DNA of 64,000 nt from positions 3,928 through 67,927 of the forward strand of contig JBMORM010000017.1 in the NCBI GenBank assembly GCA_049322675.1. The letters run 5' to 3'. This DNA is from Patescibacteria group bacterium. Its GTDB lineage: Bacteria > Patescibacteriota > JAHJAL01. The notes beneath the pieces are model-generated. The model did no database searches, had not been told where the DNA came from, and saw only the letters and a list, made by a program, of their open reading frames with translations. Position numbers and translations under genes: made by a program. This document shows, one piece after another, positions 1 to 64,000 of the stretch (the stretch's first letter is position 1; every line of letters begins with the position of its first letter).

Positions 1-140
1 ATACTGATCAGTATGTGGAAAAAGTGATTGAAGTGAGGTTAAAACCAAAATTGCGAGAGGAAGCACTGAAAGACATTCGAGGAGTCAAAGGATTGGAAAG
101 TTGTGTTTTATTGAGTAATAATGGTGAATTTGCCGAGTAA
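1..140 (+). CDS. 3' end of a gene entering the window (partial; hypothetical, C-terminal tail ...LKDIRGVKGLESCVLLSNNGEFAE)
   Basis: Open frame from window start to TAA at 138-140; no ORF-track entry because the start lies upstream of the window. Confidence 0.35.
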   Translation, partial: TDQYVEKVIEVRLKPKLREEALKDIRGVKGLESCVLLSNNGEFAE

Positions 141-176
141 ATATAAATATTTGTTTAATTATTTTAGAGAAAAAAA

Positions 177-2222
177 ATGAAAAGAAAAATATTAATTTTT
201 AGTTTGGTCGGTTTGGTTGTTTTGTTGTTGGTGGGAGGAATGGTTTATATGGCAGGTGGCTTCAATGCCAAGGTTGATAATCAAAAAATACAAGAAATTT
301 CAACCAATAATAATCAGGAGACTGATTTGACTGATCATGAAGAGGCGACGGATTATATATGGAGTGATAGTGAGGTAAAAAAAATCAGTTTGAATGCGGA
401 AAAGATCACTACTAATGCCAATGGAGTAGTGGTTGATGGCCAGGTGGCAACTATCAAATCAGCCGGGACGTATCAGTTGCAAGGTGATTTGACCGATGGA
501 CAAATTGTAGTTGATACCGATGAAGAAGAAGTTGTTAGAATTATTTTGGCTGGAGCGAAGATTAGTTGTTCTGATGGTTCGGCGATTTTGGTAAAAAAAG
601 CAAAAAAAGTAATAGTAGTAGCGGCGGATGGTTCAGAAAATGTTTTATCTGACGGATCAACATATGCTACCAGTGGAAATAGTGATGAAGATCAGCCAAA
701 TGCTGCTTTGTATAGTACAGCTGATTTGACTTTATATGGTTTGGGAGAAGGAAAATTGGTGATCAATGGCAATTATAATGATGGCATAGCTAGCAAGGAT
801 GGTTTGGTATTACGAAATATTTCGGTGGAGGTAGAGGCGGTGGATGATGGGATTAGGGGTAAAGATTATGTTGCAGTAAAAAACGCGGATATTTCGGTGG
901 AGGTGGGTGGTGATGGTGTAAAGTCGGACAATGAAGAGAATGATCAAAAGGGGAATATTATTTTTTATTCCGGAGTGGCGAAAGTAGTAGCTGGAAAAGA
1001 TGGGTTGTCGGCTGCTAATTTACTGGAGATAAAAGATGGACAAATTGAAGTAACGACTGGCGGTGGTAGTAAAAATAGTTTGAAAAGTAATGATGAGTCG
1101 ATGAAAGGGGTAAAAGCTGGAAAGACGGTAAGAATATATGGAGGAAATATAATTATTGATTCGGCTGATGATGCAATACATTCCAATGGTGTATTGGTGA
1201 TCGACCAAGGAGAAATTGTTATTAGTTCTGGTGATGATGGTATTCATGCTGATGCTTCAATTGAGATCAACGGTGGGAATATCGATATTCAAAAATCATA
1301 CGAAGGAATAGAGAGTGCGGTAATTACTTTTAATGATGGAACAACTAAAATTGTAGCGAGTGATGACGGGGTAAATGTAGCGGGAGGAAATGATGGTTCG
1401 GCGTTGGGTCGGATGGGGCAAGGTAGTTTTGATCAGGCAGAAGAAGGTTGTTATTTGTATATTAATGGTGGTTATATTTATGCTAATGCTGGAGGAGATG
1501 GCTTGGATTCTAATGGTTCGGTGGTAATGACGGGAGGAACGGCAGTGGTGGATGGTCCGATCAACAATGGTAATGGTCCCTTGGATTATAACGGAACATT
1601 TGATATAAGTGGTGGATATCTTTTAGCGGTGGGTAGTTCGGGGATGGCACAAGCTCCGAGTGAATCATCTACTCAAAATTCAATTTTGGTTAACTTTGAT
1701 ACGATGCAGGCGGCAGGAACGTTAATTAATATACAAGATAGTAATGGTAATAATTTGTTGACGTATTCGCCGGCTAAACAATATCAATCGATTGTGTTTT
1801 CAGGATCGAAAATTGCACAAGGTGAGACTTATAGTTTGTATTTGGGTGGTAGTAGTACTGGCGAAAAAAATAATGGTTTGTATCAAAATGGTATATATAC
1901 TCCGGGAGAATTGAATCAAACATTTTCGGTTGACGGAATAGTAACGAAGGTGGGGCAGGTGATGGCCGGTGGTCCGGGTGGTGGAATGGGGTTTGGAAGA
2001 GGAATGAATGATGCAACTACGACTCAAAATAATACTTTTTCTGTGGATTCTAATAATAGTAGTAGTGAAATAAATGATGGTCAATCAATGGGAAATATGC
2101 CGCCACCTCAAGGAGCTGGAAATATGCCAAGCGAGGGAATACCGCCAGATGGTATTGGTCCGCAAGATGCTAGAATGTCAAATGGTATTCCGTCAAGTGC
2201 AGTTGGTAACGAAAAAAATTAG
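177..2222 (+). CDS. Secreted/anchored beta-helix carbohydrate-binding protein, Cthe_2159-like, with Gly/Pro-rich C-terminal tail
   Basis: N-terminal TM/signal (ILIFSLVGLVVLLLVGG). Motif block TIKSAGTYQLQGDLTDGQIVVDT...VRIILAGAKISCSDGSAILVKKAKKVIVVAADGSEN is typical of the Cthe_2159 family, followed by repetitive beta-helix-like segments. Confidence 0.6.
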   Translation: MKRKILIFSLVGLVVLLLVGGMVYMAGGFNAKVDNQKIQEISTNNNQETDLTDHEEATDYIWSDSEVKKISLNAEKITTNANGVVVDGQVATIKSAGTYQLQGDLTDGQIVVDTDEEEVVRIILAGAKISCSDGSAILVKKAKKVIVVAADGSENVLSDGSTYATSGNSDEDQPNAALYSTADLTLYGLGEGKLVINGNYNDGIASKDGLVLRNISVEVEAVDDGIRGKDYVAVKNADISVEVGGDGVKSDNEENDQKGNIIFYSGVAKVVAGKDGLSAANLLEIKDGQIEVTTGGGSKNSLKSNDESMKGVKAGKTVRIYGGNIIIDSADDAIHSNGVLVIDQGEIVISSGDDGIHADASIEINGGNIDIQKSYEGIESAVITFNDGTTKIVASDDGVNVAGGNDGSALGRMGQGSFDQAEEGCYLYINGGYIYANAGGDGLDSNGSVVMTGGTAVVDGPINNGNGPLDYNGTFDISGGYLLAVGSSGMAQAPSESSTQNSILVNFDTMQAAGTLINIQDSNGNNLLTYSPAKQYQSIVFSGSKIAQGETYSLYLGGSSTGEKNNGLYQNGIYTPGELNQTFSVDGIVTKVGQVMAGGPGGGMGFGRGMNDATTTQNNTFSVDSNNSSSEINDGQSMGNMPPPQGAGNMPSEGIPPDGIGPQDARMSNGIPSSAVGNEKN

Positions 2223-2243
2223 TATCTGTGCATTTTTTATAAA

Positions 2244-2275
2244 AGGCTTCCGGATTATTTTTGGAAGTCTTTTTG
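2244..2275 (+). terminator. Weak intrinsic terminator hairpin (ggcttcc...ggaagtc) + T-run after the surface protein gene
   Basis: Inverted repeat cttcc/ggaag followed by tttttgtttt. Confidence 0.45.
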
Positions 2276-2330
2276 TTTTGGGAAGAAAGTATTTGTCATA
2301 TAATAAGATTGAATTGTTATATATTTTTCT

Positions 2331-2855
2331 ATGCAACACATCAATATCGAAATCAAAGCGAAAACCAATCGACAAGATGAGATTAGAGAAATGTTGAAAT
2401 CCAAGAAAGCGGATTTCAAGGGGGTGGACCATCAGGTAGATACTTATTATAATGTAAAATTTGGGCGGTTGAAATTGCGGGAAGGGGAAATTGAGAATTA
2501 TTTGATTCATTATGATCGGGAGAATCAAGTCGGTCCCAAACAGTCAAATGTTATTTTGTACAAATCTGATCCAAAATCTTCTTTGAAAGAAATATTGGTA
2601 AAGTCCTTGGGGGTTTTGGTGGTGGTGGATAAAATGCGGGAAATATATTTTATCGATAATGTAAAATTTCATCTTGATCTAGTTCAAGACTTGGGGACTT
2701 TTATGGAAATAGAGGCGATTGATGAAACGGGAAATATTGGTAAAGAAAAACTCCAAGCTCAGTGCGAGGAGTTTATTGATTTGTTTCAAATAAAAAAAGA
2801 AGATTTGTTGGCTGAGTCTTATAGTGATTTGTTGTTGGGGAAAATTGATAGTTAA
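2331..2855 (+). CDS. CYTH-domain protein (class IV adenylate cyclase / triphosphatase-like)
   Basis: INIEIKAK...DTYY...LKLREGE...YKSD...FHLDLVQDLGTFMEIEAI matches the CYTH/CyaB-type EIE-K...LR...E-E fold signature. Confidence 0.6.
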   Translation: MQHINIEIKAKTNRQDEIREMLKSKKADFKGVDHQVDTYYNVKFGRLKLREGEIENYLIHYDRENQVGPKQSNVILYKSDPKSSLKEILVKSLGVLVVVDKMREIYFIDNVKFHLDLVQDLGTFMEIEAIDETGNIGKEKLQAQCEEFIDLFQIKKEDLLAESYSDLLLGKIDS

Positions 2856-2878
2856 CAATAATTATTTAATTGATTTTT

Positions 2879-3448
2879 TTAGAATATGCTAGGGTATCCG
2901 CCGCTACTACAACCAAAAGTATTTAAATTGGAAGTGGGTTCAAGGAGGTAATCACTGTTAAATAGGGATTTGTCTGATTGATTTTTGGTTCCATCGGTAA
3001 TAACGTCTGTTGTCGTTTTTGTTGTAGAAAAGAAAGAAATTTCTATGTAGATTATTAATGACGAAACAAGAAACGTGATTGATATAATTTTGATGAATAG
3101 AAGCCAGTTGTCTGAGGCTGCTTTTCGGAGAAAAAACCAGAGAATAGCGAAGATAATTCCCCAGTAGAGGTAGGACATCCAGTAATTATTGTATGGGTTA
3201 GGTGATTGGCCCAGGGGTAAAAAATATATGTATTTTCCTAGAAATAATCCGAACAAAAGAGTGAGAGATATTGCGATATAAACATTATTGCTTGGATTAA
3301 AAATTTTATTTTTTTCTATAAGACTAATAATTAATTTGATTATAGCAATGATAATGATGACGTAAAAAACGATTGAGATAATAATTTGGAAGAATATATA
3401 CATTAATGGTGGTTGAGGAAAGGAAATACAGGCCAAAGTGGTGAGCAT
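2879..3448 (-). CDS. Hypothetical multi-pass membrane protein
   Basis: Several hydrophobic helices; convergent with the CYTH gene; no recognisable motif. Confidence 0.4.
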   Translation of the reverse strand: MLTTLACISFPQPPLMYIFFQIIISIVFYVIIIIAIIKLIISLIEKNKIFNPSNNVYIAISLTLLFGLFLGKYIYFLPLGQSPNPYNNYWMSYLYWGIIFAILWFFLRKAASDNWLLFIKIISITFLVSSLIIYIEISFFSTTKTTTDVITDGTKNQSDKSLFNSDYLLEPTSNLNTFGCSSGGYPSIF

Positions 3449-3552
3449 TTTTTTATAAATATTAATTAATTATTTAAATTATATCATTGGTCAAACCGGC
3501 TGGCTTTTTTTATAATGGATTAAAAGCAAAATAATTATTGAGGTTTTAAAAA

Positions 3553-4038
3553 ATGGAAAAAATTTTGGTGCGGCAGTCGGCGGCGGTTTTGGTGTCGCGG
3601 ATAATTATGGTGGTAGTGGTTAGTAATTTGATGTTATTTTTTTCTTCGGTAATTACAGATTTGGCATTGAAAGATAATCGTATAATATTCTTGAATTTTA
3701 TTGAGTATGATACTTTGGTGTTATTTTTGTTGTTGATTTTTCAATTGATTGTGTCATTGTTTGTTTGTTTGGCTTGGTATCGTAATTTTTATAAAGTCGA
3801 TAATGGACAGATTATTTGGCATCGGGGAATTGTGTTTCCCAAGGAGACTATTTTTGTAATCAATCAGAGAATGGAATTTTCGGTCGAGGAGGGGTTTTGG
3901 GAAAAGTTGTTGGACTATGGAAGTATAAAAATCAAACTGGATGCCAAGGAGCAGTTTGTAATATTGGCTGTTTCTAATCCGCGTTATTTACTGGGAAAAT
4001 TGCAAGAATGTCAGCAAAGCAATGAATTAACTCAATAG
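3553..4038 (+). CDS. Membrane protein with bacterial PH-like (YdbS/YdbT-type) domain
   Basis: Two N-terminal TM helices followed by IIWHRGIVFPKETIFVINQRMEFSVEEGFWEKLLDYGSIKI, typical of the bPH_2 family. Confidence 0.45.
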   Translation: MEKILVRQSAAVLVSRIIMVVVVSNLMLFFSSVITDLALKDNRIIFLNFIEYDTLVLFLLLIFQLIVSLFVCLAWYRNFYKVDNGQIIWHRGIVFPKETIFVINQRMEFSVEEGFWEKLLDYGSIKIKLDAKEQFVILAVSNPRYLLGKLQECQQSNELTQ

Positions 4039-4044
4039 AAAAAT

Positions 4045-4953
4045 ATGTATCAGGTTGGGTTTTATTTTAAAAAATATACTTGGATGGTGGTATTGTTGGC
4101 GGTGGGAGTTGGTTTGTTTTGTCCTGGTTTTGGTTTGGTTTTTCAAAAATATGTTCCGTATTTGTTGATGTTGTTGATGTTTTTGGGTTGTTTAAATATG
4201 GATCTTGGCCGGTCGGTTAAACATTTGAAAAAAATTCGAAAGGTCTTGTTGTCTTTGTTTGTGGTTCATCTTGGTTCGGCATTGTTGGTATTGGCATTTC
4301 GTAGTTTTTTTTCTGATGAGATATTTTTGGGTTTGATAATTGCGGCGGCGGCGCCGGTGGGGGTCAGCGTTGTTTTTTTGTCCGATCTTTATGGTGGTAG
4401 CAAGCACAAATCTTTGGTAATCGCATTTTTGTCCAATATATTATGTCCGCTACTTTTCCCGTTTGTGGTACATTTGCTCGCAGGTCGGGTAATTGAGATT
4501 GACTGGATGAGTATTTTTTGGAAAACATTTATATTGGTAGTGATACCGGTGGGTTTGGCGATTTTGATGCAAAATACTATATTGAATAAAATTTTGAGTC
4601 GCAATGGAACATTTGTTTCGGTGGCCGCTTTGTTTTTTCTGGTGGTCGGAGTGATATCTCCGGTGAGTGCGGTAGTGATGGCCAATTTGGGTTTAGTTTG
4701 GTGGCTGATGGGATTTGTGGCGGTGTTGGTTTTGTTGAATTTTGGGGTGGGATTTTGGTTGGGTTCGGATTATAAAGCAAAGGTGACTTATGCGATTGTT
4801 TTGAGTTATAAAAATTTTTCGTTAGCAATGGTGATAGCTTTGTCGATGTTTGGTCCGATGGTGGCTTTGCCGGCGGTGGTTTATACTTTGGTGAATAATT
4901 TATTATTAATACCGTTGCAATTGGTGTTTGTAAAAGATAAACAAAAAAGATGA
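4045..4953 (+). CDS. BASS-family (bile acid:sodium symporter-like) transporter
   Basis: About 300 aa, about 9-10 TM helices, GLIIAAAAPVGVSVVFLSDLYGG...LSNILCPLLFPF; stop overlaps the next start (ATGA). Confidence 0.5.
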   Translation: MYQVGFYFKKYTWMVVLLAVGVGLFCPGFGLVFQKYVPYLLMLLMFLGCLNMDLGRSVKHLKKIRKVLLSLFVVHLGSALLVLAFRSFFSDEIFLGLIIAAAAPVGVSVVFLSDLYGGSKHKSLVIAFLSNILCPLLFPFVVHLLAGRVIEIDWMSIFWKTFILVVIPVGLAILMQNTILNKILSRNGTFVSVAALFFLVVGVISPVSAVVMANLGLVWWLMGFVAVLVLLNFGVGFWLGSDYKAKVTYAIVLSYKNFSLAMVIALSMFGPMVALPAVVYTLVNNLLLIPLQLVFVKDKQKR

Positions 4954-5903
4954 AAATAATTCGACCAAAACGTTTAATCAAAGGGGATAGAGTGGTAATC
5001 GTGGCTCCGGCTTCGCCATTTGATCCTGAAGAGATAAAATGTGGGATTGAAGTAATAGAAAAGAAAGGTTTGATACCGGTGTTGGGCGAAAATGTAAAAA
5101 ATATGCGGACCAATCAACTATATGCTGCTGATATCAAGGAGAGGACGCGAGAACTCATGAAAGGTTTTTTGGATAAAAAGATTGCTGGTATTTTTGTTGC
5201 TGGGGGTGGTTTGGGATCGGAGGAGTTGTTGCCGTTTTTGGATTATGAAGTAATAAAAAAACATCCGAAAATTTTTATGGGTTTCAGCGATATTACGGCA
5301 TTAAATAATGGAATTTTTGCTAAAACCGGTTTAGTAAATTTTAATGGTCCCTCAATCAGTATGACCAATAAAACGAAACATGCTCGAAAGATGGATATTA
5401 TTAGTTTAAATGATGTATTGAACTTGTTGATGTCTGATGAAAAGTGGGAAGATAAATCTTTTTTACAAAATAAACAATTGGTGCGTTGTGTGTCGCCGGG
5501 TAAGGTGTCGGGCAGAGCGATTGGCGGGAATCTATCAACTTTTTGTGGATTGCTTGGAACAAAATATCTGCCGGATTGTAAGGATAAAATTATTTTCTTT
5601 GAGGATATTCATGAGGGAGGATACAATGTCGAGGTATTTTTAACTCAGCTAAAATTGGCGGGGATTTTGTCTCTGGCCAAAGGGGTGGTGTTTGGCGAGT
5701 TTATCGATGTAGAACGAAAAGTTGATCCGCTTGATCCCGATATTGAAGAAGTTATAGTAAGATTTTTTCAAAACGGCCCCGCTTGTATTTTTGGATTAAA
5801 TTTTAGTCATGGGGAAACGACGGCGGCGATACCGATTGGGGTTGAAACAAAGTTGGACGCAACCAAGGGAAAAGTATATTTTGGAAATCCTTTAACTACT
5901 TAA
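4950..5903 (+). CDS. ldcA: LD-carboxypeptidase (peptidase S66, muramoyltetrapeptide carboxypeptidase-like)
   Basis: GDRVVIVAPASP, FVAGGGLGSEELLPFLDY, MGFSDITALNNGIF, FGLNFSHGETTAAIPIGV are S66 hallmarks. Confidence 0.8.
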   Translation: MKIIRPKRLIKGDRVVIVAPASPFDPEEIKCGIEVIEKKGLIPVLGENVKNMRTNQLYAADIKERTRELMKGFLDKKIAGIFVAGGGLGSEELLPFLDYEVIKKHPKIFMGFSDITALNNGIFAKTGLVNFNGPSISMTNKTKHARKMDIISLNDVLNLLMSDEKWEDKSFLQNKQLVRCVSPGKVSGRAIGGNLSTFCGLLGTKYLPDCKDKIIFFEDIHEGGYNVEVFLTQLKLAGILSLAKGVVFGEFIDVERKVDPLDPDIEEVIVRFFQNGPACIFGLNFSHGETTAAIPIGVETKLDATKGKVYFGNPLTT

Positions 5904-5907
5904 GACG

Positions 5908-7146
5908 ATGCAACATAAATTTCCCAAAGGATTTTTGTGGGGGGCGGCTTCGGCGGCACATCAGGTGGAGGGTGGGCTGGTGAATGATTGGTCGAGGTGG
6001 GAGTTAAAAAGTGCTAATGACTTGGCTCGGCAGGGGAAAGAGCGTTGGAATGAAGAGAAAAGGAAATTATTTCCTGGGATTACTGAGTCAAAAAATTATA
6101 TTTCCGGCCGGGCTTGCGATCACTATCATCGGTACAAGGAAGATTTTTTATTGGCCAAGCAATTGGGGCACAATGCGACTCGGATTTCGGTGGATTGGTC
6201 ACGGATAGAACCGAGAGAGGGTGTTTTTGTCCAGAAAGAATTGGACCATTATCTGGAGGTGGTTAAGTATTTGGAAGAGATGGGGATTGAGCCGATGGTG
6301 ACGTTGTGGCATTGGCCGTTGCCGTTGTGGTTGGCGGATAAGGGTGGGTGGAAAGATAAAAAAACGGTGGAATATTTTGTCCGTTTTTCAAGAAAGGTGG
6401 TTAATGCATTGAAATCCAAAGTGTCATTTTGGCTGACTTTGAATGAGCCGGAAGTGTATGCGGCCAATTCGTATTTTATCGGAGAGTGGCCGCCACAGGA
6501 AAAAAATATTTTTTCTGCTTGGTCGGTTTTAAACAATTTGATTGCGGCTCATTGCCAGGTTTATGAGGCGATAAAATTTTTAGATAAAAAGGCGCGGGTG
6601 GGGTTGGCCAAACAGATGGCGTATTTTGAAAATGCTGATGGAAAATGGTTGACGCAGTTAGTGCAGGATGCCAAGGATTATTATTGGAACCAATATGTTT
6701 TGAAGAAAACTAAAGACAAGCTGGATTTTTTTGGTTTAAATTACTATTTTCACGAAAAACAGTTTGGGTGGGGAGTGCGAAATGATGATGAGAGCCGTTC
6801 GGATTTGGATTGGGAATTGTTTCCGCAAGGAATTTACAATGTTTTATTGGATTTGAAAAAATATGATTTTCCGGTTTATATAACAGAAAATGGTTTGGCA
6901 GATGCTTTTGATAAAGATCGAACGTGGTTTATTGAAAAGAGTTTGCAGGCAGTAGCTAGAGCGATGCAGCAGGGGGTTGATGTGAGAGGTTATTTGCATT
7001 GGTCGCTTACTGACAATTTTGAGTGGAATCGGGGATTTTGGCCAAGATTTGGTTTGATAGAGATTGATTATAAAACGTTGGAGAGGAAGATCAGGCCGTC
7101 GGCGTGGGAATATAAGATAATTATTAATAATGGGATAGGTGTTTAA
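5908..7146 (+). CDS. Glycoside hydrolase family 1 (beta-glucosidase/6-phospho-beta-glucosidase type)
   Basis: N-terminal FLWGAASAAHQVEGG, TLNEP acid/base and ITENG nucleophile motifs. Confidence 0.85.
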   Translation: MQHKFPKGFLWGAASAAHQVEGGLVNDWSRWELKSANDLARQGKERWNEEKRKLFPGITESKNYISGRACDHYHRYKEDFLLAKQLGHNATRISVDWSRIEPREGVFVQKELDHYLEVVKYLEEMGIEPMVTLWHWPLPLWLADKGGWKDKKTVEYFVRFSRKVVNALKSKVSFWLTLNEPEVYAANSYFIGEWPPQEKNIFSAWSVLNNLIAAHCQVYEAIKFLDKKARVGLAKQMAYFENADGKWLTQLVQDAKDYYWNQYVLKKTKDKLDFFGLNYYFHEKQFGWGVRNDDESRSDLDWELFPQGIYNVLLDLKKYDFPVYITENGLADAFDKDRTWFIEKSLQAVARAMQQGVDVRGYLHWSLTDNFEWNRGFWPRFGLIEIDYKTLERKIRPSAWEYKIIINNGIGV

Positions 7147-7297
7147 TTTCCAATTTTTCCCTCACGGGACCGAACTACTGCTGGCAATTTTCAATTTCCA
7201 AATATGTATTGATGGGTATTATAAATAATTTTATAAAACATTGAAGATTGGTAATTGGAAATTTTTTGAAAATTGAAAATTGAAAATTGGAAATTTT
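7147..7297. repeat. Repeat-family copy: TTCCAATTTT array + core ccctcacgggaccgaactactgctggc (7147-7203), about 50 bp spacer, inverted GGAAATT/GAAAATTG array (7254-7297)
   Basis: Direct reading; the same units recur at 7940, 10876, 11997, 12249, 16884, 17529, 19017 and 34013. Confidence 0.8.
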
Positions 7298-7356
7298 GTT
7301 TCGCGTGGTCTATATTGTGAATAGTGATTATTTTTATCAATAAGAGGGTGAGCGAT

Positions 7357-7872
7357 ATGGCACAAATAAATAAAAAACAAGAAGTGTTGGCGACAAGGCC
7401 GATTGATGAGGAATATGATCCCAATCAGGTGTTTGAATGGGAGTCATACGAATTTGAATATCATGAAAAAGGAAAAAACTGGGTTTGGGGATTGGTGGGA
7501 GTGGTGGTTTTGATGTCTGTATTGTTTGCGGTATTGAAAAATTGGTTGGGGATCGGTATAGTGGTTTTATTGGCGATTGTAGTTTACCAGTATGCTTTCA
7601 AGAAACCGGATAAAATTCATTTTGTTTTAACCAAAGATGGTTTACTGGTTGGGGACAAGATGTATGCCTTCAAAGAGTTGAAACAATTTTGGGTGACACA
7701 TGAAGGAATGTTGTATATTGATACCAAACAATATATTCCGCCAAGATTGTCTTCGATGTTGAGTTCGGTAGATGTGGAAGCGATGGTAAAATTTTTGGAA
7801 TACAATGTTCCAAAAGTTGATCGCAAGACGGCCGATTCGGGGGATCAATTGTCGAAATGGCTGAAGCTTTGA
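7357..7872 (+). CDS. Hypothetical protein with one TM helix
   Basis: ATG at 7357 preceded by AGAGGG SD; the ORF-track N-terminal extension (7324) lies in repeat DNA. Confidence 0.45.
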   Translation: MAQINKKQEVLATRPIDEEYDPNQVFEWESYEFEYHEKGKNWVWGLVGVVVLMSVLFAVLKNWLGIGIVVLLAIVVYQYAFKKPDKIHFVLTKDGLLVGDKMYAFKELKQFWVTHEGMLYIDTKQYIPPRLSSMLSSVDVEAMVKFLEYNVPKVDRKTADSGDQLSKWLKL

Positions 7873-7939
7873 TGTTTCAATACTGTTACTTTATTTTTTG
7901 TTAGGTTAATTTTTTCTATACGATAGATTTATTGGTTGA

Positions 7940-8047
7940 GAAATTTTCAATTTCCAATTTTCAATTTTCAAAAAATTTCCAATGATCAATTTCCAAATAT
8001 CGAATTCTAAATATGTTTGAAAATTGAGAATTGAAAATTGGAAATTT
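7940..8047. repeat. Repeat-family copy: inverted pair of TTCCAATTTTCAA arrays (7940-7998 and 8018-8047)
   Basis: ttttcaatttccaattttcaattttcaaaaaatttccaa ... ttgaaaattgagaattgaaaattggaaattt. Confidence 0.8.
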
Positions 8048-8060
8048 GTGTTTTGTATGT

Positions 8061-8134
8061 GCGCTCGTAGCTCAGCTGGATAGAGCATCAGCTTGCGGAG
8101 CTGGGGGTCGCAGGTTCGAATCCTGCCGAGCGCG
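8061..8134 (+). tRNA. tRNA-Arg (anticodon loop TTGCGGA, read as GCG)
   Basis: Cloverleaf GCGCTCG/CGAGCGC acceptor, GCTCAGCTGGATAGAGC D-arm, GGTTCGAATCC T-arm. Confidence 0.7.
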
Positions 8135-8138
8135 TTTT

Positions 8139-8165
8139 ATGAGGGGAAAATTCTTTTCCCCTCAT
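8139..8165 (+). terminator. Perfect 12-bp hairpin (atgaggggaaaa-ttc-ttttcccctcat) directly after tRNA-Arg
   Basis: Seen in sequence; no strong U-tail, so likely a processing/termination hairpin. Confidence 0.5.
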
Positions 8166-8250
8166 CGCTACGCTGCTCCCCTTTGAATAAAGTATCAAAA
8201 TCTCGAAATGAATTCGAAGATTTTGATGATAAATAGTCGGATCGATTCTT

Positions 8251-8290
8251 CCTCTTCCCAAAAATTTCTACGACAATTTTTGGGAGGGGA
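8251..8290. repeat. Palindromic hairpin element ctcttcccaaaaatt-tctacgac-aatttttgggagg; a second copy at 62203-62250 also flanks a tRNA-Arg
   Basis: About 14-bp arms around an 8-nt centre; near-identical copy at the other tRNA-Arg locus. Confidence 0.7.
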
Positions 8291-8377
8291 TTTGGGGAAG
8301 GAAAAAAAGAGTTTAATAATTTAATTAAGCTCTTTTTTTGTGTTAAAATTGGGGTGTAATGTATAAAAAAGAGAATT

Positions 8378-8890
8378 ATGAAAATATCGAGGGGATTGAA
8401 TAAATTTTTGAATCTGTTGGTGGTGTTATCTATTGTTGGTTTAGTTGTGTATTTATTGGCGACTGCGTTTCGTAATGAGACAGAGTTGTTTATTGCGGAT
8501 TATGGGATGTATATTCTTTTGGTGATGACGGGGGTTTTGCTTGGTTTGCTGGTGGCTTGTTTTGTTTTGAGTATTATTAATTTTGTCAGATTTGCCAAGA
8601 CAAAAAATAAAGATTTTTTGTATAAAGCGTTGCGATATTTGTTTGTTTTTCCGGTGGTTGTGGTAGTTTTGTATTCGGTGGGGGTGTATGTAATTGATAG
8701 TATTTATCTGGATAGAAATATGCGGGGGCCGAGTGGAGGCTTTTCGACGTGTTATATGCCGGTTAGTTTAAATAAATTGGATTCGAATGTTGTTAATCAG
8801 AAAAAAAAATCGAGTTTGGCGAGTTTGACGGAAAAATACAAAAATAATATTCCAGCGGATGTTTTGGAAAAAATTGATCGGGTTAAATAG
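8378..8890 (+). CDS. Small multi-pass membrane protein, paralog 1 of 3 (C-terminal tail ...STCY...KYKNNIPADVLEKIDRVK)
   Basis: 3-4 TM helices; shares KxKxKDFLY..LRYLFVFPVVV and the C-terminal NN(I/L)PADVLEKIDR motif with 9293-9760. Confidence 0.6.
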   Translation: MKISRGLNKFLNLLVVLSIVGLVVYLLATAFRNETELFIADYGMYILLVMTGVLLGLLVACFVLSIINFVRFAKTKNKDFLYKALRYLFVFPVVVVVLYSVGVYVIDSIYLDRNMRGPSGGFSTCYMPVSLNKLDSNVVNQKKKSSLASLTEKYKNNIPADVLEKIDRVK

Positions 8891-8898
8891 GAGGATTT

Positions 8899-9240
8899 GT
8901 GAGGATTTCTAAAATAGTAAGCGTGTTATTGAAAATATTAATTTCTTTGTCATTTTTATTTTTATTTTTATTTTTTTTATTGCTCTATTTCCCGAGTATA
9001 TTTTCTGGTTTTCTTGATTCAAACGAAAATATTATTAAAGCGATGTTTGGGGTTTTAACATTAGTTTTGGGAGTTGGTTTTTTTATATCTTTTTCTTATG
9101 GTTTTGTCCTTTTAGTTCAATATTTCAAGAAAAAAGACAAGAAATATCTATCAGAATCATTGAGATATTTATTGTTATATTCTTTGCTAGTGCTTTTTGC
9201 TGATTTGATTGTTGTAACCATTGGGAGAGTTATTCTTTAA
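8899..9240 (+). CDS. Small multi-pass membrane protein, paralog 2 of 3 (GTG start; ends at tandem TAA TAA just before the conserved tail-coding motif)
   Basis: AGGAGG SD at 8889-8894, GTG at 8899; KKKDKKYLSESLRYLLLYSLLV aligns with paralogs 1 and 3; ADVLEKIDRG is encoded in-frame after two stops. Confidence 0.5.
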   Translation: MRISKIVSVLLKILISLSFLFLFLFFLLLYFPSIFSGFLDSNENIIKAMFGVLTLVLGVGFFISFSYGFVLLVQYFKKKDKKYLSESLRYLLLYSLLVLFADLIVVTIGRVIL

Positions 9241-9292
9241 TAAGCGGATGTTTTGGAAAAAATTGATCGGGGTTAATTTTTTGGGAGGGAGT

Positions 9293-9760
9293 ATGAAAGG
9301 TGCCAAGTGGGTAAATATTGTTCTGGGAATTATTTTGGGGAGTCCGTTGGTTCTATTGGTCGTTTTTAGTATTTGGGGATATATTGCGGACGATTTGGAT
9401 TATATTGATGGTTCGCAAGTAGAGAATCTGTATTTTACTTTGGTTAATTATCTATTGGGGATTGGATTTTTGATTTCTTTGATATATGGATTATATCTTT
9501 TGGGTAGATATATTCATAAAAAGGACAAAGAAATAATGCTATTGTCTTGGCGATATTTATTGCTATTTCCTGTGGTTGTTTTTTTGCTTTATTGTATTGT
9601 TGTTACTGTTCAGATGGTGATTGCTCAACCTGGAGTAACGTCGTGTTATATAATATCAGGCGACGTTAGTTGGAAAAGAGTAAATGAAAAATCAGATTTA
9701 TTAGCAAAATTTAAAAATAATCTTCCGGCGGATGTTTTGGAAAAAATTGATCGGGGTTAA
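9293..9760 (+). CDS. Small multi-pass membrane protein, paralog 3 of 3 (tail ...TSCY...FKNNLPADVLEKIDRG)
   Basis: GGGAGG SD then ATG at 9293; the ORF-track start at 9221 reads the junction repeat in another frame. Confidence 0.6.
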   Translation: MKGAKWVNIVLGIILGSPLVLLVVFSIWGYIADDLDYIDGSQVENLYFTLVNYLLGIGFLISLIYGLYLLGRYIHKKDKEIMLLSWRYLLLFPVVVFLLYCIVVTVQMVIAQPGVTSCYIISGDVSWKRVNEKSDLLAKFKNNLPADVLEKIDRG

Positions 9761-10763
9761 AGCCGATTTTAATCATTTTATTTATGAAGTGACGCCAAGC
9801 TGCAATCATGATTGCAGTTATTGTTATAATGTTTGGAAATATCGGGAATATCCTCAGGGACAATTGTTGGATTTGAGACAGTGGCAGGAAGTTACAGAGA
9901 GGTTGATGGAGCAGACAAATATTGGAACGGTTTCTATTTCCGGGGGAGAGCCGACTATATATCCGGATTTGGTGGTGTTGATCAAATATCTTCGAAGCAA
10001 AAAAATTAATGTCAATTTGTTGACCAACGGTAGCAATATTATTGAAGATTTAGCTAGAGAGTTGGTTGATTTAGATATTTCTATTTTTGAAATACCGTTG
10101 GTGGCGATAGACAAAGAATTGCACAAAAAGTTGAAAGGTCGGGATGATTATGATCAGGTGGTAAAAGGGATTGCTAATCTGACTTCTTTGGGAGCGACAG
10201 TTGTATCTGTCCTGGTGGCGACAAAAGATAATATTGATCAAAGCGCGGAAGTGGCGGAGTTGAGTATGGTTTTGGGTTGTCGGGGAATGATGTTCAATCG
10301 GATCAATCCGGCCAATAAAAAACAGATTGCTTTGATACCGTCAATTGAGCAAATCAAATCGGCGTTGGCAAAATTGGATATTATTTCCAATAAATATAAT
10401 TTTAGTATTAGCTGTTCAGTGCCGATCATGCCATGTTTGATCGATATGAAAAATTATAAAAATTTGTCCTATGGCTATTGCCCGGCCGGTGGCAAACGTT
10501 CATATCCGGTGATTGATTATTTGGGAAATGTGCGGGTGTGCAATCATTCGCCGAAAATATTGGGAAATATATTGGCGAAAGATTTGGATGATATTTTTTC
10601 GAAAAGTGAGTATTTTCAAAATTTTAAAAATTCATTTGCGGACAAGTGTCAGAAGTGTTCACTGGTTAAAGAATGTAAGGGTGGTTGTCGGGCGGCAGCG
10701 GAAGTGTGCTATGGTTGTTTGACAGATTTGGATCCGATGGCGAGGGAGAGGGGGAGTTTTTAA
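9732..10763 (+). CDS. Radical SAM enzyme with C-terminal SPASM-type Cys-rich domain (peptide-modifying maturase-like)
   Basis: CNHDCSYC (CxxxCxxC) near the N-terminus, GGEPT SAM-binding motif, C-terminal CPAGG...C...C..C...C..C SPASM-like cysteines. The start ATG lies inside the conserved junction motif. Confidence 0.8.
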   Translation: MFWKKLIGVKADFNHFIYEVTPSCNHDCSYCYNVWKYREYPQGQLLDLRQWQEVTERLMEQTNIGTVSISGGEPTIYPDLVVLIKYLRSKKINVNLLTNGSNIIEDLARELVDLDISIFEIPLVAIDKELHKKLKGRDDYDQVVKGIANLTSLGATVVSVLVATKDNIDQSAEVAELSMVLGCRGMMFNRINPANKKQIALIPSIEQIKSALAKLDIISNKYNFSISCSVPIMPCLIDMKNYKNLSYGYCPAGGKRSYPVIDYLGNVRVCNHSPKILGNILAKDLDDIFSKSEYFQNFKNSFADKCQKCSLVKECKGGCRAAAEVCYGCLTDLDPMARERGSF

Positions 10764-10875
10764 TTTATAAAAATATAGGTTGAAAAAAGTAGGATGTCGT
10801 CCTGGATATTGAAACGCCCAGTAGGGCTTTCAGTTCCAGGATGACACAATACAATCATTGATCATTCATTGATCA

Positions 10876-10917
10876 TTGGAAATTTTTTGGAAATTGAGAA
10901 TTGGAAATTGGAAATTT
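10876..10917. repeat. Repeat-family copy (GGAAATT orientation) embedded between two tcctgga-stem hairpins and 13-bp direct repeats ttccaggatgaca (10834-10846, 10957-10969)
   Basis: Direct reading. Confidence 0.75.
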
Positions 10918-10970
10918 CATCCTGGATCCTGGATAAGAAGCGTGATTACACTTTCTTTCCAGGATGACAT

Positions 10971-11243
10971 TTGAACAAGAGAATAATTGATATTTTTTTA
11001 ATGAAATATTCTATGGAAGAAATAATTATTTTTGTATTTAGGATAATCTTTGGTTTGGGGGCTGTGACTGCGATTTTTTTTCTTATTTATGGCTTGGTAA
11101 GATATTTTTTGTCACGTGGTGAAAAATATTTTCGGATGTTTGTTTTGTCATTAGTATCGTTGCTTATATTGTTTGCAATATATTCGGTGCTAGTTACTTG
11201 CAATGATTGTAATTGGCCAGAAAGTAATGCAATTATTAAATAA
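10971..11243 (+). CDS. Hypothetical small membrane protein (2 TM)
   Basis: Hydrophobic helices, ends CNDCNWPESNAIIK. Confidence 0.4.
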   Translation: MNKRIIDIFLMKYSMEEIIIFVFRIIFGLGAVTAIFFLIYGLVRYFLSRGEKYFRMFVLSLVSLLILFAIYSVLVTCNDCNWPESNAIIK

Positions 11244-11288
11244 TTAATTGTTCGTAATCCATCTCATTTTTTATGCTAAAATTGGGGT

Positions 11289-12806
11289 ATGACAAATGAG
11301 AGGAGAAAATTTGTTCCTACCTGGTTTTTGACGATGTCACAGATATTTTTTCTGATGCTAATTTTTTGTTGGCCGTTGGGAACCAGATTGCAGTGGTTGG
11401 GTGAATTTTCATATTTGGGAGGTGTGATTTCTGATCTGACGACATATTTTGTTTATGTGACTGATATTTTGTTGGTATTGGTTATTTTGGGTTGGTTGAT
11501 TGATATAGCGATAAAATTTTGGCGATATGAAGATTGGGATGAATGGAATTTGAATCCGTGGCAGGGGATGGTGGTTTTGTTTTTTGGTGGTTTGGCCGGT
11601 TGGGGCTTGTATTCGACTGTGTGGGCGATGATAGATGAAATTGCTTTGTATAAAGGATTACGGTTGGTGGGGATGTGGTGGCTATTTGCATATATTGTGT
11701 TGGTTGTTGGTAAAAATAAAATTTTAATAAGAAATACTTGGTTGGTTGGGTTGGCGACATTGGGTATTCAAGCAGTTTGGGGGATAGCTCAATATATAAA
11801 ACAAAGCGGATTTGGTTTGTGGCAGTTGGGGGAAAGTATTTTGGGAAAAACGGTGGCGGGAGTGGCGAAAGTAGATGTGGATGGAGAGAAGATAATAAGG
11901 GCGTATGGATCTTTGCCGCATGCGAATCTTTTTGGGGTATTTATGTTGTTGGGACTAATTTTGATACTTGTAATATTAGTTTATTCTGGGTGCGGCAAAA
12001 ATTTCCAATTTTCAATTTTTCCCTCACGGGACCGAACTGTTGCTGGCAATTTTCAAAAAATTTCCAATTTCCAATTTTCAAAGAATACTTCAACAATTAT
12101 TTTGGGAGTGCTACTGGGACTATTTTTGGTAGGGATGTTGGTGAGTTTTTCAAGAAGTGTGTGGGTGGCGGGGATGGTGATAATGGTTGGAGCAATTGTT
12201 GAGATGGTTCGTAGGGGCGAGGTTTCCTCGCCAGGGGAAGGGAAGGGGAAAAATTTTCAATTTTCAATTTTCAATTTCCAAAAAATTTCCAATTTTCAAA
12301 CAATATTGATAGGGTTATTTATTTTGTTAATAGCGACAGGATTGAATTGGAAAGTAGTTATGGGGAGGTCTAGTTTGGATGTGGGGAATGATGTGTCTTT
12401 GCAGGTACGGCAGGTTTATGATCAGGGGGCGGATTGGATGATTGAAAAATTTTATTATGGCGGGGTAGGGTTGGGAAATTTTGTATTGGTGTTGCCGTAT
12501 TTTGCCGGTAAGGCCAATCTACAGTGGTGGCAATATCAGCCGGTTCACAATGTTTTCAAATTGGTTTGGTCGGAACTGGGCGTTTTTGGTTATATTTTGT
12601 TAATATTACTTATGGTTAGTATTGCAGCGATGATATTGTTTGATGATCAAAAAAAGTATCCCAAATATTTTTGGTTAAGTGTTATTTTGTCGATGATATT
12701 TTTGATGTTTTTTGATCATTATTTCTGGGATGTGTGGCAGGGGATGATGGGGTGGGCGGTGTTTCTGGGGGTTATGGTGGTTGGGGGAAGTAGTAAAAAA
12801 ACTTAG
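11289..12806 (+). CDS. O-antigen ligase/polymerase-family (Wzy_C) membrane protein carrying two in-frame repeat insertions
   Basis: SFSRSVWVAG and QPVHNVFKLVWSELGVFG motifs of the O-antigen ligase family; repeat copies at 11997-12083 and 12249-12300 translate in-frame. Confidence 0.6.
   Translation: MTNERRKFVPTWFLTMSQIFFLMLIFCWPLGTRLQWLGEFSYLGGVISDLTTYFVYVTDILLVLVILGWLIDIAIKFWRYEDWDEWNLNPWQGMVVLFFGGLAGWGLYSTVWAMIDEIALYKGLRLVGMWWLFAYIVLVVGKNKILIRNTWLVGLATLGIQAVWGIAQYIKQSGFGLWQLGESILGKTVAGVAKVDVDGEKIIRAYGSLPHANLFGVFMLLGLILILVILVYSGCGKNFQFSIFPSRDRTVAGNFQKISNFQFSKNTSTIILGVLLGLFLVGMLVSFSRSVWVAGMVIMVGAIVEMVRRGEVSSPGEGKGKNFQFSIFNFQKISNFQTILIGLFILLIATGLNWKVVMGRSSLDVGNDVSLQVRQVYDQGADWMIEKFYYGGVGLGNFVLVLPYFAGKANLQWWQYQPVHNVFKLVWSELGVFGYILLILLMVSIAAMILFDDQKKYPKYFWLSVILSMIFLMFFDHYFWDVWQGMMGWAVFLGVMVVGGSSKKT
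11997..12083. repeat. Repeat-family copy with core (ttccaattttcaattttt-ccctcacgggaccgaactgttgctggc-aattttcaa...) inside the ligase CDS
   Basis: Direct reading; no stop in the host frame. Confidence 0.8.
12249..12300. repeat. Repeat-family copy (TTTTCAATTTTCAATTTTCAATTTCCAAAAAATTTCCAATTTTCAA) inside the ligase CDS
   Basis: Direct reading. Confidence 0.8.
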
Positions 12807-12906
12807 CAAACGTAGCAAACATAACAAACACTTTGAAACGCTTTGAAACTCTTATAAACGCTTAAAAACTAAAAGATTGTTTTGTATTAGAATTAATTAG
12901 ATATTT

Positions 12907-13386
12907 ATGGATTTTTATCAGATTGTATCTTTGTTACTCATGTTTTTGTTTGTCTATATTTTGGCATTGAAAGCTTATTTACTGATAAATTCGTGGAAGA
13001 ATAATAATTGTAAGCAATATGGGATTATTGGTTTTGTTATTTTATTTGAAGTTTTGATAGCTAATTTTGTTATTTTTGATCCAAAAAATTTTATTCTTGA
13101 TTCTTCGAGTGTATATTTCTCGTATTGTCAGTTTAGAAATTATATTATAGCTTTCTATTTGTTGATTGGTGTGGATGTGCTGATGAATATTGGATGTTTT
13201 TTTATTGGGTTGTATTTTTTAGCAAAAAAGAAGCTGAAATTGTTATTTTTGATGGTTCCATTTTTGAGTATATTATTTTTTGTTGTAATATTTTTCTTTT
13301 TTCCAAGTATTTATGTTTTGTTGAAAAACATTGGTGTTTTAATAATTGATAATTTTTATCAATGCAAAGTAAAATTTGTAATATAA
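12907..13386 (+). CDS. Hypothetical membrane protein (AT-rich, low complexity)
   Basis: Hydrophobic helices; could be partly spurious. Confidence 0.3.
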   Translation: MDFYQIVSLLLMFLFVYILALKAYLLINSWKNNNCKQYGIIGFVILFEVLIANFVIFDPKNFILDSSSVYFSYCQFRNYIIAFYLLIGVDVLMNIGCFFIGLYFLAKKKLKLLFLMVPFLSILFFVVIFFFFPSIYVLLKNIGVLIIDNFYQCKVKFVI

Positions 13387-13395
13387 CATTGTAAG

Positions 13396-14841
13396 ATGAA
13401 TTCTCTAACATACAAAGTAGCGTTAAATACAGTAGTTCAAACCATTGGTAAAGTGGTGGTGGTGGGGACTAGTATTGTGACGATTGGACTTTTGACCCGG
13501 TATTTGGGCCAGAAGGGGTTTGGTGAGTACACGACGGTGATGACTTATTTGGGATTTTTTGGGATTGTGGTGGATTTGGGGATGTATTTGATTGTGGTGC
13601 GGGAGATCGTGAAAGAGAAAGATCGAGCGGAAGAAATATTGGGCAATGCTTTGGGGTTGAGAATTGTTTTGGGAATTTTGGTTTTGGGTTTGTCGCCTCT
13701 TGTAGCTTGGTGGTTTTTTCCGTATTCGCATTTGGTTGATTGGGCGATTGGAATCGGAGCTTTGTCTTTTTTCTTTATCAGTTTGAATCAAATATTGGTA
13801 TCGGTGTTTCAGATTGATTTGCAAATGTGGAAATTGGTTTTGGGAGAGGTTTTCGGTAGATTGGCGATATTGGGTGGAACTTATTATTTTATTTTGCAAA
13901 AAGGAGATTTGCATAGTTTCTTGTGGGCCAATGTGGCGGGAAATGTTGTCTTATTTGTAATTACTTTGTTGTTCGCTCGCAAGTATTGTCGGATCAGACC
14001 CAGGTTTGAATGGAAAGCCTGGAAGCCAATGTTGGCAGAGACTTTGCCTTTGGCAGTTGTGGTCATGCTCAATCGGATTTATTTTAATATCGATACGATT
14101 TTTTTGTCGATTTTTAAGTCGCAGGAGGAAGTGGGTATTTATGGTTTGCCCTACAAGATTTTGGATATTTTGATCAGTTTTCCGTCAATTTTTGCTGGTC
14201 TGGTATTTCCGGCTTTTGCCAAGCATGCTTTGGAGGATAAATCGGAATTGAAGAGAGTATATCAAAAGGCTTTTGATTTTTTGTTGGTAGTGGCTTTGCC
14301 GATGTTTATGGGTTTATTTATGCTGGCAAAACCAATAGTGCATATTTTGGGTGGTGATGATTTTGGTGATTCGATAAATTTATTGCGTATTTTGTCGATG
14401 GCGGTAGTTTTTGTTTTCTTTAGTACTTTATCGAATAATTTGGTTATCGCTGTTCAAAAGCAAAAACAATTGATGACTATTTCTTTGATTTCGGTGGTCG
14501 TCAACGTTGTTTTAAATTTGTGGTTGATTCCCAAATATTCATATTTTGCCGCAGCGTGGATTACTGTTTTAACTGAATTTATAGTTACTGTTTTGTCCGG
14601 CTGGTTCGTGTGGCGATTTGTATCGATATTGCCAAATTTGAAGATAGGAGTGAAAAGTTTGATGGCTACTATGGCGATGGGTTTGTTTTTGTGGTTTTTC
14701 AATGAATTAAATTTTATAATTTTGGTAATGGCTGGAGGTATGGTGTATTTTGTGGTGTTGTATTTGATGGGTGGTTTGCCTAGGGAGGCGATGGAGAAGC
14801 TTTTGGGAAAAAAGATAGTGGAGAAGTTGGGGATTAGGTAA
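13396..14841 (+). CDS. wzx: Polysaccharide biosynthesis protein / Wzx-type oligosaccharide flippase (MOP superfamily)
   Basis: About 12-14 TM helices; the N-terminal ...TIGKVVVVGTSIVTIGLLTRYLGQKGFGEYTTVMTYLGFFGIVVDLG pattern is typical of flippases. Confidence 0.7.
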   Translation: MNSLTYKVALNTVVQTIGKVVVVGTSIVTIGLLTRYLGQKGFGEYTTVMTYLGFFGIVVDLGMYLIVVREIVKEKDRAEEILGNALGLRIVLGILVLGLSPLVAWWFFPYSHLVDWAIGIGALSFFFISLNQILVSVFQIDLQMWKLVLGEVFGRLAILGGTYYFILQKGDLHSFLWANVAGNVVLFVITLLFARKYCRIRPRFEWKAWKPMLAETLPLAVVVMLNRIYFNIDTIFLSIFKSQEEVGIYGLPYKILDILISFPSIFAGLVFPAFAKHALEDKSELKRVYQKAFDFLLVVALPMFMGLFMLAKPIVHILGGDDFGDSINLLRILSMAVVFVFFSTLSNNLVIAVQKQKQLMTISLISVVVNVVLNLWLIPKYSYFAAAWITVLTEFIVTVLSGWFVWRFVSILPNLKIGVKSLMATMAMGLFLWFFNELNFIILVMAGGMVYFVVLYLMGGLPREAMEKLLGKKIVEKLGIR

Positions 14842-14842
14842 T

Positions 14843-14877
14843 AGGTTCTAGGTTCTAGGTTCTAGGTTCTAGGTTTT
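14843..14877. repeat. Heptanucleotide tandem repeat (AGGTTCT)x4 plus a degenerate fifth unit, in the wzx-GT2 intergenic/promoter region
   Basis: ataggttctaggttctaggttctaggttctaggtttt read directly. Confidence 0.9.
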
Positions 14878-14898
14878 AGATATTAGGTGATAGGTAAT

Positions 14899-15924
14899 AT
14901 GGGGACAATGAATAATATTGATGTTTCGGTTATTATTGTCAGCTACAATTGTAAGAACTACTTAATAGATTGTTTACGGACAGTTAGTGACGATATTGAT
15001 GGGAGTGGTTTAAAAGTTGAAGTGATTGTGATTGACAATAGTCCCAATGACGAAACGGTGGAAATGTTGAAAACTGAGAAATATGGATGGTTGAAGTGGA
15101 TAAAAGCGGAAAATCGGGGTTGGGGAGCGGCCAATAATGTTGGTTTGAAAATCGCTCAGGGTAAATATTTGTTTCTTTTAAATCCGGATACTGTTGTGGA
15201 AAAGGAAACAACACGGTTTTTGTTTGATTATTTAGAAAAAAATAATTGGGTGGGCTTGGTTGGTCCGAGGATGATTTTTGGTGATGGCAATTTGCAAATT
15301 TCAGCTTATGACAATTATCCGGGGATTATTTCGGCTTTTCTGGAAAACACTTTGTTGGACCGGTTATTTTATTGGTTGTTTCCCGAGACTATCTATCCGG
15401 GAAAATTATTTTCTAAAAAGTTGCATGATAGAAAAAGGGAGGTGGCTCATTTGCTAGGTGCAGTGATGTTTATGCGGCGGGAGATATATGAGCAGACTAA
15501 AGGTTTTGATGAACAATTTTTTATGTTTCGGGAGGAGACTGACTGGCAGTTTCGAATGAAGCGGGCGGGGTGGAAGATTGTTTATAATCCGGAGATAACA
15601 GTGACACATTTTGAAGGGGGGAGTACGGGTGAAGCGAGGCGGAAAAAAAATTGGCAACGCAAGCTGGATATGTATTTGCCGTCAGTTTATAAATACGAAA
15701 AAAAATGGGGTGGGTGGCTAAAAGCGATTGTGGTTGGTTTGATATATTTTTTTGGTTCGATTTGGACTTTATTAATTTTGGGGATCATCTGGTTGTTAAA
15801 CAATGCTTTTGGTTGGGTGGTGAATAATTGGCGGAAAAAAATTAATCGTTCGATTGCGGATATTGCGATTTATCATTGGGCGATTATTATTTGGCATGTG
15901 AGATATTTGGATAGATGGTTTTGA
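14899..15924 (+). CDS. Glycosyltransferase family 2
   Basis: VSVIIVSYNCKNYLIDCLRTV...VIVIDNSPND (GT2 Rossmann N-terminus), DxD-like region, C-terminal TM helices; AGGTGA SD before ATG 14899. Confidence 0.8.
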   Translation: MGTMNNIDVSVIIVSYNCKNYLIDCLRTVSDDIDGSGLKVEVIVIDNSPNDETVEMLKTEKYGWLKWIKAENRGWGAANNVGLKIAQGKYLFLLNPDTVVEKETTRFLFDYLEKNNWVGLVGPRMIFGDGNLQISAYDNYPGIISAFLENTLLDRLFYWLFPETIYPGKLFSKKLHDRKREVAHLLGAVMFMRREIYEQTKGFDEQFFMFREETDWQFRMKRAGWKIVYNPEITVTHFEGGSTGEARRKKNWQRKLDMYLPSVYKYEKKWGGWLKAIVVGLIYFFGSIWTLLILGIIWLLNNAFGWVVNNWRKKINRSIADIAIYHWAIIIWHVRYLDRWF

Positions 15925-15979
15925 AATAAAAATTAACAATGAAGAGTGAATAATAATTAATTGGAATAGGAACAAGAAA

Positions 15980-16369
15980 ATGGAATTTTTGGGGCAGGCG
16001 GCGGCGGTAATTATGCAGGACGGAAAATTATTACTAATAAAAAGGGGAAAAGAGTGTCATGAAGCTGGTAAATGGTGCACAATGAATGAAACGATTGAAG
16101 AGGAAGAAATGCCAGAGGAGGCGGCGGTGCGTGGTGCTAAAGAGGAATTGGGTGTGGATTTTGAAGTTGGTAAAAAATTATTTGAACATTTTTGCAATGG
16201 ACATACTACACATGTTTTTTCCGGAAATTTTTCTGGTGAGATCCGACCTGACAAGAGAGAGGTGGAGGAGTGGGGTTGGTTTGATTATGAAGAGACAAAA
16301 GGATTGGTCTTTGCTTATGATTACAATAAAGTCGTTGATAAATTGTTTGAGTTGGGATTAATACAATAG
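15980..16369 (+). CDS. NUDIX hydrolase
   Basis: NUDIX box-like ETIEEEEMPEEAAVRGAKEELGV. Confidence 0.65.
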   Translation: MEFLGQAAAVIMQDGKLLLIKRGKECHEAGKWCTMNETIEEEEMPEEAAVRGAKEELGVDFEVGKKLFEHFCNGHTTHVFSGNFSGEIRPDKREVEEWGWFDYEETKGLVFAYDYNKVVDKLFELGLIQ

Positions 16370-16375
16370 TTTTTT

Positions 16376-17524
16376 ATGAAAATTGCGATTGATTATCGGG
16401 AGGCGATACGGGAGAATAAAGCCGGGAAGGGGGTGGTGGTTTGGCAGTTGGTGGACAGATTGAAAAAGATCATTTTGGATGATGAGGTGGATTTGCTGGT
16501 GGATGAGGATTTTGTTTTTGAGGATTTTCCGGCCAATTGGCATAAAAAAATAATTGGTGGGAAAGGATTGAAATGGCATTGGAACGTTTGGCGGAAATTG
16601 AAAAACTATGATCGGTATTTGTCTTTGACCAGTTTTTTGGTGCCGGCGTTTGATTGGAATAAAAAGTGTATTATCTTTGTTCACGATTTGGTGGTGTTTT
16701 ATGATGAATTGGCGAAGAAACACAATCGGAAAGCGTATTGGATGGAACGATTGACATTGGGTGCAGCTTTGAAAAAGGCGCGGAAAATAATTGTGCCGTC
16801 AGAGACGACGGGGGAGGATTTAAAAAAGTTTTTTAAAGTTGACGAAAATAATTTTTCTTTGGTTTATGAGGGAGTTAACATTCAAAATTTCCAATTTCCA
16901 ATTTTTCCCTCACGGGACCGAACTGCTGCTGGCAATTTTCAAACATATTTTGATGAAAATATTGGGGAGATAAAAAAGAAATTTGGGATTACTGGTGATT
17001 ATTTGTTTTTTGTGGGGACTTTGGAGCCGAGGAAAAATTTGTCGAATTTAATTTTGGCATATGATAAATTGGTTAAAAAATACGGATGGGAGGGGCAGTT
17101 GGTTTTGGCTGGAAAAAAGGGTTGGTATTTTGATGAACTTTTTACTTTAGTAAAGAAACTGAATTTGGAAAAGAAAGTTATTTTCACTGGATTTACGACG
17201 GATGAAGAAAAATTTATTTTAATAAAAGACGCGAAGTGTTTTTGTATGGTAAGTCGATATGAAGGTTTTGGGTTGCCGATACTCGAGGCGATGTCGGTGG
17301 GGACGCCGGTGGTGACGAGTAATAATTCCAGTTTGTCGGAAGTGGCGGGGGAGGCGGTGGTTTTGGTGGATCCAGATAATGTTGAAGAAATCGCCAGCGG
17401 AATTCAAAAAGTATTGTCTGATAAAGTTCTGGCGGATAGTTTGGTTAAAAAGGGAATGGAGAGGATAAAATTGTTTGACTGGGAAAAAGCGGCGGGGGAA
17501 GTGTATAATTTAGTTAGGGATTAG
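16376..17524 (+). CDS. Glycosyltransferase family 4 (GT-B) carrying an in-frame repeat insertion
   Basis: FFVGTLEPRKN...LVLAGKKGW...MVSRYEGFGLPILEAMSVGTPVVTSNNSSLSEVAG are GT4 motifs; repeat at 16884-16943 is in-frame. Confidence 0.85.
   Translation: MKIAIDYREAIRENKAGKGVVVWQLVDRLKKIILDDEVDLLVDEDFVFEDFPANWHKKIIGGKGLKWHWNVWRKLKNYDRYLSLTSFLVPAFDWNKKCIIFVHDLVVFYDELAKKHNRKAYWMERLTLGAALKKARKIIVPSETTGEDLKKFFKVDENNFSLVYEGVNIQNFQFPIFPSRDRTAAGNFQTYFDENIGEIKKKFGITGDYLFFVGTLEPRKNLSNLILAYDKLVKKYGWEGQLVLAGKKGWYFDELFTLVKKLNLEKKVIFTGFTTDEEKFILIKDAKCFCMVSRYEGFGLPILEAMSVGTPVVTSNNSSLSEVAGEAVVLVDPDNVEEIASGIQKVLSDKVLADSLVKKGMERIKLFDWEKAAGEVYNLVRD
16884..16943. repeat. Repeat-family copy with core (ccctcacgggaccgaactgctgctggc) inside the GT4 CDS
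   Basis: Direct reading. Confidence 0.8.
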
Positions 17525-17528
17525 AGGG

Positions 17529-17643
17529 AAATTTCCAATTTCCAATTTTCAAAAAAGGCTTAATTTCCAATTTTCAAACAAAATTCATTGGAAATTGGTC
17601 ATTGAAAATTTATTGGAAATTGAGACTTGGAAATTGGAAATTA
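17529..17643. repeat. Repeat-family copy: inverted pair of arrays (17529-17577 TTCCAATTT orientation; 17588-17643 GGAAATTGG orientation)
   Basis: Direct reading. Confidence 0.8.
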
Positions 17644-17659
17644 TTTTCTATAAATTATT

Positions 17660-19033
17660 TTGAAATTATCTTTCATAAATAAATATTCTTTGTTTTATTG
17701 TTTGGCTGGATTTGGCTTGTTGCTTTTGTATGCTTTGTTGTCGGTAATCGATGTAAAATTGGCGATGGGAGTGATGGGGGCGGGGATATTATTTTTTCTG
17801 TTTTGGTTGGATCTTAGATGGGGAATTGTGGTTTTATTGTTATCGGTTTTGTCGGGTCAGATTGTTCGTTTTAGTTTTGGTTCGGCGGCAATATTGCCTT
17901 CGGATGGAGTAATGGTGGTATTGTTATTGGTCTGGATTTTGAAAATACTGGTAGAAAAGAGGAAATTGGTATTTGATGTTACAATTGTTTCCTTGCTGGT
18001 ATTTTGGGTGGTTAGTCTGGTAATAAATTTGGCGATTGTGGATCGTTATGAACTCCAGCAACAGAAGACGATTTGGCTATATTGGTTAAGATTGATTATT
18101 TATTCTACTTGTTTGCCGATAACTATGAATATTGTTAATTGGTATGGCGAACAAAAGAAATTTTTTAGATGGTTTATTTACCTGGGATTGGCGTTTTTGG
18201 TTTTGGGTTTTGTGCAGTTGGTGATTTTGCCTGATATAAGTTTTTTAACGGATTATGGCTGGGATCCTCATCAGGGGAGATTGCTTTCAACTTTTTTGGA
18301 TCCCAATTTTGCCGGAGCGTTTTTGATAATATGTTTTGCGGTGAGTTTTAGTATGTATTTCGGGCAAGTAAAATGGAATAAACAGAAATTATGGTGGATA
18401 GTATTGAGTGGATTATTTTTGGGTGGAATTGTTTTGACTTTATCTCGTAGCGCTTTGGTTTCTTTGGTTTTTGTATTTGGTTGGTTAGCGTGGTGGTGGG
18501 ATAAAAGATTGTTGTTGTTTGGTTTATTTACTTCAATTACTTTGTTGATCAATGATCAGAGGTTGATGCAACGGGTGGTGGGGATAGTGGAATTTGATGA
18601 AACAGCAATGTTGAGATTGCAATCCTGGAATGATAGTTGGCAGATTGTGCAAGATAATTTTTGGACGGGGATTGGGTACAACGCTTTGTCGTTTGAACAG
18701 TTTCGTCGGGGCATAATTACTGATATCAATGTTCATTCGGCGGGCGGATCGGATAGTAGCTATTTGACAATTTGGACAACTCTGGGGTTGATAGGACTGT
18801 TTTTTTGGCTTTTGATTTTTGTTTTTTTTGTGTCTCGATCGATAACGATGTATTGGAAAGAAAAAAAAGATCAGAGTCAGAAATTTTTGATTTTGGGAGT
18901 GGTGTTGGCGGTTTTGGGAGTAATGATTCACGCTCAGTTTACCAATAGTATGTTATATGTGCATATTATGATTCCGGTTTGGTTTTTGATGGGAGTAGTG
19001 CTGGGAGGAAAAGATAAAATTTCCAATTTCTAA
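17660..19033 (+). CDS. O-antigen ligase/polymerase-family membrane protein (second paralog); start uncertain
   Basis: LTLSRSALVSL and HSAGGSDSSYLTIWTTLGLIGL (H...YL...LG..G) motifs; the last codons (KISNF*) are encoded by the palindromic repeat. Confidence 0.55.
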   Translation: MKLSFINKYSLFYCLAGFGLLLLYALLSVIDVKLAMGVMGAGILFFLFWLDLRWGIVVLLLSVLSGQIVRFSFGSAAILPSDGVMVVLLLVWILKILVEKRKLVFDVTIVSLLVFWVVSLVINLAIVDRYELQQQKTIWLYWLRLIIYSTCLPITMNIVNWYGEQKKFFRWFIYLGLAFLVLGFVQLVILPDISFLTDYGWDPHQGRLLSTFLDPNFAGAFLIICFAVSFSMYFGQVKWNKQKLWWIVLSGLFLGGIVLTLSRSALVSLVFVFGWLAWWWDKRLLLFGLFTSITLLINDQRLMQRVVGIVEFDETAMLRLQSWNDSWQIVQDNFWTGIGYNALSFEQFRRGIITDINVHSAGGSDSSYLTIWTTLGLIGLFFWLLIFVFFVSRSITMYWKEKKDQSQKFLILGVVLAVLGVMIHAQFTNSMLYVHIMIPVWFLMGVVLGGKDKISNF

Positions 19034-19088
19034 TTTTTAATTTTTAAACATATTTTGTTTAGAAATTAAAAATTAGAAATTAAAAATT
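19017..19088. repeat. About 70-bp imperfect palindrome variant of the repeat family (tttccaatttctaatttttaatttttaaac-atatt-ttgtttagaaattaaaaattagaaattaaaaattt), ending 7 nt before the next gene start
   Basis: Direct reading; close homolog at 34013-34082. Confidence 0.8.
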
Positions 19089-19094
19089 TGGTTT

Positions 19095-20381
19095 ATGATT
19101 ATTTGGTTGTTGGTTGCTATTTTTTTAGTGATTACTTACCTGTTGGCGAAGGAAGATTTGTTGTGGGCGATTGGTTGGATGATATTTATGGCGCCATCAT
19201 ATATTGTGAGATTGAATTTTTTTGGGATTCCAACCAATGCTTTGGAGTTGGGTGTTTATGTTGTGTTTTTGGTGTGGATAATCAGAATAATTAGGGGTAA
19301 GAGTATTTTTCGCTGGAGAAAATTTTATTGGTTGCCCTTGATTTTGCTTTTTGTAGCTTTGATATCGATAATTTTGGTTGCTGATGACCGAAAAATGTCG
19401 TTGGGTCTTTGGAAAGGATGGATTTTTGATCCGATTTTGATTTTTTTGATTGTGAGTTGCGAATTTAGGAAGTTGGCGCAGATTTCATGGATAAAAAGTG
19501 GATTTTTGTTTTTGGTAGGGATGTTGGGAACAATCGGAATATGGCAATGGTTAACCGGAAATATTGATACGGTGGATGGTCGTTTGGCGGTGTTTTTCAC
19601 TTCGGCCAATTATTTGGCAATGCTGTTGGCTTCGGGTTTGAGTTTTTTGTTGGCTGGTTTTTTGATGGAAAAAAAGAGAAAATGGTGGGAAATATTTTTT
19701 TTGGTTTTAGGACTTTGGGCCTTGATTGCTTCGGGCTCATTTATAAGTGTATTTGCATTAGTCTTGACGGTGGGTTGGATGGTTTTGGCGGGATGGCAAA
19801 AAAAAGGAAATGTAATATTATGGGTGATATTTGGTTGTGTTTTAGTGGCGGCGATATTTTTTGGGACTCAAATCGGCTCAGAGAGAATGTCAAATATGCT
19901 GGATTTAAGCAAAAGATCGTCGGTGACAGTTCGGATGCAGGTTTGGCAGACGGCGTGGGCAATGGTGGCGGACAATCCTGTTGTTGGTATTGGTTTGGGA
20001 AATTTTGAGAAAAAATATATTGAGTATTTACCGTCAGTAGTTGCCAATCCTTTGGAATGGCGGATGCTGCATGCGCATAATTTTTGGCTACAAACTTGGC
20101 TAACTATGTCTATCTTTGGATTATTGGTGTTTTTGATGATAGTTATTTATAGTTGGTGGTTGGGAATGAGAATGATAAAAAGGTTAGAAAAACAATTTTG
20201 GGTAGTCTATGGGTTAATGGGATATTTATTGTCATTTGTTTTAGTCGGCTTGTTGGATACTCCTTATTATAAAAATGATTTTTCGTTGATTTTTTGGATA
20301 ATGATTGGTTTGTTGATAGCGTTGACAAAAATTTTACAGAAAGAAAAAAGATATTTGAAAAAAATGGGGAAAAAGATATGA
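19095..20381 (+). CDS. O-antigen ligase-family membrane protein (third paralog)
   Basis: LDLSKRSSVTVRMQVW...GIGLGNFE...HAHNFWLQTWLTMSIFGLL, the classic Wzy_C signature. Confidence 0.7.
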   Translation: MIIWLLVAIFLVITYLLAKEDLLWAIGWMIFMAPSYIVRLNFFGIPTNALELGVYVVFLVWIIRIIRGKSIFRWRKFYWLPLILLFVALISIILVADDRKMSLGLWKGWIFDPILIFLIVSCEFRKLAQISWIKSGFLFLVGMLGTIGIWQWLTGNIDTVDGRLAVFFTSANYLAMLLASGLSFLLAGFLMEKKRKWWEIFFLVLGLWALIASGSFISVFALVLTVGWMVLAGWQKKGNVILWVIFGCVLVAAIFFGTQIGSERMSNMLDLSKRSSVTVRMQVWQTAWAMVADNPVVGIGLGNFEKKYIEYLPSVVANPLEWRMLHAHNFWLQTWLTMSIFGLLVFLMIVIYSWWLGMRMIKRLEKQFWVVYGLMGYLLSFVLVGLLDTPYYKNDFSLIFWIMIGLLIALTKILQKEKRYLKKMGKKI

Positions 20382-21493
20382 AAATTGCTATTGATGCCAG
20401 GTTTATCAGTAATGGTTCCGGCTTGGGACGTTACGCATACAAGCTATTGGAGTTTTTGTTGAAGTTGGATAACAAAAATGAATATATAATTATTGTGTAT
20501 AAGGGTGAAGAGAAGTTTGTTGATTATAAATATGGAAAATATCGGGTGCTTGGAGTTGATTTCCAACATTATTCGTTGGCGGAGCAATGGGGATATTGGA
20601 AATTTTTAAACAGTTTGAAATGTGATTTGGTGCATTTTACCAATTTTAATCATCCTATACTTTATCGTGGTAAGTTTGTGGTCACGATTCATGACTTAAC
20701 GTTGATGTTTTACCCGGGCAGAGTAAGGAGAAAATGGATTTCGGAGTTTGGTTATAAATTGGTTATGAAAAGTGCGGTCTTGAATTCGGCGAAGATTATT
20801 GCGATTTCAGAATTTACCAAAAGAGATATCTTAAAATATTTTGGTGGGCGGAAAAACAAAATGGAGGTAATATATGAAGCCGCCAATGAAAAGTTTGAGC
20901 AGATAAAAAATTTGTCCAAGATAACGCGAACAAAAGAAAAATATCATATTTCCAAACCATATTATTTGTACACAGGTCAGTGGCGGGTGCATAAAAATCT
21001 GGTGAGATTGATTGAGTCGTTTTCCATGGTTAAAGATCAGAATCATGATACTCAGTTGGTTTTGGTTGGCAAAGAGGATCCGCGTTATCCGGAAGTAAGA
21101 GAATCGATCTCCAAATCCAAGTACAAAAATGATATTATAATAACTGGATTTATTGCTGATGAAGATTTGTCTTCATTGTATAGTGGTGCGATTAGTTTTG
21201 TTTTTCCTTCGCTGTATGAAGGTATTGGTTTACCACCTTTGGAAGCGATGCGTTGTGGAATACCGGTAATATCTTCTGATGCTTCCTGTATGCCGGAGAT
21301 TTTGGAGGAGGCGGTGTTGTATTTTGATCCTTATGATTTGCAGGAAATTTCGGAGGCAATGATCAGGGTGTTTCGAGAGGAGAAATTACGAGAAGACTTG
21401 ATTAAAAAAGGTTTTCGGCAAGTTGAAAAATATTCATGGGAGAAGATGGCGGCGGAAACTTTGGTTGTATATAATAGTATTTTGGGTGGTTAG
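20378..21493 (+). CDS. Glycosyltransferase family 4
   Basis: ATG 20378 overlaps the upstream stop (ATGA); YLYTGQWRVHKNL...LVLVGKEDP...FPSLYEGIGLPPLEAMRCGIPVISSDASCMPEI. Confidence 0.85.
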   Translation: MKIAIDARFISNGSGLGRYAYKLLEFLLKLDNKNEYIIIVYKGEEKFVDYKYGKYRVLGVDFQHYSLAEQWGYWKFLNSLKCDLVHFTNFNHPILYRGKFVVTIHDLTLMFYPGRVRRKWISEFGYKLVMKSAVLNSAKIIAISEFTKRDILKYFGGRKNKMEVIYEAANEKFEQIKNLSKITRTKEKYHISKPYYLYTGQWRVHKNLVRLIESFSMVKDQNHDTQLVLVGKEDPRYPEVRESISKSKYKNDIIITGFIADEDLSSLYSGAISFVFPSLYEGIGLPPLEAMRCGIPVISSDASCMPEILEEAVLYFDPYDLQEISEAMIRVFREEKLREDLIKKGFRQVEKYSWEKMAAETLVVYNSILGG

Positions 21494-21568
21494 AGTTTGG
21501 AATTGATTTAAAAATATCGGATGTAAAAATTTTTAGTATAAATATTTCATTAATTTATTTGAGGAGAA

Positions 21569-23617
21569 ATGAGTATGGAATTGGCAAACACTCTTTTGAC
21601 GGCATCGATTGGAATAGCGGTTCTGGCCGTTATATGGGGATTGATTCTGGTTTATCGAATTGTCAAAATGCCGGCAGGAAATGAAAAAATGCAGGAGATC
21701 GCCAAAGCAATTCAGGTTGGAGCGAATGCTTATATGAAGCGTCAATATACTTGGGTAGCGGTGGTAGCGGTGGTGTTGTTTTTGTTGTTGTATTTTTTAA
21801 TGAAGGACGCCAATATTGCGATAGGATTTTTGGTGGGAGCGTTTTTGTCTGCTTTGACTGGATATATCGGTATGAGTGTTTCAGTGCGGGCCAATGTGCG
21901 TACTGCTGAAGCGGCCAAGAGTGGTTTGGGCAAGGCTTTGGATGTGGCTTTTAGCGGAGGAACTGTTACTGGTTTGTTGGTGGTGGGTTTGAGTTTGTTG
22001 GGAGTGGCGGGATATTATTTTTTGACCGGAGCAGATGCAGAGGCAGTTGATGGTTTGGTTGGTTTGGGTTTTGGTGGAAGTTTGATTTCGGTATTTGGTC
22101 GGTTGGGTGGAGGAATTTTTACCAAAGGTGCCGATGTCGGAGCTGATTTGGTTGGTAAAGTAGAAGCGGGGATCCCGGAAGATGATCCGAGAAATCCGGC
22201 GGTGATTGCTGATAATGTGGGCGATAATGTGGGCGATTGTGCGGGTATGGCGGCGGATTTATTTGAGACTTATGCGGTGACGGCGGTGTCGGCGATGTTG
22301 TTGGCCAGAATTGCTTTCAATGAAAATCCCAATGCTTTGGTTTTACCATTGGCGATGGGCGCTATATCCATTTTGGGTTCAATAATTGGTACTTTCTTTG
22401 TTCGTTTGGGCAAAGATAAAAAAATCATGAGTGCTTTATATACCGGTTTGATCGTAGCAGGATTGACTAGTGCGGTTGGTTTCTTTGTCTTGATGTATTA
22501 TTTAATGAGCAACAATGGGGTTTATTCTTATACCAATTTGTTTATAATCTCTTTGATCGGGTTATTGGTTACTGGTTTGATTGTTTGGATTACCGAGTAT
22601 TATACTGCCAAGAATTTTAGTCCGGTACAGAGAATTGCAAAATCTTCTACTAGTGGACATGCAACAAATATTATTACCGGTTTGGCAGTGGGAATGGAAG
22701 CGACGGTTTTGCCGGCCTTGGTTATTGTGGCGGCGATTGCTTTTAGTTATTATTTGGCAGGTATATACGGTGTGGCTATTTGTGCGATGTCAATGTTGTC
22801 GATGGCGGGAATTGTGGTGGCGATTGATGCTTATGGTCCGATAACCGATAATGCTGGGGGTATTGCCGAAATGTCCAATTTGGGTCCGGAGATTAGAGAA
22901 GTAACAGACAATTTGGATTCTGTTGGTAACACTACCAAGGCAGTTACAAAAGGATATGCGATTGGATCGGCGGCGTTGGCAACGGTTGTTTTGTTTGGAG
23001 CTTATGCTGATGAGGTGGAAAGCAGATTGGGCGGGGTGGTTAAATTTATGATTAGTGATCCCTATGTAATTATCGGTTTGCTTATTGGTGGATTTATTCC
23101 GTTTTTGTTTGCGTCTTGGAGTATGGAGGCGGTAGGTAAAGCGGGGATGAAAGTAGTGGAAGAGGTTAGAAGACAGTTTAAACAAATAAAGGGCTTGATG
23201 GAAGGTACAGCTAAACCAGATTACGCCAAGGCGGTGGATATTGTGACCAATGAAGCAATTTATCAGATGATTTGGCCGGCGATGTTACCAGTCGTGATTC
23301 CGGTTTTGATTGTAATAATCGGATTGTTTTTGAAATCTGGTCAGGGAGCTTCAATTTTGGGGGGTGTATTGGTTGGAAGTATCGTTACCGGGTTTTATTT
23401 GGCGTTATCTATGACAACAAGCGGTGCAGCCTGGGATAATGCTAAAAAATATATTGAGGAAGGTGAATATGGTGGTAAAGGTTCGGATGCGCACGCGGCG
23501 GCGGTAACTGGTGATACAGTAGGTGATCCATATAAAGATACGGCTGGTCCGGCGATTAACCCAATGATAAAGATTTTGAATATAGTGGCGATTTTGTTGG
23601 TGAAGTTTTTGAAATAG
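21569..23617 (+). CDS. hppA: Membrane-bound proton/sodium-translocating inorganic pyrophosphatase
   Basis: About 16 TM helices; signature [21 protein letters not shown] and [22 protein letters not shown]; GAGGAG SD upstream. Confidence 0.95.
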
Positions 23618-23646
23618 TTGAAAAATTTTTTGATTATTTCTTTTCC

Positions 23647-23682
23647 AAATAGCGTCTTAACAAAACAAGGCGCTATTTTTAT
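23647..23682 (+). terminator. Intrinsic terminator (aaatagcg ... cgctattt + T-run) after hppA
   Basis: 8-bp stem, T-run tttttatatttt. Confidence 0.6.
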
Positions 23683-23733
23683 ATTTTATTTATGGTGTTT
23701 TTTTGTTATTTTTAGGATAGATAAAAAAATGCT

Positions 23734-25677
23734 ATGAAGAAAAAAGTAAAAAAACAACTGTCGAAAAATAAAACGGAGAAGATTGAGGAAAAGCCAAAGA
23801 AAGTTATCCAATCTTCTGTAATAAAGAAATATGGCCGATGGTTGATATTGTTGTTGGCTGTTTGGTTGACAGTGGTTTTGTTTGTTTATTGGGGTTTAGA
23901 GATGGTTTTTGCCAATAGGGTAGCATGGGGATTGCAATTGGATGAAAAAAAAGTAGGTGGAATGACGGCAGAACAATTGTCTGATTTGTTTTCGCAAAAG
24001 AAAGAAAATATGGCTAGTGGAGTAGATTTGTATTGGGGGGATAAAAAGGTTGATACCGCCAAATGGGAAGAGATCGGTTTTGATTTGGATTGGGATTCGT
24101 GTCAGGATAAAGTTTTGTACTATGATAAATCTGAAAGTTTTATCGAGCGGCAGAAAGTACGGTTGGATTCTTTGATTTCCAAAAGGAGGGTGCAGTGTGA
24201 TTTATATTTTGATGAATTTGATTTTCTATATTGGCTAAATGGCTTAAAAACAAAGCTTAATCAACCGGCAAAGTCTTATTCTATTGAGAAAGATGGGGAT
24301 AAATTAATTTTGGTTGAAGGATATACTGGAAAAGTAGTTGACGAAAAGGCACTGAAAGACCAGATGATTTCGTCAATCAAAAATTTAAATTTTGATAAGA
24401 TAGATATTCGTTCGATTATTGAAGAACCACAGGTAGCAAAATTGATGGCGGAGGAGAAATTGGATCAAGCACAGAATGTTTTGCGGCATGGAGCGGTTGA
24501 TTTGACGTACAAGGAGTGGAAAATTCCTTTGAGTGTAGATTTGCTGGCGGATTGGATCAAGTTTGAGTTAAGGCCAACAAACAATGGTCAAGAAGAATAT
24601 GTTTTATCTTATGACTTGAATAAGATTGATAACTATTTTAATCAAACGGCATATGAGTTTGAAATCAAACCGGTGGATGCTCGGTTGAAAATGACTGAAC
24701 AAGGGGTGCAAGTTGAGAGTGAGGGGCAAGATGGTCTGATGATCAATAGAATTAAGTTTTTGGATTTGTTGGAAAACAAATTGTCCGATTCGGATTTAAA
24801 AGTGTTGGAGTTGCCGGTAGAGGAAACGAAGGCGGGTATTGATGGAAAAAAGATAGATGATTTGGGTATTGTGGAATTATTGGCTTCTGGTGAATCGGAT
24901 TATTCTTGGTCTCCGGTCAATCGAGTCCATAATATTGCGGTGGGGGCAGAAAAATTTGATGGTACTGTGATAGCTCCGGGTGAGGAGTTTAGTTTTACTT
25001 CGCGTTTGGGTATGGTTGGTCCGGCGGAGGGTTTTTTGCCGGAATTGGTTATTGCTGACAATGAAACCAGACCAGAATATGGAGGTGGGTTGTGTCAGGT
25101 TTCGACTACGATGTATCGGGCGGCAATCAATTCTGGTTTGCCGATTACTGAACGACATCCCCATCAATATCGGGTGTCATACTATGAACCGGCGGGGATG
25201 GATGCGACTATTTATGTTCCTAGTCCAGATCTAAAATTTGTCAATGATACCGGTAATTATATTTTGATTGAATCGATGGTGAGTGATTACACTCTGAGGT
25301 TTAATTTTTATGGGAAAAAAGATGGGAGAAAAGTGGAGGTAACTGAGCCTTATATATATAATATTACTTCTCCGCCTGCTCCGGTTTATATTTATACTTC
25401 CAGTTTAGCGGCGGGAGAAAAATATCAAGTTGACAGCGCGCATTATGGTGCGGATGCGATTTTCTATCGAACGATAACTATGCCCGATGGGAAAGAAAAG
25501 AAAGAGGAATTTTTTAGTCGTTATCAAGCTTGGCCGGCAAAGTTTAAAGTGGGAGAAGGGGAAGTGAAGAAAGAAATTAACAATGAACAATTAATAATTA
25601 ATAATAAAGAAGATAATAAAAATGATAATCAAACTGATCAAGGGGTAAAGGAAAATGATTTGAGTCCCGCAGTTTAG
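23734..25677 (+). CDS. VanW-family protein (N-terminal TM anchor, C-terminal VanW domain)
   Basis: VIAPGEEFSFTSRLGMVGPAEGF...GGGLCQVSTTMYRAAINSGLPITERHPHQYRVSYY matches the VanW domain. Confidence 0.75.
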   Translation: MKKKVKKQLSKNKTEKIEEKPKKVIQSSVIKKYGRWLILLLAVWLTVVLFVYWGLEMVFANRVAWGLQLDEKKVGGMTAEQLSDLFSQKKENMASGVDLYWGDKKVDTAKWEEIGFDLDWDSCQDKVLYYDKSESFIERQKVRLDSLISKRRVQCDLYFDEFDFLYWLNGLKTKLNQPAKSYSIEKDGDKLILVEGYTGKVVDEKALKDQMISSIKNLNFDKIDIRSIIEEPQVAKLMAEEKLDQAQNVLRHGAVDLTYKEWKIPLSVDLLADWIKFELRPTNNGQEEYVLSYDLNKIDNYFNQTAYEFEIKPVDARLKMTEQGVQVESEGQDGLMINRIKFLDLLENKLSDSDLKVLELPVEETKAGIDGKKIDDLGIVELLASGESDYSWSPVNRVHNIAVGAEKFDGTVIAPGEEFSFTSRLGMVGPAEGFLPELVIADNETRPEYGGGLCQVSTTMYRAAINSGLPITERHPHQYRVSYYEPAGMDATIYVPSPDLKFVNDTGNYILIESMVSDYTLRFNFYGKKDGRKVEVTEPYIYNITSPPAPVYIYTSSLAAGEKYQVDSAHYGADAIFYRTITMPDGKEKKEEFFSRYQAWPAKFKVGEGEVKKEINNEQLIINNKEDNKNDNQTDQGVKENDLSPAV

Positions 25678-25721
25678 ATTGGATGTAAAAATTGTTTTAA
25701 TGTTATCAAGGGAGTGTTTTT

Positions 25722-27122
25722 ATGCAAAAAGAAATTAATCCGGGAATTTTTAAGGCTTATGATATCAGGGGGGTAGCGGGAGTGGATTTGGATGAGGAAA
25801 TAATGGAGTTGATAGGAAAAGGATTTGGAACATTTGTAAGAAAAAATGGAAAAAAGAAAATTGTTTTAGGAAGAGACATTCGAAAAACATCTCCCGTTTT
25901 TGCGGCGGCTGTGGCAAGAGGATTGTTGTCAACTGGTTGCGATGTATTTGATGCCGGGGTGGTCGTGACTCCGAATATTTATTATGCAAGCAATAAATAT
26001 GATTTTGATGCCGGAGTGATGATAACAGCCAGTCATAATCCGGCTGAACACAATGGGGTAAAAATGACATGGCAGAAAACTTCTTTATCTAGTCAGAAAA
26101 TCCAGGAAATAAAAGATATTATTGTTGGAGGTGAGTTTGAGGTTGGGGAGGGAAAAGAGGAAGAATTTTCACTGGCACGAATTGATTATATTGATGAGAT
26201 TAGTTCTAGGGTGGTTTTAAAGAAGCCTTTAAAAGTAGTGGTTGATCCTTCCAATGCTACGGCAATAACTGTGGTGGAAGATTTGTTGAAAAAAATGAAT
26301 TGCGAAGCAATAATGATTAATGGTGAGATTGATCCTGATTTTAAAACTCATCAACCTGATCCGATAGTACATGAAAACTATCCGCCTTTGGTGGCCAAAA
26401 TTTTGGAGGTTGGTGCCGATTTGGGGGTGATGTTTGATGGTGACGCTGATCGGGTCGGTTTTGTTGATGAAAAAGGAAATATTTGGCTGGGAGACAAGAT
26501 TCAGATGTTGTTGGTGCGGGATATTTTGCCGAAAAATCCCGGTAGTAAAGTAATAGTGGAATTAAAAAATTCTGAAGCGGTTGTGGAAGAAGTAAATAGG
26601 TTGGGTGGTGTTCCGATTTTTGGTCAGACGGGGCATACTTTGATCGAAGAAAAATTGCATGCGGAAGGGGCGATTTTGGCGGCGGAGATGAGTTGTCATT
26701 ATTATATTGCTGATCAATGGTACAAATTTGATGATGCAATGTATGCCATGGCCAGGATATTGCAGATAATAACGGATTCGGGACGTACTTTTTCTGATTT
26801 GATGTTGGAATTACCTGATTATCCTTCTACTCCTGAATATCGAGTGGCCGTTCCTCAAGACAGATTGAAAAATATTGTGGCGGAAGTAACCGAATATTTC
26901 AAAGAAAAGTGTGATAAGTATTTGGATATGGATGGGATAAAGGGCTATATGTATGATGGTTGGTTTTTGATTCGTTCGTCCAATACTCAGCCGATTATTT
27001 CTGTTCGGGTTGAAGCCAAGACAGTTGATGGTTTGGAAAAACTCAAAAAAGTGATAAAGGAAAAATTGGATCAAATCGAGGGGGTAAATCTGGACTGGGA
27101 TCGACAGTATGACGTTGTTTAA
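25722..27122 (+). CDS. Phosphomannomutase/phosphoglucomutase-family (alpha-D-phosphohexomutase) enzyme
   Basis: Active-site TASHNP (ITASHNPAEHNGVKM), metal-binding FDGDADR, AAGILITASHNP-type architecture; AAGGGAG SD. Confidence 0.85.
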   Translation: MQKEINPGIFKAYDIRGVAGVDLDEEIMELIGKGFGTFVRKNGKKKIVLGRDIRKTSPVFAAAVARGLLSTGCDVFDAGVVVTPNIYYASNKYDFDAGVMITASHNPAEHNGVKMTWQKTSLSSQKIQEIKDIIVGGEFEVGEGKEEEFSLARIDYIDEISSRVVLKKPLKVVVDPSNATAITVVEDLLKKMNCEAIMINGEIDPDFKTHQPDPIVHENYPPLVAKILEVGADLGVMFDGDADRVGFVDEKGNIWLGDKIQMLLVRDILPKNPGSKVIVELKNSEAVVEEVNRLGGVPIFGQTGHTLIEEKLHAEGAILAAEMSCHYYIADQWYKFDDAMYAMARILQIITDSGRTFSDLMLELPDYPSTPEYRVAVPQDRLKNIVAEVTEYFKEKCDKYLDMDGIKGYMYDGWFLIRSSNTQPIISVRVEAKTVDGLEKLKKVIKEKLDQIEGVNLDWDRQYDVV

Positions 27123-27149
27123 TTATTTATTTATATTTGGAGAACAAAC

Positions 27150-27518
27150 ATGGATGATTATGGATATAGTTCAGGGTTTGATACGTACAATGCGTATGAT
27201 ACTTACGGATCTTCTTATAGTTCGGGAGGGGAGGATATAGAGGGAATGGTGACTGGAATAGTGGCGGGTATAGGTGCTTTGGGGATTGGGGCGATTATTT
27301 TGATTGGATTTATATGTTTTGTCTGTTGGTTGTTGTGGATTTGGATCCAGAGCAGATATTTGAAAAAAATGGGTTATAGTCCTTGGTTAGCTTTACTCAG
27401 AGTGATCCCGATTGTAGATTTTTTTATGTTGATATATTTTGCTTTTGTAGAATGGCCGGTGGAAAAATTGGCTAAAGGATTGTCTGGAAGTGTAAAAAAG
27501 CTTGAAACAAAGGAGTAG
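27150..27518 (+). CDS. Hypothetical small membrane protein with Y/S/G-rich N-terminus
   Basis: DDYGYSSGFDTYNAYDTYGSSYSSGG then two TM helices. Confidence 0.35.
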   Translation: MDDYGYSSGFDTYNAYDTYGSSYSSGGEDIEGMVTGIVAGIGALGIGAIILIGFICFVCWLLWIWIQSRYLKKMGYSPWLALLRVIPIVDFFMLIYFAFVEWPVEKLAKGLSGSVKKLETKE

Positions 27519-27534
27519 TTTTAATTTGTTATTC

Positions 27535-27573
27535 GATATATCTTCGGGTCAATAAACTCGAAGATATTTTTTA
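27535..27573 (+). terminator. Intrinsic terminator (gatatatcttcg ... cgaagatat + TTTTTT)
   Basis: 9-12 bp stem followed by a T-run. Confidence 0.75.
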
Positions 27574-27644
27574 GTTTGGTTTTCCCGTTATATTTTGCTA
27601 GTATTATTTTGTAATCTTATTGGTTTTTTGGGAATATTTGAGAT

Positions 27645-28334
27645 ATGAAAATACCAAATCATTTGGCAATAATCATGGATGGCAATCGACGTTGGGCCAA
27701 AAAAGAGGGGAAAGAAAAAGTTACTGAGGGACACAAATGGGGAGCACAATCTCTTGAAGATATGGTTGAGGCGGTAGCGGAATTGGGAATCAAATATTTT
27801 ACGGTTTATGCTTTTTCGACAGAAAATTTTTCGCGATCAAAAGAAGAATTAAAGGCTTTGTTTGATTTGTGTGTTGGGTTCGCCCAGACCAGGTGGCAAA
27901 AATTGAGAGCAGAAGGTATCCAGGTAAAAATATATGGCAAGTTGGGTCTTTTTCCTGATTATGTAGAAAAAGCGATGATTGCATTGTTGGAAAAAACTCA
28001 AATTTCTAACCCAAAAATGGTTTTGGGTTTGTGTTTCGGTTACGGTGGTCGTCAGGAAATAGTGGAGTGTTGTCAAAATTTGTTGCGGCAGAGCAATAAT
28101 GTTAGAGATATTTCTGAAGAAATGTTTGAAAAAAATCTATTTTCGGCTGGCATTCCTGATATAGACTTGGTGATTAGGACTGGTGGGGCACAGAGAATAA
28201 GTAATTTTATGCTTTGGAAAATAGCGTATGCGGAATTGTATTTTACTGATAAATATTGGCCCGAATTTACAAAAAACGATTTATTTTTGGCTTTGGAAGA
28301 GTATGAAAACAGGGAACGTCGATTTGGAAAGTAG
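27645..28334 (+). CDS. uppS: Isoprenyl transferase (undecaprenyl-diphosphate synthase)
   Basis: HLAIIMDGNRRWAKK, YAFSTENFSRSKEE and RTGGAQRISNFMLWKIAYAELYF are UppS motifs. Confidence 0.9.
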   Translation: MKIPNHLAIIMDGNRRWAKKEGKEKVTEGHKWGAQSLEDMVEAVAELGIKYFTVYAFSTENFSRSKEELKALFDLCVGFAQTRWQKLRAEGIQVKIYGKLGLFPDYVEKAMIALLEKTQISNPKMVLGLCFGYGGRQEIVECCQNLLRQSNNVRDISEEMFEKNLFSAGIPDIDLVIRTGGAQRISNFMLWKIAYAELYFTDKYWPEFTKNDLFLALEEYENRERRFGK

Positions 28335-28335
28335 A

Positions 28336-29202
28336 TTAGAGCGGAAAAATAATATCTTTGTTTGTACTGGTTTGGAGAATCTGAATATTTTTTTGGTTGA
28401 GTAGATTGATTGTTTTTTGACTGGGATGATTGAATCGGTTATTCTGACCGCAGGAAATTATAGCAATATCGGGCGATGTGGTTTCAATAAAACTGTTGCT
28501 TGTGGCTGATTCTGAGCCGTGGTGCGCTATTTTTAAAATATCAACATTTATGTCTTGTTGATATTTTTTTGTGAGGGAAATTTCTATGTTTTTGGAAATA
28601 TCTCCGGTGAGCAGGATTTTTTTATCTTCAGTTGTTTTGTTTAATAATAAAACCAACGAATTATCATTGAGGTCATTTACTAGTGGTGGATTTTGGTTAA
28701 AAGGGTAGAGAATGTTCAAGGAATATTTGTCGAATAAAATTTTTTGGGGAAAATAACCGTAAAATATTTCCGTATTTTGGTTTTTTGCTAAGGAAATTAG
28801 ATTTTCCATGAGTGAATTGGAATCGGAAATTTTGGGTATGAGTAATTTGTCGATGTGGTAGTTTTCGAAAACAAAGAAAAGACCTGTGATGTGGTCTTCG
28901 TGAGGATGAGTAAGGATCATTAGCTCGATATGCCGATCATATGGCAAAAGGATATTTGATAATTTGTTTAGAACAGCATTATCTGGTCCGCCATCAATTA
29001 GAATTTGTTGCTGATTTTTGGTATTTATTAAAATGCAGTCTCCTTGTCCGACGTCCAAAAAAGATATTGTAGGTTTGATTGGTCGATTTAGCCAAAGGAG
29101 ACAGATGCCTAGAATACAATTTAAAGCAAGGAGGGTGGCTAATATTTTATTGAGTTTTTTTAGTGCCGAGAGATTTTGGGTGGAATGCTTGGTGATAGAC
29201 AT
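28336..29202 (-). CDS. comEC: ComEC/Rec2 C-terminal part (TM helix + metallo-beta-lactamase domain); separate ORF, split from the N-terminal part
   Basis: FLDVGQGDCILI...ILIDGGPDN...LTHPHEDHITGL; overlaps the N-terminal ORF by 56 nt in another frame. Confidence 0.7.
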   Translation of the reverse strand: MSITKHSTQNLSALKKLNKILATLLALNCILGICLLWLNRPIKPTISFLDVGQGDCILINTKNQQQILIDGGPDNAVLNKLSNILLPYDRHIELMILTHPHEDHITGLFFVFENYHIDKLLIPKISDSNSLMENLISLAKNQNTEIFYGYFPQKILFDKYSLNILYPFNQNPPLVNDLNDNSLVLLLNKTTEDKKILLTGDISKNIEISLTKKYQQDINVDILKIAHHGSESATSNSFIETTSPDIAIISCGQNNRFNHPSQKTINLLNQKNIQILQTSTNKDIIFPL

Positions 29203-30622
29203 AAATTGAGAGTAGGCAATAATAGATAATTAAGATTTTTTTGTCAGGAAAAAAAGAAAAGTTGAAAATTTTTTGTTGAGATAACAATTCTATGATTTGG
29301 TGACATAGATTCAGAATAATATTGAGGGGTAGTGATATGAGGGTTTGGATTGATTCTGGTAATAGAATACTAGTGAAAATATTTATCAAACCGTAAATCA
29401 TAATGAAGGGTATAAGAGGGACAATGATAAAATTGGCCGGTAGAGACAAGAGAGAGTATTTATGAAATAGGTATATCAAATAGGGAGTGGTGGTTATTTG
29501 CGCGCCGAGGCATTCCAAAGTGTTGTTAATAAAAGGATGTTTCAAATTGATGTTTTCAAAAAAAGCAGTAATTGGATTGGCGACAAAAAATATTCCTATC
29601 GTGGCTAGAAATGATAGGTGAAATCCTAGGTCATACCATAGAATCAAGGGATTTTGAAAAATCATAATAGTGGCAGCTAGAAAAATAGCAACGATTGGGT
29701 AAGGGCGTCGGCTTAGGTAGGGAGAGATAATTGCGATGATAGACATAATTAGTGCGCGGATGATTGAGCTTTCGGCACCGGTGAGGATAGTAAAGAGTAT
29801 GAGGCAGGAAATAGTAATAAATAATGCCAGGTGTCGATTAATTATTCCCCGAAGGTTTTTAATAAACAGGTTGGCAAAAATTGCCAGGTTGAATCCGGAA
29901 ACGACAATTATGTGAGTGAGTCCAAGTTGACGAAATTTATCGTATGATTCTTGAGGTAGAGCATTTTTTTCTCCAAGTAAAATGCCTGACAATAGGCTAC
30001 TGTTTAGGGGAGTAAAATTTTTTTTCAGATTGGAATTTATTCTGTCTTTCAGGTTGTAAATGTGTTTGAGAAGGCTGTTTGATCGGTCATCAACTATAGT
30101 GATTTGAGGTTGATTTATCTCGACATAAATGTTGTTTTTTGCTAAATATCCGGAGTAAGAAAATGATGATTGTGCTAAGGATTTTGGAGTTGTAATCAAT
30201 CCGTTGATTGTTAAAGTTTGGCCATAATGATATTGGGGAAAAGTACTTGTGACAATTTGAGCCCGACCGGAATAATTGGTGTGGTTTGTTGAAATGTTGG
30301 CAAGGGTTATTTTTTGCTGGTTATTTTTTTGGATAGGGGGATCGGAAATAGTCCCGGTAAGTGTTTTATTGGTTGTAGCTAATATTTGAATGTTGTTGGT
30401 GATAATGGGTTGGAGAAAAAAATTGAAGTTAAATATTGCTAGTTGTAGGCTGGTTAAGGCGAGAAAAAAATAGAATAGTTGGTTTTTGCTTATCCAGGAC
30501 AAAATGGCAAGTATAAAAAAAAGATAAAAAATCGATTGAGGGATGGGAAAAAAATTTGGGGATAGGAAAGTCCCGATGATAAATGATAGACAAAAAACCA
30601 GAGTAGATATTGATTTTGACAT
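29147..30622 (-). CDS. comEC: ComEC/Rec2 N-terminal part (DUF4131 + competence membrane domain)
   Basis: Polytopic membrane protein with the competence-domain motif LGLTHIIVVSGFNLAIF; the reading frame ends inside an A7/T7 run region next to the C-terminal ORF. Confidence 0.7.
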   Translation of the reverse strand: MSKSISTLVFCLSFIIGTFLSPNFFPIPQSIFYLFFILAILSWISKNQLFYFFLALTSLQLAIFNFNFFLQPIITNNIQILATTNKTLTGTISDPPIQKNNQQKITLANISTNHTNYSGRAQIVTSTFPQYHYGQTLTINGLITTPKSLAQSSFSYSGYLAKNNIYVEINQPQITIVDDRSNSLLKHIYNLKDRINSNLKKNFTPLNSSLLSGILLGEKNALPQESYDKFRQLGLTHIIVVSGFNLAIFANLFIKNLRGIINRHLALFITISCLILFTILTGAESSIIRALIMSIIAIISPYLSRRPYPIVAIFLAATIMIFQNPLILWYDLGFHLSFLATIGIFFVANPITAFFENINLKHPFINNTLECLGAQITTTPYLIYLFHKYSLLSLPANFIIVPLIPFIMIYGLINIFTSILLPESIQTLISLPLNIILNLCHQIIELLSQQKIFNFSFFPDKKILIIYYCLLSIYVYHQAFHPKSLGTKKTQ

Positions 30623-30679
30623 AATAATTTTATCTTAAAATAAAGATTATTATGTTTAATTAAAATTTTTATTAAATAT

Positions 30680-30712
30680 AAATAAATTCAACCATGATGG
30701 TTGAATTTATTT
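30680..30712 (-). terminator. Perfect 15-bp inverted repeat (aaataaattcaacca-tga-tggttgaatttattt): terminator hairpin after the 30740-32158 gene, or an operator upstream of comEC
   Basis: Perfect palindrome read directly. Confidence 0.5.
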
Positions 30713-30739
30713 GGTAGAGATAATGTTGTTGGGGACTTG

Positions 30740-32158
30740 TTAGCAGCCACCGCCGACGCAGGGATTCCAACAAGGTGAAGCTTGTCCGTATGTTGCCCAG
30801 TCGGGATTACCAGCGGCTTTTTGAATCATTTTTTGAAAACTGCAATCTACTTCCTCTTTTCCGTGCATCATACTATCCAGGAAGTGAAGATCAAAATGTC
30901 CGGGGAAGTCATTGTCGGTGATTCCGCCATCAATATCATGGGCGCAGCCATCGATGGCGGCAGCAATTTGGCGTTTTTGAGGATCGGATTCAATTTCGAC
31001 AATGACCGCATCTGGTTGCCACAAGATCCAGTCATCTCCTGGACAATAAGGGGTGAAACTTTTGCGAAAATTGTAAATATTGCGGATTACTTCAGTGTCT
31101 GCCTTGGTGAGTGGAACAACGTCACTATGCCATCGATCCATACCGAGGGATTTAACGTGAAAAGATTGCCCGAGGGCCAAATCGGTGATTTTGATTGTAT
31201 GTCCTGAATCTAGAAATTGATCTATCTCGTTATTTTTGACAAGAATTCCATATTTGGGGTCTTTATGTCGAACAGTTATTTGATAATCAATGTTGAAATC
31301 TTGAAACCAGGTAATATTTTCTGCGACGGATTGAAAACTTTCATTGTATATTCCTGGTTTGATAGAATCCGGTGCTTTGACGGAAAAGGAATAGGTGCCA
31401 ATTTGAGATGGGGATACTTGCGATTGATTAATACTTGTCACTCGGTTTTGACTTAGCCAGTCTGAGGTGGAAAAAAGACTACTGCGATCCCAATCTTTGG
31501 CGGTGGCTAGTCTGACTGGTGCTTGGCCGTAATTGTGCCAATCGGCGGTGCCGATATTTTTTATGGAAATTTCCAAATTTTTGTTTTCTCCTTGGGAAAG
31601 TATAAACGAGGAAGATTCTTGGGATATTAATTCGCTACGATAAATGCCGTCGGTGGCATAATTTGTTTCTGGATTTTGGGGGACATTGGCAACGCTTTCA
31701 ATTGACTTGACGGTAATTTTCCAAAATATTCCATAATCTTCGAGCCAGGAGATATTTTCTACGACGGGACGGAAATATTCCAGATAATCTCCTGGCTTAT
31801 TGGGGGCGGTAATTTCAAACATAAATACTGCTCTTTCATTGGGTTTGATATTTGTATCTTCGGTCAGCCAGGCAGAACGGTTGGGTGAAAGCCAGTCCGA
31901 TGAAGAGAAAAAGATACTGTCTCGATCAGCCGGATGATCTGTAGCCAAGTGGATGGGGACGTTTTTGTCCCATGATTTTGTCCCGGTGTTTTCAATCAAG
32001 ACCCAAAGACGGGCTTTTTCGCCGGGAAATAACGAGGGATAGCTACTTTGTGAAACCCATTGATAGGAGTATTCCGGTGTGGCTTGAACGATAGCGCTAG
32101 CGAAAAATTGGTTCGAAATCAAAATAGTCAGTATTAGAAAAATTATTTTTTTTGTCAT
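30740..32158 (-). CDS. Secreted protein: signal peptide, two tandem about 115-aa Ig-like repeats, Cys-rich C-terminal domain of unknown function
   Basis: N-terminal signal (IIFLILTILISNQFFASA); repeats with W..G..W...H.LGT..P.DR.S.F....W....R...V.PG...F.F...AP...G.Y.EYFR.V.E...W; C-terminus ...PCWNPCVGGGC. Confidence 0.5.
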   Translation of the reverse strand: MTKKIIFLILTILISNQFFASAIVQATPEYSYQWVSQSSYPSLFPGEKARLWVLIENTGTKSWDKNVPIHLATDHPADRDSIFFSSSDWLSPNRSAWLTEDTNIKPNERAVFMFEITAPNKPGDYLEYFRPVVENISWLEDYGIFWKITVKSIESVANVPQNPETNYATDGIYRSELISQESSSFILSQGENKNLEISIKNIGTADWHNYGQAPVRLATAKDWDRSSLFSTSDWLSQNRVTSINQSQVSPSQIGTYSFSVKAPDSIKPGIYNESFQSVAENITWFQDFNIDYQITVRHKDPKYGILVKNNEIDQFLDSGHTIKITDLALGQSFHVKSLGMDRWHSDVVPLTKADTEVIRNIYNFRKSFTPYCPGDDWILWQPDAVIVEIESDPQKRQIAAAIDGCAHDIDGGITDNDFPGHFDLHFLDSMMHGKEEVDCSFQKMIQKAAGNPDWATYGQASPCWNPCVGGGC

Positions 32159-32219
32159 AAAAAATTATTTTAATATTTTTTACTACAAATATATTTTATC
32201 ATTTTTTGGTTTAATGATA

Positions 32220-32246
32220 TTAGCACTTGACAGGAAAGACTGCTAA
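32220..32246 (+). promoter_or_regulatory. CIRCE operator (HrcA binding site) TTAGCACTT-N9-GACTGCTAA upstream of hrcA
   Basis: Matches the CIRCE consensus TTAGCACTC-N9-GAGTGCTAA at 16/18 positions; 16 nt upstream of the hrcA ATG. Confidence 0.85.
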
Positions 32247-32261
32247 AATTATCATATAATT

Positions 32262-32984
32262 ATGGATTCAATGAATGAAAGACAAAAATCTGTTTTGAGA
32301 ATGTTGGTTGGCGACTATATCAAGACGGCACGACCGGTCGGTTCGGCTTGGTTGGTAAAGAGACACAAGATGGGTTGCTGCAGCGCGACCGTACGCAATG
32401 ACATGTCGTTTTTGGAACAACTTGGATTTATCGGCCAATCTCATTTTTCAGCTGGTCGAGTACCGACAGCGGCAGGTTATCGGTATTATATTGACAATTT
32501 GATGACAACCAGAGAAATACCATCTAGGTTTAGGCGAAGAGTGATTTTGATATTAAAATCTTTGGATGCCAAAAAATATTCTCGAGTTGCCAGGACATTG
32601 GCGGCGGAGATTGCCAGTGTTACCGGTAATTTGACTATGATAAGTATGCCGCCGGATAGACTGGAGATGAGTGGAATGCAATATTTTTTGTGTCGTCCGG
32701 AGTTTCGGGATGAGAAGTTGATGCGTCGAACCGGGTTATTGTTGGATAGGATCGGAGAGTTGGTTTTTGATTTACGTGGCAAATTGCCGGAGAATTCTTT
32801 TCGGGTTTATATTGATGAAGAATTGAATTACGAATTTATGAGAGAGATGGCGGTGGTGGTAAGAAAATTTCGTGATCCGTTTGGGGAAAGTCATGTATTG
32901 GGGATGGTTGGTCCAGTTAGGATGGATTATAGTATTTTACCGGATATAATGGATTTTGCTGCGACAACTTTAGAAGGTTTTTAG
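32262..32984 (+). CDS. hrcA: Heat-inducible transcription repressor HrcA (short form)
   Basis: ERQKSVLRMLVGDYIKTARPVGSAWLVKRH...CSATVRNDMSFLEQLGFI...HFSAGRVPTAAGYRYYID. Confidence 0.85.
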   Translation: MDSMNERQKSVLRMLVGDYIKTARPVGSAWLVKRHKMGCCSATVRNDMSFLEQLGFIGQSHFSAGRVPTAAGYRYYIDNLMTTREIPSRFRRRVILILKSLDAKKYSRVARTLAAEIASVTGNLTMISMPPDRLEMSGMQYFLCRPEFRDEKLMRRTGLLLDRIGELVFDLRGKLPENSFRVYIDEELNYEFMREMAVVVRKFRDPFGESHVLGMVGPVRMDYSILPDIMDFAATTLEGF

Positions 32985-33008
32985 ATGATTTTTTTAATTT
33001 TTTAATTC

Positions 33009-33491
33009 ATGAAAAAAAATAATAATGTACAGAAAGATTGTAACTGTCAGGATATGAGTTTGGAAATAGAGGAGTTGAAGAAAAAATGTTTGGAGTTGGA
33101 GGAATCATGGAAACGTTCAGTGGCTGATTTTGCCAATTTTAAAAAGAGAAGTGAAGAAGAAAAAAGACTGATTTTTGATGTAATCAGGGCCGATGTGGCT
33201 TCAAGTTTTTTGCCGGTTTACGATAGTATCAGTAGGGGCTTGCAGTCGGATACAAGTAAAGATGATGGTTTGGAAAAAATTATGCGAGTATTTGAAACGG
33301 TTTTAAAATCTCATGGAATAGAGAAAGTTACTTTAGATCTAAAGAAATTTGATCCTGAGTTGGCGGAAGCAGTTGGATATATGGACAATGATGATAAAAA
33401 GAAGTCCGGTCAGATTGCGGCGGTGGTGGAGGAAGCGTTTGGAATGGGAGGTAAGATTATTCGTCCGGCGAAGGTAATGATTTTTAGATAG
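33009..33491 (+). CDS. grpE: Nucleotide exchange factor GrpE
   Basis: Coiled-coil N-terminus, WKRSVADFANFKKRSEEEK, FETVLKSHGIEKV. Confidence 0.8.
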   Translation: MKKNNNVQKDCNCQDMSLEIEELKKKCLELEESWKRSVADFANFKKRSEEEKRLIFDVIRADVASSFLPVYDSISRGLQSDTSKDDGLEKIMRVFETVLKSHGIEKVTLDLKKFDPELAEAVGYMDNDDKKKSGQIAAVVEEAFGMGGKIIRPAKVMIFR

Positions 33492-33527
33492 TTTTTATAT
33501 ATTTGATTAATCATTTAGGAGGAAATT

Positions 33528-33959
33528 ATGGCTAGATGGATGGTTCCATGGTTTTCCATGGATGAAGAATTGAATAAATTTTTTGATGATCCTTTTTCTG
33601 GTTCTGGGAAAAATTGGATGACGTGTCCGGCGGCGGATGTATTTGAAAAGGATGGCAAGGTATTTGTGAGGTTTGATTTGCCTGGAGTCAAAGAAGACGA
33701 AGTAGATGTGGAGATTGGGGAAAAATATGTGGAAATCAAAGGTGAGTCAAAGGAAAAGAAGGAAGTAAAAGATAAAAAGTATTATCGTTTGGAAAGTAGG
33801 ATGAGTAGTTTTTCTCGTCGAGTGCCTGTGCCTTCTATGGATGCAAAAAAAGCTGAGGCTGTGATGAAAGATGGCGTTTTAGAGATTAGGGCACCGAAAA
33901 TCGAGGCGGAAAAATTGACCACCAAATTGAAAGTAAAAAAATTGTCGGATAGTAAATAA
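33528..33959 (+). CDS. Hsp20/alpha-crystallin family small heat-shock protein
   Basis: ACD domain: DVFEKDGKVFVRFDLPGVKEDEVDVEI...SFSRRVPVP...KDGVLEIRAPK. Confidence 0.85.
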   Translation: MARWMVPWFSMDEELNKFFDDPFSGSGKNWMTCPAADVFEKDGKVFVRFDLPGVKEDEVDVEIGEKYVEIKGESKEKKEVKDKKYYRLESRMSSFSRRVPVPSMDAKKAEAVMKDGVLEIRAPKIEAEKLTTKLKVKKLSDSK

Positions 33960-33964
33960 TTTAT

Positions 33965-34014
33965 TTTTCCCGGCTATGATTCTGCATATATGAAAAGAGT
34001 TGTAGCCGGGAAAA
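33965..34014 (+). terminator. Hairpin with perfect 12-bp stem (ttttcccggcta ... tagccgggaaaa) after hsp20
   Basis: Direct reading; followed by a T-rich stretch. Confidence 0.6.
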
Positions 34015-34082
34015 TTTCTAATTCTTAATTTTTAATTTTTAAACTATTTTTGTTTAGAAATTAAAAATTAAGAATTAAAAAT
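34013..34082. repeat. About 70-bp palindromic repeat-family variant (aaatttctaattcttaatttttaatttttaaac-tattttt-gtttagaaattaaaaattaagaattaaaaatt), 48 nt upstream of dnaK
   Basis: About 90% identical to 19017-19088. Confidence 0.8.
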
Positions 34083-34130
34083 TAATAATTAATTCTGTTA
34101 TTTATCTGTTTTAAATATTTAAGAGGTTTT

Positions 34131-36017
34131 ATGAGTAAAATTATCGGAATTGATTTGGGCACGACGAATAGTTGTATGGCGATTATGGAGGGAGGATCAC
34201 CAACGGTGATTACCAATGCCGAAGGAAATCGCACAACGCCTTCGATAGTGGCAATAGATAAAAATGGACAAAGATTGGTTGGTCAAACTGCGAAAAGGCA
34301 GTCCGTGGTCAATCCTGAGGATACGCTTTATAGCGTGAAGAGATTTATGGGAAGACGATTTGACGACGAAGAAGTTTCCCGAGATATCAAGATGGTCCCA
34401 TTTAAGGTTAAGAAGGGAAAAAATAATTCAGTTATTTTGGAAATGGATGGTAAGGACTACACTCCGCAAGAAATTTCGGCTATGGTATTGCAAAAGTTAA
34501 AAGAAGATGCAGAAGCGTTTTTGGGGGAAAGGGTGACCGAGGCGGTTATTACGGTTCCGGCATATTTTGATGATGCGCAAAGGCAAGCAACCAAAGATGC
34601 AGGGAAAATTGCGGGTTTGGAAGTAAAACGTATTATCAACGAGCCGACAGCGGCGGCGTTGGCATATGGATTGAATAAACATAAAGATGAAAAGATTGTG
34701 GTTTATGATTTGGGTGGGGGAACTTTTGACGTATCTGTATTGGAAGTGAGTCAGGATACGGTGGAAGTTTTGGCGACCAACGGAGATACTCATCTTGGTG
34801 GCGATGATTTTGATCAAGTGTTAATAAATTATTTAGCAGATGAATTTTTGAAGTCGGATGGAATTGATTTACGGAAAGATGTTTTGGCTTTACAAAGATT
34901 AAAAGATTTTGCTGAAAAAGCTAAAATTGAATTGTCTTCGACGGTAGAGACTCAAATAAATATTCCGTTTATTACCAATACTGCTGATGGTCCAAAACAT
35001 TTGGATATTAAGTTGACTAGGGCCAAGTTGGAAGAAATTACGGATGATTTGATTCAAAAAACTTTGGAACCTTGCAAAAAAGCTTTAGCGGATGCCAAGT
35101 TGGATAAAAATAATATTGATCAGATCGTATTGGTTGGTGGACAGACTCGTATGCCAAAAGTACAACAGGTGGTTAAAGATTTTTTTGGAAAAGAACCTCA
35201 TAAAGGTATAAATCCGGATGAAGTGGTGGCGATGGGAGCTGCAGTTCAAGGTGGTGTTTTAACTGGCGATGTAAAAGATATTTTACTGTTGGATGTTACT
35301 CCTTTGTCTTTAGGAATAGAAACGTTGGGTGGAGTGGCGACGCGTTTGATTGAGAGAAATACGACGGTTCCGACAAAGGCCAGTCAGGTTTTTTCAACTG
35401 CGGCTGATAATCAAACTTCGGTGGAGATTCATGTAGTTCAGGGAGAAAGAGAGATGGCAGTTGATAATAAATCATTGGGAAGATTCATTTTGGATGGAAT
35501 CCCACCTGCTCCGAGAGGAATTCCTCAGGTTGAAGTAACTTTTGATATTGACTCAAATGGAATATTAAATGTTACCGCTTTGGACAAAGCGACCAATAAG
35601 AAACAAAATATTGTGATTCAGGGTTCGAGTGGTTTATCAAAAGAAGAAGTAGATAAAATGCAAAAAGAAGCACAAGCTCATGCTGAAGAAGATAAGAAAA
35701 AGAAAGAAGCGATTGAAGAAAAAAATAAAGCGGAACAATTGGTGTATGCTAGTGAGAAGTCACTAAAGGATTTTGGTGAAAAAATTTCCAAGGATGATAA
35801 GGAGAACATTGAAAAAGCTATTGCGGACTTGAAAGAGGTAAAAGACAAGGATGATATTGATGCTATAAAAGAAAAGAGCGGAAAATTGAGCGAATTGGTG
35901 CAAAAGATAGGGGCGGAAATGTATAAACAAGCTGGAGTGGCAACTGAAGATACAAAAAAAGACGGCAATGAAGAGGAGGTGGTTGATGTAAAAACAAAGA
36001 AAAGGGGTGAAAAATAA
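34131..36017 (+). CDS. dnaK: Molecular chaperone DnaK (Hsp70)
   Basis: [44 protein letters not shown] canonical motifs. Confidence 0.97.
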
Positions 36018-36069
36018 ATTTTCTCCCAAACTCACTTAATTATTGTTACAATAGTTTTGGGAAATTAGT

Positions 36070-36786
36070 TTGTTTTTAAAAAAAATAATGAAAAAAATAT
36101 CTTTGTTTTTGTTGCCAATTGTTTTTGCCGGGATTCTTGCTGGATGTAGTTTGTGGGGTAGTTCCAATGAAAATTCTGATCAGGCTGCTGGTGATCAGAC
36201 AGTAGTGACAGAGCCGATAAATCAAGGCGACAATCAGAATATTGATTCTCCGGTTAATACTGATCCTGTCGGTGGCATGTACGTAGTAACCAATCCGGCT
36301 GATGTCTTGGAAAAAGCTAAGAAGAGTGCGAATTTGGCCAATGAAAAAGCGAGAAAATGGCAATCGGATGCAAAGTTGATATTACTATCCACCAATTATT
36401 TTTCTTCATTGAATGACGAGGGAGTGATTGATAAATTTATTTATACTTCTGATATAAATACTGAGTTGTACTTTTCAATCGATATAACCAGGAGTGATCA
36501 AAAATTTACCAGGACGTTGATATATCGTGATGATTATCGTTTGAAATCAGGAGTATTGCCGATACCGATTAAATATTGGAAAATTACTTATGCACAAGCA
36601 TTGGAAAAAGCAGATATGTTGGGGGGTTATCAATTTCGTAAGGATCATCCCAATTATCAGGTGTCACAGATGTTGTCTTTAGCAGATGGAAAGAATTTGG
36701 CTTGGTATATTGTTTATAGTGCTCCTGGTTCCGATCAGTCTTTTCGTATTACGATAGATTCTAGTACTGGTGAGCAGATTTTATAG
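36070..36786 (+). CDS. Hypothetical lipoprotein (lipobox LAGC)
   Basis: Signal + Cys at ILAGCS; sits inside the dnaK-dnaJ operon. Confidence 0.5.
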   Translation: MFLKKIMKKISLFLLPIVFAGILAGCSLWGSSNENSDQAAGDQTVVTEPINQGDNQNIDSPVNTDPVGGMYVVTNPADVLEKAKKSANLANEKARKWQSDAKLILLSTNYFSSLNDEGVIDKFIYTSDINTELYFSIDITRSDQKFTRTLIYRDDYRLKSGVLPIPIKYWKITYAQALEKADMLGGYQFRKDHPNYQVSQMLSLADGKNLAWYIVYSAPGSDQSFRITIDSSTGEQIL

Positions 36787-36846
36787 TCTAGTTTAGAAAT
36801 TTGATTGTTGCAGGGCAGAACAGTGTTCTGCCCCTAAGTTTATTTT

Positions 36847-38043
36847 TTGAATAACAATATGACAAAAGATTATTATTCTACGTTGGGTGTAAAAAAAGAT
36901 GCTTCGTTGGATGAAATAAAAAAGGCATATCGAAAACTGGCTCACAAATATCATCCGGATAAAGGGGGTGGCAAAGAAGCGGAAGAAAAATTTAAAGAAA
37001 TCAATGAGGCGTACCAGGTTTTGTCTGATCCGGCTAAAAGAAGTAATTTTGATCGTTTCGGTGCGGCTGGTTTTGCAGGAGGGGGGCAGGCTGGGGGTGG
37101 ATTTTCTGGTTTCGATCCTAGTGGTTTTTATCGATCTTCTCAGGGTTCTGGCGGTGGGTTTAGAATGGATTTTGACATGGGGGAAGATCTGGGTGATATT
37201 TTTGATATGTTTTTTGGAGGAGGTTTTACTGGAGGAAGAACTAGAGGAAAAAAAGTGGATACCAGGGGGCGTGACTTGCAAACAACTATTGATGTTGATT
37301 TTGTTCAGGCTGTTTTGGGAGCGGAGATAAATATTTCAATTGAAAAAATGGTGAAATGTAGGGAGTGCAAGGGAACTGGGGCCAAAAGTGAGGAGTTGAT
37401 TGAATGTTCTGTTTGCAAAGGTATGGGGTATGAAGAAAAAATTCAAAATACTATATTGGGACAAGTACGACAGAAAAGTGTTTGTGGAAATTGTGGCGGT
37501 TTGGGAAAAATGCCCAAGGTTTCATGCTCAGAATGTTTGGGTCAAGGGAGAGTAAAAAAACAAGTGACACAAGTTGTAGATATTCCAGCCGGGGTAGAGG
37601 ATCAGATGGTTTTAAGATTGAGAGGGGAAGGAGAAGCAGGTTTGAAAGGTGGAGAAGATGGTGATTTATTGATAAAAATTCGAGTTCAAAAGAGTCGGGA
37701 TTTTTCTCGGGATGGTAACGATGTCGTTAGTAAAAAGAAGATTTCATTTACACAAGCGGCTTTGGGAGCTGAATTGTCGGTGGCGATGGTGGACGGGTCG
37801 GAAGAGATTGTAATTCCGGCAGGTACGCAAAATGGTGAACGATTAAAAATTACTGGACGGGGGGTGCCATATTTGGGGAATGAATCAAAAAGGGGTGATC
37901 ATATTATGGAAATTGAAGTGGAAGTACCAAAAAGATTGTCGGAAAAAGAGAAAGAATTGATTCGGGAATTGGCTGTGTTGAGAGGCGAGGAAATCAAGGA
38001 AGAGAATGTATTTCAAAGAGTAAAAAGAAAAATAGGACTTTGA
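36847..38043 (+). CDS. dnaJ: Molecular chaperone DnaJ
   Basis: J-domain with HPD (KYHPDKGGG), G/F-rich region, four CxxCxGxG zinc repeats. Confidence 0.95.
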
Positions 38044-39398
38044 TATTCAAAAATAAAAAAATGATTATGAAAAGTGATGGCGACAATAGCAAAGAACTGG
38101 TAGGAGAAAATTTAACATTGGATCACAATATTGATGTGAGTGTCAATTTAACAAAAGAAAGAAGATTTGATCTTGATTTTAATAAATTGAGTCAAAGAAC
38201 CGGCCAAATGTTGGATGATGAGGACGGTAAGATTGGTGAGGTAGAAAAAACATCAAAGTTGATTGAAAGAAATGGAGAGGAAATTGCCCCTGGAATAAAA
38301 ATCCAGACGAGTGGCTGGAGAATTATTTTTGAACAGGATTTAGATAAGTGCAAATTGTTTGATAATCAGCGTTTTGCTTTAAGGTATTTTGACAAAAATA
38401 AGAAAATTTCTAAAATATGTTATTTTACAAAGGATGGAATTGTAAGTTTGTTTGACAATAATTGTGGAAATATATATGAGTTGAAATTGCCGATTGATGG
38501 TTTAAATATGGCAAATGAAAAATATTTTGCCAGATTACGTTTGGTGTTACAGGAAAAGATAGATAACAAAAATGAATATAAGGATTTATCTTTTGACGAT
38601 TTTGATGTCTTGATAAAATTTTTTGATTTTCAAAGAAATGGAATTGATGTTTTCGCTGATCAAACCGATAAAATTGCGAGTGAGAAAGATATTCCAAAAG
38701 AGATAAATGAGAATTTAAATCAGGTAACTGGTTTTTGTTTGGAGCTAAATAATTTGATTGATAAAAATGGTTATGATAATAATTATAAAATAAAGCAATT
38801 GATGTTGGATGATGGGGGGAGGGATGATCGAGTATTGGATTATTATAATTTCCAGGCTTTCCCTGAGCAGGGCAAAATATATGGAAATATTAATTGTTTG
38901 GAAAAAGAATATTCATTATCAATCATTTATCATGAGGCGGCACACATATTTTATGAATCAATTCCGGAAGATAGGGCTGATGGAATTTGCAAACAAAAAA
39001 TAAAGAATGATTTTTATGAATTATTGGATGTTTGTGGATTAGACAAAACTAAGTTGGATTTTAAAACGGAATATCGGCAGGCGTTTGAAAAAAATGAGTT
39101 ATTTCGGATAATTGATGAGTCAAGGTATGTAAAAACTAATTTGTCTGAGAAAGATAAGAACAAACCGGGACATCCTTATGACGGTTTTGAAGAAATGTTT
39201 GCCAGTATTATTGCGATCACGCAAATTCCGCAATATAGAGAACAAATGATTAATAATCTAAAATTGAGTTCGTTGGATGATAAACAAAAAACTGCCTTAT
39301 CGAAGGCAATTAATGATTGTTTAAAGACGATGAATAAATCGGGGATTGAGGTGGAATGGAGAGAAGAAAACTCTTATAAACCCTTAGAAACTCTTTAA
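38040..39398 (+). CDS. Hypothetical protein with HExxH motif ([12 protein letters not shown]), possible zinc metallopeptidase-like; start uncertain (38040 or 38061)
   Basis: Motif seen in sequence only; no other family signature recognised. Confidence 0.4.
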
Positions 39399-39436
39399 AA
39401 CTCTTATTAATTTCAGTTTGTAAGAGTTTGTAAGGG
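39381..39436. terminator. Bidirectional terminator hairpin (cccttagaaactctt ... aagagtttgtaaggg) between convergent genes
   Basis: 15-bp stem with one mismatch; overlaps the stop of the 38040-39398 gene. Confidence 0.6.
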
Positions 39437-39461
39437 TTTTAAGTTTAGAAGTGTTTGAAAT

Positions 39462-40508
39462 TTATAAAACTGATTTTTGATAACAACTTTCGCAATAAAC
39501 CTTCTCCGTTCGCTCCGGCGCATAAGTAGTTTCAAATTCATTTGTGCATCTGCCTTGATGTTGACACTCGCTCTTTCTAGTTAATTGTTCATTGTTAATT
39601 GTTAATTTCCCCTCACACATGCATTGTCTGTGCCAAAGTTTTCTCGGATTGAGTTTGGCCAGGCGATCGATGTGTCGCTGGTCGGGATGTCGGCGAGGGA
39701 TTTGAATATTTCTTTCGATATATTGGGCGAGTTCTTGGGGTAGGATTTTGAAAGGTCGGCCGGTAATTTCACATTTTAAAATACTTTTCAGACAATTGTC
39801 TATTTCTGTTTGCGCTTCGGGATTACTTTGAGGGTTGTAAATAGAAATGTCTTTCGGTTCATAGAATGGTCCGTCATATTTTATACCATAGTCATTATCT
39901 TGCCATTTGGCATTGATTTTTTCGGCTTGATTTTTTGTTAGAGGAAAATATTCCATCGCGACGGTTTCGTTGTAGCCGAAGGGGGAAATGTTCATGGGAA
40001 AAAATTGTCCCCATTCGTTGGTCTTTTCCATATGATTAATAATTTGTGGGACTAGTTTTTCGTATTCTTTTTTGCTGTATTGTTTGTTTAGAATGCAATA
40101 TTGTTTGTGATTGAGACCGACGCAGCCAAAGAGGTTTTGACTGTTGAAATTGGCAAAAGAATAAAGACAATCTTGACTGGCGACCAGATGGGCGCAAAAG
40201 CTGCTGCGAGGGATTTGAAAAGCTGAACAGATTTGGTAGTTTAGCTCGCTCCAACCGAGTGAGCTGATATCCATTGAATCTTTGAGTTCGTATCCGATAG
40301 AAATATTTTTGCAATTATCAGATTTATCAAAATAAAATCCATGGGAAACATTGCGGCAATTTTTCAAATGATCTCCAGTGCAGTTTTCGCAAAAGATTAG
40401 ATCGGCAAATTTGTAGCGATATTTTTTTAGGTGATTATTGGATTCATCGATTGCTTTGTTGACTCCTGTTGAACTGGATAAATATTCTTTGATTTTTTCA
40501 AAGTACAT
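39462..40508 (-). CDS. Cys-rich protein, C-terminal part; in the same frame as 40704-41225 across a single TAA
   Basis: Frame stays open from 40508 up to the TAA at 40704-40706, encoding ...CENLYNSVNCAKCNNSSYLNDCAGCDNCHFCQDCLECKDC...; many CxxC pairs. Confidence 0.5.
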   Translation of the reverse strand: MYFEKIKEYLSSSTGVNKAIDESNNHLKKYRYKFADLIFCENCTGDHLKNCRNVSHGFYFDKSDNCKNISIGYELKDSMDISSLGWSELNYQICSAFQIPRSSFCAHLVASQDCLYSFANFNSQNLFGCVGLNHKQYCILNKQYSKKEYEKLVPQIINHMEKTNEWGQFFPMNISPFGYNETVAMEYFPLTKNQAEKINAKWQDNDYGIKYDGPFYEPKDISIYNPQSNPEAQTEIDNCLKSILKCEITGRPFKILPQELAQYIERNIQIPRRHPDQRHIDRLAKLNPRKLWHRQCMCEGKLTINNEQLTRKSECQHQGRCTNEFETTYAPERTEKVYCESCYQKSVL

Positions 40509-40703
40509 TTCTTTGGATAATAGCTGATTGAAAAAATAATATTTTTTGTGACTGAGATTGGCTGAGGCAAAGCAATCTTTGCATTCCAGGCAGTCTTGGC
40601 AAAAATGGCAATTGTCGCAACCGGCACAATCATTTAAATATGAACTATTATTGCATTTGGCACAATTGACTGAATTGTATAAGTTTTCGCAATAACTAAT
40701 CCA

Positions 40704-41225
40704 TTAGTTATCAATGTTATTTTTTCCATTAAGAGAGTAGGTATTGTAATAGCAGTTTTCGTTGTAATGTCCGCCGACATTGAGATAGCAATTTTTGCTT
40801 TCGGATTCATGGTTGGTAAAATCACTGTTTTCATTGTTGGTACTGACGAGACTGAGCAGTTTGCTTTTGTGCAATAGTTGATTGAATTGTTTGAAAAATG
40901 ACTGGTCAAAATTATAATTTTGACCAATGTTGACCGGGTCCCATTGGTCGGACCAAAAACAGTTGGCGCAGCAGACTTTGTAGTCTTTATCTGGTGAATA
41001 AATCGAGACTATTTCTTTTTGACAAAGATGACATTTTCTTTTGTATAATTTTCGTTCATTACGCCAGACTAGACGCTGTTGTTCGCGACATTGTGGACAG
41101 AGAGAGGGGAGAGGAATTGGAAACTTTTTTTCGTTTGTTTCAGGGGATATTTTAGTCAAAAGAGCAATATCTTCGTTGGTGATAGAGAAATTGATCTGAC
41201 ATTGAGAGCAAATTTTTGATTCCAT
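40704..41225 (-). CDS. Cys-rich protein, N-terminal part (zinc-ribbon-like CxxC...CxxC pairs), terminated by an in-frame TAA
   Basis: CSQC...CPQC...CHLC...CCANC. Confidence 0.5.
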   Translation of the reverse strand: MESKICSQCQINFSITNEDIALLTKISPETNEKKFPIPLPSLCPQCREQQRLVWRNERKLYKRKCHLCQKEIVSIYSPDKDYKVCCANCFWSDQWDPVNIGQNYNFDQSFFKQFNQLLHKSKLLSLVSTNNENSDFTNHESESKNCYLNVGGHYNENCYYNTYSLNGKNNIDN

Positions 41226-41346
41226 GCTGAGTTTGGTTTATTGTTGTGTTTTTATTTTATCTTTTTTGTAATTTTTTTTCTAATTTATGGTTTGAAAATT
41301 GGTGGAGGGAGTGTTACGCTATCTATAGATTTTAAAGGAGGCAAAA

Positions 41347-41865
41347 ATGGTAATGAGTTGGAATATATTTATTGTCTTTTGCGTTCTGGTATCGGTGCTC
41401 TATGGCTTTATTTTGCAGAGAAACAAAATTATTTTGAGTTTGATAAATGTCTATATTGCTTTGGCAGTGGTGACAGTTGTTGGTCCCAGTTTTAACAATT
41501 TGATGCAGAAGGTGGGGTTGGTGATGCTAAATGAAAGCATCTCCGGGAGGTTATTTAGTTTGTTTTTAACGCAAACTTTTTTGTTTGTTTCGTTAATCTT
41601 GCTATTGTCGATTAGAGCGGAACATGCACAAGCGATGGCCGACGTTAAAGTTAGTCATCCGATGATATTGTCCTTTGTTTATAGTGTTTTGTTTGCTTTG
41701 ATCGTGGCATCCACAATAATTTCGTTCTTATCTCCCGAATTACAGGCCAATATCAATTCTCAATCCAATATTATCTCTTGGATTATGGCGCAAAAATCGC
41801 TTTGGATTATTTTTCCGGTTGTTCTTATGATTGTTTCTAGTTATTTTATAGTGCCTGAAGAATAA
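41347..41865 (+). CDS. Hypothetical membrane protein (4-5 TM)
   Basis: AAGGAGG SD before ATG 41347; hydrophobic helices. Confidence 0.45.
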   Translation: MVMSWNIFIVFCVLVSVLYGFILQRNKIILSLINVYIALAVVTVVGPSFNNLMQKVGLVMLNESISGRLFSLFLTQTFLFVSLILLLSIRAEHAQAMADVKVSHPMILSFVYSVLFALIVASTIISFLSPELQANINSQSNIISWIMAQKSLWIIFPVVLMIVSSYFIVPEE

Positions 41866-42104
41866 TTTTTTTCTTGCCAAGAACGTGTTTTGACTGTTAA
41901 GATGTTATTGTCGCTGTTTAGGTATGCAGTGATGTCTTAAAAAAATACAAGTTTCAAGTACCAAGGCTCAAGTTTCAAGATTTCGAATGTATTTACACAA
42001 AAAAATTGTCGCAGAAATTTTTTTGTAGAGGAGGAGGCGTTCTGGTGGTGAAGTGAGAGACAGTATGTCTGGCTCGCACGCAACGTTAAGAACGACTTTG
42101 ACGA

Positions 42105-42177
42105 GGGTGCATAGCTCAGTCGGTAGAGCAGCTGCCTTTTAAGCAGAAGGTCGGAGGTTCGAATCCCCCTGCACCCA
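42105..42177 (+). tRNA. tRNA-Lys (anticodon TTT)
   Basis: GGGTGCA/TGCACCC acceptor, anticodon loop CTTTTAA, T-arm GGTTCGAATCC. Confidence 0.85.
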
Positions 42178-42428
42178 TTTTTTTGGGAAATTCCGGTTTT
42201 GACGGTTAAAATTCATATTTAACCGTTTTTTTGTGTTAAGAAAGCATATTATTTGCAAAAAAGATATTGAAATATCGGTTGGGTTGAAATTTTTTATTAT
42301 TCGTTATTGTTGATTATTTATTAAAAATTTGAGGAAGACAGAAATTTATTTGTGTAATCTTGCTATTTTTATCTTTAAGGGAAATGTTTATACTTAGATA
42401 AGTAATAATTTGATTTAAATATATAAAA

Positions 42429-44558
42429 ATGAATCATATTAAATGGTCTTTGATCGTCTTGATTTTGTTTTCGTTTTTTCCTTGGACAGCCAAAGCTGAC
42501 AAATTTTTGGGATCTGATTTGGTGATAAAATTGCAGGATGGGGTAACGGTGGAGGATTTTTTATTGGCAAATAATATAAATATTGATCAGATAAAAATTG
42601 GGCGTAATGGATATATTTTAGTAAAAGCGGAAAGTAGTCGAGCAAATGTTTTAGGAGTGGAAAATTGGAAGAAAATTGATCGAGTGATGGCTGATGGAGA
42701 AGCGACGATTTTGGTTACCAAGCCAAATGATCCATATTATGTTGATTCTGAAGATATGCAGTGGAATTTAAAGAAGATTGGGATGGAGACTGTTTGGGAT
42801 AATTATAAAGGAACGACAGAGGTGGTGGTGGCAGTGGTTGATACTGGTCTAAATTTTCGTCATGAAGATATGTCCAATTTGATTTGGGTTAATGATGATG
42901 AAATACCAAATAACGAGATTGATGATGATGGCAACGGTTTTGTCGATGATTATAACGGATACAATTTTATTAGCACATCTGGAAATATTGATGATGACAA
43001 TGATCATGGAACGGCTGTTTCTTCGATTATTGCTGCTAATACCAATAATGGTACGGGAATGGCGGGAGTGTGTTGGAAAGCGCGAATTATGCCTTTGAAA
43101 GTCGCAAACGCGGGTGGTTCGGCTAGTTTATTTGATATTGCCCAGGCAATATATTATGCGGTTGACAATGGTGCCAAGGTGATAAATCTTAGTTTAGGGG
43201 CAATGATAGACCAGGAAGATATGAGAGAGTCGGTACAATATGCCAAAGAAAAGGGAGTGGTGTTGGTAGCGGCAGCTGGAAATTCGGAAAGTAGTGGTCA
43301 AAGCGTGAATTCTTTGTATTATCCAGCCAATTATCCTTCCGTAATTGCAGTTGGAGCAACTGATGTTAATGACGAAATAGCTTCTTTGGGAAATTCTTCT
43401 TTCATGTCTCATCGGGGAAAAAATTTGGATTTGGTGGCGCCGGGAGTAGATGTATTGGCGGCAACCAGCGGTCGAGACGGTGATTCGTATGCAAAGTATG
43501 ATGGTACTTCTATGTCAGTGCCACAGGTAGTTGGAGCGACTGTTTTGTTGTGGGAAAAAAATATCGGTTTATCTGGAGATGAGGTCGAAACGGCGATTAA
43601 GTCGTCGGTAAAAAAAGTAGCTGATATGACCGGTGACTTTGATGAAAGATATGGAAATGGGCGATTGGATATATTGGCTGCTTTGGATTCGGTGAAAGCG
43701 TATGTTCCGGATGATGAAGAAGATGAGCCCGATCAAACGATTCCGGCAGAAGATAATGATGACGAAGATGATTCAAGTAGTGATTATAATCCTGCTGATT
43801 TTGGAAAAGATTTTTCGGCGAAGTGGGTTAAACAATCAAATTATTGGTATTTGCGACCTGGTGAAAAGAGAAAGGTTTGGATTGAATTCAAAAATAACGG
43901 TGATGCTTTGTGGCAACTTGATGGTAATAATGCCGTTCATCTGGGAACAGACCGAAATTTTGATCGATTAAGCCGTTTTTATGATCAAAATACTTGGTTG
44001 ACGGCGAATCGTTTGCGGGCGATCAATAATAAAAGTGTGCGACCGGGTGAGATTATGAGATTTGAATTTGAAATTGTGGCGCCTTACCAGGAAGGTTCTT
44101 ATAATGAATACTTTCGATTGGTGGCGGAAAATAAAAAATGGTTAAATGATTTGGGAGTGTTTTGGAATTTTACTGTGACCAATAAGGAAATTTACTCGTC
44201 AGCTTGGGTTGATCAGTCAGGATATTTGACTTTAAAACAAGATGAAAAAGGTAGTAGTTGGTTTGATTTTGTAAATAATGGTACGGCGGTATGGTATAGA
44301 GATGGTGATAATGCGGTTCATCTGGGAACTGATCGGATTAAAGATAGGTATAGTTCATTTTATGATTCTAACACTTGGTTGGGGCCAAACCGGATAGTAT
44401 TGAAGCAGTCGCAGGTAAATCCGGGGGAAATAGGTCGTTTTGGTTTTGATGTTTTTCCGAAAAACAAGGGCACTTTTACTGAATATTTTAGGCCCTTGGT
44501 GGAAAATAAAGAATGGTTGTCTGACCAAGGAGTGTTTTTGCAGTATTTGGTATATTAA
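42429..44558 (+). CDS. S8-family serine peptidase (subtilisin-like) with C-terminal tandem Ig-like repeats
   Basis: Signal peptide; catalytic triad motifs VAVVDTGL (Asp), HGTAVSSIIAA (His), GTSMSVPQVVGA (Ser); C-terminal two about 115-aa repeats shared with 30740-32158 and 54286-56655. Confidence 0.9.
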   Translation: MNHIKWSLIVLILFSFFPWTAKADKFLGSDLVIKLQDGVTVEDFLLANNINIDQIKIGRNGYILVKAESSRANVLGVENWKKIDRVMADGEATILVTKPNDPYYVDSEDMQWNLKKIGMETVWDNYKGTTEVVVAVVDTGLNFRHEDMSNLIWVNDDEIPNNEIDDDGNGFVDDYNGYNFISTSGNIDDDNDHGTAVSSIIAANTNNGTGMAGVCWKARIMPLKVANAGGSASLFDIAQAIYYAVDNGAKVINLSLGAMIDQEDMRESVQYAKEKGVVLVAAAGNSESSGQSVNSLYYPANYPSVIAVGATDVNDEIASLGNSSFMSHRGKNLDLVAPGVDVLAATSGRDGDSYAKYDGTSMSVPQVVGATVLLWEKNIGLSGDEVETAIKSSVKKVADMTGDFDERYGNGRLDILAALDSVKAYVPDDEEDEPDQTIPAEDNDDEDDSSSDYNPADFGKDFSAKWVKQSNYWYLRPGEKRKVWIEFKNNGDALWQLDGNNAVHLGTDRNFDRLSRFYDQNTWLTANRLRAINNKSVRPGEIMRFEFEIVAPYQEGSYNEYFRLVAENKKWLNDLGVFWNFTVTNKEIYSSAWVDQSGYLTLKQDEKGSSWFDFVNNGTAVWYRDGDNAVHLGTDRIKDRYSSFYDSNTWLGPNRIVLKQSQVNPGEIGRFGFDVFPKNKGTFTEYFRPLVENKEWLSDQGVFLQYLVY

Positions 44559-44575
44559 TTGTATTGTTTTGTTTT

Positions 44576-44620
44576 TGAAAAAGACCGAATTTGATCTATT
44601 AAATCGGTCTTTTTTTTTGG
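44576..44620. terminator. Bidirectional intrinsic terminator (aaaaagaccgaattt...aaatcggtcttttttttt) between S8 protease and lepA
   Basis: Stem agaccga/tcggtct with A-run and T-run flanks. Confidence 0.8.
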
Positions 44621-44647
44621 TGATTTTGATAAGGAAAATGATTGTTG

Positions 44648-46441
44648 TTACTCGTTGTCTCGTTTGATGATTTGGATGAAAGCGTCTTGAGGGATTTCTA
44701 CTTTGCCAAATTTTTGCATGCGCTTTTTCCCTTTTTTCTGTTTTTCCCAAAGTTTGCGTTTGCGGGAAATATCTCCGCCGTAAAGATATCCGGTTACGTC
44801 TTTTTTGAGGGCGGGTATATCTTCTCTGGCAATAATTTTGGTACCAATGGCGGCTTGAATTGGTATTTTTATTTGTTGTCTGGGTATGATTTCTTTCAGT
44901 TTTTTCGTGATATGACGTCCTAAATATTCAGCTTTTTGTCGGTGGACGATTAGAGATAGAGATTCAATTATGTCATCGTTGACAATAATATTGAGTTTGA
45001 TTAGGTCTTCTTGTCGATAACCGATTAGGTCGTAGTTTAATGAAGCATAACCTTGGGAAATGGATTTCAGTTGGTCGTAGTAGTCGGTTATGAGTTCTGA
45101 GAGTGGAATTTCAAAGATAAGCATCGAACGGTTTTCTCCGAGAAATTGGTTGTTGATATAATTTCCCCGGTGTTTTTTGGTCATTTCGATGATTGAGCCA
45201 ATGTATTGATTGGGAGTGATAATTTCGGTTTTTGTCCAAGGTTCTTTAATAGTTTTAATATTGGTGGCATCGGGTAGTTCGACCGGGTTTTTTATGGTGA
45301 TTTCGGTGTTGTCATTGAGAGTGATTTGGTAATTAACAGTGGGAGTGGTCAAAATGACATTGAGGTCAAATTCTCGAGATAATCTTTCTTTGATAATTTC
45401 AATGTGTAATAATCCAAGAAATCCACAGCGAAAACCAGGTCCGAGGGCGGGTGACATTTCAGGTTGGAAAGTAAAGGAAGCGTCGTTGAGCGACAATTTG
45501 TCCACAGCGTCTTTGAGAGTTTGGTATTCTTTTCCTTCTTCGCAATAAATACCGGCAAAAACTTTGGGTGGAATTTCTGAATATCCGGGGAGAGGAGTTT
45601 GGGAAGGATTATTGATGGTAGTGATGGTATCACCGACACGACACTCGCCCACGCTTTTTAAACCAGTAGCAATGTATCCGATTTCACCGGTATTTAATTG
45701 TTGTTGTTCTTCGTATTGTGGTCTAAGAAAACCTAGTTGGGAAATATCGGTTTGGTGTTGGGTGGCAAGAAGATTAATAATATTTGAACGATTGATCCGG
45801 CCATTGACGATACGAACGTAGGCAATAACACCTAGATAAGAGTCGTATTTTGAATCAAAAATTAGAGCTTGGGTGGCTTGTTGATTATCTCCGGTGGGAC
45901 AAGGAATTTTTTCAATGATAGTTTGCAATAGTAGTTCGACATTTTCGCCGGTTTTGGCGCTGACCAAAATAATTTCTTCTGGTTTGAAACCAAAAGCGGT
46001 ACATATTTCTTGACTGACTTTTTCGGGTTGGGCGGCGGGCAGATCTATTTTATTGATAACTGGAATGATGTTCAAATTATGTTCGAGGGCGAGATAGGTA
46101 TTGGCGATAGTTTGTGCTTGAATGCCTTGGGTAGCGTCAACCAACAACAGGGCTCCTTCTACGGCGGCTAGGCTGCGTGATACTTCATAAGCAAAATCAA
46201 CATGACCAGGAGTGTCGATCAAATTGAGAATGTGGTTTTGGTATTCCATGCGAGCTGGAGTGAGTTTGATAGTAATACCTCTCTCTTGTTCGATATCCAT
46301 TTGATCCAATATTTGATTGCGCATTTTTCTTTTTTCGATAGTTCCGGTGATTTCCAGTAATCTGTCGGCTAAGGTAGATTTGCCGTGATCAATGTGGGCG
46401 ATAATGCAAAAGTTTCTGATTTTATCCAAGGAATAATTCAT
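44648..46441 (-). CDS. lepA: Elongation factor 4 (LepA)
   Basis: IRNFCIIAHIDHGKSTLADRLL, DTPGHVDF, NKID G-domain motifs and LepA C-terminal domain. Confidence 0.95.
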   Translation of the reverse strand: MNYSLDKIRNFCIIAHIDHGKSTLADRLLEITGTIEKRKMRNQILDQMDIEQERGITIKLTPARMEYQNHILNLIDTPGHVDFAYEVSRSLAAVEGALLLVDATQGIQAQTIANTYLALEHNLNIIPVINKIDLPAAQPEKVSQEICTAFGFKPEEIILVSAKTGENVELLLQTIIEKIPCPTGDNQQATQALIFDSKYDSYLGVIAYVRIVNGRINRSNIINLLATQHQTDISQLGFLRPQYEEQQQLNTGEIGYIATGLKSVGECRVGDTITTINNPSQTPLPGYSEIPPKVFAGIYCEEGKEYQTLKDAVDKLSLNDASFTFQPEMSPALGPGFRCGFLGLLHIEIIKERLSREFDLNVILTTPTVNYQITLNDNTEITIKNPVELPDATNIKTIKEPWTKTEIITPNQYIGSIIEMTKKHRGNYINNQFLGENRSMLIFEIPLSELITDYYDQLKSISQGYASLNYDLIGYRQEDLIKLNIIVNDDIIESLSLIVHRQKAEYLGRHITKKLKEIIPRQQIKIPIQAAIGTKIIAREDIPALKKDVTGYLYGGDISRKRKLWEKQKKGKKRMQKFGKVEIPQDAFIQIIKRDNE

Positions 46442-46495
46442 GATAGATTAAGATTAGTAGATTGTTTTAATTGTGAATAAGGAAGGGTAAGGGAT

Positions 46496-47020
46496 ATGTT
46501 GATTAGAGAGTTTGTTGGAGCTGATTGTATGATTGCCAAACAAGAAGTTTTGGTGGGAAAAGTGGTGGAAGTGGTGGTAGATCCCAATCGGCCAAAAATT
46601 GTAGCCTTGATTGTGGGTCAGGATGAGAAGAAATCAAAGAGGAAAATTGTAAAAATTGCTAGTGTGATTGACGGATGGAACGGATTGGTTTGGATTAAAT
46701 CTCGAGAAAATCTGCTTGATTTTGATAAAGCAAAAATTATTGCTGATATTGTTGGGCGAGGATATCTGGTGTTGGGTCGTTGGGCCTTGAATAAAAATTT
46801 GGATAGAATTGGAAAAATAATGGATTTTGATTTTGACTTGTTGACAGGAATGATCAATAATTTTCATCTGGAAAAAGGAATAGGTTGGTGGAAGCAGAAA
46901 AGGATTATTGGCGCAAGGTTGTTTATTGAGATAATTGCTAAAGGGGTAGTATTTGATCTGGAAAGTTCAGCCGATTTGCGTTTGCAAAAAATTCAAGAAG
47001 TAGAATTGGTTATTCAATGA
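46496..47020 (+). CDS. PRC-barrel domain protein (two PRC-like repeats)
   Basis: VLVGKVVEVVVDPNRPKIVALIV and IVGRGYLVLGRWALNKNLDRIGKIMDFDFD resemble PRC-barrel/YlmC-like segments. Confidence 0.45.
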   Translation: MLIREFVGADCMIAKQEVLVGKVVEVVVDPNRPKIVALIVGQDEKKSKRKIVKIASVIDGWNGLVWIKSRENLLDFDKAKIIADIVGRGYLVLGRWALNKNLDRIGKIMDFDFDLLTGMINNFHLEKGIGWWKQKRIIGARLFIEIIAKGVVFDLESSADLRLQKIQEVELVIQ

Positions 47021-47919
47021 TTTTTTTGACGGTGGTATTTTTGGTGAACTTCTTTAAGATGTTTGTCGGTGAGATGGGTATATATTTGGGTAGTGGTGAT
47101 TGAACTGTGTCCAAGTAAGCTTTGGACGGAGCGAAGATCAGCGCCATTGATTAGTAAATCGGTGGCAAATGAGTGTCTTAGGGTGTGAGGAGTAACTTTT
47201 TTGACTAGGCCGGCTTTTTTGGCGGTTTTACGGATAATTCTTTGGATGGAACGGGCGGTTAGGACACTAGTGTTTTGGTTTTTTTTATGATGACTGACAA
47301 ATAAATATGGATTGATGTCTTTTCGGATAGCGAGATATTTTTTTATTGTTTGAAAACAATTGTCCGAGAGAAAAACTACTCTTGATTTGCCACCTTTGCC
47401 AGTGACAGATATTTCTTGGCGGTCGAATCCTAAATTTTCTTTGGTTAGTTTTATCAACTCACTGACTCGCAATCCTGTGCTGAAGAGTGTTTGCAATATA
47501 GCGTTATCGCGAAGGTTTTGAATGTCTTTTGCATCTTTAAATGTGGCCAAGAGTTGGTCAATTTCTTCTTGTTCCAAAAATTCTGGTGGTTCTTTTTTTT
47601 CTTTTATTAGTTCAATTTTTTCCGGACTAAATGAAGGAATATCTTTTTTTTGAAGAAATTTTAAAAAGGAGCGGAGGGCGATAAGATGGTAATTTTGGGT
47701 TTTTTGACTAATGCTTTCGTGGTGTGTGTTTTTGTGTGTTAGTAGGTGGAGTCGAAAAGTACGAATTTTTTTTTCATCAATTTCGGATACATTGATATTT
47801 TTGGTAAAATTGAGAAAACGACCAAGATAGTGAGAGTAGTTTTCGATTGTTTTTTTGCTTTTACCTTTTTCAAGTTGGCAATACTCGATAAATTGATCGA
47901 TACTTTGGCTTAGTTTCAT
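47014..47919 (-). CDS. Tyrosine site-specific recombinase, XerC/XerD family
   Basis: N-terminal SAM-like core-binding domain; catalytic box HTLRHSFATDLLINGADLRSVQSLLGHSSITTTQIYTHL with Arg, His-x-x-Arg and Tyr. Confidence 0.85.
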   Translation of the reverse strand: MKLSQSIDQFIEYCQLEKGKSKKTIENYSHYLGRFLNFTKNINVSEIDEKKIRTFRLHLLTHKNTHHESISQKTQNYHLIALRSFLKFLQKKDIPSFSPEKIELIKEKKEPPEFLEQEEIDQLLATFKDAKDIQNLRDNAILQTLFSTGLRVSELIKLTKENLGFDRQEISVTGKGGKSRVVFLSDNCFQTIKKYLAIRKDINPYLFVSHHKKNQNTSVLTARSIQRIIRKTAKKAGLVKKVTPHTLRHSFATDLLINGADLRSVQSLLGHSSITTTQIYTHLTDKHLKEVHQKYHRQKNH

Positions 47920-48018
47920 AGTGATATTTATTGTGCGACTTTTTTATTATAGTTGAATTTGTTTTTTTATTGAATTATTTTTTGAGGGAAAATTTGGTTT
48001 ATCTGGGTAAGTAATAAA

Positions 48019-48450
48019 TTGAATATGCTATTTACTCCTCATTTATTGGCAGGGGCAGCGATTGGTTTAGCATTTGAAGATTGGTGGTGGATTATTTTTT
48101 TGTCCTTGTTGTTTCATTTGTTGTTTGATTTGATTCCGCATTTTGATCCACCGTATGAGCGAACCAAAAAGTATTATTTGTGGTCTTCGTTGGATTTATT
48201 GATAGGATGGTTAGTGGTGATGTGGATAACCAATGAAGTATTTTCTCCCTTGGTTTTGCTGGGAATGTTGGTTAGTATTCTTCCGGATGTGTTGACTTTT
48301 TTGGTTGTGTCTTTAAGACTGAGATATCTTTACGGATATGTTGAATTTCATAAGAGAATTCAAACTGATTGGTCTTTGGTTGGTGGGATGTTGATACAGT
48401 TGGGGATAGTTGCGGGGATAATATATTGGCGATTTTTTATTTACGGATAG
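48019..48450 (+). CDS. Hypothetical membrane protein (4 TM)
   Basis: Hydrophobic helices only. Confidence 0.4.
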   Translation: MNMLFTPHLLAGAAIGLAFEDWWWIIFLSLLFHLLFDLIPHFDPPYERTKKYYLWSSLDLLIGWLVVMWITNEVFSPLVLLGMLVSILPDVLTFLVVSLRLRYLYGYVEFHKRIQTDWSLVGGMLIQLGIVAGIIYWRFFIYG

Positions 48451-48523
48451 CCTGAGATGATACAGCCGCTTCTGGATTATTTGCTTAGGATTGAATTATG
48501 ATAGATGGTAGGGACTGTTCTGA

Positions 48524-48596
48524 GCCGGAGTAGCTTTAACGGTAGAGCAATGCTTTCGTAAAGCAGAGGTTGGAGGTTCAAATCCTCTCTCCGGCT
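48524..48596 (+). tRNA. tRNA-Thr (anticodon CGT)
   Basis: GCCGGAG/CTCCGGC acceptor, loop TTCGTAA, T-arm GGTTCAAATCC. Confidence 0.8.
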
Positions 48597-48636
48597 TGTT
48601 TTCTTAAGTTTTTATTAGGTAAAAAAATAAATATTT

Positions 48637-49005
48637 ATGTCAAAAGAAGAAATCAAGCAAATTGACAATTTGGGGCGAAATGTTTTTCAGGATAAAGTTG
48701 TGTTGATCAATTTTGTGGTATTGTTGGTGGTAATATTAATTACTTGGTTGTTGTGGGTAGTTTTTTATCGTAATAATCAAGTGATGATGGGCATGCCTGA
48801 TTACTTTAGTTTTTTGCAACAAAATCAGTTTTTGTCTCGATATGTGTTGCCAATATTTGGTAGTGTGGTGGCCATAACACATTTGATAATCGCTTTATTT
48901 TCATATCGCTCAGAGAAATTGGTCACTTATTTTTTGTTGGGCTCGGCTATATTTATTGAAATACTTATAACCATAACGGTTATTTATTATATGTCTTATG
49001 TCTAG
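48637..49005 (+). CDS. Hypothetical small membrane protein (3 TM), overlapping the downstream GT2 start
   Basis: Hydrophobic; 8-nt overlap with 48998. Confidence 0.4.
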   Translation: MSKEEIKQIDNLGRNVFQDKVVLINFVVLLVVILITWLLWVVFYRNNQVMMGMPDYFSFLQQNQFLSRYVLPIFGSVVAITHLIIALFSYRSEKLVTYFLLGSAIFIEILITITVIYYMSYV

Positions 49006-50533
49006 TTGGATAAATAGTCGTTGGTTTTATCGCTTGTTGGAAATGGTACCTGGCACATTAAGCTGGAGTATGCTTTTGTTGCCGGCTGTTTTGTCGATTT
49101 TTGATCCGCATTTGGTAGCGATTTGGGTGATTTTGTTTGATATGTATTGGTTGTTTAAAGCGTTTGAGATTGCAGGCAGATTAGTTTTTGGTTATTTTCG
49201 AATGAATCGTGATTGGAAAGTTGATTATTTGGGAAAATTGAAAGAAATAAAAAAGTCAGATCAGATAGACCGACCAATGGATTGGCGGGACATTTATCAT
49301 GTAATTTTGCTGCCATCTTACAACGAAGGAGTGGAAATAATTCGTCCATCACTTGATTCTTATCTTGAGGCAAATTATCCAAAAGATAGAATAATTATTG
49401 TTTTGGCTTTGGAAGCGAGAGTGGGTGAAGAATTAAATAAGAGAGGGGACTTGTTGAAAGAGGAGTACAAGGACAAATTTGCTGATTTTTTGATTACAAT
49501 ACATCCTGATGGCTTGGTAGGTGAATTGAAGGGAAAGAGTGCTAATGCTACTTGGGCGGGACGGGAATTAAAAAAATATCTTGATGAAAAGGGAATACCT
49601 TATGATCAGGTGATAGTATCAAATTTTGATTGTGATACCAGAGTCCATCAACAATATTTTGCCAATTTGTCGTGCAAATATTTGCTAGCAGAAAGGCGGA
49701 CGAGAAAAAGTTATCAGCCGATTCCGATTTTTAATAATAATATTTGGGATGTTCCGTTTATAACTAGGACTATGGCGTTTTCTTCGTCGTTTTGGCAAAT
49801 AGTTGAGTCCACTCGTAGTTATCGGATGGTGAATTTTTCTTCTCAGGCAATGAGTATGAAAACCTTGGTTGATATTGATTTTTGGGATGTAAAAGTAGTG
49901 TCTGAGGATTCAAAACAGTATTATCGAGCGATGTTTAAATATGAAGGAGATCATGAGGTAATTCCCTTGTTGACACCAGTGTATATGGATGCAGTTTTGT
50001 CAGGCAGTTTATGGGAGACAATGAAGGCGCAATATTTGCAGAAAAGAAGATGGGCGTGGGGAATTGAACATTTTCCTTATATGGTGGTGGCGAGTTTGAA
50101 TGACAATAAGATTGGTTGGTGGAGAAAAATTGTTGAAACATCTCGGATTTTAGATGGTCATTTTTCTTGGGCGACCGGGAGTCTATTTGTTTTAACGGCT
50201 GCTTGGTTTCCTTTTTTGATGAATGGGAGATTTGTTGAGTCACCTTTATCTTTTTATTTACCTTTCTGGGCCAGTAGGTTGTTGACGATTTCGTGGCTTG
50301 GTTTGTTTATTTCGATGGGGATATCTTTTTTGATGTTGCCACCTAAACCGCCGAAATATGGCCATCTCAGTTATCTGGAGATGGTTTTAACATGGTTAGT
50401 TGTGCCGATAAATTCTTCAATATTTGGTTCTTTGCCGGCCTTGGATGCCCAGACGAGGTTGTTTTTGGGTAAATATTTAGGTTTTTATGTAACGGAAAAG
50501 AAAGTAAAAACATATATTTCTAGTGATAAATAA
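48998..50533 (+). CDS. Processive family-2 glycosyltransferase (cellulose/chitin-synthase-like, membrane-embedded)
   Basis: LLPSYNEG, DCD (SNFDCDTRV) and Q..RW (QYLQKRRWAWG) motifs, with N- and C-terminal TM helices. Confidence 0.7.
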   Translation: MSSWINSRWFYRLLEMVPGTLSWSMLLLPAVLSIFDPHLVAIWVILFDMYWLFKAFEIAGRLVFGYFRMNRDWKVDYLGKLKEIKKSDQIDRPMDWRDIYHVILLPSYNEGVEIIRPSLDSYLEANYPKDRIIIVLALEARVGEELNKRGDLLKEEYKDKFADFLITIHPDGLVGELKGKSANATWAGRELKKYLDEKGIPYDQVIVSNFDCDTRVHQQYFANLSCKYLLAERRTRKSYQPIPIFNNNIWDVPFITRTMAFSSSFWQIVESTRSYRMVNFSSQAMSMKTLVDIDFWDVKVVSEDSKQYYRAMFKYEGDHEVIPLLTPVYMDAVLSGSLWETMKAQYLQKRRWAWGIEHFPYMVVASLNDNKIGWWRKIVETSRILDGHFSWATGSLFVLTAAWFPFLMNGRFVESPLSFYLPFWASRLLTISWLGLFISMGISFLMLPPKPPKYGHLSYLEMVLTWLVVPINSSIFGSLPALDAQTRLFLGKYLGFYVTEKKVKTYISSDK

Positions 50534-50605
50534 TATGTTTGTGTTTTAATGTTATTTGATAATAATACTTGATACTTAGCATTTGATACTTGATAATTAA
50601 TGTAG

Positions 50606-50679
50606 CGGGGCGTAGCGTAATTGGCTATCGCGCTTGCTTTGGGAGCAAGAGGTTCCGGGTTCGAGTCCCGGCGCCCCGA
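50606..50679 (+). tRNA. tRNA-Pro (anticodon TGG)
   Basis: CGGGGCG/CGCCCCG acceptor, loop TTTGGGA, T-arm GGTTCGAGTCC. Confidence 0.85.
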
Positions 50680-50692
50680 CTTTTTAGATAGC

Positions 50693-50723
50693 AAAAAACA
50701 ACTGGAAATGAGTTGTTTTTTTT
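50693..50723. terminator. Bidirectional terminator hairpin (aaaaaacaact-ggaaatg-agttgtttttttt) between tRNA-Pro and rarA
   Basis: A-run / stem / T-run. Confidence 0.75.
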
Positions 50724-50737
50724 GTTGTCAAAAAGTA

Positions 50738-51952
50738 TTAAATATATTTTTTATTTTTTAGTTCTGGTGGAAGGTATTCTTGTTGAGAACTATTTTCTAG
50801 GGGGGTGTATTTGTAGCCTTGGCCGTAATTTAGTTTTTTCATGAGTTTGGTGGGAGCGTTGCGTAGGTGTAAGGGGACTGGCAAATTGCCGTGCGTAGTA
50901 ACATCTTTTTTTACGAGATTGTAAGCTTGATAAGCGAGAATGCTTTTGGGGGCGCGAGCGAGATAGATGATAGCTTGAGATAATGCAACATTGCATTCAG
51001 GCCAGCCAATATTTTTACAAGTCTCATAAACGGAATTTGTGAGAATGAGGGCAAAATTGTCTGCCAGACCGATATCTTCTGAGGCAAAACGGATAAGGCG
51101 CCGGCAGATATAAAGTGGGTCTTCGCCGCCTTCTAACATGCGAGCGAGCCAGTAGAGAGCCGCGTTGGGGTCGTTGCCGCGGAGAGATTTGTGAAGGGCG
51201 GAGATAATATTGTAGTGTTCTTCGCCATTTTTGTCGTAACGAAGGTTGGTTTTTTGTAGGATTTGAGTTACAAGTTGTGGGTTGATAATCTGATTTTGCC
51301 AGCTGCAAATTTCGAGAGTATTTATAGCCATTCGGGCGTCCCCATTACTTAATTTGGAAATGAGAGTGATTGCATCTTTTGTTATGGATAATTTAGAATT
51401 TTGTTGTTGAAGAGCGATAATGGCTTTTTCGAGAATTTGGTTGATATTGTCTGGGGTTAGCTCATGAAGAACTAAGACGCGCATGCGAGAGAGAAGAGCG
51501 TTGTTGAGAGAAAAGCTTGGATTTTCGGTGGTAGCGCCGATTAGGATGATAGTACCTTTTTCGACCCAAGGCAAAAGAGCATCTTGCTGGGCTTTATTCC
51601 AGCGGTGAATTTCGTCCAAAAATAAGATTGTTTTTGTCCCTAAGTTGTTGAGGGAATTAGCTTCGGCGATTATTTTTTTGAGATCCTCTTTGCCGCCTAC
51701 CACTCCTGATATTGACTTGAAATTGGCCTTAGTTTCATGAGCAATAATATTGGCTAGGGTGGTTTTGCCGCTGCCGGGTGGCCCCCAAAAGATCATGGAG
51801 CTGATTTGGTCTTCCTTGATCATTTTAGTCAAAAATTGGTTGGTAGAGACAAGTTCGTTTTGTCCCACAAACTCTGCTAGGGTTTTTGGTCGTAATTTTT
51901 CTGCTAGGGGGATAGGTTTGGGAGTATCTTGTCTGGACTTTTTTGGTGTCAT
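50738..51952 (-). CDS. rarA: Replication-associated recombination protein A (AAA+ ATPase RarA/MgsA)
   Basis: Walker [28 protein letters not shown], sensor and C-terminal MgsA domains. Confidence 0.9.
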
Positions 51953-52034
51953 TTTGTTATATTTAAAGAAATCATTATTTATTACTAATCTGCTTTATTA
52001 TAGCAGATTAGTTAATTGGTGACAGGTGATGACT

Positions 52035-53057
52035 ATGAGTGAAAAAATTCTTCTTCCCAATAAATTGACCACAACGACAAAAATTAGTTTTATTCATACT
52101 TCTTCGCCGATAGAAAAACAGGATTTGAAAACATTTCAGAAGGTGACTCAACGAATAGCCGCTGAATATCCATATACAAAGATTTTTAATATTCATGAGG
52201 CAAAATGGAGCCCGACATATTTGTCCGGTTCGGAGAAGGAAAGGTTGGCCAATTTTCGTAAGGCGATTCAACAGGGACAATGGTTGTTGCCAGTGTATGG
52301 TGGAACTGGTTGCGAAGATATAATTCGTCATCTCAATGATCATGATTTGATGTATATTCGTAAAAATTTGCCGATTGTAAATGGGTTTAGCGATACTACT
52401 TTTTTGATAAATTATCTCTATTTTAAAATCAAGTTATTAACTTTTCATTATAAGAATGCCACGGGATTGTTTGAAACAGATAATTTTAAATTGTTTTTTG
52501 ACATTATTAAGGGCAAGAAAAAATCGATGTTGTTTTATGAGCCAGATTATTATTGGCTTTCGGAGCCGAAACCAAAATCAGTAGTGGAGGGGATTGCAAT
52601 TGGGGGGAATATAAGTACTTTTCGGGATTTGTTGGATATCTGTGAAATTAGACCGCGAAGTTGGGAACCATATATTTTATTTATGGAAGATATTGGTTTG
52701 GACATGGAAGATTTGCATCGTTTGATTATTGCTTTGGATGAGAGAGGAATTTTCAGGCACATTAAAGCGGTAGTGGTGGGAACGTTCAACAAGGAAATTT
52801 TTCAGGATAGTTTGTTTGATCGATTTCGTTGGTTTACTAAAAATAAAAAAACTGAGGATATTGATAATTTATTTGAATATATTTTGAGCGATGTAATAAA
52901 AAATCGGATTGAAAAGAATGATCCTTTGCATATTTTAAAAGTAAGTAATCTTGGACATGGAATCAACAAAAATCCGTTGATTATACCTATTGGAGCTCGA
53001 ACGACAATATATCCCAATGGCCATATTGAATTTCATGGTCCGTTTGTAAACGAATGA
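52035..53057 (+). CDS. LD-carboxypeptidase-like (peptidase S66) paralog
   Basis: LLPVYGGTGCEDIIRHL...IVNGFSDTTFLINYL aligns with 4950-5903 (FVAGGGLGSEEL...MGFSDITALNNGIF); AGGTGA SD before ATG 52035. Confidence 0.6.
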   Translation: MSEKILLPNKLTTTTKISFIHTSSPIEKQDLKTFQKVTQRIAAEYPYTKIFNIHEAKWSPTYLSGSEKERLANFRKAIQQGQWLLPVYGGTGCEDIIRHLNDHDLMYIRKNLPIVNGFSDTTFLINYLYFKIKLLTFHYKNATGLFETDNFKLFFDIIKGKKKSMLFYEPDYYWLSEPKPKSVVEGIAIGGNISTFRDLLDICEIRPRSWEPYILFMEDIGLDMEDLHRLIIALDERGIFRHIKAVVVGTFNKEIFQDSLFDRFRWFTKNKKTEDIDNLFEYILSDVIKNRIEKNDPLHILKVSNLGHGINKNPLIIPIGARTTIYPNGHIEFHGPFVNE

Positions 53058-53119
53058 AGGGGAATAATTTTTTTTCAAAAAAGAGGAATACCAGTTGGTT
53101 TTCCTCTTTTTTGAAAAAG

Positions 53120-53191
53120 TCGGGGACGGGGGAATCGAACCCCCTGTCTCTCGAACCCGAATCGAGCGCTCTACCGGTAAGCCAGTCCCCG
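53120..53191 (-). tRNA. tRNA-Pro (anticodon CGG)
   Basis: Reverse complement: CGGGGAC acceptor, loop TTCGGGT, T-arm GGTTCGATTCC. Confidence 0.75.
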
Positions 53192-53197
53192 TAAAAA

Positions 53198-53268
53198 TGG
53201 ACCTAGGCAGAATTGAACTGCCGTTTCCGCAATGCGAATGCGGCGTATTACCCCTATACTATAGGCCC
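53198..53268 (-). tRNA. tRNA-Ala (anticodon CGC; G3:U70 identity pair present)
   Basis: Reverse complement: GGGCCTA...TAGGTCC acceptor with G3-U70, loop TTCGCAT. Confidence 0.8.
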
Positions 53269-53280
53269 GATTAATAAAAA

Positions 53281-53354
53281 TGGCCACTAGTGGGCTCGAA
53301 CCACTGGCCTCTACGATGTGAACGTAGCGCTCTAACCAGCTGAGCTAAGTGGCC
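53281..53354 (-). tRNA. tRNA-Val (anticodon CAC)
   Basis: Reverse complement: GGCCACT acceptor, GCTCAGCTGGTTAGAGC D-arm, loop TTCACAT. Confidence 0.8.
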
Positions 53355-53359
53355 AAAAA

Positions 53360-53433
53360 CGCCCCGGGCAGGAATCGAACCTGCAACCTTCACCTTAGAA
53401 GGGTGCTGCTCTATCCAATTGAGCTACCGGGGC
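53360..53433 (-). tRNA. tRNA-Arg (anticodon TCT)
   Basis: Reverse complement: GCCCCGG acceptor, loop CTTCTAA, T-arm GGTTCGATTCC. Confidence 0.75.
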
Positions 53434-53537
53434 AAGATACAGGATTGGATATGTTCTTTTGTTATTATAATATATCTTATCAGTGGGATGAAATGGGATT
53501 ATTAACAAAAGAGGGATATTTTTAGTTTTTGTATTAT

Positions 53538-54194
53538 TTATATCTTTCGATACAGTTTTTCTGTAACTTCAACATAATTATCACCTTGGCCAGCAAGGTA
53601 TTTTTGGGCGTTGTCGTATGTGGTCGTGTGTTCTCGACTTTCGGCTAATTGATAATATAATTCAGCTTCGGAAATATCTAAGTTGAGATAGTAGCTCATA
53701 CCGCTATTATCCGGTTCTCTTCTCAAGACAGAAAGATATGCTTTGCGGATTGTGGCTGGGTCGAGTTTCATATTTGTCTCCATGATTAAATTTAGATTGT
53801 ACCAATCGCCTGGACAGGTCGTGGCGGATACTTCTTTGTGACCGTATATGTTATTGATTGAAAATTTGGTTTGAAGATTGGAAATTGTTTGTTTGGCGGC
53901 GAGCAAAGCGGTTGGGGTAGGTTGGTGATGAGAAAAGTCCCCGATAAAACAGATAGCGATACTTTTGAGATTCAAATTATAAACACCGCAGTGATAGGTA
54001 TAACGATCTATCGGGATTGGATTTTTTATTTCTCCATCATAATAGATAAGATAGTGGTAATTACCTTTGTATTCTTTGTTATCAATATAGAATCCGGGCA
54101 CATAATCATGTTCCTCCACAGACACAGCCCAAATATTTTTGTCATATTCGTTGGTAACTGAGTGGTGAAGGACGATGGTGTCAATGTTTCTCAT
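53538..54194 (-). CDS. N-acetylmuramoyl-L-alanine amidase (Amidase_2/PGRP-type, endolysin-like) with C-terminal extension
   Basis: IDTIVLHHSVT..., SIAICFIGDF, GHKEVSATTCPGD are zinc amidase_2 motifs. Confidence 0.75.
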   Translation of the reverse strand: MRNIDTIVLHHSVTNEYDKNIWAVSVEEHDYVPGFYIDNKEYKGNYHYLIYYDGEIKNPIPIDRYTYHCGVYNLNLKSIAICFIGDFSHHQPTPTALLAAKQTISNLQTKFSINNIYGHKEVSATTCPGDWYNLNLIMETNMKLDPATIRKAYLSVLRREPDNSGMSYYLNLDISEAELYYQLAESREHTTTYDNAQKYLAGQGDNYVEVTEKLYRKI

Positions 54195-54230
54195 GAGGTA
54201 ATTATAAAGTTTTTTAATTGATTTGACTAT

Positions 54231-54261
54231 AAAAAACGCCCCGAAGATATTTTTCGGGGCG
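54231..54261 (-). terminator. Intrinsic terminator (cgccccgaa...ttcggggcg, T-run on the minus strand) after the large surface protein gene
   Basis: GC-rich 9-bp stem + aaaaaa on the plus strand. Confidence 0.8.
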
Positions 54262-54285
54262 AAAGAATAATGATTTAATTTCTTT

Positions 54286-56655
54286 TTAGTAGTCGTCGTC
54301 GAAAGTAATGTTGACGGTGTTGGAATAGGATACTATGTTACCGTTATTGTAAACTCCGATGCGATAATAATATAGTTGGTTGTCTTCGACGTTTCTGTCT
54401 GTGTAAGTGGTGGTATTTTCATCATTGATATATGTGTATGACTGGTTGGGGTAGGTGGGAGAACTGTCGGAAGTGGAACGAAGAATTTTGTAACTGTCCA
54501 TATCGTTGTTGTATTCATCCCATTCCAATTTTACCCCATTGGTATCGTTGACGGCAGTCAATTCAAAGTCATTGCCTTCGTCTTCGTCGTAGATAATACT
54601 AACTATATTGGAATAGGCTGTAACTTCACCGTCTTCATAAATACCAATACGGTAATAGTATCTTTGTCCGTCGGTGACGCTAGTGTCGGTGTAATTGGTA
54701 TTGTCGTAATCTTCGACATAATCGTAATAATCTTCATCGAAAGTGGGAGTAGAGTCGGTTTTGGAACGTAGGATTTTGTAACCGTCGATACTTTCATCGT
54801 AGTATTCATTCCAGGAAAGCTCGATAGCGTCTCCGACATTATTTGCTTCTAAGTCGATTTCATCATCGTTGTCGTTTTCATCTTCGTTGTAGGTAATGGA
54901 AAAAATGTCAGAATACAGGGTTATTTCGCCATCATAATATACAGCTAGACGATAATAATATTTTTGGCCGTCATCGACGTTGGTATCGGTATAACTAGTG
55001 GTGCTTGCATTGCTGATACTTGTATAAGATTGGTTAGGGTAAGTTGGGGTACTGTCGGAAGTTGAACGAAGAATTTTGTAACTGTCGAAATCGTCGTAAT
55101 ATTTGTCCCAGGTTAGTTTTATGCCGTTGCTGATATTGATAATGTCAAAATTTAGGTCACTGCTATCATTATCGTTGTTATTGTCTTCATCGTAAGTGAT
55201 TTGGACAATATTGGAATAGGCGATGATTTCGTTGTCTTCAAAAATTCCAATGCGGTAGTAGTATTTTTTTCCATCAGTAACGTTTTCGTCGATGTAGTCA
55301 GTTGAATAATATTCGTCGATGTAATCATAGTATTGCTCGTCGTAAGTTGGAGTGGAGTCGGTGGTTGATCGAAGAACGACATAGTAGATATCGTCATTAT
55401 CTTCGTATTGGTCCCAATTTAATTCAATTCCTTCTTCGGTGCTATCGGCTTCCAAATTGATATCTGCGTCATCTTCGTTGTCGTCATCGTCATTGTTGTA
55501 AGTGATAGTGATAATATCCGAGTATAGAGTTATCTCGTCGTCATAAGAAACAGCCAATCGGTAATAATATTTGGTATTGTCAACGACGTTTTTGTCAGTA
55601 TATTCAGTTGTGTAGTAGTTACTGATTGATTTGTAGGATTGAGATGGGTAGGTAGGAGTAGAATCGGTGGTGGATCGGAGAATTTCATAATAATCAAAAT
55701 CATCATTGTATTCATCCCAGCTAAGTTTAATACCATTGCTTGTATTATCGACGGCAAAGTTTAGTTCACTGGTGTCATCTTCGTTTTCATTTTGATTTGA
55801 TGTGGTGATGGTGATATACCAATAGGTGTTGTTGTCGTTTAGCCAAGTTAATCCCTCGGCAACTGGTCTAAAATATTCAGTGTAGGTGCCATTGTAGCTT
55901 GGAGTTTTGATGGTAAATTCAAAAGTTCCATATTCTCCCGGTTTAACGCTGGATTCAGTCATGCCGGCTGGTCGGTTTTGAGAAAGCCAGCTACTATGGT
56001 AGAATACTGAGTTTCTGTCTTGGGGGTGATCGGTAGCTAAGTGCATGGGATTACTTCCATAGTTGTACCAGGTGGCGGTGCCGGTATTTTTAAATTTTGC
56101 CCAAATTGTTTGAGTTTTTTGTTGGTTAAGAGTGATATTTTTCTCGCTTTGAGAGTATAGTTGACAGTTGTATGCAGTATTAGTTGAGTTGTTATTCACG
56201 TTGATTTTGATAAATACACCATTGTCTTCCATCCAGGTTAAATTTTCTGCTACTGGACGGAAATACTCATTGTATTGTCCGGTTTGGGAAGGGGCTTTGA
56301 TTTCAAAAGTAAAGGTTCCAATTTGGCCAGGACTGACGGAAGCTTCGGACAAGGTGGCGGGGCGGTTGGTGGATAGCCAAGAACCCGTGTAGAAGCTTGA
56401 AGAACGGTCAAGAGGTGCCGATGTTCCCAGATGGATTGGATAGTTACCATTGTTGTACCAAGTTGAATTGCCGGTATTTTTAAATTTTACCCAGATAGTG
56501 GCAGTTTCGTTTGTTTTTAAATCCAGGTATGCACTTTGGGAGTTCCAACTGGAATGATATTCACCGGGATTGGCGCTTGCCTGTGCTAGAGTCATTCCCA
56601 AGGGTGATATCAGAAAAGAAAGAATTGAGATGATTGTCAAAATGTTTTTTTTCAT
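54286..56655 (-). CDS. Large secreted surface protein: signal peptide, two Ig-like repeats, then about 6-7 acidic FN3-like repeats (about 90 aa each)
   Basis: Signal ILTIISILSFLISPLGMTLAQA; Ig-like repeats as in the S8 protease; repeated L.W..Y...D.Y.ILRS..DSTPTY....Y.....T.YTD.NV.DG.KYYYRI..Y..GEI..YS.I..ITY units flanked by D/E/N-rich linkers. Confidence 0.6.
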   Translation of the reverse strand: MKKNILTIISILSFLISPLGMTLAQASANPGEYHSSWNSQSAYLDLKTNETATIWVKFKNTGNSTWYNNGNYPIHLGTSAPLDRSSSFYTGSWLSTNRPATLSEASVSPGQIGTFTFEIKAPSQTGQYNEYFRPVAENLTWMEDNGVFIKINVNNNSTNTAYNCQLYSQSEKNITLNQQKTQTIWAKFKNTGTATWYNYGSNPMHLATDHPQDRNSVFYHSSWLSQNRPAGMTESSVKPGEYGTFEFTIKTPSYNGTYTEYFRPVAEGLTWLNDNNTYWYITITTSNQNENEDDTSELNFAVDNTSNGIKLSWDEYNDDFDYYEILRSTTDSTPTYPSQSYKSISNYYTTEYTDKNVVDNTKYYYRLAVSYDDEITLYSDIITITYNNDDDDNEDDADINLEADSTEEGIELNWDQYEDNDDIYYVVLRSTTDSTPTYDEQYYDYIDEYYSTDYIDENVTDGKKYYYRIGIFEDNEIIAYSNIVQITYDEDNNNDNDSSDLNFDIINISNGIKLTWDKYYDDFDSYKILRSTSDSTPTYPNQSYTSISNASTTSYTDTNVDDGQKYYYRLAVYYDGEITLYSDIFSITYNEDENDNDDEIDLEANNVGDAIELSWNEYYDESIDGYKILRSKTDSTPTFDEDYYDYVEDYDNTNYTDTSVTDGQRYYYRIGIYEDGEVTAYSNIVSIIYDEDEGNDFELTAVNDTNGVKLEWDEYNNDMDSYKILRSTSDSSPTYPNQSYTYINDENTTTYTDRNVEDNQLYYYRIGVYNNGNIVSYSNTVNITFDDDY

Positions 56656-56758
56656 CTTGTTGGGTTAAAAATCGCGATATATAAAATGATATTTATATTT
56701 TTAGATTAATAGAAATTATCTGTTTGTTAAAGTGCGTTTTTTGGCTCTGTAAGGGTTG

Positions 56759-57682
56759 TTATTTGATCCAACGACGAATTACAAATCTTTTGGAGTTGAT
56801 TTTGTTTGGATCTTGATAATCATTTACCGGGATTTTCTCGTTCATCAATTCAGTGAATACTTCAACAATAGGTCGGCGGCGAACTCCACCCTGCATACCT
56901 TCAGTTGTTTTGTCATAGTCAAGTCTACTTTCGATAATCTCTTGATTGTTAAGAACGATAATAACATGTCCGTCCCAAACAATTAGGTCCAGGGGTTGGA
57001 GATTGGCGATAATATCCGCTTGATTTTTGTTTTCGATTTCGACGGGATTACCAAAATTTAATAATAAACTGGTGTTGCGGGGCGTATAGCCGTTGGTGGC
57101 TTGATAGAGGAGTCCTGAGCAATCTACTCCTTGCAGAGTCCACTGATTAGCGAGAGTATTATCCAGTTCATGTTGGGGTGGATACCAAGTGAGTAGTTCA
57201 GGAATGCCTGGAAAATAATTTCCACCCCAAGTATATTCCTGTCCTTCGGCGGCTTTGAGATTAGAAATTATTTGATCAGTTGTGGGCAGATTTATTTCCC
57301 TTTGAGGGGGTTTTTCCGTGCTTGTTTTTACAAATCGACTATCGATGTAATATCCTTTTTCTGTTTCGTATGGGTATTCCGGGGTGGTTACTTGGTAAAT
57401 TGTAATTTTCTGATCGGCATGAATAGTGTCAATAATGTTAAAGACGGTGCCGGGTAGTGCAATAAATTCAAGTTCGTCAATTTCTCCGTATTCATCCAGT
57501 TTCAGATTTGATCCATCTTGTCCGCCAAAGACATTGGTAAAATCTGGGGTATATAAAACGGGGGTGGGGAGTTGGGCGGTAGCAAATAATTTCTTTTCAT
57601 TTGAAAAGGTGTTGCAACCGATTAAAAATGTCAGGGAAATGCATAGTAGTAAGATTTTTTTCATTAATGTTTTTTTGTTCAA
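56759..57682 (-). CDS. NlpC/P60-family cell-wall peptidase lipoprotein
   Basis: Lipobox LIGC; catalytic Cys in GVDCSGLLYQ, His in LIVWDGHVIIV. Confidence 0.7.
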   Translation of the reverse strand: MNKKTLMKKILLLCISLTFLIGCNTFSNEKKLFATAQLPTPVLYTPDFTNVFGGQDGSNLKLDEYGEIDELEFIALPGTVFNIIDTIHADQKITIYQVTTPEYPYETEKGYYIDSRFVKTSTEKPPQREINLPTTDQIISNLKAAEGQEYTWGGNYFPGIPELLTWYPPQHELDNTLANQWTLQGVDCSGLLYQATNGYTPRNTSLLLNFGNPVEIENKNQADIIANLQPLDLIVWDGHVIIVLNNQEIIESRLDYDKTTEGMQGGVRRRPIVEVFTELMNEKIPVNDYQDPNKINSKRFVIRRWIK

Positions 57683-57784
57683 ATATGAATATTCGTTTAT
57701 ATTTTATCAGGAATTGGGCCTGAGATTCCATTGTTTGTAGTGTGTTGATGATTATTGTTTCTATAATTGTTTTTTTGTTAGCAT

Positions 57785-57808
57785 AAAAAAACAAGATATT
57801 AATCTTGT
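57785..57808 (-). terminator. Terminator hairpin (acaagat-atta-atcttgt + T-run on the minus strand) after tRNA-His
   Basis: Direct reading. Confidence 0.6.
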
Positions 57809-57819
57809 TTGATAAAAAG

Positions 57820-57894
57820 GGTGGCCAATGGGAATCGAACCCACAACCTCCAGTGCCACAAACTGGCGCTCTAACCAATTGAGCTATGGCCACC
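57820..57894 (-). tRNA. tRNA-His (anticodon GTG) with encoded G-1
   Basis: Reverse complement: G-1 + GTGGCCA acceptor, discriminator C73, loop TTGTGGC. Confidence 0.8.
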
Positions 57895-57900
57895 ATGTTT

Positions 57901-58290
57901 TTATTTGTCGGATAGGTTTTTGAAGTGGTTTTCGAAAACCTTTTGGCATTCTTTTTTTAGCCAAATTTTATTGTTTTCTTTTATGTGATAGACGTATATG
58001 AAATAATATAGTTTGGAAAGGAGTGATTTGTATTGTGCTATCTGACAGGTTATTTCGTGGTTTTGAATGGTCTCGCATTTTTTTAGGATTTTCTCGCAAA
58101 GACAAAGAGCTTCTTGCTGATCGTTTTCAGAATTTGATGCAAGAAAATCGTTGACTATATTTGTGGTGTCTTCGATTTCTTGTTTGATGTCAAGACATTT
58201 TGACTCTTGGGGACAGGGGACAAATATCAATTTTTCTCCTTCTTTTTTGTAGTAACAACTTGGCTCGCGTAGAGAATTTTCGATATTCAT
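57901..58290 (-). CDS. Hypothetical protein (Cys-containing, 129 aa)
   Basis: ORF only; sits between two tRNAs. Confidence 0.35.
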
Positions 58291-58313
58291 AATATGATGT
58301 AGATGTTAAAAAA

Positions 58314-58385
58314 AGCGGGCAACGGGAATCGAACCCGTATCTTCACCTTGGAAGAGTGACATAATAGCCTTTATACGATGCCCGC
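58314..58385 (-). tRNA. tRNA-Gly (anticodon TCC), atypical D-arm
   Basis: Reverse complement: GCGGGCA/TGCCCGC acceptor, loop CTTCCAA, perfect T-arm GGGTTCGATTCCC. Confidence 0.6.
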
Positions 58386-58477
58386 AAAAAAGCCAATTTC
58401 ACAATAAGATTATAGCAAGTTAATCAATTATTTTCAAAGCCGAAAAAAAAGAGTATTATTTTAGATGAAGAGACTGT

Positions 58478-59062
58478 GTGCTATGCTTTTTTCCCGATTA
58501 TGTGTTATATTTAATACTAGTAGAAAGGATTTTCAAAAAGAGTATGGAGCAAAATATGAAGAAAACGAACAAAGGATTTGTCATCCATGTTGAGGGTGAA
58601 GGATCTGATGAGATGTTAAATAAATTGATTTCATTGAAGAGACATTGGAATTGGGCTGATAAATTGAAAGATCAATATTATTTGTATCATAGCCAGGAAG
58701 AGAGAAATATTGGTTTGAAAAAAGCCGATTTGTTTAGACGTGATTCGGCTATGTTTTTAATTTTATATTTTTCGGTAGTAAGTCAGATATTAAAGTCGTT
58801 TGAAGAAGAACCAAAAATTACTATGTCGGTTGAATTGAAGGATTTGAAAGAAAAATTATCATTTAATATGCCGAAGGTTGGTGATGCTTTTTGTTTTCCT
58901 GGTCGTCGGATTTTTAATGAAAAGATGATTGAAGAGTTATTAAAAGAATTCAACATCAACTCGGTGAATATGCTGCATGTAAGTATTGGATATTTTTTGG
59001 ATAAGAAGATTCAGGAGTTGCGCAATAAAGACTTTTTTCCGTACGCGATGAATAAGATGTAG
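58478..59062 (+). CDS. Hypothetical protein (likely real start at MEQNMKK, 58544)
   Basis: ORF only. Confidence 0.35.
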   Translation: MLCFFPDYVLYLILVERIFKKSMEQNMKKTNKGFVIHVEGEGSDEMLNKLISLKRHWNWADKLKDQYYLYHSQEERNIGLKKADLFRRDSAMFLILYFSVVSQILKSFEEEPKITMSVELKDLKEKLSFNMPKVGDAFCFPGRRIFNEKMIEELLKEFNINSVNMLHVSIGYFLDKKIQELRNKDFFPYAMNKM

Positions 59063-59086
59063 ATTTTGAAAAGTTAAAGCATTATA

Positions 59087-59112
59087 AGCCCGAGTTTATC
59101 TCGGGTTTTTTT
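59087..59112 (+). terminator. Intrinsic terminator (cccgag-tttat-ctcggg + TTTTTTT)
   Basis: Direct reading. Confidence 0.75.
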
Positions 59113-59198
59113 CTGTCTGGATTCTCTTGTAAATATTAAAATGATATGTTATAATATTAGGATTTTAGAAAAACAGGGGAAAGTATGAATCAGAGAGA

Positions 59199-60065
59199 AT
59201 GAAACAGATTAATTTTAAAGCAAAATTGGGTTATTTTGGTCGTCAAATAGAGATGGAACGAGTCTTGATACTTGATTTGTGGAGATTTTTTATTGTAGTG
59301 ACTGTTTTGGTGTTATTGGGAATGGTTTTTAGATTTGAAGAAAATAAAATATTTGACAGTCAGGTTTCGAATCAATTATCTAGACGGATTGAACAAAAAA
59401 TCCATCAAATAATTGTCAATGAAGGGCAGTATTTTTCTTCTTATAAGACGGATTCCAGGTGGGATTATGTTTTAAAAAATTTCCCTGAGATGGCTTATGA
59501 ACCTTTTGTTGGGTTGGGTCGTTTGGATGAAACGAAAAATGGTTTTTTTGGTGATTTTGATTTTAAAACTTTTGAGACTTTTTTGCCGAAAAGTTATCGA
59601 GATTCGTTGTATTTTTCCAAGGGCGACTCAGTGTTGTTGATAGAACCGATGGGGATTAATGAAGAAAAAAATGAGCCGGATATAGTCAAGGAAAGATTGA
59701 TTTATGATGATATTTATCCTGGGGTATTGGTAGTCAGGATGTTCAATAGTCTTGGCATTAAAGATTATTTCATTATTAAAGAGGAAAATTCTGTTAGAGA
59801 GATTGATTTTAAGTTAAATTACAATGGAGGTCGGATTGAAAAAGAACCAAATGGGACAGTGGCTTTTTTTGATGAGTCGGGTGAAGCTAAGTTTGTGATT
59901 AGTAAGTTGATTGGCGTTGACTCATCGGGAAAAAGAATAGATGATAAACTTGAATACAGGTTGGAAGATAATATTCTTAAAATTATTCTAAATATTGAAG
60001 ATTCTGATATGAATTATCCTTTGATGGTCGATCCTTTTGTGTATTTCGGGGGGTCAGATGACTAA
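59199..60065 (+). CDS. Hypothetical membrane-anchored protein (N-terminal TM, extracytoplasmic domain)
   Basis: TM helix FFIVVTVLVLLGMVF; overlaps the next gene by 29 nt. Confidence 0.4.
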   Translation: MKQINFKAKLGYFGRQIEMERVLILDLWRFFIVVTVLVLLGMVFRFEENKIFDSQVSNQLSRRIEQKIHQIIVNEGQYFSSYKTDSRWDYVLKNFPEMAYEPFVGLGRLDETKNGFFGDFDFKTFETFLPKSYRDSLYFSKGDSVLLIEPMGINEEKNEPDIVKERLIYDDIYPGVLVVRMFNSLGIKDYFIIKEENSVREIDFKLNYNGGRIEKEPNGTVAFFDESGEAKFVISKLIGVDSSGKRIDDKLEYRLEDNILKIILNIEDSDMNYPLMVDPFVYFGGSDD

Positions 60066-61110
60066 GCTGCTTAATAAAGTATTGATGGTTGCGGTTTTGA
60101 TACTCTTAAATATTTTTGGTGTTCAAACTTTGGTTTTGGCGTCTGATTTTAAAGATGAATTGTCCAATTCTATGTTTGCTGAAAATAGCGTGCATAGGTT
60201 AAGTTTTGTTTTGGATAATACTTCGATAGTGACTGATGGTAGTATGAAGATAAGTTTTGATGATGATTTTGATCTTTCAGCAATAACTTCTGGAGATGTT
60301 GCAATAAGTGGTGGAGATGTGATTTGGGGTGGAAAGTTGATTAATCCAGGAGCACGAACGATAGTGGTTCAATTTGCTGGAGATTTAAATAGTGTGGATG
60401 GAGAAATTGTAGTAGAGATTGGTAATATGAATTTCGTTACAAATCCTTTTTCTGTTGGTAATTTTGAAGTAGGTTATGGTTTGTATAATTCACTGGATGG
60501 CACTGGTTTGGAAGTAACTGGAAGTGTAACAAAAGTTCATATTGATGAGGGGATACAAGTTAGTGCCTCGGTTTCAGAGATTTTGGTTTTTAATGTTTCT
60601 GGTGTTGGAACAGGTGAGACGGTTAATGGTTTTCTTACTAATACGTCTTCATCTTCAAATATGATTGATTTTGGAACAATGTTTGGTGCAGGAAATAAGA
60701 TTGCTGCTCATGATCTGTCGGTATTAACAAATGCCCCTTTTGGTTATGTAGTCGAGATGATCAGTAATCATAAGTTGGAGAGTGGGTCCAATTTTGTATC
60801 TGATTTTGTAGGAACGAATGTCTCTCCTGTTAATTGGATAGCGCCGAGTGGAGGCATAGAAGGTTATTTTGGATATACTACGGATGATTTGACATTGGGA
60901 AATATACCCGCCAATCGGTTTTCGGGGGGTAAATGGGCAGGTTTTTCGTCAGCGGTGGGTTATGAGATAATGCATCACAATGGTCCAGCTGATGGCGCGA
61001 CGACAAACGAAGGAAAAAATAGAGTTGGTTATCGTTTACAAATATCGGATTTTCAACCTTCCGGAGTTTATGGTATGACGGTCACCTATGTGTGTGTACC
61101 TTCGTTTTAG
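60037..61110 (+). CDS. Secreted beta-rich G/S/T/V-rich protein (signal peptide); possibly TasA/camelysin-like fibre or surface protein
   Basis: Signal VLMVAVLILLNIFGVQTLVLASD then a composition typical of secreted beta-sandwich fibre proteins; family assignment is a guess. Confidence 0.35.
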   Translation: MCISGGQMTKLLNKVLMVAVLILLNIFGVQTLVLASDFKDELSNSMFAENSVHRLSFVLDNTSIVTDGSMKISFDDDFDLSAITSGDVAISGGDVIWGGKLINPGARTIVVQFAGDLNSVDGEIVVEIGNMNFVTNPFSVGNFEVGYGLYNSLDGTGLEVTGSVTKVHIDEGIQVSASVSEILVFNVSGVGTGETVNGFLTNTSSSSNMIDFGTMFGAGNKIAAHDLSVLTNAPFGYVVEMISNHKLESGSNFVSDFVGTNVSPVNWIAPSGGIEGYFGYTTDDLTLGNIPANRFSGGKWAGFSSAVGYEIMHHNGPADGATTNEGKNRVGYRLQISDFQPSGVYGMTVTYVCVPSF

Positions 61111-62042
61111 GAGAGAAGGATTTTTTTTAAATCGTTTATTTGCTGTTTGATTTTTTTTGGGTTAGAGATAATTTGATGTGTTGTTTGTAGAATAGGTAAT
61201 TTAGTTTTTGTTTTATTGGCAAGTAATAAGATTGGTTTAATATTCAACTCACCTTCAACGGTGATTTTTTGATGGTGTTGCAATCTGTTACCAAATTGGA
61301 AGTTTCGACTTTTGGGGTTATAGCTAGTAGCAATTAAATCTCCAAGAAAAGAAATATTATATATCTCTTTCCAGTCTAGGTTATTTTTTAGGTAGAAATC
61401 TTTTGTTTCTTGAAGTATTTTGTCTAAACAAAGAGATTTTGTGTTCATACCGAGAGAAGCGTGATGCAATATTCCAAAACAGATGGCGTAGCAATTTTTC
61501 AGAATTCCTCCAAATTCGCTTTCCAGAACATGATTGGTAATTATTGGATTGAAATTTTTGGTAGCAAAGAATTGTTGTACTTCTTTGGCGGTTTTTAATT
61601 GATTTGAAGCGATAATGACAGAGGTTGGTTCGTCATTTATTATTTCGTGTGAAAAAGTGGGACCAGAAAAAACGGCAAAATTTTTTGGTGATAGCCAGGG
61701 GGTTACTTTTTGGCTGATTGTATATTGGGAATTTTGATAAAATCCTTTACTGACACTGATTATTTTTTGTTGATTGTATATTGGCTGTAGAGTTTGATAA
61801 AAAATGTCAATTATTGCACTTGGAAGACATGGGATTAGATATTGGGATTTTTTTATTACATCTGACATTGACGGCAGAGGAATAATATTTTTTTTATGTT
61901 GTATTTTTTTATTTTGCAGTAATTTATCTATATTATTCTGATTTACGTCATAAATATAGATTTGATGGTTGTTTTTGTTAATAAGGTAAGCTAAAGCGGT
62001 ACCGAGTGATCCCGTACCGATGATTCCTATCTTTTTTTTCAT
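61107..62042 (-). CDS. gpsA: NAD(P)H-dependent glycerol-3-phosphate dehydrogenase
   Basis: Rossmann KIGIIGTGSLGTALA at the probable start (62042), FSGPTFSHEI substrate region; the longer ORF-track start (62087) would overlap the tRNA. Confidence 0.65.
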   Translation of the reverse strand: MKKKIGIIGTGSLGTALAYLINKNNHQIYIYDVNQNNIDKLLQNKKIQHKKNIIPLPSMSDVIKKSQYLIPCLPSAIIDIFYQTLQPIYNQQKIISVSKGFYQNSQYTISQKVTPWLSPKNFAVFSGPTFSHEIINDEPTSVIIASNQLKTAKEVQQFFATKNFNPIITNHVLESEFGGILKNCYAICFGILHHASLGMNTKSLCLDKILQETKDFYLKNNLDWKEIYNISFLGDLIATSYNPKSRNFQFGNRLQHHQKITVEGELNIKPILLLANKTKTKLPILQTTHQIISNPKKIKQQINDLKKILLS

Positions 62043-62060
62043 AATAATTCTTAAAATAAA

Positions 62061-62135
62061 CGTCCCCCGAAGGATTCGAACCCTCAACCTCTTGGTCCGA
62101 AGCCAAGCGCTCTATCCAGTTGAGCTAGGGAGACT
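62061..62135 (-). tRNA. tRNA-Arg (anticodon TCG)
   Basis: Reverse complement: GTCTCCC acceptor, GCTCAACTGGATAGAGC D-arm, loop CTTCGGA, T-arm GGTTCGAATCC. Confidence 0.7.
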
Positions 62136-62202
62136 CGTCGGAGTCGTTCTTATCGTTTCACGAGAGCCCTAAATCGGTCTCTCGTTTCACTATCAGAACG
62201 TC

Positions 62203-62250
62203 TCCTTCTCTTCCAAAAAATTTCTTCGACAATTTTTTGGAAGAGGGATA
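62203..62250. repeat. Second copy of the palindromic hairpin element (tctcttccaaaaaattt-cttcgac-aattttttggaagaggga) next to tRNA-Arg
   Basis: Near-identical to 8251-8290. Confidence 0.7.
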
Positions 62251-62533
62251 TCGGATGGATTGTTAAGTAATTTAATTCTCGGGTATTATAATTATAAAGG
62301 ATTATGTAAATGGAAAAAAGGGGTTTTGGGTATAAAAAACCGACCCAGGTCTTTTGAGGCTACAACTTTGATTCAAGATGGCGTGAGCCGAATTGTCAAA
62401 GATTGTAGTTGGTCCCCAGCGGCACGAGGTCAGTATTTTTTTGTAAAACTTGTTTACGTTACTAATCTATCACATTTATTATTATTTGTCAATAGTATTT
62501 GTGTCAATATTGTTTATTATATTTTATTTTCCT

Positions 62534-64000
62534 ATGTCAATTTCTTCAAATTTAAAAGCTAAATTGAAAATTCTACCCGAATCGAGTGGGGTATATGTAA
62601 TGGTTGATAACAAAAATACTGTTATATATGTTGGAAAGGCAAAGATATTGAAAAATAGAGTAAAAAGTTATTTCAATCGCAAAATTGAAGATAAAAAAGT
62701 AAAACAGTTGCTAAAAAATATCACTGATTTGAGCTGGATCGAAACTGAAAACGAAATGGAAGCGCTGATGCTGGAGACAAATTTGATCAAAAAATATCGC
62801 CCAAAATACAATATTTTAATGAAGGATGATAAAAATTATATTTATTTGAAAGTTACCAATGATGAATATCCGAGGGTTTTGTTGGTTAGAAAAATATTTA
62901 AAGACGGAAGCAAATATTTTGGTCCGTATACAGACAAATATGAAGTGCAAGAATTGTTGAAGATGCTAAACAGATTGTTTCCATTTTTTACTTATGCTAA
63001 TCAAAGTGGTGTTGCTCCCATGAATAGTCGAGCAGGAAAGGAACTTTTTTATAAACGAGCCAAGACCGTTTGGGGAGATATTACGCAAGTAGATATTTAT
63101 CAACATATGATATCTGATTTTGTGGCGTTTATGCGAGGCAAAAGTCAGGCGGTTGAAGAATTTTTTGTTATGGAGATGAATAAAGCTTCAGTAGAAAAGG
63201 ATTTTGAAATGGCGGCTTGGATTAGAGATAGAATCGCTCAATTAAGAAAAATGATGGTAAGACAAATAGTGATTATTCCCAGGCCTGAGAACATTGATGT
63301 TGTTAATTACGCGGAAAAAGAAGGGAGAGGTTTTGTTTGCATTTTGATAGTCAGGTTTGGTAAGTTGGTGGATATAAAATATTTTGAGATTATTAATCAT
63401 GCCGATAAGAGTGTTTCGGATGTAATTCAAAAGTTATTATTGGATTATTATGTGTTGACACTTGATTTTCCGGAGAAAATATATTGTGTTGAAAATTTAC
63501 CTGACCATGATTTGGTGGAAAAATTTTTGATAAATAGAACAAAAAGACGAATCAAAATTAAATATCCAAAGCGAGGAGCGGGGTTAAGATTATTGAATTT
63601 AGCTGGAAGAAACGCTAGATCGGAGGTTAATCGAAGAACAATATTGACTGATTATGCTCGGAATAATAGCGTGGGATTAAGAAGTCTTTTAGAGTCTGTG
63701 GTGGGAGATAAAAAAGCAGAGAAGTGGTGGAATGAAATTATTAGAGATAAAATTTTTCGTATTGAGGCTTTTGATATCTCAAATTTGGGAGAAAAAGGAG
63801 TTGTAGGAGCTTTGGTAGTTTGGGAAATAAAACCTAAGTTACTTAAAGAAAAACGTGCGGAAAAAATAGAAAATTGGTCTGGTGATTTTAATAAAAGTTG
63901 TTATAAAAGGTTTAAGATTAAATCTTTTGTTGGGCAAAATGATTTTTTATCTTTACGGGAGGTGTTTGGTCGGAGATTTGCTCGAAGAAACGATGGATGG
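62534..64000 (+). CDS. uvrC: Excinuclease ABC subunit C (UvrC), 5' part; runs off the window end
   Basis: GIY-YIG N-terminus LPESSGVYVMVDNKNTVIYVGKAKILKNRVKSYF, YNILMKDDKNYIYLKV; frame open to position 64000. Absent from the ORF track because no stop falls inside the window. Confidence 0.85.
   Translation, partial: MSISSNLKAKLKILPESSGVYVMVDNKNTVIYVGKAKILKNRVKSYFNRKIEDKKVKQLLKNITDLSWIETENEMEALMLETNLIKKYRPKYNILMKDDKNYIYLKVTNDEYPRVLLVRKIFKDGSKYFGPYTDKYEVQELLKMLNRLFPFFTYANQSGVAPMNSRAGKELFYKRAKTVWGDITQVDIYQHMISDFVAFMRGKSQAVEEFFVMEMNKASVEKDFEMAAWIRDRIAQLRKMMVRQIVIIPRPENIDVVNYAEKEGRGFVCILIVRFGKLVDIKYFEIINHADKSVSDVIQKLLLDYYVLTLDFPEKIYCVENLPDHDLVEKFLINRTKRRIKIKYPKRGAGLRLLNLAGRNARSEVNRRTILTDYARNNSVGLRSLLESVVGDKKAEKWWNEIIRDKIFRIEAFDISNLGEKGVVGALVVWEIKPKLLKEKRAEKIENWSGDFNKSCYKRFKIKSFVGQNDFLSLREVFGRRFARRNDGW

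Follow-up and report, generated by a model that had tools for sequence, protein, structure and literature searches.

Composite heptamer-array elements with a nested 27-nt repeat in and around a surface-polysaccharide locus of a Patescibacteria bacterium

The window considered here is a stretch of 64,000 nucleotides from a Patescibacteria MAG (GCA_049322675.1, JBMORM010000017.1:3928-67927). Between 7 and 19 kb it carries a GH1 gene, an ORF at 7324-7872, a tRNA-Arg gene (8060), a small ORF at 10971, an ORF for a Wzy-like membrane protein (11289-12806, the ligase of the preliminary description), a GT4 glycosyltransferase gene (16376-17524) and two Wzy_C genes. The repeats reported for this region were found in the contexts described for them, namely after the GH1 stop codon, ahead of the tRNA-Arg gene and of the small ORF, inside the Wzy-like ORF (two copies) and the GT4 gene, in the gap between GT4 and the first Wzy_C gene, and in the gap separating the two Wzy_C genes.

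The 13-mer TTCCAATTTTCAA, from which the family had been recognized, occurs eight times exactly versus 0.06 expected, a number reached in 0 of 100 shuffles, and all exact occurrences lie inside 7280-17577. When up to two mismatches were allowed, 44 matches were counted versus 15.8 expected, 35 of them within 7.1-19.1 kb. Although the 13-mer is a real sequence, it is not the building block, as it represents slightly less than two copies of a heptamer reading AATTTYC on one strand and GRAAATT on the other. Period-7 arrays numbered 18 versus 0.77 expected, and zero to one was found for periods of 8 to 12 (window scan, also in TRF rows). Tandem pairs of AATTYYY were concentrated in 19 % of the window (16 out of 19; binomial P about 1e-9). 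Since this repeat-rich portion holds only 1353 of the about 7200 intergenic bases of the window, a surplus of spacer is not the explanation, and the clustering of heptamer pairs inside the 64-kb window is real. A further hairpin of the family is located beyond the range of 7-19 kb initially given to it, at 34013-34092.

All sites fit a single alignment, that of a composite palindrome about 110 nt long in which a left arm, (AATTTYC)n, is followed by the internal signature CAAAAAATTTCCAAT, common to six sites, then by a short loop, in many cases AAACATATTTTG, and lastly by an inverted arm, (GRAAATT)n. The arms are tandem arrays in which both the number and the sequence of heptamers vary. Intergenic copies are complete, lie at gene boundaries and form long A+T-rich hairpins, with arms of 23-48 nt that are 75-94 % complementary. 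Four sites gave folding z-scores ranging from -3.7 to -9.1, and the copy following GH1 (7150-7299) gave -2.4. Those inside genes are single-armed: they are left, stop-free half-elements, always on the coding strand, and do not fold significantly (z -0.4 and +0.6). Near-identical copies occupy non-orthologous sites, both within one genome and across genomes.

All copies but one are on the plus strand, and the inverted pairs noticed at the outset are genuine. The first pair associates a left arm directly after the GH1 stop codon (7145-7202), which reads AATTTCC AATTTTT, core, AATTTTC AATTTCC AAA and has an orthologous copy in the related genome L001, with an inverted GRAAATT arm (7241-7296) that is longer than its L001 ortholog. 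The TAA stop of GH1 aligns here with the CAA of other copies. The second is a complete hairpin without core (7941-8047, arms 7941-7997 and 8016-8047, z -3.7), situated between the ORF at 7324-7872 and the tRNA-Arg gene. The third separates GT4 from the first Wzy_C gene (17528-17642, arms 17528-17577 and 17588-17642, z -4.6). The fourth belongs to an AATTTYT subfamily (19017-19089, arms 19017-19050 and 19056-19089, z -9.1); its first arm contains the stop codon of the first Wzy_C gene (19033), and the second Wzy_C gene starts after its second arm (19095). Its sister hairpin at 34013-34092 (z -7.7) lies between hsp20 and dnaK, and a rare unit, AATTCTT, is mirrored in both of its arms. The only reversed copy (10855-10919, minus strand) is a left half that lacks its partner, and a different palindromic repeat flanks it with one copy on either side.

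Three copies are found in frame inside genes, and the ORFs run through them. Two belong to the Wzy-like membrane protein: site 1 (11999-12082), in a loop, carries the core and encodes the peptide NFQFSIFPSRDRTVAGNFQKISNFQFS, while site 2 (12250-12300) is without core. The third, with core, occupies the interdomain linker of GT4 (16884-16943, residues 171-186). The reading frame is always kept and the copies are located in loops absent from homologs, insert-free homologs being available for both the GT4 and the Wzy-like sites. In the AlphaFold model of GT4, pLDDT falls below 50 only at residues 171-186, which are the element itself; this segment of the protein is predicted to be disordered. The same core element is also present in RsmE and LeuRS of relatives. 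Pfam gave the window's Wzy-like ORF an E-value of 0.005 whether the two inserts were kept or removed, and for an insert-free ortholog (L062) the precomputed table lists a Wzy_C hit that is unmarked. Domains split by such inserts can escape Pfam, which calls for caution in annotation.

A 27-nt GC-richer core had been described in three copies. These three were retrieved, at 7159-7185 (CCCTCACGGGACCGAACTACTGCTGGC, plus strand), 12021-12047 and 16907-16933, and none of them has more than one mismatch. In the alignment, however, the core is not central to the element and forms a nested indel of its own. It corresponds to TCCCTCACGGGACCGAACTGCTGCTGG and is inserted cleanly at one fixed position of the left arm, the heptamer register being restored when it is removed. 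Ten core copies were gathered, three from the window and seven from all public contigs scanned, a low number on which to base conclusions about dynamics; in 10 out of 10 the flanks were CAATTTT and CAATTTY in the same register. Identity across non-orthologous sites of different genomes attained 27/27. Between L003 and L010 the core was identical at 25 of 27 positions versus 65 % at third codon positions of the host gene (P about 0.001 by our own binomial estimate). A G-to-T variant, together with its right flank, is common to site 1 of the window's Wzy-like ORF and to an unrelated site in L002. Three core copies are intergenic, including those of L002 and L011, and the core of LeuRS (L012) is read in a different frame; the element thus acts at the DNA level and not as a peptide. 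The only structure predicted for the core is a 4-bp hairpin, UCCC-UCAC-GGGA (z -0.2), with one diverged copy displaying CCCC...GGGG (a single case).

At orthologous sites of related Patescibacteria, arrays, whole hairpins and the core were gained, lost or replaced while flanking genes remained intact. In the Wzy-like ORF, the window has the core at site 1 and lacks it at site 2. L003 shows the opposite arrangement, and L010 carries a diverged core at site 1 together with a core at site 2, where L010/L060 both have it. In five lineages the GT4 linker is occupied by as many different array/core modules; more distant homologs have none there. The site 3' of GH1 forms a growing series, in which L060 has a hairpin of one unit, L001 the core and three units, and the window the core and five units. 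Other heptamer families of these relatives showed the same behaviour.

It had been proposed that the density of repeats would favour recombination-driven rearrangement or variation of surface structures. Gene order was the same in five related genomes (47-84 % GT4 identity), running Wzy-like, flippase, GT2, a variable slot, GT4, Wzy_C, Wzy_C, GT4 and PPase, and all orthologous ORFs of the locus were in frame. The sole difference in gene content concerned the slot between GT2 and GT4, which contained NUDIX, APH, amidohydrolase or nothing. This slot adjoins a heptamer array of a different type (AATTAAC), a weak hint only. As the core element also resides in RsmE, LeuRS and unrelated spacers of relatives, it is not specific to glycan genes. 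A role of the repeats in driving glycan rearrangement or surface-glycan variation is not supported on present evidence.

The family had been called MITE-like, and this held for one palindromic element of small size and high A+T content, with dispersed copies whose presence or absence differs between relatives. A classical MITE would be a non-autonomous transposon whose arms are terminal inverted repeats and whose transposase is encoded elsewhere with ends like AAATTTCCAAT; the internal signature and the two sister hairpins, located 15 kb apart (19017-19089 and 34013-34092), would suit such an origin. However, no consistent direct duplication was seen in the flanks of the six complete copies read (0/6), and the variation of the arms differs from what fixed terminal repeats would show. 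The in-gene copies lack the second arm, and the core moves independently of the arms. Pfam identified neither a transposase nor a reverse transcriptase among about 58 ORFs of the 64-kb window. The material covered about 68 kb of this genome and short pieces of relatives, and a transposase or reverse transcriptase encoded elsewhere could conceivably act in trans. The Rfam search suggested for the core and arms yielded no family: only tRNAs were obtained at the gathering threshold, as well as at E-values up to 1 over 6900-19300. Phage and plasmid collections likewise contained no match to the element. A classical MITE is accordingly regarded as unlikely.

Another reading takes the intergenic hairpins as selected cis-acting RNA or DNA structures (terminators, stabilisers of mRNA 3' ends or translational-coupling hairpins), with arrays as the route to lengthening and in-gene copies as spill-over. 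The hairpins indeed begin at stop codons or a few bases away, and complementarity between arms is maintained at 91-94 %, including the mirrored rare unit at 34013. Orthologous spacers of relatives often carried another hairpin rather than none: that of 7941-8047 holds an unrelated TATCAAA-type hairpin in L001, an orthologous spacer has a TCAAGGA hairpin in L061, and the GT4/Wzy_C junction displays an AATTTCT hairpin in L060 and another palindrome (CCAGGATGACA) in L003 and L006. Such a role was also proposed for cyanobacterial 7-bp STRR hairpins between genes (PMC2670836). Against this, no hairpin was found at the Wzy_C/Wzy_C junction of L060, stems are nearly pure A/U, and a scan for consensus terminators gave seven versus 9.5 expected, none of them at element sites. 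This reading also assigns no role to in-gene copies or to the nested core, and we give it little credence as an explanation of the family.

Under phase variation, the Wzy-like and GT4 genes would be thrown out of frame whenever an array within them gained or lost a single 7-nt unit, and surface-glycan genes would alternate between on and off states. This contingency reading agrees with a unit length that is not divisible by three, with arrays inside surface-polysaccharide genes and with their different lengths in relatives. It is nevertheless very improbable, as the tracts within coding sequence are short, imperfect and never exceed three identical units, orthologs were in frame throughout six assemblies, three independent samples were 100 % identical over 4.5 kb, arrays included, and the element is also found in RsmE and LeuRS, which are essential housekeeping genes. 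That the NFQ-rich loops are selected peptide modules is hardly credible and largely refuted by the other frame in LeuRS and the intergenic core copies. The reading PSRDRTAAG at four out of five independent coding sites is not a significant bias (P about 0.14), the segment is predicted disordered, a whole-library peptide search returned no protein with the motif, a word-index search gave no result, and unrelated sequences occupy the GT4 site in other lineages.

We consider it probable that these repeats constitute a lineage-specific family of small non-coding heptamer-array elements in Patescibacteria (CPR), with a nested small dispersed repeat, spread in the following manner. Slipped-strand mispairing of 7-nt units would lengthen and shorten the arms and switch their unit sequence. 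The composite element and the core would reach new arrays mainly through short-patch recombination or gene conversion on flanking heptamer homology, a process that would require no element-encoded enzyme, and the core could be lost by slippage between the direct heptamers on either side. Copies in genes would then be filtered by selection for frame, absence of stops and location in disordered loops. If the intergenic hairpins have any role, it would probably concern RNA 3' ends or RNA stability where neighbouring genes run in the same direction. Spread based on homology would explain why register and orientation are fixed, why only AATTTYC arrays are concerned, why copies are nearly identical and why they cluster locally.

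The steps of gene conversion and slippage in this scheme were deduced from the outcomes displayed by six or seven assemblies. Gene conversion alone leaves unexplained the first array at a new site as well as the unrelated heptamers encountered at the same sites elsewhere, and hairpins replacing each other at the same spacers could instead signal a functionally required hairpin. A bolder version, conceivable though doubtful, is that the clade carries an active enzyme-less system of mini-elements that propagates through homology or an RNA intermediate and copies heptamer modules and the 27-nt core to new sites, essential genes such as LeuRS, RsmE, glycosyltransferases and Wzy-like genes included. 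If true, disordered protein loops and intergenic hairpins would be created continually in genomes thought to be streamlined; no system of this type would have preceded it outside cyanobacteria, and 27 nt would rank among the smallest known mobile units.

Among known systems, our best reading places the heptamer-array family close to cyanobacterial STRR and SDR repeats and, for in-frame insertion, to the Rickettsia RPEs. Small size, absence of coding capacity, palindromy, dispersion and location at gene ends are shared with MITEs and REP/BIME sequences, but target-site duplications, fixed terminal inverted repeats, a G+C-rich stem, and a transposase or RAYT in the window were not encountered here.

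Known STRR or heptameric SSR units include CCCCAGT, TTGGTCA, CAACAGT and GGGAATC, in comparison with which AATTTYC is much more A+T-rich. STRRs of Anabaena, Nostoc and Calothrix and heptameric SSRs of Xanthomonas and Nostoc are, like the present elements, dispersed tandem 7-nt arrays with inverted pairs and hairpins between genes. The period-7 excess, the five hairpins and the variation at the same sites between relatives all conform to this likeness. The STRR and SSR arrays form hairpins between co-transcribed genes and vary extensively in length and sequence at the same sites of close relatives, for which polymerase slippage was proposed (PMC2670836; PMC4692102). STRRs are also reported within a functional gene, that of RNase P RNA (Vioque 1997). 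The present family differs by its host, a Patescibacteria MAG instead of a cyanobacterium, by its single composite element with common signature and loop, and by its repeated in-frame copies in protein-coding genes.

Elhai et al. (2008, Genome Res 18:1484) reportedly described eight elements of Nostoc punctiforme (SDR1-8, 21-27 nt) embedded at precise positions in heptameric repeats or mini-transposons. Their copies are said to be near-identical and present or absent between relatives, with a conserved structure and compensatory changes in SDR4-6; we know of no enzyme associated with them. The present core resembles these elements by its 27 nt, its single register in a heptamer array, the near identity of its copies and its polymorphism in relatives (sites 1 and 2 of the Wzy-like ORF), a likeness of description, and it differs by its very low copy number and its CPR host with a reduced genome. 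Rickettsia RPEs are palindromes of 100-150 nt inserted whole and in frame, and tolerated in surface loops, where they contribute a peptide segment without disruption of the fold. In-frame insertion at tolerated protein loops is common to both, here in Wzy-like, GT4, RsmE and LeuRS proteins, but the insert is a stop-free half-element of heptamer arrays, with or without core, and sequence and taxon are unrelated. To our knowledge, heptameric repeats with nested elements of 21-27 nt have so far been described essentially in heterocystous cyanobacteria and are poorly understood. That a CPR bacterium displays this architecture too suggests that the underlying mechanism is general and not tied to one phylum, instead of being a peculiarity of cyanobacteria, and it indicates a route by which reduced genomes may acquire new disordered protein segments. 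The small, simple genomes of this clade, together with the before and after states preserved in relatives, provide a good setting for working out that mechanism.

The repeats lying between 7 and 19 kb were composed of a heptamer (AATTTYC, or GRAAATT when the complementary strand is read), as shown both by reading of the sequence and by TRF. Arrays of period 7 numbered 18 against 0.77 expected under a first-order Markov model, and those of periods 8 to 12 were essentially zero. The preliminary description had taken the 13-mer TTCCAATTTTCAA as building block; its excess held, with eight exact occurrences in the window (0.06 expected), all within 7280-17577, and 44 matches at two mismatches or fewer (15.8 expected; 35 of them within 7.1-19.1 kb), but the actual unit is the heptamer. 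The gene contexts formerly given for individual copies were correct. Tandem pairs of AATTYYY were also concentrated: at P about 1e-9, 16 out of 19 fell inside a region covering 19 % of the window, and because the repeat-dense region comprised less than one fifth of the window's intergenic DNA, this local clustering is real. In the related locus L060, three of the four AATTTYC sites of the glycan locus occupied positions that were also occupied in the window; much of the clustering was therefore inherited rather than produced by a recent burst.

The window displayed a G+C content of 37 % and a very strong GC skew, uniformly positive over all 64 kb (2-kb windows, +0.18 to +0.49). The + strand carried nearly all genes of the first 52 kb; past ~52 kb genes change over to the minus strand, and the skew remained positive there too. 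The repeat-dense region starts with GH1, a small ORF and tRNA-Arg, followed by a radical-SAM gene, another small ORF and a Wzy-like membrane protein (11289-12806, formerly called a ligase) with a weak Wzy_C match (E = 0.005); its insert-free ortholog in the related locus L062 carried an unmarked Wzy_C match in a precomputed table. Further downstream come a flippase, GT2, NUDIX, GT4 (16376-17524), two Wzy_C genes, a second GT4 and an H+-PPase. The only recombinase of the window was a Xer-like tyrosine recombinase (47014-47919).

When all sites were aligned, they proved to be copies of one composite element. Its left arm, AAA(AATTTYC)2-3, is followed by the signature CAAAAAATTTCCAAT, one or two further units, a short loop (often AAACATATTTTG) and an inverted arm, (GRAAATT)3-5. 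Flanked by CAATTTT and CAATTT, the 27-nt core (TCCCTCACGGGACCGAACTGCTGCTGG) behaved as a clean indel, the excision of which restores a perfect heptamer register. It was present in three window copies (7159-7185, 12021-12047 and 16907-16933), as had been noticed at the outset, and missing from four. All ten core copies that were found, whatever their genome, shared flanks and register and pointed the same way with respect to the array. Complete copies occupied spacers at 7145-7296, 7941-8047, 17528-17642 and 19017-19089, and one more, at 34013-34092, lay outside the range first considered (7147-19088). Long hairpins were predicted at four complete copies (z -3.7 to -9.1), that after GH1 (7150-7299) being weaker (z -2.4); the core itself showed no significant fold as RNA. 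Core copies were scarce: two loci were retrieved by the genome scan, which covered a species-representative collection without the window's own genome, and four by the metagenome scan.

Three copies were located within ORFs, two in the Wzy-like gene (site 1, 11999-12082; site 2, 12250-12300) and one in GT4, and the reading frames ran straight through them. Only the left, AATTTYC-oriented half was present in each; in the opposite orientation, a run of three GAAAATT units suffices to put a TGA into all frames. The inserted segment was missing from GT4 homologs sharing about 50 % identity, and both Wzy-like segments were missing from the orthologs in L061 and L062. The AlphaFold model of GT4 was confident overall (mean pLDDT 87.9); residues 171-186 (NFQFPIFPSRDRTAAG), in the linker joining the two Rossmann domains, were the sole stretch with pLDDT below 50 and corresponded exactly to the element. 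Alignments and model together show that the in-gene copies are insertions into tolerant loops, the element surviving in genes only as a frame-preserving, stop-free half-element in disordered loops. A 31-aa peptide encoded in the window yielded no match at E up to 0.001 in a full HMMER search. A two-unit array that reads GGAAATTGAGAATT along the coding strand, the sole reverse-oriented coding copy seen, occurred at 2486-2499 inside a CYTH-domain ORF (2331-2855).

Related loci were obtained by a single scan each of genomes and of metagenomes, and by GT4 homolog look-ups. Among them, arrays, element and core were rapidly gained, lost and replaced at orthologous sites. Site 1 of the Wzy-like gene carried arrays and core in the window, a diverged core (CCCCTCACGGGGATCAGCTGCTGCCGAC) in L010/L060 and neither in L003; site 2 carried arrays alone in the window, and arrays with the canonical core in L003 and L010. 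The GT4 linker harbored AATTTCC arrays with the core in the window, (AATTTTC)4 without core in L007, GGTTCTA arrays, a G/A-rich core and AAAACTC arrays in L003 and L006, and AATGACA arrays, a short G-rich core and AAAACTC arrays in L008; all five inserts were in frame. At the 3' end of GH1, L060 displayed a one-unit mini-hairpin lacking the core, L001 the core with a three-unit arm, and the window the core with a longer loop and a five-unit arm. The spacer before tRNA-Arg contained an AATTTYC hairpin in the window and an unrelated TATCAAA-type hairpin in L001. The GT4/Wzy_C junction displayed an AATTTCC hairpin in the window, an AATTTCT hairpin in L060 and a different palindrome in L003 and L006; the Wzy_C/Wzy_C junction displayed an AATTTYT hairpin in the window, a TCAAGGA hairpin in L061 and none in L060. 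Other heptamer unit types behaved alike across the clade (AATTAAC, TAGGTTC, AAAACTC, AATGACA and AAAATTC).

Several further repeats were encountered. A (TAGGTTC)n array at 14835-14881 spanned the gap from the flippase stop codon to the start of GT2; it had no counterpart in L003 and a divergent one in L006. Units of this type formed the in-frame GT4 insert of L003 and L006 and were also found inside RsmE in L009. Arrays of AATTAAC/AATGAAC lay in C-terminal coding parts of two ORFs, one VanW-like (array 25579-25611, with a conserved counterpart at 19109 of L060) and the other the minus-strand ORF 39462-40508 (array 39580-39620); after the latter array comes TTTCCCCTCACAC, similar to the beginning of the 27-nt core. 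Nearby, at 39378-39439 between two convergent ORFs, 10-nt repeats (AAACTCTTAT / AGTTTGTAAG) formed a hairpin (z -5.5), part of which matched L006 at 583-667. A G+C-containing hairpin (TTTTCCCGGCTA...TAGCCGGGAAAA, 33965-34012) directly followed the hsp20 stop, immediately 5' of the heptamer hairpin upstream of dnaK in the cluster hrcA-grpE-hsp20-dnaK-dnaJ. A second, unrelated repeat, the near-perfect 52-nt palindrome TGTCGTCCTGGATATTGAAACGCCCAGTAGGGCTTTCAGTTCCAGGATGACA (10795-10846), folded as RNA on either strand (z -7.5 and -8.8) and had no Rfam match; a partial second copy (10915-10969) flanked the heptamer array 10855-10919. This palindrome recurred in L003 (about 6060-6115), L006 (about 5330-5480) and L010 (6797), in L003 and L006 at the position downstream of GT4 that an AATTTYC hairpin takes up in the window. 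The leader of the small ORF 10971-11243 (ATCCTGGATCCTGGATAAGAAGCGTGATTACACTTTCTTTCCAGGATGACATTTGAAC..., 10920-11010) was almost identical in L010/L060, the neighbouring proteins being only ~75 % identical; it could represent a conserved element, regulatory or RNA.

Beyond glycan genes, the core with its flanks was found in frame in RsmE (L009), in frame in LeuRS (L012) but in a different reading frame, after an ABC-2 transporter gene (L011), and between khpA and a D-Ala-D-Ala carboxypeptidase gene (L002). It follows that the element works at the level of DNA rather than as a peptide, with no specificity for glycan genes. The LeuRS-like ORF of L012 (1448-3913) displayed, besides the core element, a Ser_hydrolase / alpha-beta-hydrolase domain at residues 460-631. 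The core was identical in 27 of 27 positions at non-orthologous sites of different genomes; at site 2 of the Wzy-like gene it was 25/27 identical between L003 and L010, against 65 % for third codon positions of the host gene (binomial estimate, P about 0.001). The copies at window site 1 and in L002 had a core variant and right flank in common while occupying unrelated sites, which points to copy transfer between sites.

The density of the repeats in the glycan locus had been proposed to favour rearrangement or variation of surface structures. Gene order was the same in all five relatives covering the locus, down to 47 % GT4 identity, and the repeats have therefore produced no rearrangements there. 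The sole difference in gene content concerned the slot between GT2 and GT4, occupied by NUDIX in the window (15925-16375) and L003 (4441-4900), by an aminoglycoside-phosphotransferase-like APH gene in L006 (3239-4129), by an amidohydrolase (Amidohydro_2) in L060 (9210-9995), and by nothing in L061 and L062. An AATTAAC-type array at the 3' end of GT2 immediately precedes this slot, a single association that links array and slot weakly. Derivation of a -35 box (TTGRAA) of sigma-70 promoters from the GRAAATT arm was rejected as a general explanation: TTGGAA-N18-TATATT upstream of ORF 7324 was kept in L001, but a consensus promoter scan revealed no excess (48 vs 47.2) and the spacing at the GT4/Wzy_C junction was not kept in L060. 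Phase variation was unsupported, since coding tracts held at most three identical units and all orthologs were in frame; the identity of three independent samples over 4.5 kb also counts against it.

The family had been called MITE-like. Rfam returned tRNAs only, whether the gathering threshold or, over 6900-19300, E up to 1 was applied, the 64-kb window encoded no transposase or reverse transcriptase, and no target-site duplication was seen at complete copies. BLAST of the element against phage and plasmid collections gave no match, and the core was not found in IMG/VR. The AATTTYC heptamer recurs far outside this clade, exact (AATTTYC)3 arrays being present in 47 IMG/VR viral contigs (L013-L059), many with 50-68 % G+C; these were rejected as the same element, being single arrays (an inverted partner occurred in only one contig) in mostly high-G+C DNA. 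Three further ideas were rejected: derivation of the core from a tRNA, for lack of T-arm pairing; a role as DNA-uptake sequence, the copies being too few and clustered; and an artefact of assembly, since independent assemblies from NCBI, JGI, ENA and Logan contain the same structures.

Arms of the composite element would expand, contract and drift through slipped-strand mispairing of 7-nt units, a process earlier proposed for the heptamer excess of bacteria (PMC4692102). Element and core would spread to other arrays by short-patch recombination using heptamer homology, the core would be lost through slippage between flanking direct units, and selection would filter copies landing in genes. Between co-directional genes, the spacer hairpins may serve to stabilise transcripts or to end them, as was proposed for cyanobacterial STRR hairpins (PMC2670836); a classical terminator consensus scan revealed no excess. 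Such elements were not described in Patescibacteria in the literature searched. The closest known systems are the cyanobacterial STRR heptamer arrays with their nested SDR elements. The latter, according to what Elhai et al. reportedly described in 2008, measure 21-27 nt and are nested in STRR arrays. As to the secondary structure of SDR elements, a 4-bp stem (z -0.2) was predicted for the core studied here, and one diverged copy had a CCCC/GGGG variant of it; the architecture agrees with that of STRR/SDR on all features tested except taxon and sequence. For in-frame insertion into genes, the closest parallel is found in the Rickettsia palindromic elements.

Follow-up and report, generated by a model that had tools for sequence, protein, structure and literature searches.

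We report a locus from a Patescibacteria group bacterium which, judged from its sequence, is likely to be a two-gene maturase-substrate cassette, in which a radical SAM/SPASM enzyme would modify the Cys and/or the Tyr of a short module (the CY module) in the protein encoded next to it. The locus lies on the forward (+) strand of the 64,000-nucleotide stretch of DNA that was analysed, hereafter the window, and it probably represents an undescribed protein-modification system. Radical SAM/SPASM maturases rank among the major sources of new peptide chemistry; in most of the known systems the precursor is small and soluble, and a leader peptide and an RRE domain are employed. What is unusual here is a large enzyme family whose sole conserved neighbour is the carrier of a five-residue motif and a short helix.

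Three membrane paralogs upstream of the enzyme gene

The sequence-only reading of this DNA had described three tandem, same-strand paralogs of a membrane protein upstream of the enzyme gene, the first and third of which share a tail with a Cys-Tyr dipeptide, and both descriptions hold. Paralogs 1, 2 and 3 (P1, P2 and P3) have three hydrophobic segments each, and P3 is 35% identical to P1 (E=2e-17) and 34% identical to P2 (E=3e-14). P1 (8378-8890, + strand, 170 aa) continues into a tail of 63 aa with one complete CY module, and P3 (9293-9760, + strand, 155 aa) also carries a tail. Common to the two tails is STCY (P1) or TSCY (P3), followed by (Y/F)KNN(I/L)PADVLEKIDR. P2 (8899-9240, + strand, 113 aa) consists of the transmembrane part only, without the Cys-Tyr tail, and gave no match to the tail HMMs. 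The open reading frame lister puts the start of P3 at a TTG (9221); we prefer the ATG at 9293, because it is preceded by a Shine-Dalgarno sequence, GGGAGGG, and because the start of the orthologue in a related locus, L002, matches it.

The putative modification site of P1, Cys125-Tyr126 (codons 8750-8755, + strand), reads S-T-C-Y-M-P. It has the form [TS]-C-Y-x-[PM], which was looked for in adjacent upstream genes, and P1 may be regarded as the canonical putative substrate. Around Cys118-Tyr119 of P3 (9644-9649, + strand) the sequence is T-S-C-Y-I-I, a less canonical variant which departs from the consensus, and the terminal helix is the same as that of P1. The earlier view of the paralogs as putative substrates can be kept for P1 and P3 only; P2, having lost its tail, is probably not a substrate. 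A search for sequence relatives of P1 gave only two, and the homology of the partner proteins was therefore traced through the enzyme.

A putative promoter with an extended -10, TGTGTTAAAAT (8322-8355, + strand), lies approximately 30 nt upstream of P1, and a near-copy of this element (11255-11288) stands before the next transcription unit (a Wzy-like gene). The neighbours of the cassette in the window are envelope polysaccharide genes. The search of 7800-11400 for riboswitches and other known RNAs found only a tRNA-Arg. Inverted repeats of 51 nt stand on either side of the cassette (7940-7990 and 10868-10918). That it might be a mobile island was considered and rejected, these repeats being unspecific, since there are 11 copies of the same element, GAAATTGGAAATT, in the region from 7 to 19 kb.

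Overlap of paralog 3 with the enzyme gene

As had been noted, the enzyme gene starts within the tail-coding motif of P3: its ATG (9732) sits 29 nt inside P3, upstream of the P3 stop codon (9758-9760). An exact 28-nt repeat, GCGGATGTTTTGGAAAAAATTGATCGGG, is present in three copies on the + strand where none is expected by chance. Copy 1 (8855-8882) encodes ADVLEKIDR of the P1 tail. Copy 3 (9728-9755) is dual-coding, reading ADVLEKIDR in the frame of P3 and the start of the radical SAM enzyme, MFWKKLIG, in the +1 frame, with the enzyme ATG contained in the GAT GTT (Asp-Val) codons. Copy 2 (9244-9271) together with GGTTAA makes up a 33-nt stretch (9244-9276) directly 3' of TAATAA, the paired stop codons of P2; the in-frame reading of this region is RVIL, two stops, ADVLEKIDRG and a further stop, and it is a relic of the 3' end of the tail that P2 lost. 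An ATG inside the relic (9248) shares the reading frame of P3. In L002 the tails of two paralogs have 57 identical nt, 3 nt beyond the stop included, and comparison of L002 with the window reveals differences at 3 of 33 positions.

The tail end, which the earlier reading had singled out for its near-invariance, is a real protein motif; the exact 28-nt identity also reflects dual coding and concerted evolution, and to this extent the invariance belongs to the nucleotide level. Two forms of recoding were also examined and rejected. A programmed frameshift from P3 into the enzyme at the A-rich GGAAAAAATTG is contradicted by the frame of the enzyme, which is +1 and not -1, and by the relatives, in which the genes are separate; readthrough of P2 into the relic is ruled out by the two consecutive TAA stops.

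The radical SAM/SPASM enzyme

The enzyme (9732-10763, + strand, 343 aa) had been recognised as a radical SAM protein with a SPASM-type Cys cluster, and the domain searches agree: it matches Radical_SAM (PF04055) with 92.1 bits (cutoff 29.5) and SPASM (PF13186) with 26.8 bits (cutoff 21.5). The CX3CX2C motif is formed by C24/C28/C31 (nt 9801-9824) and is invariant in 33 homologs. Eight further conserved Cys of the SPASM region (235, 250, 270, 306, 309, 315, 319 and 326; nt 10434-10709) are arranged as C250-X15-G-X4-C270, C306-X2-C309-X5-C315-X3-C319 and C326, with the invariant C235 in addition. The criterion used for SPASM was the seven-Cys pattern CX9-15GX4C - CX2CX5CX3C - C, with two auxiliary 4Fe-4S clusters, and the eight conserved Cys suggest that both of these clusters would be fully ligated.

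In the AF2 model of the enzyme (pLDDT 93) strands and helices alternate, in keeping with the partial TIM-barrel core of the radical SAM superfamily, and its nearest solved folds are SuiB, SkfB, PqqE and anSME, with BtrN also among the matches; over the full length the structure is matched best by anSME (TMq 0.74-0.76). By sequence, PqqE (6c8v, E=1.5e-10) is the best relative in the PDB. An RRE domain is absent from the N-terminus, where the Pfam and NCBIfam core matches begin at residue 17-18 of 343 and strand 1 of the model is preceded by nothing more than a helix of 6 residues. An HMM check against radical SAM/SPASM subfamilies had been suggested: none of the NCBIfam equivalogs reached its cutoff, the best being MftC (TIGR03962; 91.6 bits against 265, E=5e-26), and the nearest folds are those of enzymes that modify peptides or proteins. 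No Pfam or NCBIfam model was found to cover the enzyme subfamily or its partners.

Conservation of the enzyme-motif pairing

Relatives of the enzyme were found in at least 305 species genomes from more than 10 phyla of bacteria and archaea, including Planctomycetota, Chloroflexota, Armatimonadota and Thermoplasmatota. These homologs are 34-87% identical and are nearly always encoded directly downstream of a gene for a Cys-Tyr protein, often overlapping it. An adjacent, upstream, same-strand open reading frame with Cys-Tyr is present in 73 of the 78 loci fetched, where the density of the dipeptide is 6.3 per 1000 aa against 0.47, a 13-fold enrichment. At 55/78 loci the stricter pattern [TS]-C-Y-x-[PM] is present, compared with 5/539 control open reading frames. 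Where T-C-x is found, x is Tyr in 103 of 111 cases, and in the motif logo T occupies position -1 in 71% of the sites and P position +3 in 61%; selection was on 'CY', so the invariance of Cys-Tyr arises partly by construction, but this choice has no bearing on the T and P at the flanks or on the 13-fold enrichment. The pairing is also present in loci that were read individually (L002-L011, L093, L095 and L096). A scan of metagenome contigs for close relatives gave only three loci.

The sequence-only reading had proposed a comparison of neighbourhoods in related genomes, and had set against itself an enzyme belonging to a non-peptide subfamily whose homologs are never adjacent to such proteins; this refuting test was run and did not go against the reading, which is supported: no equivalog was reached, and the pairing is conserved over more than 10 phyla. 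Its description of a novel cluster needs amendment, since the system is not peculiar to this genome and is part of a large uncharacterised family.

The partners are otherwise unrelated, falling into separate groups on clustering, and have between one and five copies of the motif. Most are signal- or membrane-anchored proteins of 200-800 aa, and most of those in other phyla bear export signals. None matched a family of Pfam or NCBIfam, Sulfatase included. When all open reading frames of 90 aa or more lying up to 4.5 kb from the enzyme were clustered for 80 loci, no third conserved gene emerged. The long enzyme matches that were inspected for enzyme-partner fusions contained no Cys-Tyr module; several of the long matches are tandem radical SAM proteins of other families. 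We found no description of this enzyme-partner pairing in our partial coverage of the literature.

The CY module

The CY module spans approximately 45 residues and consists of a flexible site, with the consensus T-C-Y-x-P, and a short amphipathic helix some 25-31 residues later, which reads NN(I/L)PADVLEKI in the window and GK(L)xPxVLxKV in other phyla. A tail HMM built from seven non-Patescibacteria tails, archaeal and of other lineages, scores P1 with 28.4 bits and P3 with 23.7 bits, and none of 500 shuffles scored as high. Of the 465 open reading frames of the window it detects only two, P1 (E=2.6e-7) and P3 (E=9.9e-6). Partners from Chloroflexi, Planctomycetes and Armatimonadota have a helix of the form G[KT][LIV].. 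around 30 residues past Cys-Tyr, and the matching stretch in P1 begins 31 residues after the Cys, the spacing taken to define the distal helix being about 25-35 residues. A direct test of the window tail helix against the Planctomycete helix was weak, with 34/300 and 6/300 shuffles reaching the real score, and the homology of the window helix with the Planctomycete type is at most suggestive. In the model of a Chloroflexi partner the sites fall in loops that join helices and are modelled with low confidence, and a search of the PDB with this fold gave no significant match. The version found in Patescibacteria and Thermoplasmatota, where the tail of a mini membrane protein contains the start codon of the enzyme, would be the minimal form.

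Relationship to known systems

The enzyme resembles anSME, a single-polypeptide radical SAM/SPASM enzyme of approximately 350-370 aa without an RRE domain, and shares with it eight Cys in the SPASM region, in keeping with full ligation of two auxiliary clusters, as well as a putative target that is a short local Cys-containing motif in proteins and not a leader-bearing peptide. The substrates of anSME are bound for export and hence modified beforehand. The differences are nevertheless considerable. The match to the anSME model TIGR03942 is 55 bits against a cutoff of 349.45, the partners here are no sulfatases and belong to no Pfam family, and the enzyme gene adjoins, and often overlaps, that of its partner. 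Furthermore, the anSME motif is C/S-x-P/A-x-R, whereas here T-C-Y-x-P is combined with a distal helix, with Pro at +3 and no conserved Arg.

The maturases of sactipeptides and ranthipeptides (AlbA, SkfB, CteB, the enteropeptin sactisynthase) are likewise radical SAM/SPASM enzymes, which convert a Cys thiol to a thioether, and SkfB is among the top folds. The matches to the AlbA (55 bits against 850) and StsB (64.5 against 625) models are far below their cutoffs, and the present locus differs in lacking an RRE domain, protease or exporter, in its anchored putative protein substrates and in the acceptor, which would be Tyr. CteB-type thioether synthases leave an open site, unlike the full ligation suggested here, a difference that counts against our proposal and to which we give low weight. 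A precedent in its favour is that of the enteropeptins, where a radical SAM enzyme closes a six-membered thiomorpholine ring between Cys and another residue (PMC12395415); a ring of this size implies that the two residues are neighbours.

The best sequence relatives in NCBIfam are MftC, as above, and PqqE (E=4.7e-24). The target of PqqE, and likewise of MftC, is a Tyr of a ribosomal peptide whose gene lies close by. Their substrates are soluble peptides of 20-30 aa with no Cys at the site, and they need a separate RRE protein, PqqD or MftB, and further pathway genes, all of which are absent here. The match to the PqqE model (TIGR02109) is 85 bits against a cutoff of 381 and the window has no pqq genes; for MftC, neither MftA, a peptide with a C-terminal Val-Tyr, nor the RRE protein MftB is found nearby or conserved across the loci. 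QhpD, another radical SAM/SPASM enzyme, introduces Cys thioethers into QhpC, a small subunit of quinohemoprotein amine dehydrogenase, which is finally located outside the cytoplasm. A protease and an exporter are dedicated to that system, and we found no counterparts of them; there are no qhp genes here and no relationship between the partner sequences and QhpC.

Alternative explanations

The locus might instead make a RiPP natural product, the modified Cys-Tyr tail or repeats being cleaved off as a bioactive peptide from a membrane part that serves as leader or anchor. SPASM enzymes are typical RiPP maturases, SuiB and SkfB are among the nearest folds, and a few short partners (L020, L030, L031 and L059) have a leader-plus-repeat build, with four to five tandem copies of KPTCYAP and no hydrophobic N-terminus. 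We consider this unlikely, however, as no gene for a protease, exporter or RRE protein is conserved beside the cassette in the 80 loci or lies near it in the window, the enzyme itself is without an RRE domain, and most of the partners are anchored proteins of 200-800 aa with the motif embedded between helices.

A substrate other than protein, such as a cofactor, a lipid or a sugar of the envelope polysaccharide pathway whose genes lie downstream, with the Cys-Tyr proteins as membrane partners, carriers or acceptors, has a slim chance of being correct. The Patescibacteria cassette does sit among genes for Wzy-like, Wzx flippase and glycosyltransferase proteins, the weak NCBIfam matches to NirJ2, AhbD and MoaA are on a par with those to MftC and PqqE, and SPASM/twitch enzymes acting on small molecules exist, BtrN being one of the fold matches. 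Outside the Patescibacteria, though, it is the Cys-Tyr partner alone that is conserved, and not the polysaccharide surroundings. That the motif varies in copy number and can be repeated in tandem suits a modification site better than a binding partner, and the leading structural matches are enzymes that act on peptides or proteins.

That the tail end has no function of its own and results from nothing but the overlap and conversion of genes, its Cys-Tyr being incidental, is suggested by the 28 nt repeated three times, once as an untranslated relic, by the 57 nt of L002 that run past the stop and by the supply of the enzyme ATG from Asp-Val codons, but this is scarcely credible and appears largely refuted by the enrichment of Cys-Tyr, which persists in phyla without any overlap, by the strict-motif counts, by the specific detection of P1 and P3 with a non-Patescibacteria HMM, and by tails that keep the motif without overlapping (L096 2868-3086, RLPTDLLSKI; L006 4453-4674; P1).

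Proposed mechanism and significance

We favour the modification of a protein by its neighbouring maturase. P1 and P3 would be small membrane-anchored proteins, each with one copy of the CY module in its tail, and the enzyme, translated from the start codon within the P3 tail, would dock on the tail helix, the putative recognition element. Hydrogen abstraction by the 5'-deoxyadenosyl radical would then take place at the Cys-Tyr dipeptide, the likeliest products being either a thioether within the motif, in which the Cys sulfur is bonded to the neighbouring Tyr at its alpha or beta carbon, or a Cys oxidised at its beta carbon in the manner of anSME. The charge bias of the short loops suggests that the tails face outward. 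Since the tails and partners are probably outward-facing or exported, a cytoplasmic Fe-S enzyme would act before translocation, so that modification would precede export or membrane insertion of the module. This constraint speaks against the proposal, as do the departure of the P3 site from the consensus and the weak direct match of the tail helix to the Planctomycete helix. The process looks more like the maturation of a protein than the production of a cleaved and exported peptide natural product.

More tentatively, and at somewhat less than even odds, T-C-Y-x-P may mark an unrecognised modification of exported or anchored proteins, widespread among bacteria and also found in archaea, in which the built-in module takes the place of leader and RRE domain. 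The product could in that case be a crosslink of a new type within the motif, joining Cys and Tyr, such as a thioether borne by the protein or a redox-active Cys-Tyr unit on the cell surface. The pairing predicts which residues are modified and that approximately 45 residues are sufficient for recognition, and new Cys/Tyr chemistry may emerge from it. If the proposal is true, several hundred proteins of the Chloroflexota and Planctomycetota now labelled 'hypothetical' or 'Tat-signal' would acquire a role, and the cassette would be one of the few specialised enzymatic systems that are kept in the reduced genomes of the Patescibacteria.

The cassette and its enzyme

Four same-strand genes follow a tRNA-Arg gene (8060-8135): P1 (8378-8890, 170 aa), P2 (8899-9240, 113 aa), P3 (9293-9760, 155 aa) and a gene for a radical SAM/SPASM enzyme (9732-10763, 343 aa). 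A mechanical ORF list starts P3 at TTG 9221; we adopted the ATG at 9293 since it is preceded by GGGAGGG and agrees with the start of the orthologue in L002, a related locus from another genome. In pairwise protein comparison P1 and P2 are 35% (E=2e-17) and 34% (E=3e-14) identical to P3, which identifies the three as paralogs, and each has three hydrophobic segments separated by an acidic first and a Lys/Arg-rich second loop. The tails of P1 and P3 (56-63 residues) contain ..STCYMP.. and ..TSCYII.., respectively, and share the C-terminal end (Y/F)KNN(I/L)PADVLEKIDR; P2 terminates directly after its third hydrophobic segment, without a tail. The ATG of the enzyme lies 29 nt upstream of the P3 stop, within the P3 tail and without a Shine-Dalgarno sequence of its own, implying tight translational coupling.

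In domain searches the enzyme scores 92 bits for Radical_SAM and 26.8 bits for SPASM (cutoff 21.5), and both the CX3CX2C motif (C24/C28/C31) and the full SPASM set of cysteines (C235, C250, C270, C306, C309, C315, C319 and C326) are present. The sequence-only reading had described three tandem membrane-protein paralogs, a Cys-Tyr and a near-invariant end in the first and third tails, a SPASM-type enzyme and a start codon within the third tail, and as observation it is correct in every particular. No NCBIfam equivalog is approached by the enzyme (MftC, 91.6 bits against a cutoff of 265; PqqE, 85 against 381; anSME, 55 against 349; AlbA, 55 against 850), and the closest PDB sequence is PqqE (E=1.5e-10). 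The AF2 model (pLDDT 93) matches the folds of SuiB, SkfB, PqqE and anSME, with the best full-length superposition on anSME (TMq 0.74-0.76). The enzyme has no RRE domain, its radical SAM core starting near residue 17. Judged by its sequence, it constitutes a separate SPASM subfamily.

Pairing of the enzyme with Cys-Tyr proteins

Synteny is retained amongst the Patescibacteria relatives, with one paralog in L004 and L012 (84-87% enzyme identity), two in L002 (75%) and one in L003 (55%), all having x-C-Y and a KYK(N/D)(N/K)LPxxV(L/V)xKI end that overlaps the enzyme start. Many further relatives have 34-50% identity: a word-indexed search returned 238 proteins at E<=1e-10, an exhaustive profile search at least 150 clusters (50% identity) at E<=1e-59, and 305 GTDB species genomes contain a relative, in phyla including Planctomycetota, Chloroflexota, Armatimonadota, Vulcanimicrobiota, Myxococcota, Kiritimatiellia, Synergistia, Pseudomonadota and Thermoplasmatota. 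We fetched 80 loci, 78 with enough upstream sequence, and in 73 of these the adjacent upstream same-strand ORF, hereafter the partner, contains Cys-Tyr, so the pairing of enzyme and Cys-Tyr protein recurs well beyond the window. Cys-Tyr occurs 6.3 times per 1000 aa in partners versus 0.47 in the remaining long ORFs of these loci; Tyr follows 49% of all partner cysteines and 103 of the 111 T-C dipeptides. The context of 133 distinct sites reads [AVPIM]-T-C-Y-[EADK]-P-[MAV] (Thr at -1 in 71%, Pro at +3 in 61%), and the strict motif [TS]CY.[PM] adjoins the enzyme in 55/78 loci versus 5/539 control ORFs. Comparative genomics thus supports the suggestion that the enzyme is a maturase and the adjacent proteins its substrates.

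There are at least four partner architectures: (i) mini-proteins that have two or three TM segments and a C-terminal tail, in Patescibacteria, Thermoplasmatota and metagenome contigs without assignment; (ii) helical proteins of ~230 aa, of Tat-signal or lipoprotein-like type and with two sites each, in Chloroflexota and similarly in Armatimonadota; (iii) proteins of 250-800 aa that are anchored at the N-terminus and contain 1-4 modules, in Planctomycetota, Kiritimatiellia and Myxococcota; and (iv) ~130-aa peptides of 4-5 tandem KPTCYAP units, in Vulcanimicrobiota and Synergistia. The partners match no Pfam or NCBIfam family besides the Tat signal, and the annotation of at least 455 Chloroflexi-type proteins is either 'hypothetical' or 'twin-arginine translocation signal domain-containing'. 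For one Chloroflexi partner the AF2 model consists of helices, places both sites in low-confidence loops and has no fold match in the PDB. Besides the Cys-Tyr sites, Chloroflexi-type partners have invariant His86, His117-x-Trp119-Arg120-Ser121, Glu172 and Asp174 (alignment A3, P0123 numbering) on predicted helices, a possible sign of a metal or cofactor site close to the second Cys-Tyr. In Armatimonadota and some Anaerolineae a single enzyme gene is preceded by a tandem array of three paralogous Cys-Tyr partner genes (L009/L010 2790-4975; L090 2704-4995), so partner-gene amplification, as in the window, recurs independently in distant lineages.

Cleavage of the Cys-Tyr region to yield a RiPP product is possible, and the class (iv) peptides look like such precursors, but a conserved protease or exporter is absent; comparison of genes around the enzyme in the 80 loci found no third gene in common. 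A non-protein substrate, suggested by the neighbouring Wzy, Wzx and glycosyltransferase genes, is contradicted by the loss of this context outside Patescibacteria.

Conservation of the tail

The tail end is encoded by an exact 28-nt repeat, GCGGATGTTTTGGAAAAAATTGATCGGG, present in three copies (8855, 9244 and 9728; 0 expected by chance). The middle copy directly follows the TAATAA stops of P2 and reads ADVLEKIDRG* in frame, so P2 is a paralog that lost its tail and kept the last 33 nt. The two paralog tails of L002 have 57 identical nt in common, including 3 nt past the stop, and L002 differs from the window at 3/33 positions. The orthologous pairs P1/L002-A and P3/L002-B are older than the split of the two genomes, and the identity of tails within a genome therefore indicates concerted evolution (gene conversion) and so more than purifying selection on the peptide alone. 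Furthermore, the 28-nt stretch is dual-coding, as the enzyme ATG arises in the +1 frame (MFWKKLIG..) from the Asp-Val codons GAT GTT, an arrangement found also in L003, L007, L008 and L093. Together, dual coding and concerted evolution mean that the almost invariant end is, by itself, no evidence of a functional tail.

That tail conservation is nothing but an artefact of this overlap is nevertheless contradicted by the incidence of Cys-Tyr (73/78) and of the strict motif in upstream ORFs and by an HMM built from seven class (i) tails from outside Patescibacteria (L006b, L007a, L008, L093, L095, L096a and L096b). Run against all 465 stop-to-stop ORFs in the window, it detects P1 (28.4 bits, E=2.6e-7) and P3 (23.7 bits, E=9.9e-6) alone, the next match having E=0.71; none of 500 shuffles of the tail, with the Cys-Tyr context kept fixed, reaches these scores. 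The HMM aligns 'kFenkvPkdvLeKI' with the window tails, and as two of its training tails (L006b and L096a) do not overlap the enzyme gene, selection acts at the protein level as well.

A similar arrangement recurs in the other classes. In classes (ii) and (iii) a helix of pattern G[KT][LIV]..x[VA]x.[KR]x starts 28-31 residues past Cys-Tyr in every partner with a match, and NNIPADVLEKI of P1 starts 31 residues past its Cys; in class (iv) a similar helix, GTLSEDIAARI, precedes the repeats. The pattern occurs in 18/73 partners (14 after the site, four of class (iv) before it) versus 4/539 controls. Direct HMM tests of the window tails against the Planctomycete module are suggestive at most. We therefore take homology, on sequence grounds, as shown within class (i), and a single pan-class 'CY module' of ~45 residues, comprising site and distal helix, as likely.

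Surroundings of the cassette

Across the whole window (1-64000) GC skew is positive and extremely high (+0.18 to +0.49 in 2-kb windows), including regions with long minus-strand ORFs (28.3-32.2 kb and 50.7-58.3 kb), and so resembles a compositional bias of the entire strand more than an effect of the coding strand. An AT-rich repeat based on GAAATTGGAAATT (11 matches to a 24-mer, 0 expected) is dispersed over 7241-7296, 7936-8047, 10864-10918, 11994-12082, 12246-12307, 17529-17643 and 19017-19040. Two copies are in frame within a Wzy-like ORF (11289-12806), reading ..KNFQFSIFNFQKISNFQ.., and comparable insertions are present in its L002 orthologue. The tRNA-Arg gene and the cassette lie between the two members of a 51-nt inverted pair (7940-7990/10868-10918).

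The 207-nt gap 3' of the enzyme contains, at 10780-10960, hairpin-forming copies of ..TCGTCCTGGAT..TCCAGGATGACA.., without an Rfam match. In L002 a nearly identical element (few bases different) adjoins a GIY-YIG endonuclease gene (7535-7834) inserted at the equivalent place, and a mobile GIY-YIG element may have left it behind. Close relatives encode, directly after the enzyme, a 127-aa membrane protein (L002 7067-7450, L004 2589-2972, L005 1695-2078) whose C-terminal domain is rich in cysteine (12 Cys, amongst them that of ..RKCYDNN..); this protein may or may not be a further substrate, and its gene is absent from the window and L003. Between the cassette and the Wzy-like gene all close relatives have a mini membrane protein of 75-90 aa ending ..TCNDCNWPESNAIIK (window 10971-11243, L002 7933-8160, L004 3377-3640), with no Cys-Tyr motif and no family match. 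Upstream of the cassette, every Patescibacteria relative (L002, L003, L004 and L012) has a gene for a protein of ~170-180 aa (..FEWESYEFEYHEKGKNW.., one or two TM segments; window 7324-7872) and the tRNA-Arg(GCG) gene, a lineage-specific synteny not seen in other phyla.

Proposed mechanism and novelty

We propose that the enzyme recognises the module, probably via the distal helix, after which hydrogen abstraction would take place at the Cys-Tyr dipeptide. Our preferred outcome would be an intramotif thioether joining the Cys sulfur to the adjacent Tyr at its alpha or beta carbon, followed in preference by anSME-like oxidation of the Cys beta carbon and then by a Cys-Tyr aryl crosslink. The enteropeptins contain a six-membered thiomorpholine ring that a radical SAM enzyme forms between Cys and another residue (PMC12395415), the ring size implying that the two are adjacent. 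The closest analogue in architecture and substrate type is anSME, with which the system would have in common a local motif in export-bound proteins and the lack of leader peptide and protease, though the sequences differ, the enzyme falling far below the anSME cutoff. Topology signals in the P1 and P3 tails conflict, short-loop charges placing the tail outside whilst its distal part, rich in Lys, would fit a cytoplasmic location. In other phyla most partners have a Tat-like RR motif, a lipobox-like motif or a hydrophobic segment at the N-terminus, so that modification before translocation would be the simplest general scheme.

We found no model for this system in NCBIfam (June 2026) or Pfam (2025) and no description in full-text literature searches, the coverage of which is incomplete, so that an earlier description is possible; on this basis the system appears to be undescribed. 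A SPASM maturase with an adjacent substrate is a known kind of system; what appears to be new is the subfamily to which the enzyme belongs, the T-C-Y-x-P motif, a recognition module built into the putative substrates, the anchored or exported nature of these proteins and a two-gene layout without RRE.

Follow-up and report, generated by a model that had tools for sequence, protein, structure and literature searches.

The 64-kb window (the whole stretch of Patescibacteria DNA analysed here) carries a family of short dispersed repeats, some copies of which lie in frame inside intact genes, two within an O-antigen-ligase-like gene and one within a glycosyltransferase gene. The intragenic segments are specific to this lineage and fall in protein loops, the copies found within genes are filtered for orientation and reading frame, and orthologous sites are polymorphic among related genomes. 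These segments are probably best explained as copies of a mosaic repeat restricted to a small clade of Patescibacteria, inserted in frame in disordered loops that tolerate them, and selfish or neutral in nature.

Repeat architecture and intergenic copies

The repeat is made up of 7-nt units, (AATTTYC)n, placed optionally around a 32-nt GC-rich core (TTTTTCCCTCACGGGACCGAACTNNTGCTGGC; positions 7154-7185, 12016-12047, and 16902-16933 in the window) and in some copies accompanied by a short GC hairpin. AT-rich heptamer arrays that start with AAATTTCC make up its arms. The motif TTCCAATTTTCAA, allowing at most one mismatch, occurs 21 times in the 64-kb window against an expected 1.34, and arrays of at least three heptamer units occur 15 times, compared with none in shuffled sequence. 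Four of these 15 arrays are located inside coding sequences, and the repeat is thus both intergenic and intragenic. Identity between copies is 96.4% over the core and 90.6% over the unit, and drops to 33% in the flanks, giving sharp unit boundaries, while the host genes have meanwhile diverged (dS 0.45-1.4, pS 0.34-0.63). Sites are also clustered, with eight of the nine in the window falling within 11.8 kb (P about 3e-4).

A census of the core, drawn from a small sample, counted about 10 core-bearing copies from at least four genomes. Scans of genome contigs returned three true matches, all from one MAG, along with two chance matches, and 5 of 16 metagenome loci proved to be true. Only two further repeat-bearing proteins were found among 1.84 billion representatives. 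Viral contigs contained no match to the core, and a phage vector is therefore unsupported. A composite three-frame peptide had no match in a 5.8-billion protein index, its own source protein included, this index being unsuited to short, low-complexity queries.

The usual site of the repeat is the spacer between co-directional genes, where two opposed arms fold into a long hairpin rich in AT. Copies in spacers are palindromic, measure 80-152 nt, and have fold z-scores of -2.9 to -8.4. Compensatory changes, in which both sides of a stem pair are altered, were counted at 6 of 25 pairs across four sequences, the fourth being represented by arms 7938-7970 and 8016-8050 with its 43-nt interior shortened by hand. 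The intergenic copies in the window are as follows.

7146..7297, no strand assigned: intergenic palindromic copy with the core (7154-7185) in its left arm, starting at the stop codon of a GH1-like ORF; z -2.92
7938..8050, no strand assigned: intergenic palindromic copy with arms 7941-7972 and 8016-8047 (91% complementary), just upstream of tRNA-Arg; z -3.70
10864..10920, minus strand: single arm in reverse orientation, located in an intergenic spacer within another repeat
17526..17647, no strand assigned: intergenic palindromic copy that immediately follows the stop codon of the GT4 gene listed below; z -5.10
19014..19093, no strand assigned: T-type (C-to-T) palindromic copy ending ORF 17660-19033; z -8.35
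34009..34097, no strand assigned: T-type palindromic copy upstream of a DnaK-like gene; z -8.21

Every difference between the T-type and C-type copies is a C-to-T change. ORF 17660-19033 takes its final residues (KISNF) and its stop codon from the copy at 19014-19093, and the site orthologous to 7146-7297 in another genome (L004) holds a copy of different build.

Intragenic copies and their host genes

Two host genes and the modules that they carry were delineated in the window.

11289..12806, plus strand: host gene encoding a WaaL/O-antigen-ligase-like (Wzy_C) polytopic membrane protein of 505 aa, assigned from the ORF, the NCBI name, and the fold
11997..12089, plus strand: insert 1, aa 237-267, heptamer arrays with a core (12016-12047); predicted translation KNFQFSIFPSRDRTVAGNFQKISNFQFSKN
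12216..12232, plus strand: perfect GC hairpin of 17 nt (GGCGAGG-TTT-CCTCGCC), aa 310-315 (RGEVSSP), 5' module of the loop-2 insert, within the ORF
12248..12304, plus strand: insert 2, aa 320-339, core-less heptamer array; predicted translation KNFQFSIFNFQKISNFQ
16376..17524, plus strand: second host gene, encoding a GT4 glycosyltransferase of 382 aa (AlphaFold pLDDT 92.7)
16883..16943, plus strand: in-frame copy with a core (16902-16933), aa 170-190 (NFQFPIFPSRDRTAAGNFQ), in the GT4 inter-domain linker

The product of 11289-12806 is named by NCBI as an O-antigen ligase family protein. Most of its homologs from P0006 on carry PF04932, and the protein itself scores 17 bits against this family, short of the gathering cut-off of 31.7. 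Its AlphaFold model (pLDDT 88.9, pTM 0.90) had a sole significant Foldseek match in the PDB, namely WaaL (7tpg_B, E 1.2e-5), and residues R204, R289 (nearly invariant), R374, and H420 are conserved in family alignments. Both host genes are under purifying selection, with dN/dS values of 0.09-0.14 relative to the closest ortholog (0.136 for the ligase-like gene and 0.088 for the GT4 gene, both against L001), and all family-invariant residues are retained. The original prediction, that two stop-free copies sit in frame within a single gene and add one peptide on either side of the SFSRSVWVAG segment, was accurate for both frame and peptides: the ORF reads ...SGCGKNFQFSIFPSRDRTVAGNFQKISNFQFSKNTST... 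and ...SPGEGKGKNFQFSIFNFQKISNFQTILIG..., one on each side of this segment, and is intact, being neither a pseudogene nor two separate genes.

The inserts had also been expected to appear as lineage-specific additions in predicted loops, and this agrees with both alignment and modelling. Residues 242-256, 311-317, and 329-335 are the only stretches of the protein present in <30% of 59 deeper homologs (62-sequence alignment), and in the AlphaFold model every ligase insert maps to a coil loop of low pLDDT that separates transmembrane helices. Insert 1 falls in the loop at 234-264, where residues 251-256 and 259-261 have pLDDT values <50, and insert 2 in the loop at 312-329, where this applies to residues 321-326. 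Together they flank both sides of the helical hairpin bearing the invariant Ser-Arg. At the nucleotide level, insert 1 has no hairpin (z +0.32) and no stops in the three sense frames, and insert 2, which contains three perfect TTTCAAT units (12255-12275), is 90% identical to the intergenic copy at 7938-7989.

The GC hairpin at 12216-12232, overlooked in the original prediction, also lies in the predicted translated frame as part of the loop-2 insert; it is one of only three such hairpins in the 64 kb and is conserved in L001 and L003. An origin of loop 2 by gene fusion, in which a former intergenic spacer came to be translated, was considered and rejected because all homologs run continuously through the loop.

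A third in-frame copy, likewise missed before, is present in the GT4 gene. The inter-domain linker that holds it spans 37 aa in the window protein versus 20-21 aa in 42 of 64 homologs, and the insert is the only low-pLDDT stretch of the AlphaFold model. Inserts and internal low-confidence regions, which are coil loops, coincide in the models of both hosts. Placement of this insert was based on the family alignment and the AlphaFold model, as the alignment to PDB sequences was confined to the C-terminal domain and did not span it. The residues YFDENIGEI that follow the insert were considered as a degenerate right arm, a reading that was rejected because they align with native residues of the homologs.

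Copies inside genes are sense-oriented and stop-free without exception. Those in the window are 57-93 nt long, one-armed, and non-palindromic (a feature also missing from the original prediction), and their fold z-scores of -0.4 to +1.3 mark them as unstructured. Each segment has zero stops in the three sense frames and has stops on the antisense strand; among length-matched random segments from the window, just 1.7%-5.6% are stop-free in all three sense frames. The earlier suggestion that such openness makes the element tolerable within genes is directly supported by its use elsewhere, since the same core is read, by predicted translation, in all three sense frames across different genes (FPSRDRTAAG, FSLTGPNCC, and FFPRGTELLLAIF). 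Judging from the intact frames, the inserts are probably translated together with their host genes.

Polymorphism at orthologous sites

Comparison of syntenic orthologs revealed the presence/absence polymorphism that had been anticipated and, in addition, replacement of modules at both ligase sites. Ligase orthologs that are 85% and 74% identical to the window protein differ in their inserts module by module. In loop 1, a core is present in the window, is missing from L001, and is represented in L003 by a diverged core plus a GC hairpin. Relative to L001, loop 1 of L003 contains 42 nt extra, flanked by a 9-nt direct repeat (AATTTTCAA) that is the element's own heptamer motif. In loop 2, 23 nt of array in the window correspond to the 32-nt core in L001 and L003, a 9-nt difference that keeps the frame, and L028 has a different array family.

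The GT4 site is similarly variable: it is occupied by family A with a core in the window, family A without a core in L026, family B in L001 and L028, and another cassette in L027, and is empty in L003 and in 42 of 64 homologs. At both loop 2 and the GT4 site, modules were replaced between the same, identical heptamer flanks. The reading frame is kept in each of the orthologs compared at these sites, and the orthologs differ either by multiples of three or by exchange of entire modules.

The same unit was found in frame in unrelated genes of related genomes, namely those for RsmE (L010), LeuRS (L019), and TsaD (L025 and P0241), where each segment is an insertion relative to a solved structure. 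For example, the TsaD of P0241, known from its protein sequence alone, contains four inserts and is 507 aa long, compared with about 330.

Origin and spread of the inserts

If a one-armed copy inserts in the sense direction into a loop that tolerates it, and its length is a multiple of three, the host gene would stay intact because the sense arm (CAATTTY units plus core) contains no stop codon in any frame, and selection would be expected to purge all other insertions. Surviving copies would be transcribed and translated with the host, adding extra residues to disordered loops, and we infer that they are selfish or neutral passengers rather than functional domains. Turnover of the inserts is fast, and orthologous loops in sister genomes hold core-bearing, core-less, or unrelated array cassettes. 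The distribution and polymorphism of the repeat suggest that it is mobile. Its turnover and spread would most likely come about through recombination or template switching, with heptamer microhomology shared among the dispersed arrays. Such a local process is favoured over classical cut-and-paste transposition because the sites are clustered, modules are swapped between identical heptamer flanks, and Pfam scans of 41 window ORFs (64 kb of genome) found no transposase or RAYT; the sole recombinase among these ORFs is a Xer-type tyrosine recombinase (47017-47919).

Alternatively, the repeat could be a non-autonomous transposon of the classical MITE type that relies on a transposase gene elsewhere in the genome for its movement in trans and duplicates AATTTTCAA-like targets when it inserts, an origin that we regard as possible but unlikely. 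It would accommodate a single, sharply bounded unit in unlinked genes and several genomes, as well as intergenic palindrome arms that resemble terminal inverted repeats. The 9-nt direct repeat around the extra 42 nt in loop 1 of L003 fits a target-site duplication, and hence true transposition, although this apparent duplication is ambiguous because it is the element's own heptamer. Moreover, intragenic copies are devoid of terminal inverted repeats, and both loop 2 and the GT4 site show replacement between the same flanks, not simple insertion or excision. The lack of any transposase or RAYT in the 64-kb window, where the Xer-type recombinase stands by itself, and the absence of the core from viral contigs also count against this origin.

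An array-core-array design is common to at least three sequence-unrelated cassettes in the same protein loops of sister genomes. Tentatively, and with low confidence, this design may represent a novel type of mosaic element in CPR bacteria that is independent of transposases, in which arrays would serve as portable landing pads for recombination or template switching and cores as cargo, and through which the loops of essential proteins would be continually remodelled. The near-invariant core would then be recognized as DNA or RNA by some factor, and the TsaD enlarged by 50% would be an example of the outcome.

The near-invariance of the core in three frames could also mean that it has a function at the DNA or RNA level, as opposed to being selfish. 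Here the repeat, and chiefly its 32-nt core, would be a functional nucleic acid signal (e.g., for protein binding, RNA processing or stability, or internal regulation), with the encoded peptide as a by-product. Core identity is 96% over intergenic copies and three reading frames, while synonymous sites of the host genes are 34%-63% diverged; intergenic stems are kept through compensatory changes, and copies are located where genes end and immediately upstream of tRNA genes. Nonetheless, gene conversion or recent spread would explain the high identity equally well, the core is readily lost, swapped, or simply absent at orthologous sites, and the hairpin conserved in intergenic copies is absent from those within genes. 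No Rfam family matched any of the copies at gathering or relaxed thresholds, and scans with promoter and terminator consensus sequences gave site counts equal to the shuffled expectation, with no enrichment. The reverse arm as a source of -35 boxes and the hairpins as intrinsic terminators were dropped as candidates on the basis of these counts. Overall, a signal function seems rather improbable.

Passive residence of the repeat in tolerant loops also accounts better for the data than slipped-strand switching of surface-polysaccharide genes, whereby the heptamer tracts would be contingency (phase-variation) repeats. Cell-envelope glycan genes are classic targets of phase variation, and both the ligase-like and GT4 genes belong to this category; in addition, a unit length of seven is indivisible by three, and insert 2 includes a run of three perfect units. 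However, tracts are imperfect and comprise no more than four units, no ortholog is out of frame (differences being multiples of three or whole-module swaps), and the same element is present in housekeeping genes (TsaD, LeuRS, and RsmE). With no stop in any frame of the element, slippage would furthermore not truncate the protein within the tract. We consider switching of this kind very unlikely.

It is least credible, indeed extremely unlikely, that the inserts are repeat-induced MAG chimeras or that the hosts are decaying pseudogenes: all sequences derive from short-read metagenome assemblies, in which repeats are error-prone and known to cause misjoins, but the insert sites recur in independently assembled NCBI, ENA, JGI, and Logan contigs, the ORFs are intact with dN/dS values of 0.09-0.14, and all family-invariant residues are kept.

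Relationship to known repeat systems

Repeats that insert within genes are known as "protein-coding palindromes" from RPE-1 to RPE-3 of Rickettsia and the WPEs of Wolbachia (Ogata et al. 2000, 2002, 2005, summarized in PMC10969869 and PMC3767692). RPEs are described as 100-150 bp long and palindromic even when coding, and the sites of RPE-1 to RPE-3 as largely conserved among Rickettsia species (PMC10969869, PMC3767692). For RPE-4, -6, and -7, different element groups are found at one orthologous site in a hotspot pattern (PMC3767692).

The repeat reported here is similar to RPEs and WPEs in being short, dispersed, and hosted by a reduced-genome bacterium, in occurring both between genes and in frame within unrelated, often essential ones, and in encoding a peptide at an exposed loop of an intact host ORF (predicted in our case from AlphaFold models and sequence). 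As with RPEs, orthologs sometimes carry different element groups at one site. It differs in its Patescibacteria host, and is set apart from RPEs by described properties rather than by comparison of consensus sequences. Further differences are the short (57-93 nt), one-armed intragenic copies, with palindromes limited to intergenic ones, and the 7-nt-periodic arrays around an optional core, a single unit of which is predicted to be translated in all three frames. Turnover is also rapid between close genomes, unlike that of RPE-1 to RPE-3. The likeness to RPEs put forward in the original prediction thus holds for behavior and not for family membership; the comparison is one of analogy, given that the copies within genes have a single arm and are not palindromes. 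On our best reading, the repeat would work like RPEs, but not belong to the RPE family.

The BIMEs of Escherichia coli are combinations of REPs, the NIMEs of Neisseria are segments flanked by dRS3, and both are essentially extragenic. REPs themselves are GC-rich palindromes of 20-40 nt whose head is GTAG or CGTC, and RAYT transposases mobilize them. Like BIMEs and NIMEs, the present repeat is modular, with short repeats flanking interchangeable unique segments that probably vary by recombination at the repeats, and it occupies spacers between co-directional genes and has the potential to form hairpins. Unlike REPs and BIMEs, it has AT-rich arms of tandem heptamers, no GTAG or CGTC head, intragenic copies, and no RAYT in the window.

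Intragenic MITEs that form in-frame fusions include ERIC, BOX, Nezha, and others (reviewed in PMC10969869). They have defined terminal inverted repeats and target-site duplications, often have a parent IS, and their intragenic copies are sporadic (PMC10969869). Although our repeat is similarly a small, non-autonomous element occasionally tolerated in an ORF as a translational fusion, its intragenic copies are without inverted repeats, the window encodes no transposase, and a single TsaD (P0241) holds four inserts.

To our knowledge, in-frame colonization of coding sequence has so far been regarded as peculiar to Rickettsia and Wolbachia. Patescibacteria have small genomes and are probably symbiotic, and a second, independent, and differently built case would support the idea that weak selection lets selfish DNA into essential genes, such as those for TsaD, LeuRS, and RsmE. 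The inserts may also be a source of new loop sequence, the record of which is very recent, as orthologs that are 74%-85% identical differ by module. Because filled, swapped, and empty sites occur in close relatives, the way in which the repeat spreads can be tested directly. In practical terms, repeats of this kind probably fragment or mislead MAG assembly, and they affect annotation, inflating CPR protein lengths and leaving the insert-bearing ligase below the Pfam threshold.

Repeat family in coding and intergenic sequence

The repeat (family A) consists of 7-nt units (AATTTYC), optionally placed around a 32-nt GC-rich core. In the window, TTCCAATTTTCAA (≤1 mismatch) occurs 21 times versus 1.34 expected, and there are 15 arrays of at least three AATTTYC-type heptamers versus 0 in shuffles. 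There are three copies of the core, TTTTTCCCTCACGGGACCGAACTNNTGCTGGC, at 7154, 12016, and 16902. In a gap-free alignment, ten copies with the core, drawn from the window and from related contigs, have in common a sharply bounded unit, AAATTTYCAATTTYCAA-TTTTTCCCTCACGGGACCGAACTGCTGCTGGC-AATTTTCAAAC, with mean pairwise identities of 96.4% (core), 90.6% (58-nt unit), and 33% (flanks).

Host genes, repeat copies, and a hairpin in the ligase gene
7146-7297, intergenic hairpin copy, two arms
7938-8050, intergenic hairpin copy, two arms, just upstream of tRNA-Arg at 8060
11289..12806, + strand, ligase ORF, 505 aa, WaaL/Wzy_C-like
11997-12089, + strand (sense), ligase insert 1, with core, one-armed intragenic copy
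12216-12232, perfect GC hairpin GGCGAGGTTTCCTCGCC in ligase loop 2, translated as RGEVSSP
12248-12304, + strand (sense), ligase insert 2, without core, one-armed intragenic copy
16376-17524, + strand, GT4 glycosyltransferase gene, second host gene
16883-16943, + strand (sense), GT4 insert, with core, one-armed, not listed in the original prediction
17526-17647, intergenic hairpin copy, two arms
19014-19093, intergenic hairpin copy, T-type, two arms
34009-34097, intergenic hairpin copy, T-type, two arms

All three intragenic copies are one-armed, in sense orientation, and unstructured (fold z-scores of +0.32 for 11997-12089, +1.31 for 12248-12304, and −0.40 for 16883-16943). The element had been described as stop-free in all three forward frames, and indeed no sense frame of the intragenic segments contains a stop, while the antisense strand does; among length-matched random segments of the window, just 1.7%–5.6% are open in all three. 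Intergenic copies carry two arms in opposite orientation, lie in spacers of co-directional genes, and fold as long hairpins (z −2.9 to −8.4). Those at 19014 and 34009 belong to a T-type variant, in which 3/3 and 5/6 differences from the C-type are C-to-T. T-type stems remain paired, with 6/25 pairs altered on both sides (count from four sequences, in one of which the loop was shortened by hand). The variant contains TAA stops and was found only intergenically or supplying the stop codon of ORF 17660-19033. The T-type is read as a decayed variant; its C-to-T changes are consistent with extreme C depletion of the + strand (G 25.1%, C 11.9%; GC skew about +0.4 overall). The skew is +0.18 to +0.49 in each 2-kb bin of positions 1-64000, with no skew switch, and the + strand has 43 of the 58 crude ORF calls.

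Inserts lie in loops of a ligase and a glycosyltransferase

The ligase is entered at NCBI as [quoted passage not shown] (contig 68.7 kb). It scores 17 bits against Pfam Wzy_C (cut-off 31.7), and most of its homologs from protein P0006 on carry PF04932. Its AlphaFold model (62 homologs; pLDDT 88.9, pTM 0.90) significantly matches a single PDB entry, the O-antigen ligase WaaL (7tpg_B, E 1.2e-5). The original prediction placed two repeat-derived peptides in this ORF on both sides of SFSRSVWVAG, and both the ORF and the peptides are present. It further proposed that these segments are lineage-specific insertions in loops, on which alignment to deeper homologs and the structural model agree. Residues 242-256, 311-317, and 329-335 are the sole stretches present in <30% of 59 deeper homologs (62-sequence alignment), and, termini aside, pLDDT falls below 50 only at 251-256, 259-261, and 321-326, within low-confidence coil loops 234-264 and 312-329. 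Because these loops separate helices 212-233/265-286 and 289-311/330-352, respectively, the inserts flank a helical hairpin with the nearly invariant Ser288-Arg289 in its turn. Both loops would be cytoplasmic if Arg289, as in WaaL, points to the outer, catalytic side. The perfect GC hairpin at 12216-12232 is one of just three such in 64 kb and is kept in both orthologs (loci L001 and L003, below).

In GT4, the linker between the Rossmann domains is 37 aa long versus 20-21 aa in 42/64 homologs, and the insert is the sole low-confidence stretch of a model with pLDDT 92.7. Outside the inserts, dN/dS is 0.136 (versus L001) and 0.137 (versus L003) for the ligase, and 0.088 and 0.264 for GT4, with host-gene dS of 0.45 to 1.36; family-invariant residues are all retained. 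Judged by their sequences, the host genes are alive.

The ligase is the first of three Wzy_C/O-antigen-ligase-like paralogs (11289-12806, 17660-19033, and 19095-20381) and the only one with internal repeat inserts. Their envelope-glycan cluster also holds a flippase, GT2, a NUDIX protein, and GT4, an arrangement kept in L001 and L003. Tandem arrays with 9- and 10-nt periods (AAACATAGC, AAACGCTTTG) occur at 12799-12870, beginning in the last ligase codons and extending beyond the stop, and, as a related array, at 39368-39412. In L003, such an array extends the ligase ORF at its C-terminus (NLSNVANISNPLKRF).

Orthologous sites carry swapped cassettes

We compared five syntenic loci: L001 (MAG CTOTU29514; ligase identity to the window 85%), L003 (GCA_016294905.1; 74%), L026, L027, and L028. 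The presence/absence comparison proposed with the prediction showed polymorphism among related genomes: the ligase loops and, in addition, the GT linker carry different, swapped, or absent cassettes. Ligase loop 1 holds the core in the window, only a single AATTTTCAA unit in L001, and a diverged core with a GGGCAGAAAATTTTCTGCCC hairpin after it in L003, where direct AATTTTCAA repeats flank the extra 42 nt. Loop 2 holds the 32-nt core in L001 and L003 versus a 23-nt array in the window (differing by 9 nt, which leaves the frame intact), and an (AAAACTC)n array in L028, translated as TQNSKLKTQN. The GT linker carries family A with core in the window and without core in L026, another cassette built on the same plan, (GGTTCTA)n-GAGGGGAGAGAGAAGGGAGA-(AAAACTC)n, in L001 and L028, and (CAAATGA)n-core-(CAAAACT)n in L027; in L003, it is empty. 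A GC hairpin with a common stem (GGGCAGAA...TTCTGCCC) occurs at 36813-36833, intergenic and in terminator position after ORF 36070-36786, and in L003 (~10700-10720), where it is translated inside ligase loop 1.

Other host genes and reading frames

DNA scans located the core in frame in an RsmE-like gene (L010; gain of about 20 aa) and in LeuRS (L019, same MAG as L003; net gain of 9 aa versus Thermus thermophilus LeuRS). A profile search run exhaustively over 1.84 billion representative proteins added only two carriers, both TsaD; all sequences come from MAGs, and the census of carriers is small. Against the 330-aa TsaD of Thermotoga maritima, one TsaD (P0241, 507 aa) aligns as five blocks, between which four query-only gaps of 42-53 aa hold repeat peptides. 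The other (P0242, locus L025) has the element in the loop of P0241's second insert, in a different frame. The core reads FPSRDRTAAG in ligase, GT4, RsmE, and TsaD, FSLTGPNCC in LeuRS, and FFPRGTELLLAIF in TsaD, exactly its three sense-frame translations. The commonest reading is the hydrophilic frame, a preference that may reflect selection for loop-compatible peptides. The LeuRS of GCA_016294905.1 (L019 ~2850-3400) also has a ~170-aa alpha/beta-hydrolase-like segment (ALLIHGFEGSG...GHSLGS) after its CEHCK zinc motif.

Origin and spread of the element

The element is likely a selfish or neutral mosaic repeat whose stop-free sense arm would allow one-armed copies to be tolerated in permissive loops, where they are predicted to be translated with the host as disordered residues. 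We favor spread by recombination or template switching at heptamer arrays, since modules are exchanged while the heptamer flanks stay identical, 8 of the 9 sites in the window cluster within 11.8 kb (P about 3e-4), and neither a transposase nor a RAYT was found in the window. Classical transposition is possible, given copies in unlinked genes and an ambiguous 9-nt direct repeat. The main rival reading concerns the core, which is conserved at the nucleotide rather than the peptide level; this may reflect its recent spread, gene conversion, or a function at the level of DNA or RNA. Little supports phase variation, an assembly artefact, or removal of inserts before translation.

The suggested resemblance to Rickettsia palindromic elements holds as an analogy. 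As in these and the Wolbachia elements, insertion is in-frame and at exposed positions, essential genes are among the hosts, and hotspots receive different element groups (PMC10969869, PMC3767692). However, coding copies here have neither the palindromic structure nor the length of those elements, and the phylum is unrelated. The modular build is similar to BIME and NIME mosaics. Full-text searches, with incomplete coverage of the literature, turned up no description of such repeats for CPR or Patescibacteria.

Other repeats and neighboring genes

A second heptamer family, (TAGGTTC)n (about 9 units, 14835-14899), lies between the flippase-like and GT2 genes and overlaps a listed GTG start; in L001 and L028 it is translated in frame within the GT4 orthologs, and in L010 within RsmE. 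L001 (9060-9230) and L028 (5330-5480) also have, downstream of GT4, a distinct MITE-like repeat bounded by 16-bp terminal inverted repeats (TGTCATCCTGGAACTG / CAGTTCCAGGATGACA). A related copy at ~10795-10972 of the window, between a radical-SAM gene and ORF 10971, has a family-A arm nested within. Further intergenic 7-nt-periodic arrays (units AATTAAC and complement, CAAGTTT, ATACTTG) occur at 25575-25605, 39580-39607, 41948-41984, and 50565-50595, the last two upstream of tRNA-Lys and tRNA-Pro. Heptamer periodicity seems to be a general spacer feature in this genome.

On the − strand (28336-30622), ComEC appears to be split between two overlapping ORFs, one with the Competence domain (29147-30622) and one with the metallo-beta-lactamase domain (28336-29202); the split could be genuine or due to a frameshift or an assembly error. 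Three adjacent small membrane ORFs span 8378-9760, the third overlapping the start of the radical-SAM/SPASM gene (9732-10763). Over their final 55 nt, which encode ADVLEKIDR, the first and third are 89% identical; the 3′ end of the second has a weaker copy (64% identical).
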